Part shown: in pieces, positions 1-64,000 of the stretch
How the letters are laid out: each line of letters opens with the position of its first letter
How positions within the stretch are numbered: position 1 is the stretch's first letter
Assembly: GCA_963675495.1 (NCBI GenBank)
Contig: OY776215.1
Location: forward strand, 1,664,001 to 1,728,000
Length of the DNA: 64,000 bases
Direction: 5' to 3'
DNA from: an uncultured Methanolobus sp.
Lineage (GTDB): Archaea > Halobacteriota > Methanosarcinia > Methanosarcinales > Methanosarcinaceae
Notes under the pieces: model-generated
Told to the model about the DNA's origin: nothing
The model's input: only the letters and a program-made list of their open reading frames with translations
The model's database searches: none
Made by a program: the position numbers and the translations under genes

Positions 1-2
1 TC

Positions 3-1055
3 TACATTCCTTCCACGGCGGAAGAATTATTGATGCTGGGCAGGGAACCAGATAATAAAGAACATTATCCTCTGCTGCTTGAAAATAACAGGTATTTGCT
101 ATGGGGTTTTACCGCTTCTCCTAAAAGCATGACAGATAACGGGAAAGCACTTTTTATCAACACTGTAGCTTATATGAGCGAACTTGGAACGCGATCTGAG
201 AAGCTCACAGGAATACAAAAACCGGCAGTTGAAGAACTTTCTTTTAGAAACCTGGAACTCAATAGAGTGCAGGTGATAGAAAAACCAGCACGTGTAGCCA
301 CCCCAGTCAAGACTGTGGAAAAGAAGACCGGGGATATTTTTGACCTGGGTGATGGATATGTAATGCTCATAAGTGAGGTGAATGCAGCCGGAGAGGTCCA
401 CATACAGGTGGAACAGGATGGAGATGTCATTGAGGAAAAAGTATTGCTGAAGGATGAGTACTATCTGCTGCCCAAAGCCACAGGAGAGAACATACACATC
501 GTGGTAGAGGACATCAATATGGGCACTATGCCAACAGATACACATGCCATAATGCTTGTCGTGCCATATCTGCTTCTGACAGTAGTATCACAGCCATCTG
601 GAGCTGAAATATTCATTGATGGAGAAATGGTGGATTCCAGTCCCAGTGAAGAAATTGTCCTTACGGATTTCGAAGAGCATGAAATACAATTGAAACTTGA
701 GGGATACCGTGTTCATGAGGAGACCATAAGATTCACACCGGGAGAAGAGGCCCAGATAGAGAAAGAAATACTGCTTATCAGTTCCGAGACAGAGGAAAGT
801 GAACTCATAATATCCGAAGAAGAAGAGCTAATTGGAGAGAATTCACAACTCACCAGTTCCGGGATGGAGGAGGAAGAGCAGCTGATCGAGGAAGACAATG
901 ACCGGAAAAAAACAATAGCATCAACTGACATCGAGACTTCTGATGTTGCCAGCGATGCAGAGCCAAAGGAGGTGCCCGGGTTCCTGGCAGCCATCACTGT
1001 TGTGGCCGTGATCTGTGGATACAGCCTCATGAGGAAGAAAAAAAGACAGCTTTAA
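3..1055 (+). CDS. Surface protein with PEGA-like domain and PGF-CTERM sorting signal (5'-truncated by window edge)
   Basis: Frame is open from base 3; PEGA-like segment (VVSQPSGAEIFIDG...LKLEGY), acidic linker, C-terminal VPGF + hydrophobic helix + basic tail (RKKKRQL). Confidence 0.8.
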   Translation, partial: YIPSTAEELLMLGREPDNKEHYPLLLENNRYLLWGFTASPKSMTDNGKALFINTVAYMSELGTRSEKLTGIQKPAVEELSFRNLELNRVQVIEKPARVATPVKTVEKKTGDIFDLGDGYVMLISEVNAAGEVHIQVEQDGDVIEEKVLLKDEYYLLPKATGENIHIVVEDINMGTMPTDTHAIMLVVPYLLLTVVSQPSGAEIFIDGEMVDSSPSEEIVLTDFEEHEIQLKLEGYRVHEETIRFTPGEEAQIEKEILLISSETEESELIISEEEELIGENSQLTSSGMEEEEQLIEEDNDRKKTIASTDIETSDVASDAEPKEVPGFLAAITVVAVICGYSLMRKKKRQL

Positions 1056-1065
1056 CACGATATAT

Positions 1066-2169
1066 ATGTGGGCCAGGAATTTCTTTTGCAAATTTAGAGA
1101 AAATAGTCTTACTTACTCATTTGCAATAGCTCTGAGTGTATTCTCCGTGTATGTACTTATCTCTTCGGAGGTAAGGTTCCTGCATCTGACCTTCCATAAC
1201 CTGCTATCAATATCGGCCCTGAGCCTGTTGATAGGATACCAATTCGCAATAATAGTGTACCTCTTTTCTGGCGTGGAAGGTACCTTTGACCGTATAATAC
1301 CACTTTTTAAGGAAGAGGAGTTCACAGCTTTTCAGAGCCATCTGAAAACATGGCTTGGGGATGCAAGCGTTTTAAACCGTACGATCCTACTGTTAGTAAT
1401 ACCGTTCATGGCGCTGGAAATAATAAGATTCTGGCAATGGAGATATTCAGGTGGCGAGATACCTCTCTACTTTTCCCTTTTTGACCCGGGCAGCACCCTT
1501 GCTTTGCTGCTTGACGTGATAAACCACATCCTTGCATACCTTATGTACAGTATGCTGGCAATTATCGTGTGGTTCATGATCGGTCTTACAGACACCATTG
1601 CCTCACTTGGGAAAAAAAATGGCATTCTAACAGATGTTTTCCATGCTGACGGAATGGGCGGCCTCAAACCAGTACAACATTTCATGCTCATAGCCGTTAG
1701 TAATTATTTCATTATCATTGCTCTTGCGATGATAGCTTTCGTTTCACCCAGGTCCTTGGTGTCATACGAGACAATATTCCTGCTTATATTACTACTACTG
1801 GGAATACGACTATTCTTCATTACGATGAACACCACATGGTCACTGGTAAATAAAGGTGTAGGAACTGAGCTGGATAGAATCGATGACATGTACAGGATGA
1901 ACTACGAAAAACTGCTTGAAATGGGCTCTAAAAAAGAATACGAATGGGAAGAGGAAGAACTCGAAAAGATACAGCTTGTCCTTGATCTGCTGGAGAAGGA
2001 AGAGAAAAAGATAAGAGATGTACACGATAATAATTCGAGCAAAAAAGCCATATATGCTTTTACGGGTTCGTTCCTGATACCCTCAATAACCCTACTGGAA
2101 GACCTGACAGGCATAACAGTAACCGATATGCTGGAAAAGGTAGTGGGACTTATCGGCACCAAAATGTAG
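1066..2169 (+). CDS. Multi-pass membrane protein of unknown function (ends in TAG; possible Pyl read-through to TGA at 2179-2181)
   Basis: 367-aa ORF with several hydrophobic helices, 10 nt after upstream gene. Confidence 0.75.
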   Translation: MWARNFFCKFRENSLTYSFAIALSVFSVYVLISSEVRFLHLTFHNLLSISALSLLIGYQFAIIVYLFSGVEGTFDRIIPLFKEEEFTAFQSHLKTWLGDASVLNRTILLLVIPFMALEIIRFWQWRYSGGEIPLYFSLFDPGSTLALLLDVINHILAYLMYSMLAIIVWFMIGLTDTIASLGKKNGILTDVFHADGMGGLKPVQHFMLIAVSNYFIIIALAMIAFVSPRSLVSYETIFLLILLLLGIRLFFITMNTTWSLVNKGVGTELDRIDDMYRMNYEKLLEMGSKKEYEWEEEELEKIQLVLDLLEKEEKKIRDVHDNNSSKKAIYAFTGSFLIPSITLLEDLTGITVTDMLEKVVGLIGTKM

Positions 2170-2231
2170 ATATTAAAATGAGAAAGGTGCCTCTACGAAA
2201 CGCATTCACAGAATAGTTACAGGTAACCTGA

Positions 2232-2885
2232 ATGAGAAGATATTTCGATCAGCACGCAAACGAATACGATGCCTGGTACGATAAGAACATGGCAATATTC
2301 AATTCGGAACTTTCTGCCATCATAAAAATACTTGCTAGTACGCAGTCGAACCCCAGAGGTATCGAGATAGGTGTGGGAACCGGAAGGTTCGCCAGCAAGT
2401 TGCATCTTGACTATGGATTGGATCCCTCGACTGGAATGCTTCAACTGGCTCGGCAGAGGAATATCAACTGTGTTAAGGCAGTGGCTGAAAAACTACCTTT
2501 CGGAGATGAAACTTTTGATATAGTCATTATGGTCACAGTAGTCTGCTTTTTGGATGATGTGCAGCAAGCTTTCAATGAAGCAACAAGAATACTGAGAGAT
2601 GGTGGTGTGATCGTGCTTGGAATGATCGACCGGAACAGCCATCTTGGAAAAGCCTACGGAGAAAAAGAAAAGAACAAAACTTCTCACAAGACTATGAACT
2701 TCAGGACAGTGGATGAAACGCTTACATTCCTTCATGAAGCAGGAGTCAGTGAGTACGGCATCTGCCAGACACTTTTCAGGCCACTGGAAGAGATTACAGT
2801 TCCAGAGCCAGTAATAGAAGGCCATGGTGAAGGTGGCTTTGTGGTGATAGGAGCACACAAGTACCTGAAGAAAAAAAATGAATAA
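2232..2885 (+). CDS. Class I SAM-dependent methyltransferase
   Basis: IEIGVGTGRF motif I, GLDPS, AEKLPF..TFD. Confidence 0.9.
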   Translation: MRRYFDQHANEYDAWYDKNMAIFNSELSAIIKILASTQSNPRGIEIGVGTGRFASKLHLDYGLDPSTGMLQLARQRNINCVKAVAEKLPFGDETFDIVIMVTVVCFLDDVQQAFNEATRILRDGGVIVLGMIDRNSHLGKAYGEKEKNKTSHKTMNFRTVDETLTFLHEAGVSEYGICQTLFRPLEEITVPEPVIEGHGEGGFVVIGAHKYLKKKNE

Positions 2886-2939
2886 AGAAAATCATAAATA
2901 ATTTAGATACTGAAATGAATATGTGTGCGGGGGAAAGAA

Positions 2940-3674
2940 ATGAAGGAAATTGGCAAAGAGTTCATGGAAAAGACACAGTATAGGTATCTTGACAGGTCAG
3001 ACCAGGCAATGGGGTATCCCCAGCCACCTCTTGAACTGGGAGCAAAGGATAACAACAGGCTCATAGACCTCCCGCAACCAAAAGAGATACATGTAAATGA
3101 TATCGGCCTGAGACAAGCCATAGAGAAGAGAACAAGTATCAGAAATTACAGCTCTGAGCCACTTTTGATCGAAGAACTTTCATACCTGCTCTGGTGCACA
3201 CAGGGAGTCAAGGAAGTTGTCCGTGATGTTGTCACTTTCAGGACAGTCCCCTCAGCAGGAGCAAGACATGCACTGGAAACCTATATTCTTGTAAATAATG
3301 TTCAGGGACTGGAAAAGGGTCTGTACAGGTTCCTTCCAATTGAACACAAACTTGTGGAAATTGACATGGGGAAGGATATCGCAGATAAGATAATGCGGGG
3401 ATGTCTTGATCAGGCATTCGTTAAGACCAGTGCTGTTACATTTGTCTGGACAGCCGTGCCCTACAGGATAGAATGGAGATATGGACAGAGAGGATACAGG
3501 TATCTTCATCTGGATGCGGGACATGCCTGCCAGAACCTCTACCTGAGTGCAGAGTCTGTAGGATGTGGAGTTTGTGCTATTGCGGCATTCATTGACGAGG
3601 AAATAAATCCCGCACTTGGAATTGACGGGGAGAATGAGTTTGTCATATATGTTGCAACTGTGGGTAAAAAATGA
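2940..3674 (+). CDS. SagB/ThcOx-type nitroreductase-family protein
   Basis: RTSIRNY, RTVPSAGARH, YRYLHLDAGHACQNLYL motifs; ATG at 2940 preferred to GTG 2925. Confidence 0.88.
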   Translation: MKEIGKEFMEKTQYRYLDRSDQAMGYPQPPLELGAKDNNRLIDLPQPKEIHVNDIGLRQAIEKRTSIRNYSSEPLLIEELSYLLWCTQGVKEVVRDVVTFRTVPSAGARHALETYILVNNVQGLEKGLYRFLPIEHKLVEIDMGKDIADKIMRGCLDQAFVKTSAVTFVWTAVPYRIEWRYGQRGYRYLHLDAGHACQNLYLSAESVGCGVCAIAAFIDEEINPALGIDGENEFVIYVATVGKK

Positions 3675-3967
3675 CAATATCTGAAAAAGAAAAAGGATTG
3701 GAAGAACTAATGCAGATGCCAGGATTTGGTAGGAAATCGGCTGAACAACTGTGGGAACTTGGGATACATTCGATCGCACAGCTCAAAGGTAAAGACCCAG
3801 AGTTGATGTATCTTAAATTTACTGAATTGAAAGGCAGGCATGTGGACAGATGTGTATTGTATGGTTTCAGGGAAGCTGTTTACTACGCATCTCATAAAAA
3901 CCACGACCCGCAACTACTCAAATGGTGGAACTGGTCCGATAAGAATATGGAAAAAAGAAAGGGATGA
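3671..3967 (+). CDS. Helix-hairpin-helix protein (Cdd1/mitomycin-resistance-like)
   Basis: LMQMPGFGRKSAEQLWELGI HhH, DRCVLY, KWWNW; ATGA overlap with upstream stop. Confidence 0.75.
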   Translation: MTISEKEKGLEELMQMPGFGRKSAEQLWELGIHSIAQLKGKDPELMYLKFTELKGRHVDRCVLYGFREAVYYASHKNHDPQLLKWWNWSDKNMEKRKG

Positions 3968-3970
3968 ACA

Positions 3971-4900
3971 TTAACTCTCATTTTCAACAAGTTCAAGTCC
4001 CAGATAATCTTTAATTACAGTGAAAGCCATAGCTGGCGGGAAAGCTCCTACTTCAGTGATTATCAAGTCGATGTACTCAGCCGGAGTCACATCAAACGCA
4101 GGGTTGCTGACCTTTACATTGGGAAGCTCACTGAGGATCTCAGAATCTATTACTTCATCGCTGGACCTATCCTCAATTTCAACCATCTCACCAAGAAGGG
4201 TTCTGGGACTGAATTTGTATGTTTCTGCAGCAACTATCACGTTCTTACGTGCTTCCTGTGCTGCCATTGCAAGCTGGGAAGTTCCAATCTTGTTTATGAG
4301 TGCACCGTTAACAGAAATGGAATCGGCACCAACCACAACAAGATCCACTTCTTTCATTGTCAGCCTCACAGCTGAGTCCACTATAAGAGTTGTGGGAATG
4401 CCGTAATCGTTCAATTCCCTGATTGTGATGAAACCCTGCCTTCTGGGTCGGGATTCGGTTGCGATGACAGATATGTTCTTGCCCTGGTCAAAAGCTGTTT
4501 TGATAATAGAAATTGCTGCATGGGAATTGCAGTGTGTCATGATGACATCACCATCGTGGATGCGCTGAGCACCTATCTTTCCTATTTTACCCAGTGCTTC
4601 CTCTGCATTTTTGATGAATTTCTCTGCATTTTCCGATATTTCATCAATGGCATCGTAGACATTTGTAGAGCTGTATCTTTTTGTGAGAGCAACAGCATTG
4701 GGAAGGGATACAGCAGTTGGTCGGGTGTCCACAAGTGTCTTTGCTGCCTCTTCGAGCTTAAGATCGAATTCATTTAAAGGAAGGGATTTCAATGACATTG
4801 CATAGTCCCTGAGTGCAGCTGATGCTGCTACTGCAATCCTTCCAGCCCCCCTGATATCCATCGTCCTTATCTTCTCTGCGGTAGTGTACAAATCATCCAT
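3971..4900 (-). CDS. Ribose-1,5-bisphosphate isomerase (eIF-2B-like family)
   Basis: MDIRGAGRIA, TRPTAVSLPNA, THCNS, ESRPRRQG, NKIGT, NPAFDVTP motifs. Confidence 0.9.
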   Translation of the reverse strand: MDDLYTTAEKIRTMDIRGAGRIAVAASAALRDYAMSLKSLPLNEFDLKLEEAAKTLVDTRPTAVSLPNAVALTKRYSSTNVYDAIDEISENAEKFIKNAEEALGKIGKIGAQRIHDGDVIMTHCNSHAAISIIKTAFDQGKNISVIATESRPRRQGFITIRELNDYGIPTTLIVDSAVRLTMKEVDLVVVGADSISVNGALINKIGTSQLAMAAQEARKNVIVAAETYKFSPRTLLGEMVEIEDRSSDEVIDSEILSELPNVKVSNPAFDVTPAEYIDLIITEVGAFPPAMAFTVIKDYLGLELVENES

Positions 4901-5016
4901 AATTATAAGTCGTATTTAAAGAATTTATATTTAGCCAGTCAATTAATATCAAAAAGCATTGACCGGAACAGATAATAAATAATCGGAACATTGGCCTTCT
5001 GGAGAATAGCTGAAAT

Positions 5017-6042
5017 ATGTACCAGCCGGATTTTTACTATAATGACAGAATGGTACGCCTGCTTGCAAGGATACAGGCAGCCAGGGAGATAATTCTCAAT
5101 ACCCACGTACCTCCTGCATGGGAAAGAAGGCTGCAGATCAACAACCTTTTCAGGCTCGCCTATCATGCAACCAGCCTTGATGAGAATGGACTTTCCATAA
5201 GACAGGTGACTAAACTTGTTAATGGACAGGATATATTCGGGGATGAAACGGATAAGAAACAGGTCCTTAATTTTCTGGAAATGAATGAGTATCTTCAGAA
5301 CCTTCAAACCGAGGAAATATCCGAGAACATGATACTCAAACTTCATAAAATTGCTATGAAAGGGATTGTTCCGGAAGATGAGATCGGTCGCTACCGAACA
5401 GCCGCAGTTGAAGGATTTATGGAACCTGAAAGAGTAAGATATTGTATTAGGGACCTGATCGATTGGATCTACAGTGACGAGGCTGCCGAAATGTTGCCAG
5501 CGCTAAAGGCAGGGATAGTTCACTATGAACTTTATCGAATGCATCCTTTTGAAAAAGCCAGCATTACAATTGCCATGAGTATATCTTCCTATATTCTGGG
5601 AAAGAACTTCAAGGAAGCAAAAGAACTGTTCAACATTGAGGAATTCTTCAACCAGAGAAAAAAGGACTATTTTGAGAGCATCGAAGGCAGCAATGGAAAC
5701 GAACCTGATATCAATGAATGGTTGGAGTACTATCTCTACGCTCTTGCATTAAAGGTCTCAAGGGTTGAGAATGCCGTACTTAACATAAACCGTGACCACG
5801 GGAATATAGGAAAATATCTTCAGATAGGATTGAAAGACAGACAGATCAAAGGAATAAAATTTGCACGTGAAATGGGAAAGATCACGAATAAAGAATACCA
5901 AAAACTTTGCGAACTGGGAGTTTCAACATCAAAACGGGATCTTCGGGAACTGGTAAATAAAAATATATTTGTGCAGGTTGGAAAAACCGGACGTGGGACC
6001 TATTATAAACTCAGGCACGACCACCTGGATGAGTTGATCTGA
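5017..6042 (+). CDS. Fic-family protein with C-terminal winged HTH; Fic motif degenerate
   Basis: Fic fold context (GRYR...HYELYRMHPF) and C-terminal ITNKEYQKL...SKRDLRELV...GRGTYY HTH. Confidence 0.8.
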   Translation: MYQPDFYYNDRMVRLLARIQAAREIILNTHVPPAWERRLQINNLFRLAYHATSLDENGLSIRQVTKLVNGQDIFGDETDKKQVLNFLEMNEYLQNLQTEEISENMILKLHKIAMKGIVPEDEIGRYRTAAVEGFMEPERVRYCIRDLIDWIYSDEAAEMLPALKAGIVHYELYRMHPFEKASITIAMSISSYILGKNFKEAKELFNIEEFFNQRKKDYFESIEGSNGNEPDINEWLEYYLYALALKVSRVENAVLNINRDHGNIGKYLQIGLKDRQIKGIKFAREMGKITNKEYQKLCELGVSTSKRDLRELVNKNIFVQVGKTGRGTYYKLRHDHLDELI

Positions 6043-6072
6043 TAAATGGATAAGCAATTGGAAATCAGGGAA

Positions 6073-6480
6073 TTAATCCAGTCCGGAATCCCTGACAATA
6101 TTCGTGTATATCCTGTTCATCAAACCATAGTATCCTGAAAGTTCCTTGTATATCTCCTCTGCCACATCTTCATGGTATGTGTGAGTTGTCATGTTCCTGT
6201 CATCGGTCATGTAAAGAGCCTTCATACTTTCGCCCTCATTTAGGAGATGCATTTTGAAAGCTTCACGAAAGCATGATTTAGGAGAATTGCACACTATACC
6301 CTCTCTTTCAATAAGATACTCCTTGACGAGTTTCCAGATCGCCTCAAAAGTGTACTCAAATCGCTGGATTGCAGCATCCCTGATTATGACGGAGTATGGC
6401 TCATCCATTATCTCCTGCAGAGTATCCAGAGCCCTTTTTGCAACTCTTGCTTTCATTTGCAATTTAGACTGTCTTTCCAT
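6073..6480 (-). CDS. HEPN-fold nucleotidyltransferase substrate-binding protein (HI0074-like toxin)
   Basis: RDAAIQRFEYTFE and RNMTTHTY (RX4H) motifs. Confidence 0.88.
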   Translation of the reverse strand: MERQSKLQMKARVAKRALDTLQEIMDEPYSVIIRDAAIQRFEYTFEAIWKLVKEYLIEREGIVCNSPKSCFREAFKMHLLNEGESMKALYMTDDRNMTTHTYHEDVAEEIYKELSGYYGLMNRIYTNIVRDSGLD

Positions 6481-6779
6481 ACTTCACCCTCATCAAGCAC
6501 TTTTTGTCTGAAATCTTCGGAAACTACGGACAGGTCTACCAAGTCCACTGTATAGGGAATGTTCATTTCCTCTAAGTCTGCTCTTAAGGCAGTTATCTTT
6601 TTTCTATCACACTTGCCAGATGGCAGAATGCCAATATCTATATCTGACGTGTAGTGGGCATTCCCTCTTGCTCTTGAACCAAAAAGAATTATCCTGACAT
6701 CCTCGCCTTTAAAAGCCTGAACAACTGCTGCTTTCACTTTCCGGATGGATGCTTCAAAAACAGATGATGTAGATCTCAT
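6453..6779 (-). CDS. Minimal nucleotidyltransferase (MNT antitoxin)
   Basis: LFGSRARG...SDIDI motif; overlaps its HEPN partner; ATG 6779 avoids overlap with upstream gene. Confidence 0.85.
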   Translation of the reverse strand: MRSTSSVFEASIRKVKAAVVQAFKGEDVRIILFGSRARGNAHYTSDIDIGILPSGKCDRKKITALRADLEEMNIPYTVDLVDLSVVSEDFRQKVLDEGEVWKDSLNCK

Positions 6780-6798
6780 AATGCCCACCATTCCAATA

Positions 6799-7146
6799 TT
6801 AATCAGCTCTGCCTTCAAGCAGAGCTTTTTGTACATGGTTTCGTAGATCATCAAGATTATTCTTGATTATATCCCAGACAATATCCATGTCAACTCCAAA
6901 ATATTCGTGAATTATAATATTCCTTAAGCCTACAATTTTTTTCCACTGAATCTGGGGATACATCTCTCTTATTTCTATCGGAATATTACCTGCTGCTCCA
7001 CCTATCACTTCAAGATTTCGTAAAACTGCATCGATTCTCATTTCATCTGTGGAAAAACTGTCATAGGATAAAGAATCAACATACTTTTTTATTTTATCAA
7101 TGGCAACGAGCATGTCATCTAAAAACACATAATAGTCCTTAGGCAT
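6799..7146 (-). CDS. DUF86/HepT-like HEPN ribonuclease toxin
   Basis: DAVLRNLEVIG, WKKIVGLRNIIIHEYFGVD (RX4HXY). Confidence 0.9.
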   Translation of the reverse strand: MPKDYYVFLDDMLVAIDKIKKYVDSLSYDSFSTDEMRIDAVLRNLEVIGGAAGNIPIEIREMYPQIQWKKIVGLRNIIIHEYFGVDMDIVWDIIKNNLDDLRNHVQKALLEGRAD

Positions 7147-7423
7147 AAACAGCTCCCCTCATAATGTAATTCTTCAATCTGGGTTTAATAGCTGTTTCAA
7201 TTACCAAATCAACATCTCTTCCAAAAAGCTCTTCAAGATAGAATTTTAATTCCATGAAATTATCAAATGTTTTTTTGCCTTCATCAAACTCTACAAGCAC
7301 GTCTACATCGCTCTTATCCAGTGCTTCGCCTCTGGCAAATGAACCAAAAAGACCTATCCTCTTAACACCAAAACGCCCTTTGACAACGTTCTCATGCTGC
7401 TTCAAAAGCTTAAGAGCATCCAT
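7139..7423 (-). CDS. MntA-like minimal nucleotidyltransferase antitoxin
   Basis: GLFGSFARGE...SDVDVLVEF motif; 8-nt overlap with DUF86 gene. Confidence 0.9.
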   Translation of the reverse strand: MDALKLLKQHENVVKGRFGVKRIGLFGSFARGEALDKSDVDVLVEFDEGKKTFDNFMELKFYLEELFGRDVDLVIETAIKPRLKNYIMRGAVYA

Positions 7424-7599
7424 ATTCAATACTGGTCCACAAAGTTTAAATCGTTAACCCCAAAAAAATGAGAATGAGATATCAATCAAGTAAAATACCA
7501 ATTTGCCGGGGTATGATGTAGAAGTATTTTAGAGAAAACAACATACAAGAATATAGAATAATAAAATAGTACCTTTATTCTTGCACAGGAACCACTAAT

Positions 7600-8031
7600 A
7601 TGTCTGGAAGATATCCAATTGCCGATGATCCAATACTCACTCGATGGATGAGACTGGAAATAGGAAAGCTGAACGACGGCATTGTTTCTGAGCGTAAGAG
7701 CCTTGCACAGCTTTTGACAGAAGAAAGGCCAGCTTCAAGGACAAAAGCAGGAAAAGAACACATCTTTGACACAACTGTGCTGTTAGACATCAGCAAAAAA
7801 CTGCCTCCAGAGTATCATGAGAAACTAAAGCTACCGATGATTTTCTTTTCGGACACAAAAGTTCCTGACAGTTGTTATCTCAATGACCCTCAAGCTCTTG
7901 AAGCATTACAAATACTTGGAGAACTCAGCAATATGCGCCGCATGCAGCAGGGAAAACTATGGGTTGGGAAGTCCATTGCTTATACTATCATGAAAAAGCA
8001 CCCTACTGTTGTACAGATTGCTATGAGATAA
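7600..8031 (+). CDS. DUF61-like archaeal conserved protein
   Basis: LNDGIVSERKSLAQLLTEERP...EHIFD pattern resembles DUF61. Confidence 0.65.
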   Translation: MSGRYPIADDPILTRWMRLEIGKLNDGIVSERKSLAQLLTEERPASRTKAGKEHIFDTTVLLDISKKLPPEYHEKLKLPMIFFSDTKVPDSCYLNDPQALEALQILGELSNMRRMQQGKLWVGKSIAYTIMKKHPTVVQIAMR

Positions 8032-8124
8032 TTAAATATTATAGAACAACTCTCACTTTTAAACGCAATCAATAATAGCAAATATGGGACAGTTCAATTA
8101 TATCATTGATTTCGAGGATTTATC

Positions 8125-9492
8125 ATGACCAGCATCTCATCCATTAACCCCGCAACAGGAAAAGCCATCGTTGAAGTAGAAATGCATACTGATGAGCAGG
8201 TAAATCAGATACTCAAGAGGTCTGCTGAGACTTTCAGGGAATGGAAAAGAACTGATGTTTCAGAGCGTAACGAGCTTTTGCGGAACTTTGCAGAGATATT
8301 GCGCAAGAACAAAGATCAATATGGGAAACTCATCACAACAGAGATGGGAAAGGTCATGAAGCAGGCTGTCCCTGAGGTCACTAAGTGTGCAACCATGTTC
8401 GATTATTTTGCAGACAATGCTGAAAAGATGCTTGAGCCTGAGCCTGCGGAAGACAACTCATGCGATTCCATGATACATTACGAACCAATCGGCACCGTGC
8501 TTGCTATCAAACCATGGAACTTCCCATTCTGGCAGGTACTCAGTGCAGCATCCCATGTGCTTGCAGGCGGGAATGTGATGGTACTGAAGCACTCAAGTTA
8601 TGTGCCAATGTGCGCACTGGAAATTGAGAACATATTTTTAGAGGCAGGATTTCCCGAAGGTGTCTTCCAGACGCTTATTGTGGACGGACCCACTGCATCC
8701 TCACTCATTTCAAGGGATGAGATCAAAGCAGTCTCCTTCACCGGAGGATATGATGCCGGCCAAAAGGTTGCAGAGCTTGCCGCTCACAACATGAAGAAGT
8801 TCGTACTGGAACTCGGCGGAAGTGATCCATTCCTTATCCTTGATGATGCCAATGTGGAAATGGCTGCAAAAGTAGGAGTTCCCAGCCGTTTTATCAATAC
8901 AGGACAAACTTGCATAGCAGCCAAACGTTTCATTGTTATGGAAGACGTGGCGGAGGAGTTCACTGAAAAGTTTGTCGAAGGAACACATAATCTGAAAATC
9001 GGTGACCCCATGGACCCTGACACAGACATCGGGCCGATGGTAAGGGAAGAGCAGGTACAAATACTTGAAAAACAGGTTCACGATGCAATATCAAAAGGTG
9101 CAAAAGCACTCATTCCCGGAGGAAGACTGGAAAGTGAGGGTTACATGTATTCACCAACTGTCCTCGGTAATATAAGCATGGACATGAAAGTCATGAGGGA
9201 AGAAACATTCGGACCGGTGGCTCCGATAATCACTGTGAAAGATGAAAAAGAAGCTATTGAACTTGCAAACGATTCAGAGTTCGGTCTGGGTGCCAGTGTA
9301 TGGAGTCAGGACCGTAAAAGAGCTATGAGAATTGCCGCTGAACTTGAAACGGGAATGATAGGAATCAACTCGTTCTGCACACCTCAGGCCTGCCTGCCTT
9401 TTGGCGGAGTTAAAAAAAGCGGTATGGGAAGAGAACTTTCAAAACATGGGTTCCTTGAATTCATGAACATCAAGTCGATAAAGATGATGTGA
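8125..9492 (+). CDS. NAD(P)-dependent aldehyde dehydrogenase (succinate-semialdehyde dehydrogenase-like)
   Basis: PWNFP, LELGGSD, catalytic GQTC, EETFGP, PFGGVKKSG. Confidence 0.9.
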   Translation: MTSISSINPATGKAIVEVEMHTDEQVNQILKRSAETFREWKRTDVSERNELLRNFAEILRKNKDQYGKLITTEMGKVMKQAVPEVTKCATMFDYFADNAEKMLEPEPAEDNSCDSMIHYEPIGTVLAIKPWNFPFWQVLSAASHVLAGGNVMVLKHSSYVPMCALEIENIFLEAGFPEGVFQTLIVDGPTASSLISRDEIKAVSFTGGYDAGQKVAELAAHNMKKFVLELGGSDPFLILDDANVEMAAKVGVPSRFINTGQTCIAAKRFIVMEDVAEEFTEKFVEGTHNLKIGDPMDPDTDIGPMVREEQVQILEKQVHDAISKGAKALIPGGRLESEGYMYSPTVLGNISMDMKVMREETFGPVAPIITVKDEKEAIELANDSEFGLGASVWSQDRKRAMRIAAELETGMIGINSFCTPQACLPFGGVKKSGMGRELSKHGFLEFMNIKSIKMM

Positions 9493-9603
9493 GAGATACT
9501 ATCAGAACCTGAATTATGCTAGTGGACTCATATTTCTTTTTCCATTGTGTAATTTATTAAAATTTGTACACATCAAACCTGAGACTTTCAGGAAATAGTC
9601 TAA

Positions 9604-10017
9604 TTATTTATCCTGCTGCTCACCACAACTGTAGCAACATCCTTTATGCACACAAATTGTGCCACCACATTTAGAACACGTCCACTTTGTTCTCTCATTT
9701 TCTAAAAATGCCGTGATACCAAGTTTTTGAATATTTTCAAGATTTTCGATCATACTCATATTGTATTTAGTTCGGTACCTTTTGTCCAGATGTTTTAGTT
9801 TATCACATGGAAAATCACTGCATTCAAAACAAAATTGTGCATCACTTTTTTTAAAAAAGGTACAGTTTTTGATCTTACATTTTGTACGGGTAACTGGTTT
9901 ATTAAGATTAGATTCCCGGCAACCATGACATTTGTTTTTTTCTCGCAGATATGCCATGCAAATACTACAATTCATCCCGCATGGAGCAATAAGCAATTTT
10001 TCATTAGATTTTGCCAT
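9604..10017 (-). CDS. DUF3795-like cysteine-rich protein
   Basis: IAPCGMNCSIC, C..C, CKIKNC, FCFECSDFPC motifs. Confidence 0.75.
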   Translation of the reverse strand: MAKSNEKLLIAPCGMNCSICMAYLREKNKCHGCRESNLNKPVTRTKCKIKNCTFFKKSDAQFCFECSDFPCDKLKHLDKRYRTKYNMSMIENLENIQKLGITAFLENERTKWTCSKCGGTICVHKGCCYSCGEQQDK

Positions 10018-10178
10018 AGCATATAACATATTATTTTCATTTTTCAAAGCTTTTCCGACAAACAACATTCTTTTTGGAAAAATCTTAAATCAATTATATA
10101 TCACATAAACTATTAAATAGAAGAAGGGAGCGTGAACTCCCATCTTTATTGCAAATAATCAAAGGGGAATTACAATTG

Positions 10179-11543
10179 GTGAAAATAAGTTCTGTTAATC
10201 CTGCAACAGGGGAATTGAATGGAGAATTCAGTCTCTATTCTCAACAAGTGGTCGATCAAAAGATAGAGAACTCGAGAAAAGCATTAGCTGAATGGAAAAA
10301 AGAACTTATTGTTGAAAGAACGTTTTCCATTGAATGTGTAGCTGAAGTTCTAAGAAGCAGGGAACAGGAACTTGCGGAGATAATCACAAAGGAAATGGGT
10401 AAACCAATCAAAGAATCTCTTGCAGAGATCGAGAAATGTGCCTGGACATGCGATTATTTTGCAGAGAATGCAGATCAGTTCCTTGCAGCAGAATTTGTGG
10501 AAACCGATGCTGAAACATCTGGCTTTGTCTATGAACCTGCTGGTGTTGTCCTGAGCATCATGCCTTGGAACTTTCCTTTCTGGCAAGCACTGAGGTTTGG
10601 AATACCAGCTCTTGCAGGTGGAAATACAGTACTGTTAAAACATGCAAGCAACGTACCAATGTGTGCCCTTGAAATTGAGAAGATCTTTGCTGAAGCAGGA
10701 TTTCCTGAAGGAGTTTATCAGACACTGCTGGTAGATGGACCTACGGCATCCTCACTAATACCAAGAAACGAAATAAATGCTGTCACTTTTACAGGCAGCC
10801 GTCCTGCAGGGGAAAAGGTTGCAGAAGCCGCAGGCAGGAACATAAAAAAATTTGTTCTTGAGCTTGGGGGCAGTGATCCTTTGATCGTGCTGGAAGATGC
10901 AGATATCGAAAAAGTGGCAAAAGCAGCAGTTTCAGCCAGGTTCCAGAACTGTGGACAAAGCTGTATTGCAGCCAAACGTTTACTTGTTGATGAGAAAATT
11001 GCGGAAAGCTTCACAGACCTGTTCATAGACAATACAAGTAACCTAAATGTAGGAGATCCAATGGACCCGAAGACCGATATGGGACCCATGGTAAGCGAAA
11101 AGCAAAGGGAGTTCTTGAGCCAGCAGGTATCCGATACCCTGAAAATAGGAGCTAACGTACTGCTTGAAGGTGGTTCGAAAGATGGAGAAGGGGCATTCTA
11201 CATGCCAACAGTCCTCGATAATATAAACAAAGATGCTCCCGTTGTCCGGGATGAGACTTTTGGGCCAGTGGCACCTATTATTACTTTTAAGGACGAGGAA
11301 GAAGCTATTAAAATAGCTAACAGCACGGAATTCGGACTTGGTGCAAGTATCTGGAGCAGGGAAACTGAGAAAGCCATGGGGATGACAAGGTATATAGAAG
11401 CCGGCCTTATTACTATCAATAACATTGTGGGTTCAGATCCACGACTGCCATTTGGAGGTATGAAGAAAAGTGGCGTCGGAAGAGAACTATACCGTGTCGG
11501 AATGCTTGAGTTCATGAATGTTAAATCCATGAAGGTGTACTAA
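10179..11543 (+). CDS. Succinate-semialdehyde dehydrogenase-like aldehyde dehydrogenase (second paralogue)
   Basis: IMPWNFPFWQ, LELGGSD, GQSC, DETFGP; GTG start after GGGG RBS. Confidence 0.9.
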   Translation: MKISSVNPATGELNGEFSLYSQQVVDQKIENSRKALAEWKKELIVERTFSIECVAEVLRSREQELAEIITKEMGKPIKESLAEIEKCAWTCDYFAENADQFLAAEFVETDAETSGFVYEPAGVVLSIMPWNFPFWQALRFGIPALAGGNTVLLKHASNVPMCALEIEKIFAEAGFPEGVYQTLLVDGPTASSLIPRNEINAVTFTGSRPAGEKVAEAAGRNIKKFVLELGGSDPLIVLEDADIEKVAKAAVSARFQNCGQSCIAAKRLLVDEKIAESFTDLFIDNTSNLNVGDPMDPKTDMGPMVSEKQREFLSQQVSDTLKIGANVLLEGGSKDGEGAFYMPTVLDNINKDAPVVRDETFGPVAPIITFKDEEEAIKIANSTEFGLGASIWSRETEKAMGMTRYIEAGLITINNIVGSDPRLPFGGMKKSGVGRELYRVGMLEFMNVKSMKVY

Positions 11544-11545
11544 GA

Positions 11546-13183
11546 ATGAAAGGTAGCGAGCTCTTTGTAAAATGTCTTGAGAATGAGGGTGTCGAATATA
11601 TATTCGGTGTACCAGGAGAGGAGACAATTGACCTTACAGAATCCCTCCGCAAATCCAGGATTAAATTCATCCCTACTAGGCATGAACAAAGTGCCGCTTT
11701 TATGGCAGATGTCTATGGAAGACTTACACACAGACCCGGTGTCTGCCTCGCAACACTGGGACCTGGTGCCACAAACCTGATCACAGGCGTTGCCGATGCA
11801 CAACTTGACAGAGCACCCCTTGTGGCTATCACAGGCCAGTCAGCACTTGAGAAAACCCATAAGGAATCGCATCAATATATCGACATTGTGACTGCTTTCA
11901 AACAGTTCACAACCTGGAATTCAAAAGTTACAAGACCTGATTTCATCCCTGAGATAATTCACAAGGCCTTTGATATTGCTTCTGATCGTCCTGGAGCTAC
12001 ACACATAGAGCTTCCTGAAGATGTGGCTAAGGAAGAAACAACAAAAGAACCGATTTCAAAAAAGGCATATCCACACATCAGTATTCATGATCAAAGAGAG
12101 CTCAAAAAAGCTGCAGATATGATCAAAGAAAGCTCAATGCCTGTTATTCTTGCAGGAAACGGTATCTTTAGGGGAGACGCTTCCACTGAACTTAGAAAAC
12201 TTGTTGAATTCACTGGTCTGCCGGTCGTAACCACATTTATGGGCAAGGGTGCATTGCCTGCTGATGATGAGCACTACCTTGGTTCAATGGGCATTAAAGA
12301 CCACGATCACATTATGTGTGGTTTTGAAATGGCTGACCTTATTATCTGCATAGGGTACGACTATGTGGAATACAGCCCCAGATTCTGGAACCCTGACAGC
12401 TCAAAGAAGATAATACATATTCATACAGATCACCCGGAGATAGATGAAAGTTACATTCCGGACATTATGCTTATCGGCAATATCAGGCAGGCACTTTTCA
12501 ATATGAGACAGCAATGTGATTTCAAAAGAGAGATACCTGATAGATTCTCTTACGTCCGCTCAAGGATGAAAGCAGAAATTGAGAATTACAGAGAGAATCT
12601 GTCGTTCCCCATGAAACCACAGAAGATAATCTATGATGTAAGAGAATCTCTTGAAAGGAGTGACCTGCTGATAAGCGATGTAGGTGCTCATAAATTATGG
12701 GTTGGAAGGCTTTTTCCTGCATATGAACCAAACACTGTATTTATGTCCAACGGACTTGCAACAATGGGATTTGCACTTCCCGGCGCCATTGTAGCAAGTA
12801 TGATAAAACCTGATAAGAAGGTTGTTGCCATTGCAGGAGATGGTGGTTTCCTCATGAATGTCCAGGATCTTGAAACAGCTGTTAGACTTGGGTGTAATTT
12901 CGTAGTCATTATTTTCAATGACTCAAAATACGGACTCATTGAATGGCATGAGAAGAAGACTTTCGACCAGACCATGGGTATTGACTTTACAAATCCTGAC
13001 TTTGTTATGCTGGCTCATAGCTTCGGTGCAAAAGGTGTGAAGATCGAAAGAGCAGAAGACTTAAAGCCAAAGCTAATTGAAGCACTTGACACAGGTGGTG
13101 TCTGGCTGCTCGATGTACCGGTAGATTACTCGGAGAACATCAAGCTGACTGAAAAATTGAAAAGCACTTTCTGTGAGATATGA
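11546..13183 (+). CDS. TPP-dependent enzyme, acetolactate-synthase-large-subunit family (2-oxoglutarate decarboxylase-like)
   Basis: RHEQSAAFMAD, GPGATN, GDGGFLMN TPP motif; 2 nt after the ALDH gene, no small subunit. Confidence 0.85.
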   Translation: MKGSELFVKCLENEGVEYIFGVPGEETIDLTESLRKSRIKFIPTRHEQSAAFMADVYGRLTHRPGVCLATLGPGATNLITGVADAQLDRAPLVAITGQSALEKTHKESHQYIDIVTAFKQFTTWNSKVTRPDFIPEIIHKAFDIASDRPGATHIELPEDVAKEETTKEPISKKAYPHISIHDQRELKKAADMIKESSMPVILAGNGIFRGDASTELRKLVEFTGLPVVTTFMGKGALPADDEHYLGSMGIKDHDHIMCGFEMADLIICIGYDYVEYSPRFWNPDSSKKIIHIHTDHPEIDESYIPDIMLIGNIRQALFNMRQQCDFKREIPDRFSYVRSRMKAEIENYRENLSFPMKPQKIIYDVRESLERSDLLISDVGAHKLWVGRLFPAYEPNTVFMSNGLATMGFALPGAIVASMIKPDKKVVAIAGDGGFLMNVQDLETAVRLGCNFVVIIFNDSKYGLIEWHEKKTFDQTMGIDFTNPDFVMLAHSFGAKGVKIERAEDLKPKLIEALDTGGVWLLDVPVDYSENIKLTEKLKSTFCEI

Positions 13184-13192
13184 AAAAGAGGA

Positions 13193-13492
13193 TCAATCCC
13201 TCACATCTACATCTTTCCAGAATGCAACGTAGTTCCTGAAGTCCTTACCTACCTTTTCGGATGAACCCTCTTTTGGCTCAGGATAGTACCATGCAGCATC
13301 TGTGTTGACCTTTCCATCAACGACAACATCATAATAATTTGAAACTCCTTTCCAGGGGCACGTTGTATGATAGTCACTTTTTTTGAAGTATTCCATATTC
13401 ACCGAATCCGGTGGGAAATAATGGTTACCTTCAATCATAATCGTTTCACTGCTCTCTGCAAGAATAGTTTTGTTCCATGTAGCTTTTGCCAT
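13193..13492 (-). CDS. DUF427 domain protein
   Basis: EGNHYFPP, TTCPWKG, AAWYYPEPK, YVAFW. Confidence 0.85.
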   Translation of the reverse strand: MAKATWNKTILAESSETIMIEGNHYFPPDSVNMEYFKKSDYHTTCPWKGVSNYYDVVVDGKVNTDAAWYYPEPKEGSSEKVGKDFRNYVAFWKDVDVRD

Positions 13493-13676
13493 AATGACCA
13501 CTCCTAAAATACCAATATGTAATTCATTTCATATAGTTTAAAAAATTAGTGTTCAGACCCTTAGCCAACTTCCTTCAAAATACATACATTTATAAAAAGT
13601 GGACTTAATCTATATTAAAGGGAAGTCGTGGTCGAAATACAGTTACAATAAAAAAGCGATTTCGGGGTGTTGAATT

Positions 13677-14588
13677 ATGAGAAAGACTATTTTAATATTA
13701 TTAGTTGTAATTATGGCTTTGTTTGCCAGTGGGTGCACAGATGAGCCTGCTGATGCTGAAGAAATGAAAGAAACTGTTGTGATAGGATCTAAACTATTCC
13801 AGGAGTCCTATATTCTGGCACATATGACAGCTCTTATGCTTGAGGATGCAGGATATGAAACAGATGTCAAACAGGGACTCGGCGGCACATTTGTTAATTA
13901 TGAAGCATTGAAAGCTGGTCAGATACACGTATATGCTGAATATACAGGTACTGCTTACAGCCAGATACTCGACCTGAGCCAGCTTGATGACTGGGACAGG
14001 CAGGTAGTTTATGACGCAACAGAAACTGGTCTTATGGAACAGGATGGAGTGATGGTAATTAGCAACCTTGGATTTGAGGATGCATATGCAATTGCGGTAA
14101 GAGAGGACTGGGCTGCCGAGAATAATGTCACGAAGGTAAGTGACCTTGAACCATATGCTGCAGAACTGACAATTGGAACTGACCCTGAATTTGCAACTCG
14201 TGAGGATGGTCTTCCACGCATAAATGATGTTTACGGCATTGAGTTCATGGATTACAAACAGGCAGTTGCCACTGTAATGTATGAAGCTATCAAGAGTGAT
14301 GAAGTAGAGGTCATTTCCGCTTACACAACTGATACAAGAAATGAAGTTTTTGAGCTCAGAGTGCTTGAAGATGACAAGAATGCTCTGCCACCTTACGATG
14401 CTATCCTTATAGTAACAGGGCAATTCGCAGAAGAGAATCCTGAAGCTGTTGCTGCAATGCAGAAACTCGACGGTGCTATAGACACCGATACCATGAGACA
14501 ATTGAACTACCAGTTCGACATTGAACAAAAAGAACCACGAGATATCGCATATCAGTTCCTTATTGATGAAGAACTAATAGAGGAATAA
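13677..14588 (+). CDS. Glycine betaine/choline-type ABC transporter substrate-binding lipoprotein
   Basis: Lipobox ASGC, IGSKLFQE, EYTGT, EFATREDG, LEDDK..PPY. Confidence 0.9.
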   Translation: MRKTILILLVVIMALFASGCTDEPADAEEMKETVVIGSKLFQESYILAHMTALMLEDAGYETDVKQGLGGTFVNYEALKAGQIHVYAEYTGTAYSQILDLSQLDDWDRQVVYDATETGLMEQDGVMVISNLGFEDAYAIAVREDWAAENNVTKVSDLEPYAAELTIGTDPEFATREDGLPRINDVYGIEFMDYKQAVATVMYEAIKSDEVEVISAYTTDTRNEVFELRVLEDDKNALPPYDAILIVTGQFAEENPEAVAAMQKLDGAIDTDTMRQLNYQFDIEQKEPRDIAYQFLIDEELIEE

Positions 14589-14646
14589 GGGAGATTACAT
14601 TCTTCCTTACTATTTTTAGAAATATAGAAATTCTTATGGTGCAGAT

Positions 14647-15774
14647 ATGCAAACTAAACGGCTATTTGACCGAATCGATTCTATCCAGTTCAAGGGGATC
14701 ACAAAAAAATACGGCTCTGGATTTGCAGTAAAAGACCTGGACCTGGAAATAAATGGCGGAGAACTGTTGATTCTTATCGGACCCAGCGGTTCGGGAAAAA
14801 CTACCACGCTGAGAATGATTAACCGGATGATAGAGCAGGATTCCGGAAGTGTCACCATCAATGATCTTGACACGCGGGAAACAGATCCGGTTCGCCTGCG
14901 TCGTAATATGGGCTATGTTATCCAGAATATCGGACTGTTCCCTCATATGACAATTGGGGAAAATATCGGCCTTGTTCCAAAACTTGAAGGCTGGGATAAG
15001 AAAAAGATAGAAGAGCGAGTACGGAAACTTCTGGATTTCGTATCTCTTCCACCTGAAATGTTTATGAACAGGTATCCAAGACAATTGAGTGGAGGACAGC
15101 AACAAAGGGTCGGACTTGCAAGGGCCATGGCAATGGACCCACCTCTGTTCCTGATGGACGAACCTTTTGGTGCACTGGACCCTATATTGCGCAAACAACT
15201 GCAAAAAGAGTTTCTGAAGGTCAAAAACGAAATCAACCGGACAATTGTGTTTGTGACCCATGACATTGAGGAAGCACTCATACTCGGTGACAGGATAGCC
15301 ATAATGGACCAGGCAAAACTTGTACAGGTAGGTCCCCCTGAAGAACTCATCTTTAATCCTGTAAACGATCTTGTTGCTGATATCGTCGATACCCAGCGTA
15401 AATTCAAACACATGGATACTCTTAACGTTAAAGATCTGATGTCTCCATTTGAGGAGAAATATACCTTTGAAGGAAAAATGGAAGCATGCGATGCCGTTGA
15501 GGAGATGACAAATAAAGATATCGAAAATGCATTCATATTTGATGGGAATGAACTCCTGGGACAGGTCACAATGATGGACCTTATGAAATGCAGGACTAAA
15601 TCTCAAAAGCTGGCTGATATAGCCAAACCCATGAAAACTTTCCAGCCACTGGATTCTGTTGCACTTGCGCTTTCCGAAATAAAGAAAAGTGGAGAACACC
15701 TTGCGATCGTCATGGATTCAAAACATCCTATTGGTATCCTTATATCTGACGAGGTACTGCTGAAACTTATCTGA
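14647..15774 (+). CDS. Osmoprotectant ABC transporter ATP-binding protein with CBS domains
   Basis: GPSGSGKT, LSGGQQQR, MDEPFGALD; C-terminal CBS pair. Confidence 0.92.
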   Translation: MQTKRLFDRIDSIQFKGITKKYGSGFAVKDLDLEINGGELLILIGPSGSGKTTTLRMINRMIEQDSGSVTINDLDTRETDPVRLRRNMGYVIQNIGLFPHMTIGENIGLVPKLEGWDKKKIEERVRKLLDFVSLPPEMFMNRYPRQLSGGQQQRVGLARAMAMDPPLFLMDEPFGALDPILRKQLQKEFLKVKNEINRTIVFVTHDIEEALILGDRIAIMDQAKLVQVGPPEELIFNPVNDLVADIVDTQRKFKHMDTLNVKDLMSPFEEKYTFEGKMEACDAVEEMTNKDIENAFIFDGNELLGQVTMMDLMKCRTKSQKLADIAKPMKTFQPLDSVALALSEIKKSGEHLAIVMDSKHPIGILISDEVLLKLI

Positions 15775-15784
15775 AGGAAAACTT

Positions 15785-16426
15785 ATGTCAACATTACAGA
15801 TCATAACGAATGTCTGGGATAAGCACCTTATGACAATGCGTACCATTGAACATTTGCAGATGTTCAGCATAGCTTTGCTGTTATCTATAATAATAGGCGT
15901 TACTGTTGGCGTCATTATATATATGAAGCCCAAGACTGCAAATCCCGTACTTAATTTCCTTAATATCGTGGAGACAATACCGGATCTGGCACTCATTGTA
16001 CTGCTTCTTCCAATACTCAAACTTGGTGCCGGCCCAACCATTGCCGCATGCGTACTGTATTCTATACTTCCAATTGCAAGGAACACTTACACAGGGCTGA
16101 AAGGTGTGGATGAGCAATACACCTACGTTGCTCACGCTATAGGTCTGTCTCCACGCGAAGCATTGTTCAAAGTGAGAATTCCCATGTCATTGCCACTAAT
16201 AGCAGGTGGTATCAGAATAGCACTTGTATTCTGCATGGGTGTCGTGACCCTTGGAGGACTGGTTGCTGCAGGAGGACTCGGAACAGTACTACAGAACGGG
16301 ATTCAGCTCTACCAGAAAGATGTTATCCTCATTGCAGGATTGTGGACAGGATTACTTGCAGTTTTTCTTGATGGTTTTGCAGGCATTGTTGAGAAAAAAC
16401 TTCATGAGAGGTATGGAACATGGTAA
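15785..16426 (+). CDS. Osmoprotectant ABC transporter permease
   Basis: Hydrophobic, LPIARNTYTG and GGLG motifs, operon context. Confidence 0.9.
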   Translation: MSTLQIITNVWDKHLMTMRTIEHLQMFSIALLLSIIIGVTVGVIIYMKPKTANPVLNFLNIVETIPDLALIVLLLPILKLGAGPTIAACVLYSILPIARNTYTGLKGVDEQYTYVAHAIGLSPREALFKVRIPMSLPLIAGGIRIALVFCMGVVTLGGLVAAGGLGTVLQNGIQLYQKDVILIAGLWTGLLAVFLDGFAGIVEKKLHERYGTW

Positions 16427-17034
16427 TCCTTGAAACAGTACTTGAGGCGACCTGGGAACACATTATCCTCGTATATACTACATTATTTGTGAGTATAGCC
16501 GTTTCAATTCCACTTGCCTTTGCAGCACTTTACAGTAAGAAACTGGAATTTGCTGTGATGAAATTTGCAAATCTGGTACAAGCGGTTCCCAGCTTTGCTG
16601 TTGTAGCAATTATGGTTCCGTTCCTTGGAATTGGTTTTACCCCTGCTGTGGTTGCTATAATGCTGCGTGCACTGCTTCCAATTATCAAAAATACTTACAT
16701 CGGTCTGAGCAATGTCGACCCTGCACTGATAGATTATGCGGAAGGTATCGGACTGAGTCAGTGGCAAATTAACATGCACATAAGACTTCCAAATGCATAT
16801 CCTGCAATGTTTGCGGGAATTAAATTTGCCGGTATCCTTGCGAACAGTATTGCGGTATTGACAGCTTTTATCGGAAGTGGTGGACTGGGAGAGATAATAT
16901 TCCAGGGACTCATTGGCTACAACACCCGTACTCTCCTGGCAGGTGCTATACCTGCGATCATGCTTGCGATACTAATTGATCTTTCTTTCACAATGCTTGA
17001 GAAAAAGGTCACTCCTGGATATATGAAAGAATAA
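16420..17034 (+). CDS. Osmoprotectant ABC transporter permease
   Basis: LLPIIKNTYIG, IGSGGLG; overlaps previous permease. Confidence 0.9.
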   Translation: MVILETVLEATWEHIILVYTTLFVSIAVSIPLAFAALYSKKLEFAVMKFANLVQAVPSFAVVAIMVPFLGIGFTPAVVAIMLRALLPIIKNTYIGLSNVDPALIDYAEGIGLSQWQINMHIRLPNAYPAMFAGIKFAGILANSIAVLTAFIGSGGLGEIIFQGLIGYNTRTLLAGAIPAIMLAILIDLSFTMLEKKVTPGYMKE

Positions 17035-17095
17035 AAAAGACATACACCAATCCTTTTAATCCTTCGTTGCGTTAGAGCAAAAACGGACTGAAAAA

Positions 17096-17896
17096 ATGAG
17101 CCTTAAGGATGAACTGAAAGGGATTATACCTGAAAAGGAACTCGAACAGCTACCAAATCGTTTTGACATTGTAGGAGATATTGCCATTGTATCTGTTCCT
17201 GAAAATATGGAAAAATACAATAGTGTGATAGCTCAGGCTATAATGGGAAGAATGCAGAACATTAAGACTGTGCTGAACAAGGTCTCAAAACTTGAAGGGA
17301 ACAGAAGAGTTGCTGATTTTGAGATTATTGCTGGTCACAATACAGAGACCATTCACAAGGAATTCGGTTTTGCCTACAGGATTAACTTGAAACAGTCTTT
17401 TTTTAACGGCAGACTCGCTTTTGAAAGAAAAAGAGTGGCATCAATGGTAAAACCTGGTGAGGATGTACTTGTACCATTTTGTGGCGTTGGTCCCTTTGCA
17501 ATACCTGCTGCATCGGCCGGTGCGAAGGTAGTTGCAGTGGAAATGAATAGTGAAGCCTGTAAATCTTTTGTGCATAACTGTAAGCTCAATAAGGTTGAAG
17601 ATAACATCCACATAATCAATGCTGATGCAAACAGTATTCCCAACATGATCAAAAAACAATTTGACAGGGCTATCATACCAACACCCTATGGCATGGACCA
17701 TTTTCTTGAAAGCATTTCCTCACTTGTAAAAACAGGGGGACATATCCATTTCTATACTTTCAAACCCAAAGAGCAAATGCCGGAATTAATAGAAGAATAC
17801 GAAAAGATGGGATTTGAACTCCAGTTCCATCGAAGATGTGGTAATGTGGCACCCGGAATTAGCAGATGGGGGTTCGATCTTAAAACTGAGGTTTGA
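17096..17896 (+). CDS. Met-10+/Trm5-TYW2-like SAM-dependent tRNA-modifying transferase
   Basis: FDIVGDIAI, ETIHKEFG, PFCGVGPFAI, AVEMN. Confidence 0.8.
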   Translation: MSLKDELKGIIPEKELEQLPNRFDIVGDIAIVSVPENMEKYNSVIAQAIMGRMQNIKTVLNKVSKLEGNRRVADFEIIAGHNTETIHKEFGFAYRINLKQSFFNGRLAFERKRVASMVKPGEDVLVPFCGVGPFAIPAASAGAKVVAVEMNSEACKSFVHNCKLNKVEDNIHIINADANSIPNMIKKQFDRAIIPTPYGMDHFLESISSLVKTGGHIHFYTFKPKEQMPELIEEYEKMGFELQFHRRCGNVAPGISRWGFDLKTEV

Positions 17897-17925
17897 AAGT
17901 TTTTCAAAAATAGACGTAATATACC

Positions 17926-18555
17926 TCACTCCTCCAGAGACCCCATAAGCAAATAGAAATACTGCGCTTCGTGTGTAACATACAACTGATACCATGCTTC
18001 GAGTGTCTGGGCCGAGAACACGTTAAGCTCTCTGAGAACTTCACGCGCGAACTCCAGAGGAGCAACACCTGATGCAGTGATCAGATTATCATCATGAACC
18101 ACAGATTTATGACGATAGAACTTATCTCCGGCGTAAGTAGGACAGACTGCTTTCAGATATCCTAAATCATTGCTGGTGTGAAGACGGTTGTCCACCAGTC
18201 CTGCTTTGGCAAGGCCCATTGTTGCACCACAAATAGCAGCCACAAGAACACCTGCATTCAGGAACTCTTTGACTTTATCCAGCATAGGAATATGGATATC
18301 CTCCAGCCAGGTATCACCACCAGATAGAATCAGCACTCCTGTATCATCAGTTGTGCACTCTTCAAGACTTATATCTGGTGTGATGCGCACTCCTCCCATG
18401 GTGACAACAGGTTCTTTTGTAATACCAACTGTCCTGACAATGTATTTTGTAGCATCCTTTTGGAAGTAGCGGCCCGTATTCATTTCAGCTATCAGAAAGC
18501 CTGGCTCCCAGTCGGCCATGGTGTTAAAGACATATAGATAAGCTATCTTGGTCAT
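17926..18555 (-). CDS. DJ-1/PfpI family (glutamine amidotransferase-like) protein
   Basis: ADWE, LILSGG, AAICGAT, LITASG. Confidence 0.88.
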   Translation of the reverse strand: MTKIAYLYVFNTMADWEPGFLIAEMNTGRYFQKDATKYIVRTVGITKEPVVTMGGVRITPDISLEECTTDDTGVLILSGGDTWLEDIHIPMLDKVKEFLNAGVLVAAICGATMGLAKAGLVDNRLHTSNDLGYLKAVCPTYAGDKFYRHKSVVHDDNLITASGVAPLEFAREVLRELNVFSAQTLEAWYQLYVTHEAQYFYLLMGSLEE

Positions 18556-18701
18556 GGTAATTTTCCGGATTGTTGAAGTATATTAGCTTTGATGAATTAT
18601 ATTATGTTACTGTATAATAGTTATGAAATGATGAAAATAATTAAATCCAGACTACAAATTTCCAGACAGGCAATTCGAAACATCTTGTGGATTTAAATTA
18701 A

Positions 18702-19382
18702 TTATTTCATAACTTTATACTGCACATGTAAGAAATCCTCTTTAAGCACTTCATGACCTAACATTTTGAGCATTTGTCCTGATTTTGTTACTTTTCCAAA
18801 AATAGTTTCACTACCATCCCCTACTATAACAGGAGCTATGATAAAATCGATTTTGTCAATTAAGCCTTCATCCAGCATTATGTCGCAAAGGGTAGTTCCA
18901 CTGTCTATGACAATTCTTTTGAAGCCGTATCTATTTGTGCAAATTTCCAACGCTTTTCTATAATCTACGTGTTCTTCTCCTGCAACAACATATTCATAAT
19001 TCCTTTCACGGAGATAGTTAATGTATGAAAGAGGTGTTTTTTCAGAGACTAACAATATTATGTCCTTACAGTACTCTGATCTTCTTAAAACATGCAGTAA
19101 GCCTTCAAGAGTTCCAGATGTGTCAACTATTATCCAGTAGGGATTGCAAAATGGACTCCCATCATTTGATTTTATCTGAGTTTTACTGAAGTCTGAATTC
19201 TCTTCTGGGGGTATTTCCCCTATGAAGATCTCAATTCCGGTTTTAGCTGTAACCGATCCCACCAGTGTTGCATCAGGGTTTAGTGAACTCAATATCTGAT
19301 AATGTAACTCCAGGTCAATATCAAATCCATTTATTGCTCCATCAAAACTTATTGTATTGTGCATTAGAATTTCCGGAAACAT
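18702..19382 (-). CDS. RibD C-terminal / dihydrofolate-reductase-like protein
   Basis: ISFDGAI, LVGSVT, IDSGTTL, GLIDKI..IAPVIVG. Confidence 0.8.
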   Translation of the reverse strand: MFPEILMHNTISFDGAINGFDIDLELHYQILSSLNPDATLVGSVTAKTGIEIFIGEIPPEENSDFSKTQIKSNDGSPFCNPYWIIVDTSGTLEGLLHVLRRSEYCKDIILLVSEKTPLSYINYLRERNYEYVVAGEEHVDYRKALEICTNRYGFKRIVIDSGTTLCDIMLDEGLIDKIDFIIAPVIVGDGSETIFGKVTKSGQMLKMLGHEVLKEDFLHVQYKVMK

Positions 19383-19628
19383 ATTATTCACATTTAATAA
19401 TATTATCTGATACTTATTAATGTTAAAGCATGCATGCTGAGAATTTTGGACTGGATTTTTCGGTAGAATCCAATTCTGTTTCTATATCAACAAAAATATT
19501 ATTCATAATAAATTGTTAGTTCAAAATAAGAAAAACATAGATAATAACTATGAGATTCATAAAAACTCATATCAATAATTCTTAACCCATAAAGTATGAA
19601 AATATAAAAAAGAAGTAAGTGCTAAAAT

Positions 19629-19652
19629 TGGGTTCAAAAAATATGAACCCAA
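19629..19652 (-). terminator. Hairpin immediately downstream of argS
   Basis: TTGGGTTCA-N6-TGAACCCAA inverted repeat abutting the stop codon. Confidence 0.5.
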
Positions 19653-21356
19653 TCACATCGATTCCGGTGCACCGATACCTAGTGTATCTAGAACACTTGC
19701 AAGAACTATTTTTGCACAGTTCACAAGAGCCAGCCTGCTTGCTCTTATATCATCCTCTTCAGCACTTACCACAGGCACGAACCTGTAGAACTGATTGAAG
19801 GAGTCAGCAAGTTCTCGGGCATAAGTTGCTATTGTATGTGGTTTCAGGTCTCTTGCACAAAGATCTATTATGCTGTCAAATGATGCCATTTTCTTGATAA
19901 GATCAATTTCAGTGTCCTCGGTAAGCAATGAGGGGTCGATCTTTTGGTCTGGATTCCACTTGCCTTCGTCCTCTGCTTTTTTCAGTATGTTACATGCCCT
20001 CGCATGGGAATACTGTATGAAGGGACCACCTTGTTTCTCAAAGTCAAGTGCCTCTTTCCAGTTGAACACCGTGGACTTCTCAGGGGAAACTTTCACAATA
20101 TCATACCTGACAGCACCAATTCCCACCATGTCAGAAACTTCTTTCTTGAAATCATCTGCCATTTCTGGTCTGCGTTTTTCGACTTCCGCATAAGCCTGCT
20201 GCTCTATCTGGTCAAGCAGGTCGTCAGCAGAGATGAATTTACCACGACGGGTACTCATGGAACCTTCAGGAAGTGAGACAAACTCGAATATTACAATTTC
20301 CGGCTCATGTTTGCCGATGGCATTTAGAGTTGCCTTGAGCTGACCGGATATGAGTTTATGGTCTGATCCAAGCACATCGATCATCCTGTCTGCACGTTCT
20401 CCTTTCCACTCATGGTAGGCAAGGTCACGTGTCGTGTAAAGGGATGTTCCGTCGCTGCGCTGTATGACCAGGGTCTTTTCAAAACCATAGTCAGAAAGGT
20501 CAACTACCAAAGCACCATTATCATCTTCGGTTCTTCCGGTTGCCTTTATCTCATCAACGATCTTGGAAACAGCACCTGAGCGGATGAAACCCGATTCATG
20601 TGGGAAATTGTCATGGCTGACATTCATGCGTAAAAGCGTTTGCTTGATGCCTGTTACAGCAAATTCTACAGCTTTATCAAAGCTTTTGATCGTCTCTTCG
20701 TCGCCACTTTCCACAAGTTGCATGCGTTTATCGATCTCAGCGATCTTTTCCGGATCTTCATTGAGCAAAGCATTTGCCTTGATGTAAACATCCGCTATTG
20801 CATGATCTGATTTTCTTGAACTGTCAAACTCAAAAAGTGAGAGGGCCCATGAAACAATGGCTATCTGACGACCCATGTCATTAACATAGTACTGGGTTTC
20901 AACTTCATAACCTGCTTTTTTGAGTATACGCACAAGTGTATCGCCAATTATGGAATTGCGTATGTGTCCAACATGAAGAGGACCATTTGGGTTAGCTGAA
21001 GTGTGTTCCAGCAGTATTTTACCCTGACAGAAATTGCCACCAAATGCCTCTTTTTCATCAAGTATAGCAAGTACCGTATTGTCAACATAATTGCGTCCTG
21101 CAGTTATGTTTATGTAAGGACCAACTGTCTTGATATCACCTATCAGGGATTCATCGGGCAATTCAATAGCTGCGACTATTTTATCAGCAAGCTCTTTTGG
21201 ATTGCTCTTTGCCTGTGCAGCCAGCCTGAAAGCGACCTTTGAAGCAATATCCGCATGCTGTGAAGACTCAAGTCCCAGGTCATCTGTTTCAAAACCTAGG
21301 GATCCAAGGGCATTCTCAAGAGCTTCCGTAACCTGTTTTTTAAATTCAAGGAACAA
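19653..21356 (-). CDS. argS: Arginine--tRNA ligase
   Basis: EHTSANPNGPLHVGH (HIGH), MSTRRG (KMSK-like), YSHARAC; TTG start after GGTG. Confidence 0.96.
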   Translation of the reverse strand: MFLEFKKQVTEALENALGSLGFETDDLGLESSQHADIASKVAFRLAAQAKSNPKELADKIVAAIELPDESLIGDIKTVGPYINITAGRNYVDNTVLAILDEKEAFGGNFCQGKILLEHTSANPNGPLHVGHIRNSIIGDTLVRILKKAGYEVETQYYVNDMGRQIAIVSWALSLFEFDSSRKSDHAIADVYIKANALLNEDPEKIAEIDKRMQLVESGDEETIKSFDKAVEFAVTGIKQTLLRMNVSHDNFPHESGFIRSGAVSKIVDEIKATGRTEDDNGALVVDLSDYGFEKTLVIQRSDGTSLYTTRDLAYHEWKGERADRMIDVLGSDHKLISGQLKATLNAIGKHEPEIVIFEFVSLPEGSMSTRRGKFISADDLLDQIEQQAYAEVEKRRPEMADDFKKEVSDMVGIGAVRYDIVKVSPEKSTVFNWKEALDFEKQGGPFIQYSHARACNILKKAEDEGKWNPDQKIDPSLLTEDTEIDLIKKMASFDSIIDLCARDLKPHTIATYARELADSFNQFYRFVPVVSAEEDDIRASRLALVNCAKIVLASVLDTLGIGAPESM

Positions 21357-21384
21357 AGATAACACCTACATTATAATTAATAAA

Positions 21385-22629
21385 TCAGACACCGGTATTG
21401 AATCGCAATATGGCCACTATTCCACCAAAAGCATTCAGGAGCTGAGAACCTTCTTCAAAGTCGGTTGATATGAACTCGACCTCTGTTGCCATCTGGTCCG
21501 CGAGTTCTGAGAGTTCATCAACGATGTCTACTCTTTCAACTAGCTCAACGTTAGTTCCACAGACAGGACAGGCTCCACCAGAAGTATCCTGCTCCCCTGG
21601 TTTGAAATTGCGGGTGACCTTATCCTCGTAATCTCCATTGGGACATTTCAAAGTTAGTCTTTCTGCTCTTAGACCTTCAGATATCATCAAAATTTCCACT
21701 GCACCAATATCAAGGTTATTGCGAACCTGAACTTCACCATATGCAGCTTTCCCGGAGTCAGATACCAGTTCTGCAAGGAAACGCTGCATTAGCTTTTTCT
21801 CAACCATAAGATCGATATCTGCAAGCCTTTCACTGGCAGCATTGACAAGTTCTGAAAGTCCGGATTCATCGGTGTATGCAACATCAAAAAGTCCGAGCTG
21901 TTTTTTCAATAACTCATGGTGAAGGAATTCTCCCGACTCGAACTCTTCCTTTGTAGGAGACGGACCACCGATGAGAACACCCTGGAAGTCTTTATGATCC
22001 ACTGCCATGAAAACATCGCTCGCAGCATCACCTATTCGTTTGTAGAACTCATGGATGGCAATAAGCCTCAATTGCTGGAACCTGTGAGCACTCTGACCTC
22101 CTTTCCTCTGCTTCCCGGGAACTGTTGAGGTTAGGGTTCTAAAATGTTCTATGTGTTTTCCCACAAGAAGACCTACTGTTGCTTCTCTCCTGTCAAGGAC
22201 CAGCAGACCGTACGTCTTTACATCCCTTAACATCTCCTCAAGTGGCTCAAGGAAAAATGAGGAGTCGCAGTGATACCTGTATGTGACAATAGGCTGGGGT
22301 GGTTCGACTATGGTTGTTTCCATGCTAGTCTTGTTAGCACCTATATCCACAGCTCCTGTGAAAAAAACGATACCGTTCTCAGGAACTTCAACATACCTTA
22401 ATCTTGAAAGGAGGGATTCAAGAGCACCCTGTACGTTATCACGCGTCACCTTGGATTTGATGTTAGCAGCCTGGCCGTGTTCTCCTTTGAGCTGGGACGT
22501 AACATCAGATATGTGTTTTGAGGGAGGGATATACAAAGAAACTAGTTCGGTTCCACGTCCTTTTTTGACGCGTAGATTCTCTAATTTCTTTTTGAATTCA
22601 TATTTTGAATGAGCGGATTGTTCTGACAT
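21385..22629 (-). CDS. prf1: Peptide chain release factor aRF1
   Basis: GTELVSLYIP, NIKS, YxCxxxF (YHCDSSF), GGQ motifs. Confidence 0.96.
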   Translation of the reverse strand: MSEQSAHSKYEFKKKLENLRVKKGRGTELVSLYIPPSKHISDVTSQLKGEHGQAANIKSKVTRDNVQGALESLLSRLRYVEVPENGIVFFTGAVDIGANKTSMETTIVEPPQPIVTYRYHCDSSFFLEPLEEMLRDVKTYGLLVLDRREATVGLLVGKHIEHFRTLTSTVPGKQRKGGQSAHRFQQLRLIAIHEFYKRIGDAASDVFMAVDHKDFQGVLIGGPSPTKEEFESGEFLHHELLKKQLGLFDVAYTDESGLSELVNAASERLADIDLMVEKKLMQRFLAELVSDSGKAAYGEVQVRNNLDIGAVEILMISEGLRAERLTLKCPNGDYEDKVTRNFKPGEQDTSGGACPVCGTNVELVERVDIVDELSELADQMATEVEFISTDFEEGSQLLNAFGGIVAILRFNTGV

Positions 22630-22791
22630 TGTGTGAATACTCCGGTTAAAATGAAGAGATAATCTATATCTTCGATTATTTTTGTTGCCTATGTATACGT
22701 TGCTATAAATATAGATTGTGACAGAAGTTGTGGCAGGTGGGCATTGTAATTCTTTTACTGAAAAATAATATAAATCATGTAATATACTATA

Positions 22792-23730
22792 TTACATAAG
22801 ATGGGAAACAGAACCATCTTTAGAGAGCAAAACGACCCTGCTAACTTCTACGTCTTCTGCAACCTTGTAAGCAAGGTTTTCGGCCAGTTTTACTGAGAAA
22901 TCCATCACTTCATCATGGGAAGGCATTGCTTCACGAGGGAGCCTCTTTCTTGAAAAACCAAGATGCATGTACGCTTTAACCTCTATATAATCAGGTTCCG
23001 CCAGTTTAATTAGCTCCGCATAACCTTCTGAATCGAACATATTGACACCTTTGATCAGTGTTATACGTATGACAGTTCTTGTTTCCTTTGTTTTGAGCAC
23101 TTCAAGGGATTTGAGAATGTTATCCCATAGTGAAGGTGATTTTGGGAGACAGACCTTTTCATATGTTTCCCTATCAGGAGCATCAAGGCTCATGTATAAC
23201 TGGGAAGGGTTTATCTTTTCCATCATTTCAGGAACTGTACCGTTACTCACAACAAAAGTAGTCAATCCCTGTTCTTTGAATTCTTCTACCAGTTCGGGAA
23301 GATGTGGAAAAAGTGTAGGTTCCCCTGAAAGAGATATGGCCACATGCTTGGGATCCTTGCCTTCATTCCAGCGTTCAGGCGGGGCTGAGTCTCCAAACCC
23401 TGATATAAGTTTTCTCTGGGACTCTATTGAAGACCCCACTATTTCCACTGGAGAGTCCCATCCAACAGGCATGGGTACGTCCACTTCTGTGGGCCTCCAG
23501 CAGTGCAGACACTTCTGATTACACATGAGTGTTGGCGTCATCTGAAGACAGCGGTGTGAATGGATGCCATAGAAAACGGACTTGTAACATTCACCTTCAT
23601 CCTTGATAGACCTTCTAAGCCAAAGACATGTCTTGACAGCAGAATGACTTCCTGCAAGACTGTATCCCTGTTTCTTCAGCAGACTTTTAAAGTCTGTTAT
23701 ATCCTCAGTTTTTTGTTTTCTTCTGGTCAT
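22792..23730 (-). CDS. taw1: 4-demethylwyosine synthase (radical SAM, TYW1/Taw1)
   Basis: HSAVKTCLW, SHRCLQMTP, CNQKCLHCWR, SLSGEPT, EVKAYMHLG. Confidence 0.92.
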   Translation of the reverse strand: MTRRKQKTEDITDFKSLLKKQGYSLAGSHSAVKTCLWLRRSIKDEGECYKSVFYGIHSHRCLQMTPTLMCNQKCLHCWRPTEVDVPMPVGWDSPVEIVGSSIESQRKLISGFGDSAPPERWNEGKDPKHVAISLSGEPTLFPHLPELVEEFKEQGLTTFVVSNGTVPEMMEKINPSQLYMSLDAPDRETYEKVCLPKSPSLWDNILKSLEVLKTKETRTVIRITLIKGVNMFDSEGYAELIKLAEPDYIEVKAYMHLGFSRKRLPREAMPSHDEVMDFSVKLAENLAYKVAEDVEVSRVVLLSKDGSVSHLM

Positions 23731-23828
23731 TTGATTTGTAGTTAATTTTCAGATATATATAATGAATGGAAAGGTCCTGAATGTGATTTACAGAAAAATG
23801 AACAGAGTGCCATTTAACAAAAATATAT

Positions 23829-24617
23829 ATGCATACGAGACTACTTTTAGGTATGAGCCTGCTGCGTAAACTCTATGATGATTCTCTCGATAAGAAAAAA
23901 ATAAGGAACACTGAAAAAAATGCTGTCGAAGCTTATAGCAAAGGACATGTACATCTCAAATTAGGATACTGTGAAGAAGCCATTGAATCTTACATCAAAG
24001 CTGAAGAACTGTGGAATTCCCTGGGAGATATATTTTCTGCGCAGGGAATGGATAAAGAAGCCTCAAGGGCATATACGCAGGCAGTTGATACATGGTTTGC
24101 CAGAAGTTTTGTACTTTATAAGATGGGGAAAAATGAAGAGGCATTGGAACTTATAGACAGAACCCTTGAAAAACATGCAACTAATCCTAAAATTTTTTGT
24201 AGTAAAGCACTGATTCTCTTTGAAAATGAAAAATATGAAGATGCTCTTAAATGCCTTGATAATGCTCTGGACCTGAATGTTGAAGACCCGGGTTCATGGT
24301 GCTACAAAGGTAACACTTTATGCAAACTTGGCAGATACGATGAGGCATTGGAAGCATATGATAGATCCATAGAATTGTCAAATCCTCAGACTTTTCAATT
24401 CCCCCGTTTCGCCTGGATATCAAAGAGTTCTTCCTCACAGATACTACCTGATTCTGCACAGGCATGGTATTGTAAAGGTGTTGCCCTTTTTGAACTTAAA
24501 AGATACGATGAAGCTCAAAGAGCACTCGGGAATCTACTGGAAATAGAACCGGAGTTTGAGGATGCAATAGAACTCAGGATATTTTGTTCCAAAAAATCAA
24601 AAATGGAATCAGATTGA
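23829..24617 (+). CDS. Tetratricopeptide repeat protein
   Basis: Repeated W..KG..L..LGRY.EA helices; alternative start ATG 23853. Confidence 0.85.
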   Translation: MHTRLLLGMSLLRKLYDDSLDKKKIRNTEKNAVEAYSKGHVHLKLGYCEEAIESYIKAEELWNSLGDIFSAQGMDKEASRAYTQAVDTWFARSFVLYKMGKNEEALELIDRTLEKHATNPKIFCSKALILFENEKYEDALKCLDNALDLNVEDPGSWCYKGNTLCKLGRYDEALEAYDRSIELSNPQTFQFPRFAWISKSSSSQILPDSAQAWYCKGVALFELKRYDEAQRALGNLLEIEPEFEDAIELRIFCSKKSKMESD

Positions 24618-24691
24618 AATAAAAAATAGTAATAGAAAATGAAAGGGAAAATTAGCTTTATTCCCTTCCCATTATTTTTCTATATGTGATA

Positions 24692-25711
24692 TCAATATTT
24701 GTGGCTCTTTGCCATCTCGATCATTGCCTGGAGGTTCTCGGTAGGAGTCTTGCTCACAATACCGCATCCTGGTGCCAGCAGACCAATTCCTGCATCCAGA
24801 ACCTTCTGTGACTGTTCCTTGATCTCCTCAGGTGTCCTGTTCCAGAGCATGTTAACAGGATCAAGGTTACCAACGATGACAGCATTTTTCACATTTCCTA
24901 CAGCAGTTGCAGCATCTACATTCTGGTCAACACTTATACCATCCACACCGCATGTTTCCATGACTCCAAGACCCTGGGTGGTGTCACCACAGACGTGCAG
25001 TACTGTTGGAACATTAAGCTCACGCATAGCATCACAGACCTTCTTGTGGAAAGGTACCACGAACTTCTCGTAGAACTCATTACCGATAAGCTGTGGACTT
25101 GCGGTTGGGTCAATGATGACCATTGTGTCTGCACCGTTCTCTACCATCTTCTTTGCATATGCAACACTGAACTCAGTTGTGAATTCCATGAGTGCAAGAC
25201 CAAATTCCTCCTTTGTCATAATAGCCATGAACCACTCGTCACCATTGATGTGCTGAGCGAGGGAGAAAGGACCGATCATGCTGCCCATAATAGGAAGTTC
25301 GCCTCCATACTTGTCTGCAAGGATCTTGATAGCATCACATACGACGTTGATCCTGCCGTTGTCAAGGGTGTAGCCTTTGAGCTTCTCGATGTCTTCCATG
25401 CTACTTACAACGTGACCAATCACGGATGGCTGCTGTACATCTGTACCATCTTTGATCTCACAGCCAAAGAACTCAGCTTCTGCGGTGATATCAAAAGGTA
25501 CACGTACAGCTTCAAATCCAACTACAGTGTGACCTGCTTCGGCAAGGGTTGCCATCTTTTGAGCGTCATAGTTTGCTTCAGGCCAGAAAGCGCCACAGGC
25601 TTCCATCTGTTCTACTGTTCCGGTCTGAGTTACGGATACTGCAGGCATCCTGTCAACTGGCTGACCGGTTAATGCACGTGCTAATCTTTCTTTTGGGGTA
25701 TATTCTGCCAT
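24692..25711 (-). CDS. mtbA: Methylcobamide:CoM methyltransferase (methylamine-type, copy 1)
   Basis: UroD-fold MtaA/MtbA family: Zn ligands HVCG and PGCG; adjacent to methylamine genes. Confidence 0.85.
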
Positions 25712-26393
25712 TATATTAAACTCCTATAGTGTAATATTGTCAAATGGTGTTCACTTAGATATATATTTTTCGATTACACACTCGACAAGTTTAAATATAT
25801 AGAGGAAACAAATCTGGCTGGAAAGACATAAATATGAGATAATGATCATTATTACAAAAGCTGCTTTTCAAAAAAGATAAAATAATAATGGCTTCTTTTG
25901 TATCTGTTTTTGAACCATCTGAGCAAAAGAAAGTAGCTCTGCGCAAACCCATACTTAAACAATATATTAAAAAATGATTAAAATTTAAGAAACTAATCTA
26001 AAAACTCAAAGATACATAAAATATAAATATGATATTTTGTGCATGTTTGGTTTAACGCCTTAATAAGAGAAAAAAAGGCACCTTCGTGAGAAGTACAAGA
26101 TGAAACCCTATAATTGAGATATCTAAAATTAAGCAAAAAATAATTGATTTGTCATCATGTTATTTTTTAAAAAGTTTTGTGCATTAAGAATTACTGTAAA
26201 ATAATGACTTGGGTGTCAAATCCAAATGTCTAAAATAATAGTAGCATGCTAATATAAAATACAAAATCAAGCACATACCATGGATTTACAGAAAAATATA
26301 AATATAAGAAACAAATCTGTTCTTTATTGTAAAACTGTAATGTATACCCTTTCACTTCTGATAGGGCTATTTTGTCTAACATAGGAGAATATC

Positions 26394-27767
26394 ATGCAAA
26401 ATATCTACAAATACCTCAAATATGCAATTGGGGGGGAAAAAAGAACAGAAAGGGAGCATGACATAAAAGTTTTCAAAAAATCAGAAGAATTAGCTCTTAA
26501 ATATGAGATAAAATATGATCCAAGAGTTTTTGTGCCTGATGATCTTGAAGCTGCAGATTCTGTATTTGAAGCCGGTATTGAACTTCTTCATTCTGTAGGG
26601 ATATTCTGTAGAAGCACCCAGAGAGTTATCAATATTGACGAAGAGGATATTTTGAAGGCTTTGAATACCACAAACCCTCTTGAAATTGGAAGACTTAAAG
26701 AAAAAGTAATAGTACCAAATCGTTATCCTATGGCTTCATTTCCACCTGTGGTCATTGGCGGTCCCATGGGAGGAAGCATATCAGAGGATAATTTCCTTTA
26801 CATTAACTTAAGCTCTGCACAGGAGAACGTTGTACAAGGGATCTACAGCGGAGCCATGAAACAATTTGGCGGAGAATATATACAACCAAAAAGCCCGTTG
26901 GAGATGCTTGCAGTTCTCAAAGCATCCAGAAATGAGAGACTGGCTACCAAAATAGCCGGTAGAGAAGGACTTGCTCTTATGGGTCCAAGCACCTCAACGC
27001 TTACAACATCATCTTTGCTTGTATCATCAGATGAACTTTATTCAAGTGCTGACCCCCAGGAAGTTTACATGGATGATTTGAAAGTGGACTATGAGACCCT
27101 GTCAAAATGCATTTATCATCAGGAACATGGTAATCACTACATATCAGGCCAGGTACCTGTTTTCGGAGGACCATGTATCGGTTCCCCTGAAGGACTTGCC
27201 ATCATAGATGTAGCTGAAACCCTGCAATCAAAAGTTCTGGCTCACTCCAGTATACACGCATCCGGTGCAGTACATTCTGAAACGGGCTCATCATCTGCCA
27301 AAGAGATACTGTGGGCATCAAATATGTCATCCCTTGCACTTTCCAGAAATATGAACTATTATACTGCAAGATACTACTGGAACTGTGCTGGCATCTGCAC
27401 GGACATGATGTTCTATGAGACTGCTGCACAGACTATTGGCGACACTGTATGCGGTAGGAACATACTGCTTGGACCTGCTGGCAGACTTGGAAGCGTCCCT
27501 GACCATTCATCCGGACTCGAATCTCGATTCATGGGTGAAATTGCCCAAATGGCAACCCACCTGACCCTCTCTGAAGCTAATAAACTCGTGGCAAAGATAT
27601 ATGCAAAATATGCTGATCGCCTCAAAACCCCACCACAAGGAAAATCCTTCGAAAAATGTTACAACATACGCTCTGAATACGATATGGAACCCACCGAGGA
27701 GTATCTGGCACTTTACAGGAGGATATCTTACGATATATTAGGAGACTTCCCTGGAGAACCGGTTTGA
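26394..27767 (+). CDS. MtmB-family methyltransferase paralogue lacking pyrrolysine (Met at the Pyl position)
   Basis: 457 aa, collinear with mtmB at 32451-33827 (FVPDD/FVPTD, GGPMG/GGPTG, SGLESRFMGE/TGMEARMMGE, GKSFEKCY/GKTFQECY); no in-frame TAG. Confidence 0.85.
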   Translation: MQNIYKYLKYAIGGEKRTEREHDIKVFKKSEELALKYEIKYDPRVFVPDDLEAADSVFEAGIELLHSVGIFCRSTQRVINIDEEDILKALNTTNPLEIGRLKEKVIVPNRYPMASFPPVVIGGPMGGSISEDNFLYINLSSAQENVVQGIYSGAMKQFGGEYIQPKSPLEMLAVLKASRNERLATKIAGREGLALMGPSTSTLTTSSLLVSSDELYSSADPQEVYMDDLKVDYETLSKCIYHQEHGNHYISGQVPVFGGPCIGSPEGLAIIDVAETLQSKVLAHSSIHASGAVHSETGSSSAKEILWASNMSSLALSRNMNYYTARYYWNCAGICTDMMFYETAAQTIGDTVCGRNILLGPAGRLGSVPDHSSGLESRFMGEIAQMATHLTLSEANKLVAKIYAKYADRLKTPPQGKSFEKCYNIRSEYDMEPTEEYLALYRRISYDILGDFPGEPV

Positions 27768-27999
27768 TCTGATATTTAATGACCTTTTTTCTATCAGATT
27801 GTATTTTTGTCTCCTGCACCAAAATATGTTATTCAAAGATATATAAATGGTCTTTTGATTCTATTTCAACCAATAAGAGGGTCGTTGAATCAAGGACTAT
27901 TTATAAGTGTACAACCTTGTCTTTTCGGGGTTTATTTTCAGCATAAGTTTTTCTAGTAGGATCAAGGACCCTAGCAATAGCAAGTTTGGGAAAATACGC

Positions 28000-29055
28000 A
28001 TGGTTACATCAAATGAAAAAAGCTCTATGGAAAAATTGCTGTTTGGTATGGGTGAACCAATTGCAACCATTCAAAAAAGTATATCTGACTTTGAATCCGG
28101 TAAAAGAGTGAATATCGCCATATTAGCTCCCCCTTATGCAGGAAAATCTCAACTTGTGGATGAAATTGTCAAAATGTATTCACATAAAGTAACAAAAGTC
28201 AGTTTTTCATCTATAATCAATAACAAGAATGAGATACCTTTGACTGAAGAATCTGCTAAGATTAATATATTTGATAATTGCCACTACCTGTATACGAGAA
28301 GCATCGGTGGATTCGATGTTATCAAAGAGTTTCTCAATATTATACTTTCTTCTGATGAAAAAATCCACATAAGCACATGGAATATCCACTCGTGGAATTA
28401 CCTTGATCAGGTATTGGACATAGGCAGATATTTCCCAGTACAAATAACGATTCCACCACTTGATCCTGCAGAGATGAAGGAATTCTTGCTTTCAGCATAT
28501 AAAGATAATGAAATACAGTTTGTGAATGACAGTGATGTAAGTGAGAAAAAAATATTTACTGCAGTTAAAAAACCAATTACAGAAAAGATTACCCATCGTA
28601 CTATAAATCTATACAGTCTACAAATCAACCATGTTGCCCTTAAAGCACTTCTACATAACAGAAAAACAGATGAAACTCCGGAATCCATTATCTTTAAAGA
28701 GATTACAAAGGTCTCACACGGAAATCCAGGGGTTGCAAAGGAAATATGGGACAAATGGCTAGAATACCCTGTGATAAAAACAAGTGGCAAGAATAACGAC
28801 TTCGATGCCATAGATCTTGATGATACGGGAAGATTTGTCCTTTACATTATATTGTCAATGGGCCATATCACAAAAGAAGAAATGAACAAAATTCTGTATA
28901 AGAGTCATAATGTAGATGAGATCGTAATTAATAAAATATTATTTGAAATGCTTGATCAGGATCTAATAACTATAAATGATGATTATTACAGTATAAAAAC
29001 AGAAAAACTATATCATGTTATCAAATATTTAGAGAAAATCCGGTTGGTGTGGTAA
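28000..29055 (+). CDS. P-loop NTPase-like protein with C-terminal helical/wHTH-like region
   Basis: APPYAGKS Walker A variant, IFDNCH Walker B-like, SHGNPG; ATG 28000. Confidence 0.6.
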   Translation: MVTSNEKSSMEKLLFGMGEPIATIQKSISDFESGKRVNIAILAPPYAGKSQLVDEIVKMYSHKVTKVSFSSIINNKNEIPLTEESAKINIFDNCHYLYTRSIGGFDVIKEFLNIILSSDEKIHISTWNIHSWNYLDQVLDIGRYFPVQITIPPLDPAEMKEFLLSAYKDNEIQFVNDSDVSEKKIFTAVKKPITEKITHRTINLYSLQINHVALKALLHNRKTDETPESIIFKEITKVSHGNPGVAKEIWDKWLEYPVIKTSGKNNDFDAIDLDDTGRFVLYIILSMGHITKEEMNKILYKSHNVDEIVINKILFEMLDQDLITINDDYYSIKTEKLYHVIKYLEKIRLVW

Positions 29056-29882
29056 TGGCTGAATTGGATGTTGAAACCATCGTCACGAATTTTGGGAACA
29101 TTGACACAAGTACTGTGCTTGTCTCTTTTGCCATCATAATCCTTGCCTACGTTCTTTCAAAGATAGTGGCATTTCTGCTGACAAAGTTTTCAGAAATGAC
29201 ATGGAAATACAGGTTACACTTAAAGAATATGATCTCTATTTCCAGGGTTCTCATTTATTCATTGGCTGTCTATTACATTTTAGCCTCTGTATTTGCACTG
29301 TCTTTGAACCAGCTGGTGATACTAAGTGGTTTTATTGGTGCTGTAATTGGATTTGGTCTGAGGAACCTTTTTGAGGATATTGCAGCAGGAATTATCATCG
29401 TAATGGAAAAACCATACCAAGTAGGAGACAGGATACAAATGGGTGACTACTACGGAGAAGTAAAGGATATAGGACTCAGAGCTACCCTTATTGTCACTCC
29501 TGATGATGATCTAGTGTCAGCCCCAAACAATCTTGTATTCACACAATGTGTGGCAAGCGGCAATTCAGGCAGTTCGGAAATGATGGCCACGCTGGACATC
29601 TATATAGAGAACAATTCTGATATCGAACTGGCAATGAAAATATTAAAAGAAGCCATTGTTACTTCAAGATTCGTATACATATCTCCCACCAGACCCGTTG
29701 TTATCCTTTTAAAGGATCACCCTTTCTACGTGAGTCTAAAAGCAAAGGCATACGTGAACGACCTCAGAGATGAATTCGTATTCAGATCAGATATAACCCA
29801 GAGAACCTGGAATGAATTCTATAAAAGAGGAATTAAACCACCTAAAGCAAATATTCTGAACTATGAGAATACAGCTGAATGA
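29055..29882 (+). CDS. Small-conductance mechanosensitive channel (MscS family)
   Basis: GFGLRNLFEDIAAG, PYQVGDRI, GEVKDIGLRAT; TAATG overlap with upstream gene. Confidence 0.9.
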   Translation: MAELDVETIVTNFGNIDTSTVLVSFAIIILAYVLSKIVAFLLTKFSEMTWKYRLHLKNMISISRVLIYSLAVYYILASVFALSLNQLVILSGFIGAVIGFGLRNLFEDIAAGIIIVMEKPYQVGDRIQMGDYYGEVKDIGLRATLIVTPDDDLVSAPNNLVFTQCVASGNSGSSEMMATLDIYIENNSDIELAMKILKEAIVTSRFVYISPTRPVVILLKDHPFYVSLKAKAYVNDLRDEFVFRSDITQRTWNEFYKRGIKPPKANILNYENTAE

Positions 29883-30041
29883 TGTAAGGAACAAAGAAGT
29901 AAGACATATTCTCTCTCTGTTCTTGGCTCTGAAAGAATCGTGCTCCCTGTACCAAAAATCCCTTTTTGAATATATTTTGTAATGGTGCGATAGTCACATC
30001 TTTTCTACATAGTACAATAACTATTATTACTTGCATAGACT

Positions 30042-32303
30042 ATGATAATTGGGAAAATAATGGCTGAGGATGATAATTTTTCAACTAACGCTCAAGAGCC
30101 TACTTTGCAGGAGCAAGTTCATGAACACAAAGTAGCCAAAGGCAAGCTTTTCGGTACCTTTGATGGTGTTTTCACACCAACAATGCTCACAATCCTGGGA
30201 GTGATAATGTACCTGAGAGAAGGATGGATAGTTGGAAATGCAGGTCTTCTGGGTGCCTGGCTCATTATTTTACTTTCATGTAGTATCACATTCCTAACGG
30301 GATTGTCACTCTCGTCAATCACAACAAATATCCGTATTGGTGCAGGTGGTGCTTTCTCTATAATATCTCAATCATTGGGACTTGAAGTAGGAGGAAGCAT
30401 CGGCATTCCACTTTATCTGGCACAAGCTCTTGCAGTGGCCATGTATATATTTGGATTCCGTACCGGCTGGCAATGGATCTTCCCAGACCATCCGGCAATT
30501 CTTATAGATCTTGGTACTTTTGCAGCTCTTTTCATCATTGCTTACATAAGTGCCACTCTTGCATTCAGGATCCAGTACGTAATTATGGCAATCATTGCCG
30601 GTTCCCTAATCTCCGTATTCTGGACGTTATATTCGGTCCCGTTGCAACAACCCATAACATGGTGGGGAACATTTCCGGGTTCTCCTGAGAACATGTTCAC
30701 AGGAATTGGGTTCTGGGCACTTTTTGCAGTGTTCTTCCCTGCAGCCACAGGTATAATGGCCGGAGCGAACATGTCAGGAGAACTGAAAAACCCACGTAAA
30801 AATATTCCTGTGGGTACCATGTCAGCGATTATATTAAGCACAATAATTTATCTTTTGCTGGCTTACTGGCTTATACGCTCTGCAACCCCAGGTGAACTTG
30901 TCAGCAATTACACTATAATGATAGACAAGGCCGCATGGGGTCCTATAGTTGTGGCAGGCCTACTTGGAGCAACATTTTCTTCTGCGCTATCTTCCATCGT
31001 TGGTGCACCAAGAATATTGCAAGCTCTTGGAGATAGCCAAATTCTTCCAAAAAGCAAATGGTTCTCTATAAGAACACAATCTGGCGAACCCAGAAACTCT
31101 ATAATATTCACAGGTATTATTGTACTTCTTGCATTGATGCTTCGAGACCTCAATGCTATTGCTCCTCTTATTACCATGTTCTTCCTGCTCACATATGCAA
31201 TGATCAATGTTGTGGTGTTCATGGAGCAAAGTCTGAACCTGGTAAGTTTCAGGCCTCTTTTCAGAATACCCCGGGCTGTATCATTCCTTGGAGCAGCAGG
31301 TTGTCTCTTTGTCATGTTCACAGTAAACTCTACATTCAGTCTTGTGGCAGTGGTAATTGTTGTATCTATACATAGTGTTCTTTTGCGCAAACATCTTAAA
31401 GCACCTTTTGGAGATGTGCGCAGCGGACTTTTTGTAGCACTGGCTGAATGGGCAGCAAAAAGAGTTAATGAGCTTACTGCATCCAGGGAAAGAGCATGGA
31501 GAGCAAACATATTGGTTCCTGTGGAAGACCCACAAGAACTAAGAGGTATGTTCAATCTGATAAGAGACATCGCCTATCCAAAAGGGTTTATCAAACTTTT
31601 AGGTCTGACTGGCAAAGTAGAAGACAAGGAACTATATTCAAGACTACCGGACATCACACAATCATTTCAGGATGAAGGTGTTTTCTCATCATGGACGATA
31701 ATAGATGTCCCAGCTTTTGAAGATAACCTTATTGCAGGTATGGAAGCTCTGGGGGGGGCATTTTTCCGCCCAAATATCATACTCCTGACACCACCATTAG
31801 CAAAAGAGCGAGAAGAGGACATTAGGATACTTGTACAAAAGGCATTGCAGAACCATATAGGTGCTGTGATATATGCAGCTCATCCGAAATCCGGCCTTGG
31901 AAGACATAAATCTATCAACCTCTGGATAGATGACAAAAGCCCGGACTGGGAGATCAGCATGAACCTCGGAAATATGGACCTTGCAATTCTAATAGCATAC
32001 AAGCTCAAAAGAAAATGGGAAGCTTCACTGAACCTCATAAGCGCGGTTGATGATTATGGACAGAAAAGGAAAGCTGAAGAATACATTAAGACGCTGGCTG
32101 AGCTGGCGAGACTTCCAAACGTGAACACTTATGCTTTAAAGGGAGAAATAGAAAGCGTAGTCCAGGAAGTTCCTCAGGCAGCCCTGAATATATTCAATCT
32201 TACCTCTGAGCCGGATTTTGAATTCATCCGCAGAATGGTAGAGCTGACAGGTTCATCCTGCCTCTTCACACTCGACTCTGGAGATGAAAACGCACTGGCA
32301 TGA
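30042..32303 (+). CDS. Cation-chloride cotransporter / amino-acid permease (SLC12-like)
   Basis: GTFDGVFTPT, FFPAATGIMAGANMSGELKNP, APRILQAL; large cytoplasmic C-domain. Confidence 0.88.
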   Translation: MIIGKIMAEDDNFSTNAQEPTLQEQVHEHKVAKGKLFGTFDGVFTPTMLTILGVIMYLREGWIVGNAGLLGAWLIILLSCSITFLTGLSLSSITTNIRIGAGGAFSIISQSLGLEVGGSIGIPLYLAQALAVAMYIFGFRTGWQWIFPDHPAILIDLGTFAALFIIAYISATLAFRIQYVIMAIIAGSLISVFWTLYSVPLQQPITWWGTFPGSPENMFTGIGFWALFAVFFPAATGIMAGANMSGELKNPRKNIPVGTMSAIILSTIIYLLLAYWLIRSATPGELVSNYTIMIDKAAWGPIVVAGLLGATFSSALSSIVGAPRILQALGDSQILPKSKWFSIRTQSGEPRNSIIFTGIIVLLALMLRDLNAIAPLITMFFLLTYAMINVVVFMEQSLNLVSFRPLFRIPRAVSFLGAAGCLFVMFTVNSTFSLVAVVIVVSIHSVLLRKHLKAPFGDVRSGLFVALAEWAAKRVNELTASRERAWRANILVPVEDPQELRGMFNLIRDIAYPKGFIKLLGLTGKVEDKELYSRLPDITQSFQDEGVFSSWTIIDVPAFEDNLIAGMEALGGAFFRPNIILLTPPLAKEREEDIRILVQKALQNHIGAVIYAAHPKSGLGRHKSINLWIDDKSPDWEISMNLGNMDLAILIAYKLKRKWEASLNLISAVDDYGQKRKAEEYIKTLAELARLPNVNTYALKGEIESVVQEVPQAALNIFNLTSEPDFEFIRRMVELTGSSCLFTLDSGDENALA

Positions 32304-32381
32304 TGAGAATAATAACTACAATTTTAATGTCAGGTAAAAACCGATTGAAATAACTATAATTTATACTGCAAAAAATAGGTT

Positions 32382-32437
32382 GAGCCAGCGGTGATAAGTC
32401 GCTGGCTGCTAGGGAAGTGATAAACTAATTTATCACA
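32382..32437. terminator. Two hairpins between convergent transporter and mtmB genes
   Basis: AGCCAGCG...CGCTGGCT and GTGATAAA...TTTATCAC inverted repeats. Confidence 0.5.
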
Positions 32438-32450
32438 AGTATTTTTGGAC

Positions 32451-33827
32451 TTAGAATACAAGTCCGAGCTCTTCGAGCTTTTTGCGTGCGCCGTCGTAGA
32501 CCTTGACGTATTCGTCGGTTGGTGTTACGGTTGCAACATCGTAACATTCCTGGAATGTCTTTCCAGCTGGTGCCTTTGCATAATCGTTCTCGTAGAGTTT
32601 GACAAGGTTGTCGAGGATACCATTGACCTCTCCAATATCCATGCCTGAAGTTGCTCTTGCGACTTCTCCCATCATCCTTGCTTCCATACCTGTGGTCTTG
32701 TCCTGGACAACACCTTTTGCAGATGCAACACCGGAGAGGATCTCACGGCCGGATGCTGTGTCGGTCATAGACTGTGCGGATGCTTCAAGCAAACACATTT
32801 CGGTACATGGACCTGCACATGGATAGTACTGGTTACCGGAAATCATGTCTGTGAATTCTGAGATTGTTGCACATGCCCATCCAGCGATCTGAAGGGTTTC
32901 ACGGGTGTTTGTGGATCCCCAGCGGATGTGGACCGGACCATCAAGATGCCAGCTTGCATTGCTCATCACAAATGCATTGATGTGGGTTGCGATGTCAACA
33001 ATTGTGGTTTCTTCTATGCCACCGGCATATCCACCAAAGATAGGCATCTGTTCATCCATGATGATGTCACTGTTACCCTGATAGTGTGCCATCACACTGA
33101 TAGCGTCAAGGTCGATCTTAAGCTCATTGAGCTGTGATACTTCGTGACTGTCGCTGCAGACCTGGCCACCGGCACAGTCTGAAGCGATATTTCCCTGAGC
33201 GGACAGGGAAGTCTCTGGTCCCTATATGCCCATGCCTGGCCTTCCGGCCATTGCAGCTGCAGCCTTGATGAGCCTTGTCTCGGTCTTGGCAGCCAGGATC
33301 TCGTATGGACTCTTTGGAATTGTTGGCTTTCCACGAACAGACATAATGACACCATCAACAATAGTGTCGACTTCCTTCTCAAGAGCGTAGCTCATGTGAA
33401 CAGGCATGAAAACGTCTTCAGAAATTGGAGAACCGGTTGGACCACCCTGTATTATTGGCTTTCTCTTGTCACCAACACTTCTTTTTCTGACGTTTACTGC
33501 GTCTCTGCCGGTTCCAAGAACAAATTCCTTCTGAACATTGTTGATAGCATCCCATATCTCATCCTCAGTATATTTTACTACACGACTTGTGTCGGTACAG
33601 AATATACCACAGTCAAGGAGCATCTCAAAACCTGCTTTGAACAGGTTTTCCATCATGCCCTTGTCGGTTGGGACGAATTCGTTCTTGAAGTCAAGCTTAT
33701 ATTTCTGCTTGAGCTCCATTGCCTTCATAGGAATGGTCATGAGGTCCCAGTCATCCTGGGTCATCTTTGTACCTTTCTTTGCACGCTCGTAGAATTCGTA
33801 ACAATCCATTGATCTTGAAAATGTCAT
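32451..33827 (-). CDS. mtmB: Monomethylamine:corrinoid methyltransferase, pyrrolysine-containing (TAG at 33222-33224, codon 202)
   Basis: Two track ORFs in one frame joined by TAG: AGRPGMGI-O-GPETSLS; 458 aa. Confidence 0.96.
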
Positions 33828-33840
33828 AATATGTGCCTCC

Positions 33841-34497
33841 TTATTTCATAATTTCCAATGCTACACGAGCTGCATCTGCTGCATTCTCTGCTGTTGCATC
33901 TGCTCCGATCTCTGCGATCCAGCCATCTGAAACTGGTGCACCACCGAACATGATCTTAACATCATCTCTAAGACCTTCTTCCTTGAGCATCTCTACTGTG
34001 TCCTTCTGGCCAAGCATGGATGTTGTCATGAGTGCTGAGCCTACAAGAATTACCTTCTTGCCCTTGTTCTTTGCAATTTCTTCAACGATCTTGTCATTTG
34101 GAACATCTACTCCCATATCAAGGATGGTAAAGCCGTTTGCACCAAGCATTGTTGTTACAAGGCGGTGGCCGATATCGTGAATGTCGCCTTCCTGCACATA
34201 AGTGATAGCAAGACCTACACCTTCATCGTCTGCTCCCTTTTCTTCTGCAAGTATAGGAACCAAAATTTCCATTGCAGCGTTCATTGCCTTTGCAGACATC
34301 ATGATCTGTGGAAGGTATACCTCTGCTGCTTCAAACTTATCTCCAATGATCTTCATACCTACTGAAAGACCGCCATTGATGATCTCAACTGCAGTGAGTC
34401 CACTGTCAAGAGCTTCCTGGGTAGCTGCTGCACTACCGTTGATGTTCTGGGTAACGATTATATCTCTGAGTTTGTCTAACATTTCCTGATTTGACAT
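33841..34497 (-). CDS. mtmC: Monomethylamine corrinoid protein
   Basis: GDIHDIGH B12-binding motif, SALMTTS, directly upstream of mtmB. Confidence 0.93.
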   Translation of the reverse strand: MSNQEMLDKLRDIIVTQNINGSAAATQEALDSGLTAVEIINGGLSVGMKIIGDKFEAAEVYLPQIMMSAKAMNAAMEILVPILAEEKGADDEGVGLAITYVQEGDIHDIGHRLVTTMLGANGFTILDMGVDVPNDKIVEEIAKNKGKKVILVGSALMTTSMLGQKDTVEMLKEEGLRDDVKIMFGGAPVSDGWIAEIGADATAENAADAARVALEIMK

Positions 34498-34716
34498 GTT
34501 TTGCCTCCTTATGTGATAGTAGTTGTAATCAAGATAGAAAGCAATGTTTTCGCTTTCTGAACGTTGCCTGTATCCCGCTTTAAGTTACAGGCGCACGGTA
34601 ACCATGTACCGTATCACTACTATTTATATTTTATGTTTACTAAGATAATGGTATAAAAAAGTGCCATAAGCCCCATTAATAATGGAACTTATCAGGCAAT
34701 ACCAAATATAATTAAT

Positions 34717-36120
34717 TTACTCGATCTGCTTTCTGAATTTGTCACAGCAGTTGATGTCAATTCCAAGAAGTTTCTCGATGTTCATCTTAGCTGCAATTCC
34801 TTTTGGAGCACCTGCAACTGAAGTGATTACACCGATACCAAGCTCTTCCCTTAGTTCCCTCATTACATACTCATCACTGAGGTCGTCTGTGGTAACGTCA
34901 AGCTTCTTGGCAACGAAGTCCTTTGCTTCTCCAATTCTCATGCTCTTTGCAAGCTGCATCCTTGCAACAAGGTCACCAGCAGCTCTGATTCCGCTCATTC
35001 CGGAAGTCATTATGTGGGAGATCGGCATACCCATCGGGTCGCCGACCCCTATCTATATTCCATCCACGCCGGCGACTTCGACCATCGCCTTGCTTGCTCT
35101 TGAAACAGCGTCAATTGTTGGGGTCTCGAACATTGGGATACTGCCTACACCCATTCCCATGTTCACATGACAGGGGATAGAGGAAGCTTTAACGGCTGCC
35201 TTGGTGAAGGTAACAGCTCTTCCAAGGTTCCATGCAGATGATTTACTGGTATTTGTGTTGCATACAGGACCAAAGACATTTGCACCGGCCTTTGCTGCAA
35301 GTGGAGCCTGCTGATGTGGCCACAGACCTGCAAGTACTGTACCGTCATATTCCATCTCACCGTGAAGACCGAGCAAAAGCTCTCCAGCCATACCTGCTTC
35401 GATATAGATGTCAGGGAACTGCTTTCTCAGTGCCTCGATTGCATGAAGGGAGGCAAACATGTCACCGTCTCCTGCAGCACCGATAGTATCGAAGTTAACA
35501 CCATCTGCACCGGATGCCATGAGTTTCTGCATGATCCATACAGTGTCTCTTGTAAGGTGTTCAGCTGAATGTTCCATGGATTCCTGTGCTTCCTTGATCT
35601 TGAAAGCTTTCATAAGGTCGCCTGGGTTCTCGAAAGGACCATCAGGTGTGTAGTACAATCCCATGTTTGGCATTGCACCGTAAAGAAGAGGAACTACCAT
35701 GTTCTGCTGGCAGACTTCCATTGTCTGCATTTCCTGTGAGATCACAGGTTTTACAGGTTTGTAACTGTAGTCGATGTGACCTAATTCCATTGTGTCAGCA
35801 CCGAATGCTCTCTCGTGCATCATTGCACCAACGAGCCTGCTGGATGGGATACCTACTCCGCTGTTACCCTGGTCACCGTCAATTCTGATGGTTCCGATAT
35901 CGTGGGTCACTGGGACTTCCATACCTTGTTCGACACCAACCATCCTTGAAGGCATGGTTAAGATTTCTACAAGTTTGTCGATCTCATCTTCACTAAGGTT
36001 AGGGATCTCACCAAGGTCTGCAGCATCTGCCATACCTGCTTTAAGGTCAGCGATGATCTGCTCCTTTGTCATGAAAATACGCTTTCCGTCTCCCATTCTA
36101 AGTTTATATTCTGTTGCCAT
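34717..36120 (-). CDS. mtbB: Dimethylamine:corrinoid methyltransferase, pyrrolysine-containing (TAG at 35053-35055, codon 356), copy 1
   Basis: [12 protein letters not shown]...[15 protein letters not shown]; 467 aa across the amber codon. Confidence 0.96.
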
Positions 36121-36773
36121 AAAAATCACCTCATTTAAAGCAGGAGTTCCTTAGCTTTTATTACAGCTTCACTGGCGTTCTCTGCATAGCAGTCTGCACC
36201 GATCTTTTCAGCCCATGCTTCTGTTGCTGGAGCTCCGCCGACCATTACCTTGATATTATCTCTAATACCGTTCTCTTTGAGCATTTCAATGACTTCTTTC
36301 TGGGCACCGAGAGTGGTTGTCATAAGAGCGGACATACCTACCATGTCTGCATTTGTTTCTTTGATCTTGTCAATGAAGTTCTGCAGAGGAACATCCCTGC
36401 CGATATCGTGGACTTCAAAACCTGCTGACTGAAGCATGGTTGAGACAATGGACTTGCCAATGTCATGAACGTCACCTTCGACAGTACCGTTTACTATAAC
36501 GCCGAGTTTCTTGCTTGAAGCATCTGCTGGCATATCTGCTTCAAGGAGAGCGACACCTGCTTCCATTGCGCCTGCGGCCATCATTACATGAGGAAGGAAC
36601 ATCTTACCTCTCTCAAAACGGATACCAACTTCATTCATTCCTGCTGCGAGACCTTTCTCGATGATCTCAGGAGCTGAAATACCTTCGCCTCTTGCTTTTT
36701 CTACAGCTGCTGTTACAACATCATTCTTGCATGTGATAACTGCATCTGATAATTCTTTGAACATTTCTTCTTT
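34720..36773. repeat. Near-identical mtbC-mtbB repeat, copy 1 (copy 2 at 60880-62933)
   Basis: Line-by-line identity at offset 26160 with only scattered substitutions. Confidence 0.95.
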
Positions 36774-36779
36774 GCTCAT
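36135..36779 (-). CDS. mtbC: Dimethylamine corrinoid protein, copy 1
   Basis: [15 protein letters not shown], upstream of mtbB. Confidence 0.93.
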
Positions 36780-37119
36780 TTGTACACCTCATTAATTTTT
36801 GATAATTTAAACAATTTAGATATTATTCTTCGCTTATAGGGAATATAACCCGTAGCAAAATAACATACATAATAGACAGATATATATGTTGCCTTTGAGA
36901 TGAGTATTTAAATGTTTTTCCAACACCCTACCTGCATCTAGTATATATATTTTTCTGCCATATTTTCTTATTAAACCCCGGACATATGTGACTAAAATAA
37001 AGACTAAAAGGCACAGAGCAATTACAAGATCACCAATCCATAAATAGGATAATGACTTGCACATCACTGTGCCTTATTGACTACTCAACTAATCTTTTAG
37101 ATACTCTTTTTAGACCTCC

Positions 37120-37269
37120 TTAGAACTGTGAAACAAATGTTCTTGCCTGCCAAAGTGCAAGTATGGCAACGATAAGGATCACTACCATCCACATCACATC
37201 TGCAGCAGGTAAAGGTGAGTTCACCCAGTAAGCATTGTAAGCATCCATTGCGGCTTGTGTTTGTACCAT
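37120..37269 (-). CDS. Small single-pass membrane protein (49 aa) in the mtt operon
   Basis: GGAGG RBS before ATG 37269; one hydrophobic helix (VMWMVVILIVAILALW). Confidence 0.65.
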   Translation of the reverse strand: MVQTQAAMDAYNAYWVNSPLPAADVMWMVVILIVAILALWQARTFVSQF

Positions 37270-37282
37270 TTTAAGTCCTCCA

Positions 37283-37576
37283 TCAAACATATACCAAACA
37301 GGCATCTGCAGCCCGTATCTTTCCAAAGTCAGTAATTACGTATTTGTGAAGAAGGAACCCTTTCTTGTAGATACCATCCTCATCGACCTTGACCTCAACA
37401 TCCTGCAACATTCCACCTGAAGCCAGCTCGATTATATCAAAATTGATAGAATCTCTCTGGAAATTGCCTTTAAGGTTGTACTCCTTCTGAATCTGCTGGA
37501 CGATTTCGTAGTTCCATTTACCTTCATTGTTGCACAATTCAAGTATTCTGAATTTAATAGGCCTGTTTCCTGCCAT
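37283..37576 (-). CDS. Small hypothetical protein downstream of mttP (PadR/winged-helix-like appearance)
   Basis: GAGGTG RBS, starts 1 nt after mttP stop; ends HKYVITDFGK like a wing motif. Confidence 0.7.
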   Translation of the reverse strand: MAGNRPIKFRILELCNNEGKWNYEIVQQIQKEYNLKGNFQRDSINFDIIELASGGMLQDVEVKVDEDGIYKKGFLLHKYVITDFGKIRAADACLVYV

Positions 37577-37577
37577 T

Positions 37578-38624
37578 TTAATCACCTCTCAATGATTCCA
37601 TTTCGCCAGTGTCCTCAGAGAACATTATAGTACTACCTCCAAGACACAAAGCACCTCCAAGCAGAATGGTCCATCCAGGAACATCTCCGAAGAAGAGGAA
37701 GATGAATATTACAGCGAAGAGACCATAGAGGTTTCCAATACCCTGACCTCTTCCTACACCGATCAGTGGGAAAGACTTGTACCAGGTAACGTAACAGAAA
37801 CCAAATGTAATACCTGCAAAGATCAGTACGAGAAGTGTCATTGGTTCGAATGCGAGAAGTGCATACTTGAACATTGGGAATCCTACGATAGCAAGCACAG
37901 GAACAATAATGATCCACCAGATAATGTTCTCACCAACAAATCTCAGTGTAAGACCCACATCAGGTTCTGCGATGTCAAGACCTTTACCTGCGACAGCACC
38001 TTCTATACCCCAGCCTGCTGCGGCCATAAGTCCACCAAGGTAACCGATCCATGCAACATTGCCACTTCCAAGTTCTGAAAGCACACCGCCACCAAATATA
38101 GTGATACCACCAAGAATGATGAAACCAATACCAAGGAAAGCACGTTTGGATATCTTTTCACCATACCACTTTTGAGCAAGTATAGAGCCTATTACAGGGT
38201 ACATAAGTGCTGCAACGGCTGCGAAAGCACCACCTACAAAACCCATAGCAATAAATGATCCCAATATAGCCATAGGACCACCGAAAATAGATGCAAGGAA
38301 GAACCATTTTGAACATGGATGGAATTCTTTTAGAGTCCTCTTCATTTCTCCGAACTTACCAAGAGCACCATTCCAGACCATAAGGGCCAGCATAACAGTT
38401 AACGCATTGAATGCAGTGATAAGTACAGCTACTATAACCAATGCCACTCCGTCACCACTTGTGGCGGCTACTTCACCATACATTTCATCAAAAGGATTAA
38501 GTACCCATACTACGGTACCAGGGATATACCACAGACCCCAAAGAACCGCACAAAACAAAGCCCACATGTAACCGAATTTTACTCGGCGCTTATGCTCCTG
38601 CGTTTTTAATAATTTCAAATCCAC
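37578..38624 (-). CDS. mttP: Trimethylamine permease (DMT superfamily)
   Basis: About 10 TM helices, follows mttBC; GTG start with GGAGG. Confidence 0.85.
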   Translation of the reverse strand: MDLKLLKTQEHKRRVKFGYMWALFCAVLWGLWYIPGTVVWVLNPFDEMYGEVAATSGDGVALVIVAVLITAFNALTVMLALMVWNGALGKFGEMKRTLKEFHPCSKWFFLASIFGGPMAILGSFIAMGFVGGAFAAVAALMYPVIGSILAQKWYGEKISKRAFLGIGFIILGGITIFGGGVLSELGSGNVAWIGYLGGLMAAAGWGIEGAVAGKGLDIAEPDVGLTLRFVGENIIWWIIIVPVLAIVGFPMFKYALLAFEPMTLLVLIFAGITFGFCYVTWYKSFPLIGVGRGQGIGNLYGLFAVIFIFLFFGDVPGWTILLGGALCLGGSTIMFSEDTGEMESLRGD

Positions 38625-38908
38625 TTTACTACCTCCAACTTTTTAAACCTTCATAAATATGATCTGCCAATAGATGACAGTCTATACTCTTTCCGGGAAA
38701 CCGGTATTGGGAAGGGGATACGTAAAAAAGATGATGCAGTACCAGTCCTCCAACTGATAAATAATCATCTTCTTTCGGGGTGCATTAAAAGCGGGAATAT
38801 AAGGGAAATTCCCAAAGCACCCATAAAAGAAAGATAAAACTTCTGAACGTTATAATGTAGCCGAAGGATGTACCGAATGATACATCCTCACAACTAACTA
38901 TACTGATT

Positions 38909-39556
38909 TCAGAAGAGTGCGTTCAATTTTGCAACTACATCAGTTGCATTCTCGCCGTAGACATCTGAACCGATTTTGGTTGCCCAGTCCTGAGTTACAG
39001 GAGCGCCGCCAACCATTGTCTTCAGTGAGTCGCGAATACCTGCTTCTTTAAGCTGCTCCTCGATCTGGATCTGGCTGACCATTGTAGTGGTCATAAGAGC
39101 AGATGAAGCAACTACATCAGCACCTACTTCCTTTGCCTTCTCAACATAAGCTGCGATTGCTACATCTCTTCCGAGATCAACAACTTTGAAACCAGCGATC
39201 TTGAGCATTGTTGCAACAATGTCCTTACCGATTGAGTGGATATCTCCCTCGATTGTGCCGATAACAATTGTTCCCTTGTTTGCTGCTTCTGCACCCTTTG
39301 CTTCAAGTATTGGAGTAAGTACAGCTACTCCTGCGCTCATTGCCTCTGATGCTGCAATAACATGAGGAAGGAATAATGTGCCTGCCTCGAACTGATCTCC
39401 TACTTCGTTCATAGCTGCGGTGAAACCGTCCTGGATAAGGTCTACAGGATCTACATCTGCATCAATACCTTCCTGAGCTGCTTCTGCTGCTGCTTCATTA
39501 TCAAAATCTAAAATCGCTGCTTTTGCTTTTGCGATAATCTCTTCTTTAGTTGCCAT
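38909..39556 (-). CDS. mttC: Trimethylamine corrinoid protein
   Basis: GDIHSIGKDIV, SALMTTT; directly downstream of mttB. Confidence 0.93.
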   Translation of the reverse strand: MATKEEIIAKAKAAILDFDNEAAAEAAQEGIDADVDPVDLIQDGFTAAMNEVGDQFEAGTLFLPHVIAASEAMSAGVAVLTPILEAKGAEAANKGTIVIGTIEGDIHSIGKDIVATMLKIAGFKVVDLGRDVAIAAYVEKAKEVGADVVASSALMTTTMVSQIQIEEQLKEAGIRDSLKTMVGGAPVTQDWATKIGSDVYGENATDVVAKLNALF

Positions 39557-39575
39557 TTTTTGTACCTCCGTTCAA

Positions 39576-41066
39576 TTACATGCTGGCTCTGAATGCCTTG
39601 TCAGCTTTCTCTACAACTGCCTGCATGTCTTTGAGCAGATCAGCGTCTATTGGTGTTACTTCGTGGTTCTTCATGATGTCAACGACTTTTTCATGAGCAA
39701 CCGTTGCGATATCCTTTGAGCCTGCCATTTCCCAGTCACCGAACATCAGTCTGTCAATGAGCATTGGGCTGGATGGAAGGTCAATGTTCTGCCTTGTAGT
39801 CTTGTGTGCAAGGAAGTTGTTTCCTATACCAACCTGGTCTATGGATTCAACTGCCATTGTCTCTTCGTCAACAGGAATTCCCTGCATTGCCTTCTTGGTC
39901 ATTGAGATCATGTCGTTGTCAAGAACGAGCTGCTCAAGTGAGAAGGTCATACCGAGCTCAAGCATACCTGCACCGTAAAGGGTGTTTGCACCAGACAATG
40001 CGGGGAAAAGAGTAGTCATTGTTTTCTCATGGCCAGCCTGGCCATCAGGTATCTTGGCATCAGCCTACGAGCCTGCTACAAATGTAGGAAGACCATAATA
40101 CTGACCGAGTTTTGCAACAGCTGCACTGATAAGTGCAAGTTCAGGAGAACCTACAGGAGCAGTACCTTTCTTCAGATCGAATGTTGTGGTAGAACTACCA
40201 TACCATACTGGTGCACCTGGCTGAACCAGCTGTGCGAGTACGATACCTGAGATTACTTCAGCGTTGTGTGTTACAAGTGTACCTGCAAGGTGAACTGGAG
40301 ATGAACCGCCAGCCATTGCCATACTGAGTACGTTAACAGGCGTACCGAACTTTGCGCCCTTTATGATAACCTGACATGCGTTCTCACTGAGTTCCAGTGG
40401 GCTTGTAGGACAGAGCAATGTTGAGAATATAGGCTTCTTACGTGCTTCCTCATCATCCCCACCGAAGTATGCGGTAGCGATTCCCTGATAGTAATCTACA
40501 TTCTCGCCTACAGGGTCAATGTGGTGGAAGTGCTTTGTTGTGTTCATCAGTGGAGTCAGTGTCTCGTGGACATCCTGTGCTCCCTTTCCTGCCCAGTCCC
40601 TTGCGGAAACTGCAAGTGAATAGTAGTTGATATTCTCTGCCCAGTCACAGAGCTTTGCTGTGTCTGCTACGTCCTTTTCTGTCGAGTCAACAGTTGAATA
40701 TTTACCAGGTGCATCATAGTTGCACATCTTGACACCGGTGCCGAAACAGGTCCAGTGTACCTTTCCTTTGTGTTCCTGCTTGACGTTGTTCTTCTTGTCA
40801 CGGCCCCAGAGGACGAACTTAGAAGGAGCGTCACGAAGTGCTCTGTTAACTACAAACTCAGGAATCTTAACGATCTGTGTTTTTTCATCGACTAAACAGC
40901 CACCTTCTTTGAAGATAGCCCTTGCTTCAGCATCTGATACCTGGATACCAGTGTTAATGAAGACATCCATTGTAGCGTAGTGAAGTGATCTGAGATCATC
41001 CTCAGAGAAAAGCTCCAGACTAACGCCTTCTAATGGTCTTCTACCTGGGTAATATTGTTTTACCAT
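39576..41066 (-). CDS. mttB: Trimethylamine:corrinoid methyltransferase, pyrrolysine-containing (TAG at 40065-40067, codon 334)
   Basis: [24 protein letters not shown]; 496 aa across amber; GGAGG RBS before ATG 41066. Confidence 0.96.
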
Positions 41067-41674
41067 TTTCTTAACCTCCAATTATAATTCAATTCCAAGA
41101 TCTATCAAAGATAATCTTGAAGATGTGAACATGCATTGTAGCAATATGTTCTTGCTGAAGTGTAGAATGAAATAGTATATAAAGGTGACCTATGGAACTA
41201 GTATATATATTTTCGCATTTGCTGCAATTTCGTCATGCAATATAAAGATATCGTACCAAACACAAATAAAAAATAAACATGAAAACGGTACTGAAGTTGT
41301 TTTTGCTAAAACACACTGAAAGAATATTACTAAGTACATTCATAGTAAGTGGGCAGTACTATATAAAAGTTACTATTGGCGAGTTGACAGAATATAATAT
41401 GATACCATATATAAAATTGTGGTTAGCATACAAATTAAACAAGATATACAAAGAATTAGGCTTTTTGGTAATAACTTCAGGAAATGAATTTTAATAGTCG
41501 TACATAAATCCTTTTAATTTACATTATGAACACATACAAATTAAATTAAGTATGCAGCCTATTGACATTGTTTTTTGTGTTCACAGTGTTAAAAAACAAC
41601 CACAAAATATATGTAGCTTGTTTTTGCAACAATCCAACAAACAAATAATACAATAAAAAAGGAGTTTACAAAAA

Positions 41675-43609
41675 ATGAGTTACAGCCTTGGCATAGATGC
41701 AGGAGGAACGTACACAGATGCAGTTCTCCTAAGAGATGATGATGAAACCATACTTCAATCCAGCAAAGCATTGACAAGCTACCCTAATCCACTGGAAGGG
41801 ATAAAACAATCTATTGACGGATTAGACCCCATATGTCTCCAAGATGTGAAAGTTGTGTCTGTTTCAACTACACTTTCCACAAACAGCATCCTTGAAGGTA
41901 CCGGCTCCCCCGTTGCCATGATACTTATTGGAAATTATGATATTAAACAAGAACTTCCAACCCAACATTTTTTAAAGGTTAGCGGAGGTCATGACCATAA
42001 TGGTATTGAAACCGATGATCTGGACCTCGAATCTATCAAGGAATTTACATTAAAGGTCAAGGACAAGGTTTCAGCTTTTGCAATATCTTCATACTTTAGT
42101 GTGAGAAATCACGACCATGAACTAAAAGCAAAAGAAATGATAATAGAACTTACAGGCCGTCCTGTAGTCTGCAGCTATGAACTCTCTCAAGATCTCGGAG
42201 CTTTTGAAAGAGCTGTGACAGCATTCCTGAATGCACAATTGATACCTGTAACTGAGAGATTCATGACAACCGTTGAAGCGGAAATAAAATCAAGAGGAAT
42301 TGATGCAAAGATATTCATGCTTAAATGTGATGGATCTGTCATTGGTATCCAGAGTGCCCTCAAAAAACCAATTGAATCCATTTTTTCAGGACCTGCTGGA
42401 AGTCTTGTAGGGGCTTCATTCCTTGCAAAAAGAGAAACATGTGCCGTCATAGATGTAGGAGGTACCAGCACAGATATTTCAGTGATACACAATGGAGTTC
42501 CTGATATGAGTGATTCTGGTGCTGTTGTTGGTGGATGGAAAACCAGGGTCAAAGCCATACGTATGGAAACATCGGCAATGGGAGGAGATAGCCATGTGTG
42601 GGTAAAAGGTAAAGATATCAACATCGGTCCCAGAAGAGTCATCCCTCTGTGCAGAGCTGCTGTACTCTACCCGGATTTCCTTGAACAACTCAAAACAAAT
42701 CCCATCCCTTCAAAGATACGCATGGGTATCAATTATCAGCCGACAAAATTCTACCTGAGAACGGATTATGAGGAACTGGAGGCCAGCAAAGAGGAAAAAG
42801 AAATACTTAATGCTATAAAAAAGAGTCCTACATCAACTACTGAGATATTCAACCGGATAAAAAAATACCCTTCCAGCACCATCTTGGATAGCCTCATACA
42901 GAAAAGACTGTTGCAACCTATAGGTTTCACACTCACTGATGCACTACATGTACTTGGCGAGTACACGGAAAGAAATGTCGAAGCCGCCAATACAGGTGCT
43001 GATATGCTTTCTTCAATTGTAGATATGGATAGGTATGAATTTGCCAGACACATCAAAAAAGAATTTGCAAAAAACATGGCATGTGACCTCATATCATTCT
43101 TCCTTGAAGGAGTGGACAAAAACGAAATAAGGAAGATATTTGATATCCAATCACCTGCAAAGTTCAAAGTAGATGTTCCTATTGTATTAATAGGAGGGCC
43201 TGTAACTGCTTTTGTAGAAGACCTACAAGAAATACTGAATGCAGAAATTATCCTTCCTGAATATTCCAGTGTAGGAAACGCTGCCGGTGCACTAGCTGCA
43301 AAAGGCATCCGAAGATTTGAAGTGCTTATCAGACCTGCTTCAATGGCAGCTCCTGATTGGGAATTCCTTGTGTTCTCTGAAAATGGAAAAAGTAATTTCT
43401 ATGAATATCAGGAAGCTCTTGACTATGCGGTTAGCATGGGGGAGAAGACAGTTCTTAACTATATGAAAGATGCCGGACTTGACTCTAATCACATAAAAAT
43501 AGATGTTAAAAAAGAGGAAATTATTCCATTGGGATGGAAAACACCAATGGAAACAAAGCTTGTAGTGCTTGGGGTTGGTAACAGGAACACTGAACAGGAT
43601 TGTTGTTAA
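41675..43609 (+). CDS. Hydantoinase/oxoprolinase A-family ATPase (paralogue 1)
   Basis: LGIDAGGTYTD, STTLSTN, SGPAGS, IDVGGTSTD, GGDS, GNAAGA. Confidence 0.88.
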   Translation: MSYSLGIDAGGTYTDAVLLRDDDETILQSSKALTSYPNPLEGIKQSIDGLDPICLQDVKVVSVSTTLSTNSILEGTGSPVAMILIGNYDIKQELPTQHFLKVSGGHDHNGIETDDLDLESIKEFTLKVKDKVSAFAISSYFSVRNHDHELKAKEMIIELTGRPVVCSYELSQDLGAFERAVTAFLNAQLIPVTERFMTTVEAEIKSRGIDAKIFMLKCDGSVIGIQSALKKPIESIFSGPAGSLVGASFLAKRETCAVIDVGGTSTDISVIHNGVPDMSDSGAVVGGWKTRVKAIRMETSAMGGDSHVWVKGKDINIGPRRVIPLCRAAVLYPDFLEQLKTNPIPSKIRMGINYQPTKFYLRTDYEELEASKEEKEILNAIKKSPTSTTEIFNRIKKYPSSTILDSLIQKRLLQPIGFTLTDALHVLGEYTERNVEAANTGADMLSSIVDMDRYEFARHIKKEFAKNMACDLISFFLEGVDKNEIRKIFDIQSPAKFKVDVPIVLIGGPVTAFVEDLQEILNAEIILPEYSSVGNAAGALAAKGIRRFEVLIRPASMAAPDWEFLVFSENGKSNFYEYQEALDYAVSMGEKTVLNYMKDAGLDSNHIKIDVKKEEIIPLGWKTPMETKLVVLGVGNRNTEQDCC

Positions 43610-46176
43610 GAGCCTAACTCCTTTGTAATAGAAGAAATGGCTATGAGGACATCCTGTCCTCCCCAATCACTAATTTTAAACTTTGACTTGACTGGAACAA
43701 GGATTCCTTCCTTACTCACCAGAGGAATCTCACAAGTGGATGATTTACCTGACATTATCTCATCTAGATTTGAAAGAACATCATCTTCCCAGTTTTCAGG
43801 ATAGAGCATCAAAAAATCTTTCATTACAAGGTCTTGTTCAGAATATTTCAGATTTTGGACCAAAGCTTCATTTACATGAAGGACTCTCCCCTCGATATCC
43901 ATAATAAATACAATCTCATCAAGGGCGTCAAGCAGGGAATTAAGATTATTTTTGCTTTTCTGGGAACCTGGATCACTTTTCATTCTGGAGATCATGATTC
44001 CTACCTGATTTGCAACTGTTTCTATAAGATTCCTTGAATTTGCCGGTATCTCAAGTTCGGTATGCGAACCAAGGACAATAGCAGCAACCATTTTGTCATT
44101 AAATTTAACAGGTATGAATGCCATTGCCTGTAGCCCTTCAGAATCACGGCCCTCGCCATGCACCATCGTGTTGATCTCAGCGAAATATTTGTATACCGGA
44201 TAACCTGTGGTGAAAAGACGTGCTATTAGTGTGTTCGAACCGAAATGAGATACTGAAGCCACAAATTTTTCAGAAAGATTTCGATAAGCAGCTGCATTGA
44301 AATCACCAGTTACCTGGTCAATCATATAAATGATACCGGAATCTATTGCTTTTGCCTCTAGTGTAAAATCAAGCAGCTTCTCAAATGTTTCCTCAAGACC
44401 TGCGGTTTCCCCCAGAACATTGTCAAGATCACACTCGATACGCATGAAATTATTGGCATGCTTGCGTTCAGTTATATCGACAATAATACCCTGAAGGTAA
44501 TCCACAATACCATTCTCATCGTAGTGAAGCACAGTCCTTTCGTCAACCCATCTCACTTCACCTGCTTTTGTCAATATCCTGTATTCCTGGCTGAAATCAG
44601 AAAAACCTTCCCTTGAAGCTCTTTCTACTTCCGTTCTCACACTTTGAAGGTCAGAAGGATGAATAATATCACCATAAATAATCTTGCCTGAAATAAAATC
44701 TGAAACATCATAGCCAAATTGCTCTATGTTCTCAGAAACAAATTCCACAGGCCAATCCTGTTCAGGCTTCCAGAGAAATACTATTGCAGGGCTTGAACTC
44801 ATGATGGATTCAAGCATCCGACGCATCCTGAGTGCTTCAGAAAGAACATCCTTTGTTTTCTTGTATTGCACAAGTTTCCACATACCTTCCATTAGGAGGG
44901 TTAACTGGCGGGCATCGGATTCATCATAATCCAATATTTTGTTAGCTATCCCGGCAACTGCAACTACCTGATCATTTTCAAATACAGGAATCGTTATGTG
45001 GCGAAAGATTTTTTCATTTATTCCTGGATATATATCATTAACATGTTCGGAATCATAATCCTTATTGACTATAACAGCTTTGCGTTCACGTATAGCTTCG
45101 CCCCAAAAACCTGTAGATCTTACAGGATGCATAAAGGGTTCTTCACCTAAATAAGAATTAAGATCGCTAGGCCACTGATATGTTTCAAGCATATTCTTAT
45201 CTTCATTCAAAAATTCAAGATAACCTATTTTGCTATTGGTAAGCTCTGCAGCATTCTGGATGGCATACTCAGCAATCTCATTCAACGGGGAATCCTGCAT
45301 CTGATGTAGTTTCAAAAGAGCTTCAAGGCGCATCTCATTCAGATGTATGGTTTCCTGGGCTTTTTTGCTGGATGCAACATCTTCCATTATTCCAATGCCC
45401 CCCAACAAAGACCCATCGTCATCCATCACAGGAGAAAAACTTGCTTTGATCATCATTACTTTCCCACTTATACTGGAAACATACTCACCTTCATAGTAGC
45501 TAGGATTTCCCAGGAAAACAACATCGATAGCACTTCGCAAATTTTCATCATTTAACGATGAAAGAACATTGAAACCAATTATCTTCTCCGCAGGTGCACC
45601 AATTACATCCGAACAGCTCTTATTACAGTGGGTAATAATGCCATTTTCGTCAAAATAGAGGAGACCCACAGGAGACCTTTCAATTATTATCTGATATTTT
45701 TGTCCGGTTTCCAGCAGTTGCCTCTCAGTTTTCTCAAGCTCTGTATTATCAATAAGTATACCCTGGAAATGAGTGATGTTTCCTCCTGCATCCCTATTTA
45801 TAAATGACCTTTCGGTCACCCAGCGAACTTCACCTGATTTTGTCAGTATGCGGTAATTAAGAGAAAAATAAGAGGTGTTCTTTTTCTCAGAATGTTTCTT
45901 CACCTCTAGAAGGATCCTGTCAATATCATCAGGATGGACAATATCACCATAAACCAACTTCCCTGTTGTGAAATCTTCAGGCGTATATCCTAGTCGAGTA
46001 ATGTTTCCAGATATAGATTCAACGGGCCATTTACCTTCTGCATTCCAAAGAAAAGAGATAACCGGACTACTATTGTAAACAGCTTCCAGTTTTTTGTCAA
46101 CAGGATCAAGAGCAGACAACTTTGCCCCATACGTTTTATTTTTACCCGAATCTTTAACAACTGAAATATTAATCAC
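43606..46176 (-). CDS. Multi-sensor protein (PAS-PAS-GAF-PAS-GAF-PAS) with no recognisable output domain
   Basis: Two similar WPVE...YGDI.HP.D...YRILTK.GEVRWV PAS repeats, two GAF-like blocks, terminal PAS; ends in TAA with no H-box or HATPase. Confidence 0.8.
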   Translation of the reverse strand: MINISVVKDSGKNKTYGAKLSALDPVDKKLEAVYNSSPVISFLWNAEGKWPVESISGNITRLGYTPEDFTTGKLVYGDIVHPDDIDRILLEVKKHSEKKNTSYFSLNYRILTKSGEVRWVTERSFINRDAGGNITHFQGILIDNTELEKTERQLLETGQKYQIIIERSPVGLLYFDENGIITHCNKSCSDVIGAPAEKIIGFNVLSSLNDENLRSAIDVVFLGNPSYYEGEYVSSISGKVMMIKASFSPVMDDDGSLLGGIGIMEDVASSKKAQETIHLNEMRLEALLKLHQMQDSPLNEIAEYAIQNAAELTNSKIGYLEFLNEDKNMLETYQWPSDLNSYLGEEPFMHPVRSTGFWGEAIRERKAVIVNKDYDSEHVNDIYPGINEKIFRHITIPVFENDQVVAVAGIANKILDYDESDARQLTLLMEGMWKLVQYKKTKDVLSEALRMRRMLESIMSSSPAIVFLWKPEQDWPVEFVSENIEQFGYDVSDFISGKIIYGDIIHPSDLQSVRTEVERASREGFSDFSQEYRILTKAGEVRWVDERTVLHYDENGIVDYLQGIIVDITERKHANNFMRIECDLDNVLGETAGLEETFEKLLDFTLEAKAIDSGIIYMIDQVTGDFNAAAYRNLSEKFVASVSHFGSNTLIARLFTTGYPVYKYFAEINTMVHGEGRDSEGLQAMAFIPVKFNDKMVAAIVLGSHTELEIPANSRNLIETVANQVGIMISRMKSDPGSQKSKNNLNSLLDALDEIVFIMDIEGRVLHVNEALVQNLKYSEQDLVMKDFLMLYPENWEDDVLSNLDEIMSGKSSTCEIPLVSKEGILVPVKSKFKISDWGGQDVLIAISSITKELGS

Positions 46177-46714
46177 TTCCTAAATAGAATCAATAAATTT
46201 GAATAACTTTTTTAATGGAATAAAATTCATAATCTTGTGTAACTTGCTCTAATGTTAGTTATTATTCATATTTTATCATGGGAATCTTGTATTGGTATAT
46301 AATAATACCGGCGAGAGTTTTTAATCAATGGTACATAAGAGTTGTGATTAAAGACAAAAAATGCAACTATTCACTAAAAAAAAGACATATAATGCTTATT
46401 TTCAAATGAAAGTTCATGCACCTACTCACAAAATATATATGCACATTGCTTTAGTTTCAATCCTGAACAAAGCCACACCCAATTTATTAAGTTGTTTTTT
46501 TATGCATATATATCTTTCTTCTTAATTTTAACAACAATGTGTCAGATGAGTAAAGCTATAAACAGCAGCATCAGGTACATTCGTGCTATAAATGAGGTAA
46601 TATACAGGCATATTGTGATGCAAAAATATAAATAGGAGATGTACCATAATAGAAAATAGAGATTAAACAAGTTGCCTTGATTTAAATTGGGTCTATATCC
46701 TGGCAGATAATCTC

Positions 46715-46789
46715 TGTAGAAATTCTACCTCTTTCAATTGCTCCTTTGTTTTACCTCCACTAAAACAGAAAGGAGCAAATATTTCTACA
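46715..46789. promoter_or_regulatory. Nested stem-loop in the leader of the hydantoinase-2/3 operon
   Basis: TTGCTCCTTT-GTTTTA / TAAAAC-AG-AAAGGAGCAA stem, loop CCTCCAC, outer TGTAGAAAT/ATTTCTACA. Confidence 0.55.
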
Positions 46790-46941
46790 AACCAATCCGT
46801 TTTTTGAGGGTTATAAATGACTTTATCAAAAACAAGATGTATTGAAATTTTTAGTTTTATGGGTACCCTACCCTTAAAGACCACATCTACTGTTTTCAAG
46901 AATAATATCCTAAATGCTGAAAGTTCCCTGGAGGGTCTCTG

Positions 46942-48897
46942 ATGCATTACAGTCTTGGAATAGATGCCGGAGGCACCTATACTGATGTTGCGATAATCAG
47001 GGATTCAGATGGGAGCATAGTAAAATCCAACAAATCGCTTACAACTTATCCCGACCTGTTAATAGGTATCAGGAACACTTTGGATCAACTGGACCCTCAC
47101 TATCTTGAAAACGTTCACTATGTATCAGTATCAACTACTCTGGCAACTAACAGCGTTCTGGAGAAAACTGGTTATCCAGTAGGGCTAATCCTTGTTAACG
47201 ATGCAGACATTCCAAACAGAGCAAAGATAGAGAATTTTGTTCTTGTAAAAGGAGGGCACAATAGTGCAGGAAATGAAGTATGCCCCCTTGATATAGATTC
47301 TGTACGGAACTTCGTTCTCAGGATCAAAAATAAAGTTTCTGCTTTTGCAATATCATCATATTTCAGCGTGCGCAATCCTGAACACGAATTGAAGATAAAG
47401 GAACTAATAACCGAACTTACAGGTCTTCCGGTAGTTTGCGGACATGAACTGTCACAGGACCTTGGAGCATACGAAAGAGGTATCACAGCCTACTTGAATG
47501 CTCAATTGATCCCCATAGCCAGCCAGTTCATGGAATCAGTCACTTCTGAGATAAAAAGAAGGAATATAAACGCAAAAATAATGATGCTCAAGTGTGATGG
47601 CTCTGTGGTCGCTATAAATGAAGCCTTGAAAAAACCGATAGAATCAGTGTTTTCAGGACCTGCAGCAAGTCTTGTGGGAGCAGCATATCTTTCAGGAAAT
47701 GAAGATTGCGCCGTCATAGATGTGGGTGGAACAAGTACAGACGTTTCACTGATACATCGTGGAATACCACAACTTAGTGAAGCAGGTGCTGTTGTCGGGG
47801 GCTGGCAGACGAAGGTCAAAGCAATACGTATGGAAACATCTGCAATGGGTGGGGACAGTCATGTGTGGGTGAGGAACCACGTCATCAACATTGGCCCAAG
47901 AAGGGTTATACCACTATGCTTAGCTGCTGTGGAATATCCCGAGATCGTTGAAAAGCTCAAACAAAATCAGGTAATCTTACGTAACCAGATAGGTGAGAAC
48001 CTGCAACCTACTAAGTTCTTCATCAGGTCAGGACTTGAAGCTTCAGATATCAGTTCTGCAGAAGAAGAATTACTATCAAGGATTGGAGATAGGCCACTAA
48101 CTGTCAGTGAAATATACTGGAATGAGAACAGGCTTCCAAATCCAGGAACACTTGACCTGTTGATACAAAAAAGGCTTATCAAGACCATCGGATTTACTCC
48201 CACCGATGCCCTGCATGTTCTTCAAGAATATACGCAGTGGAACAAAGAGGCATCTTTACTTGGAGCAAGTATACTGGCTGCACTTGCCGGAATTGATGAA
48301 GACGAGCTTTGCCTCCAAATAAAAAATGATGTAGCCAGGAATATGGCATTGAATTTAGTATCTTTTTTACTTGAGGGCATAAGTAAAGAAGAGATAGAAA
48401 AGGTCCTTATGGGCAAATTCTTTGCGAGGTTTAAGTCGGAACTGCCTGTTGTTCTGCTTGGGGGACCTGTCGGTGCCTATTCAAAAGAGCTCGCCAGATT
48501 CGTAGATGCACAAATACTTGTACCAGATAATTGTAGTGTGGGAAATGCCGTCGGTGCGGTTGCAGGAAAAGGCTCCAAAAAACTGGAAGTCCTTATAAAA
48601 GCAAATTATACAGAATCAAAATATAATCTGAAAACATCATCTTTTGTAATTTTTTACCCTGGAGGAAGGGAAGAGGTCTCATCGTACCACGAAGCCCTGG
48701 AATTTGGAGAAGAGATCGGACCTAAACTCATTATGAAGTACATGACCGATTCAGGAATGGACAGCGATGGAGTAAACATTGATATGCATCGGAATGATAT
48801 TATTATACACGATGGGGGACTTCCTGTGGAAACAAGACTCAGTTTTTCGGGTACAGGTCAGGCAAGGAAGAATAGGGCAACAATGGAGGTAGATTAA
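46942..48897 (+). CDS. Hydantoinase/oxoprolinase A-family ATPase (paralogue 2)
   Basis: Same motifs as paralogue 1 (GIDAGGTYTD, IDVGGTSTD, GNAVGA). Confidence 0.88.
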   Translation: MHYSLGIDAGGTYTDVAIIRDSDGSIVKSNKSLTTYPDLLIGIRNTLDQLDPHYLENVHYVSVSTTLATNSVLEKTGYPVGLILVNDADIPNRAKIENFVLVKGGHNSAGNEVCPLDIDSVRNFVLRIKNKVSAFAISSYFSVRNPEHELKIKELITELTGLPVVCGHELSQDLGAYERGITAYLNAQLIPIASQFMESVTSEIKRRNINAKIMMLKCDGSVVAINEALKKPIESVFSGPAASLVGAAYLSGNEDCAVIDVGGTSTDVSLIHRGIPQLSEAGAVVGGWQTKVKAIRMETSAMGGDSHVWVRNHVINIGPRRVIPLCLAAVEYPEIVEKLKQNQVILRNQIGENLQPTKFFIRSGLEASDISSAEEELLSRIGDRPLTVSEIYWNENRLPNPGTLDLLIQKRLIKTIGFTPTDALHVLQEYTQWNKEASLLGASILAALAGIDEDELCLQIKNDVARNMALNLVSFLLEGISKEEIEKVLMGKFFARFKSELPVVLLGGPVGAYSKELARFVDAQILVPDNCSVGNAVGAVAGKGSKKLEVLIKANYTESKYNLKTSSFVIFYPGGREEVSSYHEALEFGEEIGPKLIMKYMTDSGMDSDGVNIDMHRNDIIIHDGGLPVETRLSFSGTGQARKNRATMEVD

Positions 48898-50823
48898 ATG
48901 CAATATAGTCTAGGAATCGATGCAGGAGGAACTTATACTGATGCGGTGATAATAAGGAATGAAGACAGAAAAGTTATCGACTCGAACAAGGCACTCACAA
49001 CCTATCCTGATCTGCTGACCGGTATAGAGAATGCTATGGACGGACTGGACAACAAATACCTGAGTGACATTAAACTTGTATCAGTATCCACAACTCTTGC
49101 CACCAATACAATACTTGAGAAAACAGGGTATCCTGTAGCTCTCATCCTTATAGGAAAACACACCCTGCCTGCAAATATGCCTATCACTGACTACGTTGTA
49201 GTAAACGGAGGACACAATGTAGTAGGAACCGAAGACGAAGTGCTTGATATTGAAACTGTAAAAGAATATGCCCTGAAAATGAAAGACAGAGTGTCCGCAT
49301 TTGCTATTTCCTCATATTTCAGTATCCGAAACCCTGAACATGAACTGAAAGTAAAGAACCTTCTTAATGAGCTGACAGGACTCCCGATAGTCTGCGGTCA
49401 TGAGCTGTCGCAAGATCTTGGAGCCTATGAAAGGGGTGTTACTGCATACCTTAATGCACAACTTCTCCCCATAGCGGACCAGTTCATAAATGCTATTATT
49501 ACCGATATTGAAAAAAGAGGGATCGATGCAAAACTAATGATGCTCAAATGTGATGGCTCTGTCATCGGAATCCATGAAGCCATGGAAAGACCAATAGAAT
49601 CAATATTTTCCGGGCCTGCTGCCAGTCTCATGGGTGCATCCTTCCTCTCTAAAAATGATACATGTGCTGTTATTGATGTAGGTGGAACAAGCACCGACGT
49701 TTCACTAAATCACAACGGTCTGCCAGAACTTGTTGATACTGGAGCCGTGGTAGGTGGATGGCATACAAAGGTCAAAGCCATACGTATGGAAACTTCCGCA
49801 ATGGGTGGAGATAGCCACATATGGATAAAGAACCGCAATATCAATATCGGGCCTCGAAGGGTGATACCACTTTGCCTTGCTGCTGTAAAATATCCCGGGT
49901 TCATGGAACAACTCAAATCAGGTAGAACACCTTCAAGGGTTCCACTTGCAGAGAATATCCAGCCCACAAAGTTCTTTGTAAGAACAGGAAAGGAAGCACC
50001 AAAACTTAGTGAATTTGAAAAAAAGCTTCTTGGAACAATTGGCGCAGAACCCGTTTCAATTAATGATATCTTCTGGAATATGAAAACTCCGGTATCTGCA
50101 GACCAGATAGATGCATTGATACAGAAAAGACTTGTCCAGGCCATCGGATTTACCCCCACCGATGTACTGCATGTGCTTGGAGAGTACACAGTATGGAACC
50201 GTGAAGCTTCACTTACAGGTGCAAAGATACTTGCAAGGCTTACATCCATGGATGAAAATGAGCTTTGTGTCCACATCAAAAAAGAAGTAGCTATCAACAT
50301 GGCGCTGGACCTTATGAGTTTCATGTTCAAAGGTGTTGAAAAATCTGAGATCGAGAAAATAATCCGTGGTGAGTTCTTCTCACAGTTCAAAGTGAATGTA
50401 CCGGTGATCTTACTTGGAGGACCTGTTCATGCCTATGTTGAAGAGCTCAACAAGCTGATAGATGCAACTATTATAGTTCCCGAACATGCAGATGTGGGAA
50501 ATGCAGTTGGAGCACTTGTTGGAAAAGGTGTCAAAACCGTAGATGTACTTATTAAGGCATTCTACCAGAAAACGAAGAGGACTATTCTAGTATTCTCTCC
50601 AATGGAAAGAAAGGAGTTCTCACTTTACTCAGAAGCTCTGGAATACGCAACGCAGCGTGGGGAGAAACTAATACACGAATATATGGAAAACTCGGGTATC
50701 AAATCAGAAGACGTAAATATCGAAATCAAGAGAGAAGACATCACAATGATGGAAGAGGGCGGAGCTCCTGTTGAAACAAAGCTCGTGTTCCTTGGAACAG
50801 GAATTCCACAAACGGAAAAATGA
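48898..50823 (+). CDS. Hydantoinase/oxoprolinase A-family ATPase (paralogue 3)
   Basis: Same motifs; ATG directly follows TAA of paralogue 2. Confidence 0.88.
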   Translation: MQYSLGIDAGGTYTDAVIIRNEDRKVIDSNKALTTYPDLLTGIENAMDGLDNKYLSDIKLVSVSTTLATNTILEKTGYPVALILIGKHTLPANMPITDYVVVNGGHNVVGTEDEVLDIETVKEYALKMKDRVSAFAISSYFSIRNPEHELKVKNLLNELTGLPIVCGHELSQDLGAYERGVTAYLNAQLLPIADQFINAIITDIEKRGIDAKLMMLKCDGSVIGIHEAMERPIESIFSGPAASLMGASFLSKNDTCAVIDVGGTSTDVSLNHNGLPELVDTGAVVGGWHTKVKAIRMETSAMGGDSHIWIKNRNINIGPRRVIPLCLAAVKYPGFMEQLKSGRTPSRVPLAENIQPTKFFVRTGKEAPKLSEFEKKLLGTIGAEPVSINDIFWNMKTPVSADQIDALIQKRLVQAIGFTPTDVLHVLGEYTVWNREASLTGAKILARLTSMDENELCVHIKKEVAINMALDLMSFMFKGVEKSEIEKIIRGEFFSQFKVNVPVILLGGPVHAYVEELNKLIDATIIVPEHADVGNAVGALVGKGVKTVDVLIKAFYQKTKRTILVFSPMERKEFSLYSEALEYATQRGEKLIHEYMENSGIKSEDVNIEIKREDITMMEEGGAPVETKLVFLGTGIPQTEK

Positions 50824-50996
50824 AAATACATCAACTTTCATTTTTCCTTTACTATATAATTTGCGTTTAAATGAATGATAAAAATTTATTAAACGGCACC
50901 AAGCAATAAATATCGTATTTTGCACATGCTGGTGTGCGTAATATATAAATAGTATTAATTAACATATGGAAGTGGGTTCAAAACTGCAATCATCAT

Positions 50997-51068
50997 GGAA
51001 ATCAGATCAGGTTGATCGAATGGACTCTAAATCCGTTCAGTCGGGTTAAATTCCCGGGGTTTCCGCCA
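50997..51068 (+). tRNA. pylT: tRNA-Pyl (anticodon CUA, amber-decoding)
   Basis: 72 nt GGAAATC...GGTTTCCGCCA; acceptor stem with one G-U pair, GATC D-stem with 5-nt loop, 6-bp anticodon stem, CTA at 51027-51029, 3-nt variable loop, no TTC in T loop, encoded CCA. Confidence 0.95.
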
Positions 51069-51077
51069 ATCTGTGTT

Positions 51078-51122
51078 TCATTGTGTGAGAAATCACATAA
51101 TGACGAAATCTTTTTTGTTTTC
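51078..51122 (+). terminator. GNRA-capped hairpin plus T-tract after pylT (hairpin duplicated at 52690-52715)
   Basis: TCATTGTGTGA-GAAA-TCACATAATGA followed by TCTTTTTTGTTTTC. Confidence 0.6.
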
Positions 51123-51254
51123 TTTTAATTCCTTATCTTAGATGTTAATTGAATCAACTAAGTCTTAGCACTCATAAATGAATATGATATTTCATTGAAC
51201 TTTTTCAGATACAGTTCTCCACATAAAAACTGAGTGACAAGAGAAATAAAAACA

Positions 51255-51301
51255 TTCTCCGGGAGAAGGCACAATTCATCAGAAGGATTCAGCCCGGAGA
51301 A
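51255..51301. repeat. TCTCCGGG...CCCGGAGA hairpin element (also 52807-52852 and 63449-63498)
   Basis: Three related inverted-repeat elements, each just 3' of a minus-strand stop codon. Confidence 0.65.
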
Positions 51302-51319
51302 ATAAATGACTTTTTTGTA

Positions 51320-52612
51320 TCATTCTTCCAATTGGAAAAATGTCTTGAATATCTCGATAGAATCCAGAAAGTCCTGTTTGCCCATTAGCTCCCTGGTTGA
51401 ATGCATTGCCAACATCGGCAATCCCGCATCTACCACATGAACAGGCATATATTTGCTGAGCAATGGACCCAGGGTCGTTCCTCCCGGTTGATCCGAATGA
51501 TTTACAAATTTCTGGAATTTCACACCGGCCTTGTCACACACCTGCTGAAAAGCTGCAATGGTCTCTACTTCCGATGCGTAGGAACGATTGCCACTCATCT
51601 TGATGGTTATCCCTTTGTTCATTACAGGCTTGTTAGTAATATCATTCTTTTCACCGTAATTGGGATGCAATCCATGTGCGCCATCGGCTGAGATCACGAA
51701 GGTGTCCATCAATTGACGGGTGAATTGTTGTTCCGTTTTCATCGTTGACATATGGATCCGCTCCAAAATAGTTCTAAGCATCACAGAGTCAGCGCCTTGT
51801 TTGGTCATGGAGCCGATCTCTTCATTGTCCATGAATGCCACCATATTGATTCCGCCTTTATTTTTTGATCCTACAAGAGCTTCCATAGCAGCATACACCA
51901 TGGACAGATCATCGATTCTCGGACAAGAGATGAATTCCTCCCTGGCTCCCACCAACATACCTTCTTCACTACAATAGATACTCAAGTCCATATCCAAAAT
52001 ATTCTCACGATTAACACCAGCTTCCTTAGCAACCAGATCCAACAGATAATTATCCTTTATCTCATCTTCGATCAACTGGGTTAAGAGAGGTTGCATTTCT
52101 TTTTGCACTTTGATCTCCACACCGTTATTGACCTCGCGGTTCATATGGATAGCCAGATTGGGGATAATGAGTATCGGTTTTCGAAAATCCAAATGAATAA
52201 CTTCAGGCTTCAACACTTCATCGGACCTCACCGCTATCCTTCCGGCAATGGACAAGGGCCGGTCGAACCATGTATTCAGAATAGGTCCTCCGTAACGCTC
52301 CACATTCAGTGTCAGCATTCCTTCACTGTTAACCTCAGGACTGGGTTTTATCCTGAATCCAGGATTATCCGTATGCGCAGCGATTATTTTCACACCTGTT
52401 GTCAGATATTGACCGCTTCCGATAGCAAAGCCCACCAACATGGAAGGATAGGGTGTCAGATAGTATTTCCCTGACGCATTCAACGTCCATGGCTCATTCA
52501 TATTCAATTCCAAAAAACCTTCAGCATCCAGACGCTCCCTTATGGTATCCACTGTCTGAACTGCTGTAGTCGCTTTTTCCATAAATCCAAAAAAATCACT
52601 GATATAATCCAT
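51320..52612 (-). CDS. M18 family (aspartyl) aminopeptidase
   Basis: AAHTDNP, YGGPILNTWFDRPLS, NLAIH, DNEEIGS, SADGAHG, AMHSTRE. Confidence 0.92.
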   Translation of the reverse strand: MDYISDFFGFMEKATTAVQTVDTIRERLDAEGFLELNMNEPWTLNASGKYYLTPYPSMLVGFAIGSGQYLTTGVKIIAAHTDNPGFRIKPSPEVNSEGMLTLNVERYGGPILNTWFDRPLSIAGRIAVRSDEVLKPEVIHLDFRKPILIIPNLAIHMNREVNNGVEIKVQKEMQPLLTQLIEDEIKDNYLLDLVAKEAGVNRENILDMDLSIYCSEEGMLVGAREEFISCPRIDDLSMVYAAMEALVGSKNKGGINMVAFMDNEEIGSMTKQGADSVMLRTILERIHMSTMKTEQQFTRQLMDTFVISADGAHGLHPNYGEKNDITNKPVMNKGITIKMSGNRSYASEVETIAAFQQVCDKAGVKFQKFVNHSDQPGGTTLGPLLSKYMPVHVVDAGLPMLAMHSTRELMGKQDFLDSIEIFKTFFQLEE

Positions 52613-52875
52613 ATTTATCATCTTTCTTATGATGCCCATGCAAATTCTTTTTTGCAACGGGCTTTGAACCTAGTTTTCTACATAGCTTTTCATTAGGTGA
52701 GAGATCACATAATGATAATATCTTTCATCTTTTGTTTTAGCACGATAGTAGATAATAGATTCTCAGGATACTTAATATTGTAACGTTATAATAAAAAGAA
52801 AAAGAATCTCCGGGCAAAAAGTGACCACCCACATGAATGATTTGACCTGGAGGCGAAAAATCAATATTAATATTA

Positions 52876-53057
52876 TTAATATTTGTGGCTTTTTGCATCC
52901 CCACCATTCCCTAGAAATTCTCTGTTGGGGGTCTTGCTCACAATACCACAGCCAGATGCCAGCAGACCAATTTCTGCATCCAGCACCTTCTGTAACTGTT
53001 CCTTGATCTTCTCAGATGCCTAGTTCCAGAGCATGTTCACAGGATGAAGATTATAAC
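52876..53057 (-). pseudogene. Decayed 3' fragment of mtbA
   Basis: Aligns to 24692-24875 (ends AKSHKY-stop) with indels and substitutions. Confidence 0.85.
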
Positions 53058-53116
53058 CTTCGAGTTTGGCAACTGTGGTCATTTTTTCTGCATCATCGTT
53101 GGCTTCAATGAAAACG

Positions 53117-53154
53117 ATTACAACGTTATTGTATTAATTCAACGCTATTGTAAT
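53117..53154. promoter_or_regulatory. Tandem 19-bp imperfect palindromes (operator-like)
   Basis: ATTACAACGTTATTGTATT followed directly by AATTCAACGCTATTGTAAT; perfect version at 63111-63129. Confidence 0.5.
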
Positions 53155-53271
53155 CTTAATAAACGTATATTTTAAAGCATAATGTGTCTAACCTATTGTT
53201 AACACAATAAAAAATTACAAAGAAATGTACTACTAAATAAATTACAGACTTTACAAAGCAAATTAAAAAAT

Positions 53272-55299
53272 ATGTCACTGAAATTTAAACTTATTCTGTA
53301 TATAGTCACAGGTACCTTACTTGTACTTGCAGCAAGTACTGCAATGACCATTTCCACCGTAACCACTCAGGAAGAGGAACTTGCCTATCAGCAATCCATT
53401 GAAATGGCCAAGAACTACGCCAGTGAATTCAATGGTGATATGGAAACGAATCATGCCATTGCAGAAACCATGGCCTTAATTATTGGTAGCTATGATTCTA
53501 TGAGCAGGGAAGAAGCAAATAATATGCTTTACAACATGCTGGAAGAACATCCTCACTTAATTGGTACATATGTTGCTTACGAACCAAATGCGTTTGATGG
53601 TAACGATGATTTATATGTGAATTCTCAGGGACATGATTCCACTGGAAGATTTATTCCTTACTGGAATAAGATTACAGGACCTATCACACTTGATCCCCTT
53701 CTAAATTATGAAACACTTGATTACTACCAGTTGCCCAAAAAAACAAAAAATGAAGTATTGACAGAACCCTATTATTACGAAGGTATGTTCATTGTGAGTC
53801 ATGTTTACCCAATAATGAAAAACGATGAATTCATCGGAATCGGGGGGGTAGATGTTTCCCTGAATTACCTGGATGAAGAAATCAGTGAAGTAAAAGCATT
53901 TGATACTGGCTATGCCTTCATGACCGGCAATACTGGCATCCTGGTGTCACACCCTACCAACAAGGATTGGATCGGAAAAAAAACACTTTATGATTTTAAC
54001 AATGAAGACTTTTCAAAAGTTGCAGATGAAATAGGAAAGGGAAAAAATGGCCACATTGAAACTATCGACCCCATTACCGGGAAAAATGTAGTAATGTTTT
54101 ACGAACCAATACGAACAGGTAATTTTTCATTTATTCTGGTCATTCCAAAAGAGGAAATGTTTGCAGGTGTGAAAACCCTTAGTAACAAGCTTTTGCAAAT
54201 ATCCTTTGCAGCCGTAATTTTCATGGCTGCTACCTCTTATTTGATAGCAATGTCCTTTACAAGGCCCATCAAGGACATAGTTAATGATTTTAAGAATATA
54301 TCAAAAGATGCGGTCAGGGGAAATCTTGACTCCAGGGCTGAAACAGATGTTGAAAGTGATTTCAAAGAGATTCCTATGGGTCTCAATGAAATCCTGGATG
54401 CAGTGATAACACCTATTCGTGATACTGTAAGGCTTACAAATGCACTTGCTAAGGGAGAACTTGGTGAAAGATCTCACTTAAATGTCCATGGAGAATTCAG
54501 GCAACTTGCAAATACACTGGATAACTTTGCCTTATTACTTGAAACAATAATAAAAGACTCGAATCAGGTGCTTACTACAATACAACAAAATGATTTTTCA
54601 AGAACTGTAAGGGTATATGGAGAAGGGGATTTCCTTATTCTGACAGAGGGAATCGAAAAAACAAGGGCAACTCTGTCAGAGATGATAGATGAACGCGAAA
54701 AGATAGAAGAAATAAGGAAAAAAGAGATCCATCATCGTATAAAGAATAACCTTCAGGTCATTTCAAGTTTGCTTGACCTTGAATCCGATAAATTCATGGA
54801 TGAAGAGGTTATCGAGGCTTTTAAGGAAAGCCAGAACCGTGTTATATCAATGGCTTTGGTGCATGAGGAACTTTACAGGTCGCAAGACATGGAAAGCATA
54901 GATTTTTCCGATTATCTTATGAAGCTTGTTAATGAGCTGTCATATTCATACGCGGTCAATAAAGAATACATTAAAGTTAAAATGAATGTTGACCCTACTT
55001 TCCTTGATATGGATACTGCTATTCCCCTTGGTATGATAGTAAATGAACTCGTTTCGAATTCATTCAAGCATGCTTTTAAGCAGGAAAAAGAAGGGGAAAT
55101 ATACGTTAATCTGAGCCTTGAAGACAGGAAGTTGACCTTGATAGTAGGAGACAATGGTACAGGCTTTCCGGAAAAAATCAATTTCGAAGAGACAGATTCT
55201 CTGGGATTGCAACTGGTCACCACCCTGACATCCCAGATAGATGGTATAATTGAACTTGATAGAAGCAAAGGCACCGAATTCAGGATAACTTTAAAATGA
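53272..55299 (+). CDS. Membrane sensor histidine kinase (dCache-HAMP-HisKA_2-HATPase)
   Basis: N-terminal TM, Cache motifs (TEPYYY, GGVDV, LVSHP), TM, HAMP, EIHHRIKNNLQ H-box, NELVSNSFKHAF, DNGTG, SLGLQL. Confidence 0.9.
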   Translation: MSLKFKLILYIVTGTLLVLAASTAMTISTVTTQEEELAYQQSIEMAKNYASEFNGDMETNHAIAETMALIIGSYDSMSREEANNMLYNMLEEHPHLIGTYVAYEPNAFDGNDDLYVNSQGHDSTGRFIPYWNKITGPITLDPLLNYETLDYYQLPKKTKNEVLTEPYYYEGMFIVSHVYPIMKNDEFIGIGGVDVSLNYLDEEISEVKAFDTGYAFMTGNTGILVSHPTNKDWIGKKTLYDFNNEDFSKVADEIGKGKNGHIETIDPITGKNVVMFYEPIRTGNFSFILVIPKEEMFAGVKTLSNKLLQISFAAVIFMAATSYLIAMSFTRPIKDIVNDFKNISKDAVRGNLDSRAETDVESDFKEIPMGLNEILDAVITPIRDTVRLTNALAKGELGERSHLNVHGEFRQLANTLDNFALLLETIIKDSNQVLTTIQQNDFSRTVRVYGEGDFLILTEGIEKTRATLSEMIDEREKIEEIRKKEIHHRIKNNLQVISSLLDLESDKFMDEEVIEAFKESQNRVISMALVHEELYRSQDMESIDFSDYLMKLVNELSYSYAVNKEYIKVKMNVDPTFLDMDTAIPLGMIVNELVSNSFKHAFKQEKEGEIYVNLSLEDRKLTLIVGDNGTGFPEKINFEETDSLGLQLVTTLTSQIDGIIELDRSKGTEFRITLK

Positions 55300-55318
55300 T
55301 AAAAATACAGGTGAAATT

Positions 55319-55735
55319 ATGGATGATATAAAAATTCTTGTGGTAGAAGACGAAGGAATCATTGGTCTTAATATAAAGAAGAAGCTTAAAAGTTTTGGAT
55401 ATACTGTACCGGCTATAGTTGCAACAGGGGAAGAAGCTATAAAGATGGCAGAGATAACATTTCCTGACCTCATATTAATGGATGTAAGACTTAAGGGGGA
55501 CATGGATGGGGTAGAAACTGCTGAGAAGATCCGTAAGCATTTCGATATTCCAGTGATATATCTTACTGCATATTCGGATGATGATGTTCTTGAAAAAGCA
55601 AAAAAAACTGAGCCTTACGGATACATTGTGAAACCATTTAAAGCAGATGACTTGCGTAGCAATATCGAAATAGCACTTTACAGGCATAAAACGGAAAAGA
55701 GTGCACAAGAAAAAGTGTGTAGTAACATCATATGA
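55319..55735 (+). CDS. Single-domain response regulator
   Basis: ILVVEDE, PDLILMD, YLTA, KPF. Confidence 0.92.
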   Translation: MDDIKILVVEDEGIIGLNIKKKLKSFGYTVPAIVATGEEAIKMAEITFPDLILMDVRLKGDMDGVETAEKIRKHFDIPVIYLTAYSDDDVLEKAKKTEPYGYIVKPFKADDLRSNIEIALYRHKTEKSAQEKVCSNII

Positions 55736-55802
55736 AATCTTTGAATAACGATATTCATAAGATTCAGACACTATTATCATAAAATCAGAACAGTTGGTAT
55801 GA

Positions 55803-56582
55803 ATGAATGGTTCACTAATAGACATAATTCTCAATTCGGAAAAACGGAAAAATGTTCTGCTTCTTTTGATGGAAGGAGAAAAAAGCCGCGAAGACATAAA
55901 AACAAGTCTTAATGTTACTTCTACAGCTCTTATTCCCCAGATAAAGAAACTCAAGGAACATGGTCTTGTCATTCAGAATGGGGATTATTACATCTTAACC
56001 AATATGGGGAAAGTACTTGTGGCAAACATGCTGCCTCTTTTAAGTGCAGTAGATGTTTTTGAAGAGAACAGTAACTATTGGTTGAATCGTGATCTTAACG
56101 GCATTCCTGAATCTATGCTTAAACGATTCGGTGAACTCGGAAACTGTGTTATAATTGAACCTGACCTTAACTATCTTTTTGAATTTCCTAAAGAATTTAC
56201 CGAAAACATAAGTAAATCCAGTTATGTTATGGCTTTTAATGCTTATTTCCATCCTGAGTATCCAGCCCTTTACTCAAGTCTTGCTGAAAAGGGAATCGAT
56301 TTTTCCCTTGTCACGACAAATTCTGTCCATGAAAGAATGGAAAAAGATTATTCAGAAGACGTCAGGAAATTCATGAGCTTTGAAAATACTGAGATGCTTG
56401 TGTCAAATGAGAACACCGGTCTGGCAACGTTAGTTAGTACTGATAGATTCCTGTTTCTCTGTTTCTTTAATAAACAAGGACAATATGACCATACCATTCT
56501 AATGAGCTTTGACAGCAATGCACTACAATGGAGTAAAGAACTATTCTCTTATTTTAAAGATAAAGCGGAAAATATCTCTTAA
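55803..56582 (+). CDS. Winged-helix (ArsR-like) transcription regulator with DUF1724-like domain (Msr-type)
   Basis: SEKRKNVLLLL...PQIKKL...Y.LT..G N-terminus, C-terminal AL.W..ELF.YF typical of Methanosarcinales regulators. Confidence 0.8.
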   Translation: MNGSLIDIILNSEKRKNVLLLLMEGEKSREDIKTSLNVTSTALIPQIKKLKEHGLVIQNGDYYILTNMGKVLVANMLPLLSAVDVFEENSNYWLNRDLNGIPESMLKRFGELGNCVIIEPDLNYLFEFPKEFTENISKSSYVMAFNAYFHPEYPALYSSLAEKGIDFSLVTTNSVHERMEKDYSEDVRKFMSFENTEMLVSNENTGLATLVSTDRFLFLCFFNKQGQYDHTILMSFDSNALQWSKELFSYFKDKAENIS

Positions 56583-56599
56583 ACATGAACCTTTTCAAA

Positions 56600-56805
56600 A
56601 ATAAGATTATACTTTTCTCCAGCATAATGTATAATATCTTAATGATCTGGCATATCTTTCTATCTACAACCGGTTATCAGAACAAAGATTATACCATTGA
56701 TAGCCTTACACAGCTATATGCTTTCTTTCTCTCGGTTATTGGCTGTTGTAAAAAACGTTCAAGATACTTCCATTGCTCACCAGAGAGTTCTTTGAACTCC
56801 AGGCA
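56600..56805 (-). mobile_element. IS5-family transposase N-terminal remnant
   Basis: Minus strand gives EFKELSGEQWKYLE...(frameshift)...KAINGIIFVLITGCR*KDMP, matching the L.DEQW...INGI.YVL.TGC.W..LP pattern. Confidence 0.7.
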
Positions 56806-56841
56806 AACCCTTCATACAAACATTGCATGAAGTAATATTTA

Positions 56842-56972
56842 GGCTCTGTAGAAAAGTTAATTAAATCGACATCAATCAAGCAAAACTGCCAAGTATTTTC
56901 AATGTCGTGTAATACATTTTAAATTATTGATTATTTTATTTTTGTCTGAATACCGAGGATTTTTACAGAGCC
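56842..56972. mobile_element. MITE-like element, 131 bp
   Basis: Termini GGCTCTGTAGAAA / TTTTTACAGAGCC are inverted repeats (12/13); AT-rich non-coding interior; no clear TSD. Confidence 0.6.
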
Positions 56973-57263
56973 AAAGAAACAAAGGCTTCTAAGATTATCA
57001 ATAAAATGGGAAGTGGAGAGCGTTTCCTTGCCCATAAGACAACAATGAAGAACATTGTCTTCCCATCCCACCCAACTCTGTTCGACAGGCAAATGTATGG
57101 AACTTGGGAAGCAGCAGAATCAAAGGACGTCGCAACAGTAGCTAATGAGAAAGCTGCCGACATTCTCAAGATTTACAAAGTTGCACCAATCAATGCTGAT
57201 ATTCTGAAGGATATGGAAACTATTGTCAAGAAAGCAGATGATACGGTGAAGGCTTCACTTTAA
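56973..57263 (+). pseudogene. 3' fragment of a divergent mttB
   Basis: FLAHKTT..N..PS.P.L.DR..G.WE...SKD.ATVA.EK...I.AD.LKDM...V.KAD aligns to the C-terminus of mttB at 39576. Confidence 0.85.
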
Positions 57264-57344
57264 GAAAATTAAGTTATCAGGAGAGAAGTCCTTGCAGGAC
57301 CTCCTCCAATAACAACAAATCATATTTTTCCATTTAATTCGCCT

Positions 57345-58526
57345 TTAATTAATGCTATAATGTCCTAGTTTTTTTCTCATTTCAAATCTTGCAACAAATA
57401 CTGCAGAAATTAGTCCAGCAATCAATACAACATATCCAGCATTATAAAAAATATTTGAAACTCCATAATGACTCATTATATATCCATTAAATACTGTTCC
57501 TGATGCACCACCCACAAACATGTTAAAAGAAGCCAATGACATAGCAGTGCCTCGCGACATGTGTAATTTTTCTTGAGCTGTGGCTACAAGTGTTGATTGC
57601 ATGAAAATGAAAGCCATTCCAAAACCAATTAATCCGATACCTAAAATCCAAATGTTAGTGTATGCTGATATTGCAAATAAAGACATGAATCCAATGATGC
57701 CTGCACTGGCAAGATAACCATGATTTAGCACTGATTTAGCCTTTGGCGCAATTCTACCACCAGCCACAGTTCCAACACCAAATAATGATAATATAAGCCC
57801 CACTTGCAATACATTATATCCTGTTACTGATTGGATCAGCTTTCCTGAATATGTAAAACTTCCAAACACTGAAAATCCGACTAAAAACATTACCAGTACC
57901 AGCCTCATAAACCTATAGTTCGTTAAAGGTACTTTATATGCACTGATGAGATTGAATTTATCTACGGTGCCTTTATCCTTATCGAGAACTCTTAACATAA
58001 TAAATGCCATTATTAATTCTGCGACTCCATATATGATATATACTAATCTCCATGAGCCAAAGTATGCTATTGCTCCACCTAGCGCTGTTGCAGTAGCACC
58101 ACCAAGGAACATAAGACCCATTACTTTTCCAAGAGCTTTATGCCGATCTTTATTGTCAAATAACTGTCCGACCAGTGCCATCATTACAGGAAAAATACCT
58201 GCTCCAAAAGCTCCGTTAACTGCCCTGAAAAAAATTAAAGATGGAAGATTAAAGGCAAATCCTCCAAGTATGCTAAATATCGCAGTTCCGATTGCAGATA
58301 TATTGATTATCTTTGCTTTTCCATACCTATCTGAGAGAGGACCAAACAATAGTGTGAATGCTCCAAATGAAAGCATATAAGCTGTAACAGATAAAGCAGC
58401 AGTACTTATTGTTATGTTTAAATCTTTTGATATGTTAATCAATAATGGTGCAGCTGCATAATTATCTCCATTTGCAAGAAATGCCATCATCCCCAAAATT
58501 AAAACAATCTTATTTTTGTCATCCAT
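57345..58526 (-). CDS. MFS transporter (AT-rich)
   Basis: GPLSDRYGK motif A, 12-TM pattern; ATG 58526 after AGGT. Confidence 0.88.
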   Translation of the reverse strand: MDDKNKIVLILGMMAFLANGDNYAAAPLLINISKDLNITISTAALSVTAYMLSFGAFTLLFGPLSDRYGKAKIINISAIGTAIFSILGGFAFNLPSLIFFRAVNGAFGAGIFPVMMALVGQLFDNKDRHKALGKVMGLMFLGGATATALGGAIAYFGSWRLVYIIYGVAELIMAFIMLRVLDKDKGTVDKFNLISAYKVPLTNYRFMRLVLVMFLVGFSVFGSFTYSGKLIQSVTGYNVLQVGLILSLFGVGTVAGGRIAPKAKSVLNHGYLASAGIIGFMSLFAISAYTNIWILGIGLIGFGMAFIFMQSTLVATAQEKLHMSRGTAMSLASFNMFVGGASGTVFNGYIMSHYGVSNIFYNAGYVVLIAGLISAVFVARFEMRKKLGHYSIN

Positions 58527-58659
58527 TATTTTTACCTGTTTTTTAATTATTCTAAATTCTCTTTGATTAATAGCCATTTCAAGTATTTTTGAAATGTCTT
58601 TTTCACTATAATTGAAACATCTTATTTAAGCATATGTGTTTCAAATTAAATTGAAATGT

Positions 58660-59005
58660 AGATTCGACCTTTGGAAATATCGTTCAGAGAATAGAGCTAC
58701 TTCTGAAGAAGGCATTGAACATCCGTTTATTGATATGGGAATCACAAAAGACGATACAAGAAAGATTGCAAAAGATATAGTCCAAATATTTGGAACCTTA
58801 CATTTTCTGCTTGCCTGGTATCCAGGATTCCTTATTATGAAACATTAGAACCTGCAATGCTGGAGATTATAGGCAAAGGATTATCCTACCTTCATGGACT
58901 TGATTTTGAAAAATGCAGGTTGCGTTTACATAATAATGGAGAACTCAGCAGATCGAAGTTCCGAAAGACAGATTTGAAGCACTTATCTGCAAGAAAAGTA
59001 GTATT
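58660..59005 (+). pseudogene. LarE-like (ATP-dependent sulfur transferase, TIGR00268-type) fragment
   Basis: Across frameshifts: YR...A..E.GI.HP....ITK...R, SACLVSRIPY, RLRLH..G...R.IEVP. Confidence 0.7.
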
Positions 59006-59269
59006 GAACACAATCATCCCTTTTGTATTTCGTTAGCAGATAATGCTAAGGGGATTTGTTCTTTTTAAATTATTATGTCAAAATAAAATGGGAAGTAGGT
59101 TTTCTACAGAGTCGAAACGAGCTCTATAATAACTAAAAAAGTATTTGGCAATCTACTGATTTTTCCCTAATAAATTGCCAGATTCGCTATTTTGCATAAT
59201 TGGAGGTTATGCGAAAATAAAAAAATATTGCAGTGAACTTTTCAGTGCCACTGCCCCGATTTTCTGGTA

Positions 59270-60754
59270 TTATACACTTTGCGGTTCCACCTGCTTCGCA
59301 ACATGATTTTCATGTTGTGAATAATACCACATAGGTACATACAGAGCCAGTACAAGAATTCCGACACCAGTTGAGAACCAGCTTCCTTCGACACTGTTAA
59401 GGTAAATGATACCGATCAGACAAAGAGGAAGGTTGAAGAAACCAAACATGAGTGCAACATTCTTCCAGCCCTCTGGTGCCTTGAAAGGTCTTTCAAGATC
59501 TGCAAGATGTGGATCTGCCTTTGCCTTTACGTATGCAAAGAGACTGATACCATTTGCACATACATATCCAATAGCTGATGCTGCAAGGATGGCTGTTGGT
59601 GTACCCATTGAAATGAGTGCCAGGTTGAAGATACCGATTACGACCATTGCCAGTATTGGTGTTCCGTGGGCATTTACCCTGCCGAATACTTTTGGAAGGT
59701 TTCCTTCAACTGCCATTGAGTGCATTGCCCTTGCAGAACCAAGGTATGCGGTCTGAATGATAAGGACCATTGCTGCAATAAGCATTACAATAGCTACCGT
59801 TGAACCCATGTCACCGAGAGATGCCTGTGCAACAGGAAGCATAGGATCGATTGGTGCGTTGGCAATACCATCAATACCGAGTACACCCGTAACTGTCATC
59901 TGTACGATTACGAATGCAAGAAGACAGATTGCACCACAAGTGAAGAGTGCTTTTGGTACATCCTTACCTGGTTCCTTGTATTCAGGACCATAGATAGCTG
60001 CTGTTTCCCATGCACATGCACTCCACTGAGCCATTGCAAAGATACCAAGCAATATAAGAATGTGATGAAGATCCCATGCCCAATCAGTTGGCAACCAGGT
60101 GCTTGTGATATTTGCAAGTACGAAATCGCCTGTTACGTAAGGTGCTAGTGCAATTATAATGAGTGGAATAAATGCTAGTGCTGCTAGAATATAACCTACC
60201 ACTGCGCCACTTGAGACGCCACGATAGTTAACAAGTATAAGAGCTCCGAATATAACAACACCTGCACCCAATGCAAGCTGATATTCACTGAAACTAGCTG
60301 CCAATGCAGGGAATAGGCTGTGTAGATAGAAACCTACAAGAATTGCGAAAATAGCAAGTACAGGATTCCAGGCGAACCAGTAACTCCATGCACTGAATCC
60401 ACCTATAAGTTTACTCTTGTCGTATTTGCCCTTGAAATTTGGTGTTTTAAAAACATTCTGTGCAAATCCAGGAAGACCTGATGCCTTCGGGAAAGTTGTT
60501 GCAAGTTCACCATAAGCCAGATTCTGCATGAATCCCTGGAATACGGAAAGACCCCAGACAATAATAGCAGCTGACCACAGATAACCAGCAAAGTATCCAA
60601 TTGATGGCAAGATCAACAGAGGTACACCTACAGCAATTGCAAGACCCTGTTTCCAATCGATAGACCGCTCAAGTTCACTATGTTCACCGGTCTCACAGAC
60701 CACTTTGGAACATTGCTCTGCATGCTGCCAGTCTATTCCTTCTTTTTTCTCCAT
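59270..60754 (-). CDS. mtbP: Dimethylamine permease (APC family)
   Basis: LERSIDWKQG, AYGELAT, WSACAWE, ERPFKAP; directly downstream of mtbB copy 2. Confidence 0.82.
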   Translation of the reverse strand: MEKKEGIDWQHAEQCSKVVCETGEHSELERSIDWKQGLAIAVGVPLLILPSIGYFAGYLWSAAIIVWGLSVFQGFMQNLAYGELATTFPKASGLPGFAQNVFKTPNFKGKYDKSKLIGGFSAWSYWFAWNPVLAIFAILVGFYLHSLFPALAASFSEYQLALGAGVVIFGALILVNYRGVSSGAVVGYILAALAFIPLIIIALAPYVTGDFVLANITSTWLPTDWAWDLHHILILLGIFAMAQWSACAWETAAIYGPEYKEPGKDVPKALFTCGAICLLAFVIVQMTVTGVLGIDGIANAPIDPMLPVAQASLGDMGSTVAIVMLIAAMVLIIQTAYLGSARAMHSMAVEGNLPKVFGRVNAHGTPILAMVVIGIFNLALISMGTPTAILAASAIGYVCANGISLFAYVKAKADPHLADLERPFKAPEGWKNVALMFGFFNLPLCLIGIIYLNSVEGSWFSTGVGILVLALYVPMWYYSQHENHVAKQVEPQSV

Positions 60755-60876
60755 TTGTTTATTCACCCCTTCATAAAATAATAACTGACACCTGCAATTA
60801 CCTTAGCTGGCAATTACAGGTGTCTTTTACACTTCCAAGCTCAACCACTGGTCAAGCTATTCTGGAAGGGCAAAAT

Positions 60877-62280
60877 TCACTCGATCTGCTTTCTGAATTT
60901 GTCACAGCAGTTGATGTCAATTCCAAGAAGTTTCTCGATGTTCATCTTAGCTGCAATTCCTTTTGGAGCACCTGCAACTGAAGTGATTACACCGATACCA
61001 AGCTCTTCCCTTAGTTCCCTCATTACATACTCATCACTGAGGTCGTCTGTGGTAACGTCAAGCTTCTTGGCAACGAAGTCCTTTGCTTCTCCAATTCTCA
61101 TGCTCTTTGCAAGCTGCATCCTTGCAACAAGGTCACCAGCAGCTCTGATTCCGCTCATTCCGGAAGTCATTATGTGGGAGATCGGCATACCCATCGGGTC
61201 GCCGACCCCTATCTATATTCCATCCACGCCGGCGACTTCGACCATCGCCTTGCTTGCTCTTGAAACAGCGTCAATTGTTGGGGTCTCGAACATTGGGATA
61301 CTGCCTACACCCATTCCCATGTTCACATGGCAGGGGATAGAGGAAGCTTTAACGGCTGCCTTGGTGAAGGTAACAGCTCTTCCAAGGTTCCATGCAGATG
61401 ATTTACTGGTATTTGTGTTGCATACAGGTCCAAATACGTTTGCACCGGCCTTTGCTGCAAGTGGAGCCTGCTGGTGTGGCCACAGACCTGCAAGTACTGT
61501 ACCGTCATATTCCATCTCACCGTGAAGACCGAGCAAAAGCTCTCCAGCCATACCTGCTTCGATATAGATGTCAGGGAACTGCTTTCTCAGTGCCTCGATT
61601 GCATGAAGGGAGGCAAACATGTCACCGTCTCCTGCAGCACCGATAGTATCGAAGTTAACACCATCTGCACCGGATGCCATGAGTTTCTGCATGATCCATA
61701 CAGTGTCTCTTGTAAGGTGTTCAGCTGAATGTTCCATGGATTCCTGTGCTTCCTTGATCTTGAAAGCTTTCATAAGGTCGCCTGGGTTCTCGAAAGGACC
61801 ATCAGGTGTGTAGTACAATCCCATGTTTGGCATTGCACCGTAAAGAAGAGGAACTACCATGTTCTGCTGGCAGACTTCCATTGTCTGCATTTCCTGTGAG
61901 ATCACAGGTTTTACAGGTTTGTAACTGTAGTCGATGTGACCTAATTCCATTGTGTCAGCACCGAATGCTCTCTCGTGCATCATTGCACCAACGAGCCTGC
62001 TGGATGGGATACCTACTCCGCTGTTACCCTGGTCACCGTCAATTCTGATGGTTCCGATATCGTGGGTCACTGGGACTTCCATACCTTGTTCGACACCAAC
62101 CATCCTTGAAGGCATGGTTAAGATTTCTACAAGTTTGTCGATCTCATCTTCACTAAGGTTAGGGATCTCACCAAGGTCTGCAGCATCTGCCATACCTGCT
62201 TTAAGGTCAGCGACTATCTGCTCCTTTGTCATGAAAATACGCTTTCCGTCTCCCATTCTAAGTTTATATTCTGTTGCCAT
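60877..62280 (-). CDS. mtbB: Dimethylamine methyltransferase, pyrrolysine-containing (TAG at 61213-61215), copy 2
   Basis: Nearly identical to 34717-36120. Confidence 0.96.
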
Positions 62281-62933
62281 AAAAATCACCTCATTTAAAG
62301 CAGGAGTTCCTTAGCTTTTATTACAGCTTCACTGGCGTTCTCTGCATAGCAGTCTGCACCGATCTTTTCAGCCCATGCTTCTGTTGCTGGAGCTCCACCG
62401 ACCATTACCTTGATATTATCTCTAATACCGTTCTCTTTGAGCATCTCAATGACTTCTTTCTGAGCTGGAAGGGTTGTGGTCATAAGAGCGGACATACCTA
62501 CCATGTCTGCATTGGTTTCCTTGATCTTGTCAATGAAGTTCTGCAGAGGAACATCCCTGCCGATATCGTGGACTTCAAAACCTGCTGACTGAAGCATGGT
62601 TGAGACAATGGACTTGCCAATGTCATGAACGTCACCTTCGACAGTACCGTTTACTATAACGCCGAGTTTCTTGCTTGAAGCATCTGCTGGCATATCTGCT
62701 TCAAGGAGAGCGACACCTGCTTCCATTGCGCCTGCGGCCATCATTACATGAGGAAGGAACATCTTACCTCTCTCAAAACGGATACCAACTTCATTCATTC
62801 CTGCTGCGAGACCTTTCTCGATGATCTCAGGAGCTGAAATACCTTCACTTCTTGCTTTTTCTACAGCTGCTGTTACAACATCATTCTTGCATGTGATAAC
62901 TGCATCTGATAATTCTTTGAACATTTCTTCTTT
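60880..62933. repeat. Near-identical mtbC-mtbB repeat, copy 2
   Basis: Matches 34720-36773. Confidence 0.95.
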
Positions 62934-62939
62934 ACTAAT
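62295..62939 (-). CDS. mtbC: Dimethylamine corrinoid protein, copy 2 (ATT at the homologous start position)
   Basis: Nearly identical to 36135-36779; GGAGGT-N6-ATT-AGT-AAA. Confidence 0.9.
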
Positions 62940-63110
62940 AATAATACCTCCATCACTTTTTGCCTCCAGTTGGTAGAGAACATGAAACTTGAAGAGCAAT
63001 CAGTTATAGTAAATCATAAGAAGAAAATGTATATATCATAAACTCAATCAAATGTGCTTACTGTGTTTGAATTCACTACCAACACTGACATGCTCTATTG
63101 TCTTGATAGT

Positions 63111-63129
63111 ATTACAACAGCGTTGTAAT
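63111..63129. promoter_or_regulatory. Perfect palindrome upstream of mtbC2-mtbB2-mtbP
   Basis: ATTACAAC-AGC-GTTGTAAT. Confidence 0.55.
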
Positions 63130-63330
63130 CTTGGGTTATCATTATAATGAGTAGATATCTTATAGGCAGGATATTGAAAGTATGAAATAGCACTTCGAGT
63201 AAAAAGATTAATCAAAATAGTCAGTGCTATTTTTTATTTAAAGATCTATTCTATATCTATTATATGTAGCTGCTACAAATAAAAAAATTCTGTATTGGTA
63301 AGATGCTGAATGTTAGAGAATTAATTAGTA

Positions 63331-63405
63331 ACTTATCACATGAAATTCTTGTCTCAGAACACCTGCCCTGATTCCTTGAACTTCTTCCTGGTGTCGTCGT
63401 ACCTT
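63331..63405 (-). pseudogene. Tiny 3' remnant of mtmB
   Basis: YDDTRKKFKESGQVF* versus mtmB YDGARKKLEELGLVF*, with the downstream TTATCACA also retained. Confidence 0.65.
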
Positions 63406-63510
63406 AAGATATTGATACAAAAATAAAATCAAAAATAAAAATAGAATATCTCCGGGCAGAAAAGTGACTACTACTCATATGAAGGATTAACCCGGAGAAA
63501 TTACTTGTCA

Positions 63511-64000
63511 TCAATATTTGTAGCTCTTTGCCATCTCCACCATTGCCTGGAGATTCTCGGTTGGAGTCTTGCTCACAATACCGCATCCAGGAGCCAGCAG
63601 ACCAATTCCTGCATCCAGAACCTTCTGTGACTGTTCCTTGATCTCCTCAGGTGTCCTGTTCCAGAGCATGTTAACAGGATCAAGGTTACCAACGATGACA
63701 GCATTTTTCACATTTCCTACAGCAGTTGCAGCATCTACATTCTGGTCAACACTAATAGCATCCACACCACATGTTTCCATGACTCCAAGACCCTGGGTGG
63801 TGTCACCACAGACGTGCAGTACTGTTGGAACATTAAGCTCACGCATAGCATCACAGACCTTCTTGTGGAAAGGTACCACGAACTTCTCGTAGAACTCATT
63901 ACCGATAAGCTGTGGACTTGCGGTTGGGTCAATGATGACCATTGTGTCTGCACCGTTCTCTACCATCTTCTTTGCATATGCAACACTGAACTCAGTTGTG
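63511..64000 (-). CDS. mtbA: Methylcobamide:CoM methyltransferase copy 2 (5' part outside window)
   Basis: Nearly identical in DNA to 24692-25181. Confidence 0.88.

Follow-up and report, generated by a model that had tools for sequence, protein, structure and literature searches.

The locus and its gene family

The locus lies in a 64,000-nucleotide stretch of the genome of an uncultured Methanolobus (genome positions 1664001-1728000; hereafter the window), and carries three intact paralogous genes for HyuA-like ATPases together with trimethylamine methyltransferase genes, a sensor-type gene and pylT (Table 1). Open reading frames, Pfam matches and ARAGORN predictions all agree with the sizes, ASKHA motifs and gene layout given in an earlier note written from the DNA letters. 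Paralogue 1 is divergent from mttB, which scores 718.8 bits against TIGR02369 (cut-off 525) when translated with TAG as lysine, and beyond mttB are mttC and then the EamA-family gene. Paralogues 2 and 3 are 7-10 kb away from mttC and abut at a TAA-ATG junction with no gap. The PAS/GAF gene converges on paralogue 1, their 3' ends sharing four bases; its product contains four PAS and two GAF stretches, and the Pfam scan finds no kinase or other recognisable output domain in it. The tRNA-Pyl gene is the only copy found by ARAGORN genome-wide, and is approximately 25 kb from pylS, whose C-terminal match is at genome position 1740133. The window also holds mtmBC and mtbBC (twice) in addition to mttBC.

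Table 1. Features of the locus (positions within the window)
Feature	Position	Strand	Description
EamA-family transporter, downstream of mttC	37578..38624	-	Pfam EamA
mttC, cognate corrinoid protein	38909..39556	-	B12-binding and B12-binding_2; TIGR02370, 268.9 bits
mttB, trimethylamine methyltransferase	39576..41081	-	TIGR02369; Pfam MTTB; one in-frame TAG
Paralogue 1, HyuB-less HyuA-like ATPase	41675..43609	+	644 aa, intact; Hydant_A_N and Hydantoinase_A
PAS/GAF sensor-type protein	43606..46176	-	856 aa; Pfam PAS_3, PAS, PAS_9, PAS_4, GAF_2, GAF_3 only
Paralogue 2	46942..48897	+	651 aa, intact; leads tandem pair
Paralogue 3	48898..50823	+	641 aa, intact; closes tandem pair
tRNA-Pyl (CUA), pylT	50997..51068	+	ARAGORN on window and whole genome

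Each of the three paralogues matches Hydant_A_N (E 5e-30 to 1e-31) and Hydantoinase_A (E 6e-30 to 3e-33), and they share 53-56% pairwise identity. The phosphate motifs LGIDAGGTYTD (residues 5-15) and VIDVGGTSTD (258-267) are present in all three, and both of these and a GGD motif are without variation across 63 family sequences, down to 31% identity. The AF2 model of paralogue 1 (pLDDT 92.2) aligns over its full length with HyuA-type subunits at 14-18% identity (TMq 0.58-0.65), the matches being NMHase 9h03, acetone carboxylase beta 5svc_B, Apc 5l9w and caprolactamase 6yra_A. An orthologue of paralogue 1 with 85% identity occupies the same position in Methanolobus bombayensis (L011), where the arrangement of the PAS/GAF gene is also found. 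Paralogue 2 groups with one member of a Methanosarcina tandem pair (L012; SH-aLRT 95), and its best named relatives include a Methanosarcina acetivorans 'hydantoinase' (61% identity).

These proteins belong to a large and distinct family of HyuB-less, HyuA-like ASKHA ATPases that is widespread in methanogens and bacteria. The Methanolobus genome encodes nine paralogues at six independent loci, and five other genera of Methanosarcinaceae have 4-9 copies each, with further tandem pairs among them, so that this group represents an expansion of the family. The earlier note was correct that the window contains neither HyuB nor RamA. PF02538 matches the genome just once, in a fused 1242-aa frame approximately 50 kb upstream, and none of 80 related loci has a HyuB match. 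Three RamA-like matches (genome positions 874692, 1743843 and 2800215) fall outside of the window. RamA/RACo genes co-occur with the family both in the Methanolobus genome and in operons of bacteria, often adjacent to a family member, and the family is thus not a stand-in for RamA/RACo.

Association with corrinoid methyltransferase systems

Family genes are enriched near corrinoid-protein genes in the Methanolobus genome itself: three of the six independent loci have one within 3 kb, a zone that covers just 3.2% of the genome (binomial p 6e-4). The neighbours on the corrinoid side are mttBC, mtaCB with RamA and CobW, and a fused Mts-like gene with Cpn60 and RamA. The other three loci have no methyltransferase-system gene nearby; one adjoins mcrA and has a sister copy at a distance of 5 kb, one precedes a SAM methyltransferase gene, and one is beside a PAS/GAF kinase gene.

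In public genomes, at least one of MttB, a corrinoid protein, a pterin-binding MT2 and RACo is encoded at 23 of the 80 loci, a count limited to the DNA present around each locus, with some contigs being short. These loci span the Bacillota, Chloroflexota, Thermodesulfobacteriota, Pseudomonadota and Methanomassiliicoccales, and eleven of them (L019, L021, L023, L028, L029, L030, L032, L052, L056, L086 and L087) have a same-strand, operon-like arrangement. No marker gene is found at 52 of the 80 loci, which are mostly from Alphaproteobacteria and include some on short contigs, and a nearby methyltransferase gene is absent from seven of the ten loci in other Methanosarcinaceae genomes (L009, L010, L012-L015 and L017); the Methanosarcina and Methanohalophilus tandem pairs are surrounded by housekeeping genes. 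EamA clusters recur beside bacterial family members in MttB operons (L019, L032, L033, L034, L046, L050 and L056). In strain DCMF, the glycine betaine cluster MtgC-MtgB-MtgC-MtgB-?-MtgA is described as enclosing a 668-aa 'unknown / N-methylhydantoinase A', which the proteomics of the same report lists as more abundant on glycine betaine (log2 fold change -7.2; PMC9768040).

Phylogenetic profiles point the same way. Among 301 Alphaproteobacteria genomes the family occurs in 19, all of which encode MttB, as compared with 60 of 301 overall (Fisher 3.6e-15), and 17 of the 19 encode DUF1638, present in 58 of 301 overall (1e-11); these statistics ignore shared ancestry. The family is not universal among genomes with corrinoid systems, being present in only 19 of the 60 MttB-bearing Alphaproteobacteria and not found, in the Halobacteriota sample, in non-Methanosarcinaceae with 3-14 corrinoid cap domains (e.g. 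G033 with 14 and G011 with 7), with the caveat that both large searches scored three first-look candidates per genome and may miss copies.

DUF1638 is a candidate partner. It is found as an N-terminal domain on all nine long (892-950 aa) family representatives, is fused to the family at five of the 80 loci, is a direct neighbour at L023, L027 and L086, and is one gene away at L056, where it adjoins the corrinoid gene. All five family-bearing genomes tested outside the Alphaproteobacteria profile encode it, and within that profile it is found in almost the same genomes as MttB (55 genomes are common to the 58 and the 60). The Methanolobus genome has 6-7 copies, none within the window. The domain is approximately 160 aa long and contains three invariant cysteines and a near-invariant histidine (15 sequences). 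Its model gives generic two-lobed alpha/beta matches only (best Foldseek E 5e-4, TM 0.32; best VIA Z 9.3, to a designed protein), and the structure comparison reveals no likeness to HyuB. A published genetic screen links DUF1638 to B12-dependent methyl transfer, with P. inhibens DUF1638 mutants reported as co-fit with a split B12 methionine synthase and a RamA-like gene, and as rescued by methionine (10.1101/192971); in R. pomeroyi, DUF1638 is reported to be induced on N-osmolytes (PMC12478193).

Complex prediction, which the earlier note had suggested, lends weak support to the pairing of paralogue 1 with MttC. The predicted complex scores 0.54 (runs of 0.51, 0.54 and 0.58) against 0.00 for the best of three controls, with at least 94% contact agreement between runs and a partner pLDDT of at least 80; of 80 solved complexes, 58 reach the score mark used, as do 2 of 110 mismatched pairs, yet scores of 0.60 or below include just seven of those 80 and both mismatches.

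Possible roles of the ATPases

Gene neighbourhoods, fusions and phylogenetic profiles all link the family to corrinoid systems, and its association with corrinoid methyltransferases is well supported. Of the roles put forward in the earlier note, that of an activase or chaperone for the methyltransferase-corrinoid pair is the best for these HyuB-less ASKHA proteins, and the family probably helps a B12-carrying protein rather than providing one enzyme per methylamine or repairing pyrrolysine. Most likely, a family member would hydrolyse ATP and thereby act on the corrinoid-carrying protein. It may open this protein, insert or swap the cofactor, or make the protein ready, either for reduction or after it. 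Its partner would be the cysteine-bearing DUF1638, and it would work beside the reductive activase RamA/RACo, not in its place. Paralogue 1 would serve the adjoining MttB/MttC pair, and the tandem pair of paralogues 2 and 3 is probably a heteromer. We infer the binding to corrinoid proteins, the use of ATP and the assignment of paralogues to systems, and judge the scheme as a whole to have an even chance of being correct.

It is credible, if unlikely, that the ATPases instead sense or set the methylotrophic (corrinoid or substrate) state and feed sensors or regulators that choose methyltransferase genes, without maintaining the enzyme. The 3' ends of family genes converge and overlap with those of PAS/GAF sensor genes at two loci in this genome (the window and L005), a third copy is near a sensor kinase and a FilR1-type regulator, and both sensor arrangements are kept in other Methanolobus (L011 and L017). 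The numerous copies that have no methyltransferase gene nearby are as compatible with a regulator as with a helper. In M. acetivorans, MA4395 and MA4396 are described as lying between mtaCB2 and msrDE (PMC11619418), and of four lines evolved to switch more rapidly from methanol to TMA, one is reported to carry an MA4396 frameshift and an amzR point mutation; however, in the available part of that source the two mutations are never separated and the authors credit amzR for the phenotype (10.1101/2025.05.05.652248). Against a regulatory role, the DCMF member is induced as strongly as the enzymes in the proteomics cited above (PMC9768040). The bacterial gene is within the structural operon, between those for MttB, the corrinoid protein, MT2 and RACo, and no protein scanned has a DNA-binding or signalling output domain.

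A two-part metabolic enzyme is distinctly unlikely. Here the HyuA-like part would phosphorylate a small molecule with ATP and DUF1638 would replace HyuB for the second step. The molecule would belong to methylated-amine or corrinoid metabolism; lactams, amides, N-methyl amides, and the precursors or degradation products of corrinoids are examples. All of the solved relatives are indeed subunits of two-part enzymes, HyuA-type proteins being the ATP-binding, substrate-phosphorylating subunits of, for example, acetone carboxylase and caprolactamase. The DUF1638 fusions and adjacencies mimic HyuA-HyuB fusions, its conserved cysteines and histidine are fit for catalysis or a metal site, and genes for dimethylglycine-dehydrogenase-type and aldehyde dehydrogenase proteins are found repeatedly around proteobacterial members. 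But the DUF1638 model does not resemble HyuB, and the substrates of the accompanied systems (TMA, methanol, methylsulfide-type and glycine betaine) are chemically unrelated; apart from the corrinoid protein and its activase, these systems have nothing in common. None of the present results hints at the release of methylamines from N-methyl amides, a further role listed in the earlier note.

Two more of the earlier note's proposals, one dedicated ATPase each for Mtm, Mtb and Mtt, or repair or salvage of pyrrolysine, are highly improbable: the match of three copies to the methylamine systems of the window is an artefact because the genome holds nine, some of them beside mtaCB, the mts-like cluster and mcrA, and a pyrrolysine role is unlikely because the MttB genes beside bacterial members lack its codon (16 of 19 MttB matches near family members have no in-frame TAG, a mid-gene TAG being found in the Methanolobus one only). 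The family is also common in bacteria, including Alphaproteobacteria, which are not known to use pyrrolysine, and it accompanies methanol and methylsulfide-type systems too. pylT comes directly after the tandem pair both here and in M. bombayensis, but not after the Methanosarcina or Methanohalophilus pairs, and this adjacency is explained by the methyltransferase link, because pyl genes usually sit near methylamine methyltransferase genes.

Comparison with known systems

The family has Pfam domains, a whole-chain fold and ASKHA phosphate motifs in common with the HyuA-type subunits of ATP-dependent hydantoinase, 5-oxoprolinase, caprolactamase, and acetone and acetophenone carboxylases. It differs from these in its low structural-alignment identity (just 14-18%), in sequence matches that span only about residues 100-320, in scores of 98-110 bits against NCBIfam equivalogs with cut-offs of 1000-1500, and in having no HyuB partner in its genome context or at the 80 related loci; a very long branch separates it from the genome's own canonical fused enzyme. 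GlmL/MutL, the accessory protein of glutamate mutase (PF13941) and likewise an ASKHA protein with a presumed role in maintaining a B12 enzyme, is weakly matched by the first 50-60 residues of paralogues 2 and 3 (31.7 and 33.9 bits, cut-off 27), but only about 55 of 450 profile positions are covered and the NCBIfam GlmL score of 26.6 is well below the cut-off (475).

Judged by their names, sizes and surrounding genes, M. acetivorans MA4395/MA4396, MA_RS04470, MA_RS23785 and MA_RS23790 and DCMF Ga0180325_114738 are of the same family. The M. acetivorans and DCMF hydantoinase/oxoprolinase genes are described near methyltransferase genes, with no function assigned in the available parts of those papers (PMC13729102, PMC11619418, PMC9768040), and the literature consulted remarks on the gene neighbourhood but gives no function for the family. 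The DUF1638 proteins of P. inhibens (PGA1_c13340) and R. pomeroyi (SPO2162) share its functional neighbourhood but are a different protein. Finally, although the family has no RACo_C_ter, RACo_middle or Fe-S domain in Pfam, it resembles RamA/RACo in comprising ATPases of the ASKHA superfamily that serve corrinoid methyltransferase systems from within the same operons.

Identity and setting of the three ATPases

The arrangement of the three paralogues, the PAS/GAF gene, mttB and the tRNA-Pyl gene is confirmed as the earlier note described it, and close relatives with names assign the organism to Methanolobus. The paralogues are 53-56% identical to one another in pairwise comparison, and paralogues 2 and 3 abut directly through a TAA-ATG junction. 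The mttB gene is divergent from paralogue 1, is of the pyrrolysine type with one in-frame TAG, scores 719 bits against TIGR02369 (cut-off 525), and is followed on its 3' side by mttC and then an EamA transporter gene. The convergence of a PAS/GAF gene on a family member, seen at paralogue 1, has a second instance in the same genome (L005), and both arrangements are kept in other Methanolobus genomes (L011, L017). Scanning of positions 41000-51400 with bacterial models, which are uninformative for an archaeon, gave 39 promoter-like sites against 31.2 expected and four terminator-like sites against 6.9 expected. Elsewhere in the window, the two mtbB/mtbC copies have near-identical Pfam scores (647.2 and 647.1 bits, over the first 358 aa of MtbB), which suggests a recent duplication inside the methylamine island, and an MttB-like stretch just downstream of a FilR1-type regulator gene matches the window's own MttB with 103 bits and may be a gene remnant.

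Coordinates and features of the ATPase genes and associated loci (L-handles are fetched loci)
Feature	Sequence	Coordinates	Strand	Remarks
Paralogue 1	window	41675-43609	+	open frame, 644 aa
PAS/GAF protein	window	43606-46176		856 aa; converges on paralogue 1, 3' overlap 4 bases; without kinase or other output domain
Paralogue 2	window	46942-48897	+	open frame, 651 aa
Paralogue 3	window	48898-50823	+	open frame, 641 aa
tRNA-Pyl (pylT)	window	50997-51068		3' of paralogue 3
mtbB/mtbC copies	window	35053-36779; 61213-62999		
FilR1-type regulator	window	55803-56582		
MttB-like stretch	window	56931-57260	+	~110 aa
pylS	genome	1740133-1740849		
Family copy beside mcr operon	L003, own genome	11567-13615 (genome 773656-775614)		sister of next row, SH-aLRT 100
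Family copy beside mcr operon	L003, own genome	6267-8303 (genome 768344-770302)		sister of previous row
EPSP synthase	L003, own genome	10255-11532		beside family member
Non-window copy A	genome			between mtaCB and MT2 gene; RamA, CobW nearby
Non-window copy B	genome			Mts-like cluster: sensor kinase, FilR1 regulator, fused corrinoid/URO-D protein, ATPase, Cpn60/TCP-1 chaperonin, MT2, RamA
Non-window copy C	genome			SAM methyltransferase overlaps and follows
Non-window copy D	genome			converges on PAS/GAF histidine kinase (next row)
PAS/GAF sensor and convergent family member	L005, own genome	6285-9074; 9052-10986		3' overlap 23 bases
pylT	L011, M. bombayensis	14331-14402		3' of tandem ATPase pair
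GHMP-type kinase and chorismate mutase	L014, Methanohalophilus	14754-15918		beside family member
Chorismate mutase	L022, Methanomethylophilaceae	9610-10035		beside family member
596-aa protein	L020, Bacillota	11708-13498		between ATPase and EutH-type transporter
DUF1638 protein	L096	1282-2061		

All three proteins contain the Pfam domains Hydant_A_N and Hydantoinase_A (E 1e-30 to 1e-33) and share the ASKHA phosphate motifs LGIDAGGTYTD and VIDVGGTSTD. An AlphaFold2 model of paralogue 1, built with 63 family sequences as input (pLDDT 92.2), resembles HyuA-type subunits over its full length (Foldseek E 1e-30 to 1e-23, TMq 0.58-0.65, 14-18% identity), the fold relatives being N-methylhydantoinase, acetone carboxylase, acetophenone carboxylase and caprolactamase, whereas alignment at the sequence level is limited to residues ~100-320. 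Because the phosphate-1, phosphate-2 and GGD motifs are invariant in the 63 sequences, at identities down to 31%, nucleotide binding has very probably been kept by the family.

The domains and fold are those expected of a canonical HyuA plus HyuB hydantoinase or oxoprolinase, but there is no HyuB subunit, and scores against NCBI curated models of characterised enzymes are about a tenth of the cut-offs, the best score among those for CapA, ApcA and ApcC being 98-110 bits to CapA against a cut-off of 1000. The sole match to HyuB (PF02538) in the genome lies inside a separate fused HyuA-HyuB frame of 1242 aa, the HyuA half of which is a distant canonical relative of the family, and a phmmer search of 80 related loci with the HyuB part of that frame returned no matches. 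A RamA/RACo identity is not supported: no RACo_C_ter, RACo_middle or Fe-S domain was found by Pfam in paralogues 1 to 3; genuine RamA-like genes with RACo domains are located elsewhere in the genome. The match to GlmL/MutL (PF13941, NF040745) is confined to the N-terminal 50-60 residues, and the NF040745 score is 26.6 against a cut-off of 475. A search of the ESM Atlas returned 'hydantoinase' clusters only.

Family extent, phylogeny and copy number

In a full scan of 1.84 billion cluster representatives, 950 clusters reach E 1e-30 or better. Many are full-length at 32-40% identity, and the named members include Methanomethylophilaceae and Chloroflexota. Among 401 genomes of the window's phylum, strong full-length matches are present in 55 of 55 Methanosarcinaceae (the genome studied here included) and in none of the 346 others. 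Several of the latter carry 3-14 corrinoid cap domains and no family member, so the family is not a universal requirement of corrinoid methyltransferases. A sister family of the same class (f4) encodes a protein of 561-565 aa in 16 of 16 genomes (E 1e-41 to 1e-51), but this matches only the N-terminal half of the ATPase, at 35% identity (L088-L090; genomes G391, G219 and G334), and corrinoid cap domains are absent from all 16 sampled genomes; we excluded it from the count as a separate subfamily.

A quick LG+G4 tree was built from 83 sequences, comprising 73 locus ORFs (at least 450 bits and 550 aa), the nine copies from this genome and the canonical fused enzyme as outgroup. All Methanosarcinaceae copies form one clade (SH-aLRT 100), which is nested among members from corrinoid operons, far from the outgroup. 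It is adjoined by Methanomassiliicoccales and MttB-linked Bacillota members with a support of only 81, and corrinoid-linked members are scattered elsewhere in the tree. The clade that holds paralogues 2 and 3 has ten sequences (SH-aLRT 99) and also includes the tandem pairs of Methanosarcina and Methanohalophilus; the pair is therefore old. Its age, and the fact that acetophenone carboxylase also contains pairs of HyuA-like paralogues (5l9w chains), suggest by analogy that paralogues 2 and 3 form a heteromer.

The earlier note had suggested, with the caution that the numbers might coincide by chance, a one-to-one match of the three ATPases with the Mtm, Mtb and Mtt systems, and this does not hold. 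Searched with paralogue 2, the 2.87-Mb genome as a whole yields nine clade members at 49-100% identity, and five other Methanosarcinaceae genera have seven, nine, six, five and four copies, with tandem pairs in several; the count of three is thus an effect of the window. The two sister copies beside the mcr operon lie 5 kb apart, one of them beginning ~190 bases 3' of mcrA, a link to methyl-coenzyme M reductase and not to a methyltransferase. Shikimate-pathway genes adjoin family members at three loci (L003, L014 and L022), which may be chance.

Of six independent loci in this genome, three have a corrinoid-protein gene within 3 kb; positions this near to one make up 3.2% of the genome (p 6e-4). 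At Methanosarcinaceae loci of other genomes a methyltransferase marker is absent from seven of ten, and housekeeping genes surround the tandem pairs of a Methanosarcina and a Methanohalophilus. That so many copies lie apart from enzyme genes would, like the PAS/GAF neighbours, fit a regulatory role for the ATPases, which we consider unlikely. Hydantoinase-family genes near methyltransferase genes of M. acetivorans are called putative regulators, of unknown role, in one study (PMC13729102).

Corrinoid methyltransferase neighbourhoods and DUF1638

The neighbourhoods were described from 80 loci of named public genomes, each taken with flanks of up to 10 kb. Their ORFs were clustered, Pfam gave names to the clusters that recurred, and profiles built from these clusters were run over all six frames. 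An MttB-superfamily methyltransferase, a corrinoid protein, a pterin-binding MT2 or a RACo activase, singly or in combination, is encoded at 23 of the 80. In 11 of these the markers share the strand of the ATPase and are arranged like an operon, as in one Syntrophomonadaceae genome (MttB-corrinoid-MttB-ATPase-MT2) and one Anaerolineales genome (MT2-MttB-corrinoid-DUF1638-MttB-ATPase-GntR-RACo-EamA-ATPase). The marker loci derive from Bacillota, Chloroflexota, Thermodesulfobacteriota, Pseudomonadota and Methanomassiliicoccales, and proteobacterial members are often near MttB plus dimethylglycine-dehydrogenase-type genes. Full-length matches to members inside MttB/corrinoid/MT2/RACo operons have 32-40% identity (E 1e-80 to 1e-118), and by these comparisons paralogues 1 to 3 are assigned to an uncharacterised HyuB-less HyuA-like family of corrinoid methyltransferase loci. 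In one Bacillota locus (L020) the neighbour is another type of B12 protein, a 596-aa product that Pfam matches only at a C-terminal B12-binding domain.

MttB genes next to bacterial members lack an in-frame TAG; overall, 16 of 19 matches have none, and a mid-gene TAG occurs only in the Methanolobus match. The pylT gene is present in single copy in this genome, ~25 kb from pylS and not directly upstream of it, and its position 3' of the tandem pair recurs in M. bombayensis but was not seen at the Methanosarcina or Methanohalophilus loci. The suggestion of a role in repair or salvage of pyrrolysine is rejected: the family is common alongside non-pyrrolysine MttB, and we read the adjacency of pylT as a by-product of the pyl genes lying in the methylamine island.

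A second association is with DUF1638. Nine of the best 150 representatives are ~270-290 residues longer than the rest, and all nine carry an N-terminal DUF1638. A profile of this N-terminal part detects DUF1638 at 12 of the 80 loci; five of these have it fused to the ATPase, and three more have it as the gene directly alongside. At a further locus (L056) it is one gene from the ATPase and adjoins a corrinoid gene; a corrinoid-DUF1638 fusion there is ruled out, these being two adjacent genes with a stop between them. The Methanolobus genome has seven PF07796 (DUF1638) matches, representing six or seven genes, none of them in the window. Three Cys residues are invariant and one His nearly so in 15 sequences from archaea and bacteria, L096 among them, within the motifs IAC, GLH..P, YGLCG and HDCI, a pattern that points to a putative metal or redox site. 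The DUF1638 model (pLDDT 92.8) has as its best Foldseek match the PrpR N-domain (E 5e-4, TM 0.32) and as its best VIA-wide matches designed P-loop-like proteins (Z 9.3), followed at Z 8-9 by sugar-binding proteins and Asp/hydantoin racemases. We take these resemblances as generic to two-lobed alpha/beta proteins and assign no family; CbiK ranks 24th in Foldseek (E 5.5e-3, TM 0.25), too weak a match to be informative.

The same association is evident in a phylogenetic profile. A sample of 301 Alphaproteobacteria contains 19 genomes with the ATPase family, 58 with DUF1638 and 60 with MttB; of the ATPase-bearing genomes, 19 of 19 have MttB and 17 of 19 have DUF1638, while DUF1638 and MttB occur together in 55 (Fisher p 3.6e-15, 1e-11 and 2e-50 respectively, values that ignore shared ancestry). 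DUF1638 is also present in all of five additional family-bearing genomes, which represent four phyla. By this profile the ATPase is an optional element nested in the set of MttB, DUF1638 and RamA-like genes. In Phaeobacter inhibens a DUF1638 gene shows co-fitness with a RamA-like gene and with all three parts of a split B12 methionine synthase. Methionine rescues its mutants, and its distribution tracks that of the RamA-like gene, the authors proposing no specific function in the available text (10.1101/192971). In Ruegeria pomeroyi, DUF1638 and RamA are reported to be up on N-osmolytes, where the MtgBCD glycine betaine system operates (PMC12478193).

A possible role for the ATPases

The idea of a helper of corrinoid methyltransferase systems, put forward in general form in the earlier note, is supported by gene neighbourhood, fusion, phylogenetic profile and published proteomics. 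In strain DCMF, a 668-aa 'unknown' protein resembling N-methylhydantoinase A is encoded in a glycine betaine methyltransferase cluster and is among those far more abundant on glycine betaine (LFC -7.2; PMC9768040). In M. acetivorans, MA4395/MA4396 lie between mtaCB2 and msrDE (PMC11619418), and one evolved line has a frameshift in MA4396, with no follow-up in the available text (10.1101/2025.05.05.652248). No paper found on hydantoinase together with Methanosarcina, TMA, pyrrolysine, MttB, corrinoid, MA4396 or DUF1638 assigns a function to the family, supplementary tables being outside the scope of the search.

The systems that the family accompanies have unrelated substrates and unrelated MT1 and MT2 folds, and what they share is a corrinoid protein and an activase; the corrinoid protein or its cofactor is therefore the most likely target of the ATPase, which would spend ATP on loading, exchange, opening or repair, with DUF1638 as its partner. 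RamA/RACo is present alongside, so the ATPase is not its replacement. A predicted complex of paralogue 1 with MttC lends weak support, scoring 0.54 (runs of 0.51, 0.54 and 0.58) against 0.00 for the best control. In calibration, 58 of 80 solved complexes and two of 110 mismatched pairs attain the mark, but with scores of 0.60 or under only seven of the 80 do so, along with both of the mismatched pairs. Agreement between the runs is at least 94% of contacts, and the partner has a pLDDT of at least 80.

We tentatively propose, as a possibility and no firmer than that, that corrinoid methyltransferase systems have, in addition to the methyltransferases and RamA/RACo, a third component hitherto unrecognised, made up of the ATPase and DUF1638. 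This would be a two-part ATP-driven machine on the HyuA/HyuB plan, with the Cys3-His protein DUF1638 as partner of the ATPase in place of HyuB, and its task would be loading, exchange or repair of the carrier-bound corrinoid. The four to nine copies of the Methanosarcinaceae would then be specialised, some as obligate tandem heteromers, and would set the speed at which a methyltransferase system is brought into service. That the ATPase is instead a small-molecule enzyme, with DUF1638 standing in for HyuB, we regard as improbable.

The 'hydantoinase/oxoprolinase' annotation of the family misleads metabolic reconstructions, and the family can be tested in M. acetivorans and in bacteria with transposon fitness libraries. 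Loaded, reduced corrinoid proteins are needed both in methylotrophic methanogenesis and when bacteria demethylate quaternary amines such as glycine betaine. A second ATP-using accessory of the kind proposed, conserved between Methanosarcina and bacteria of marine and gut habitats, could account for the sluggishness of reconstituted systems, the long lags in substrate switching and the role of DUF1638 in split methionine synthases, and would stand beside RamA/RACo, to our knowledge the only accepted maintenance factor.
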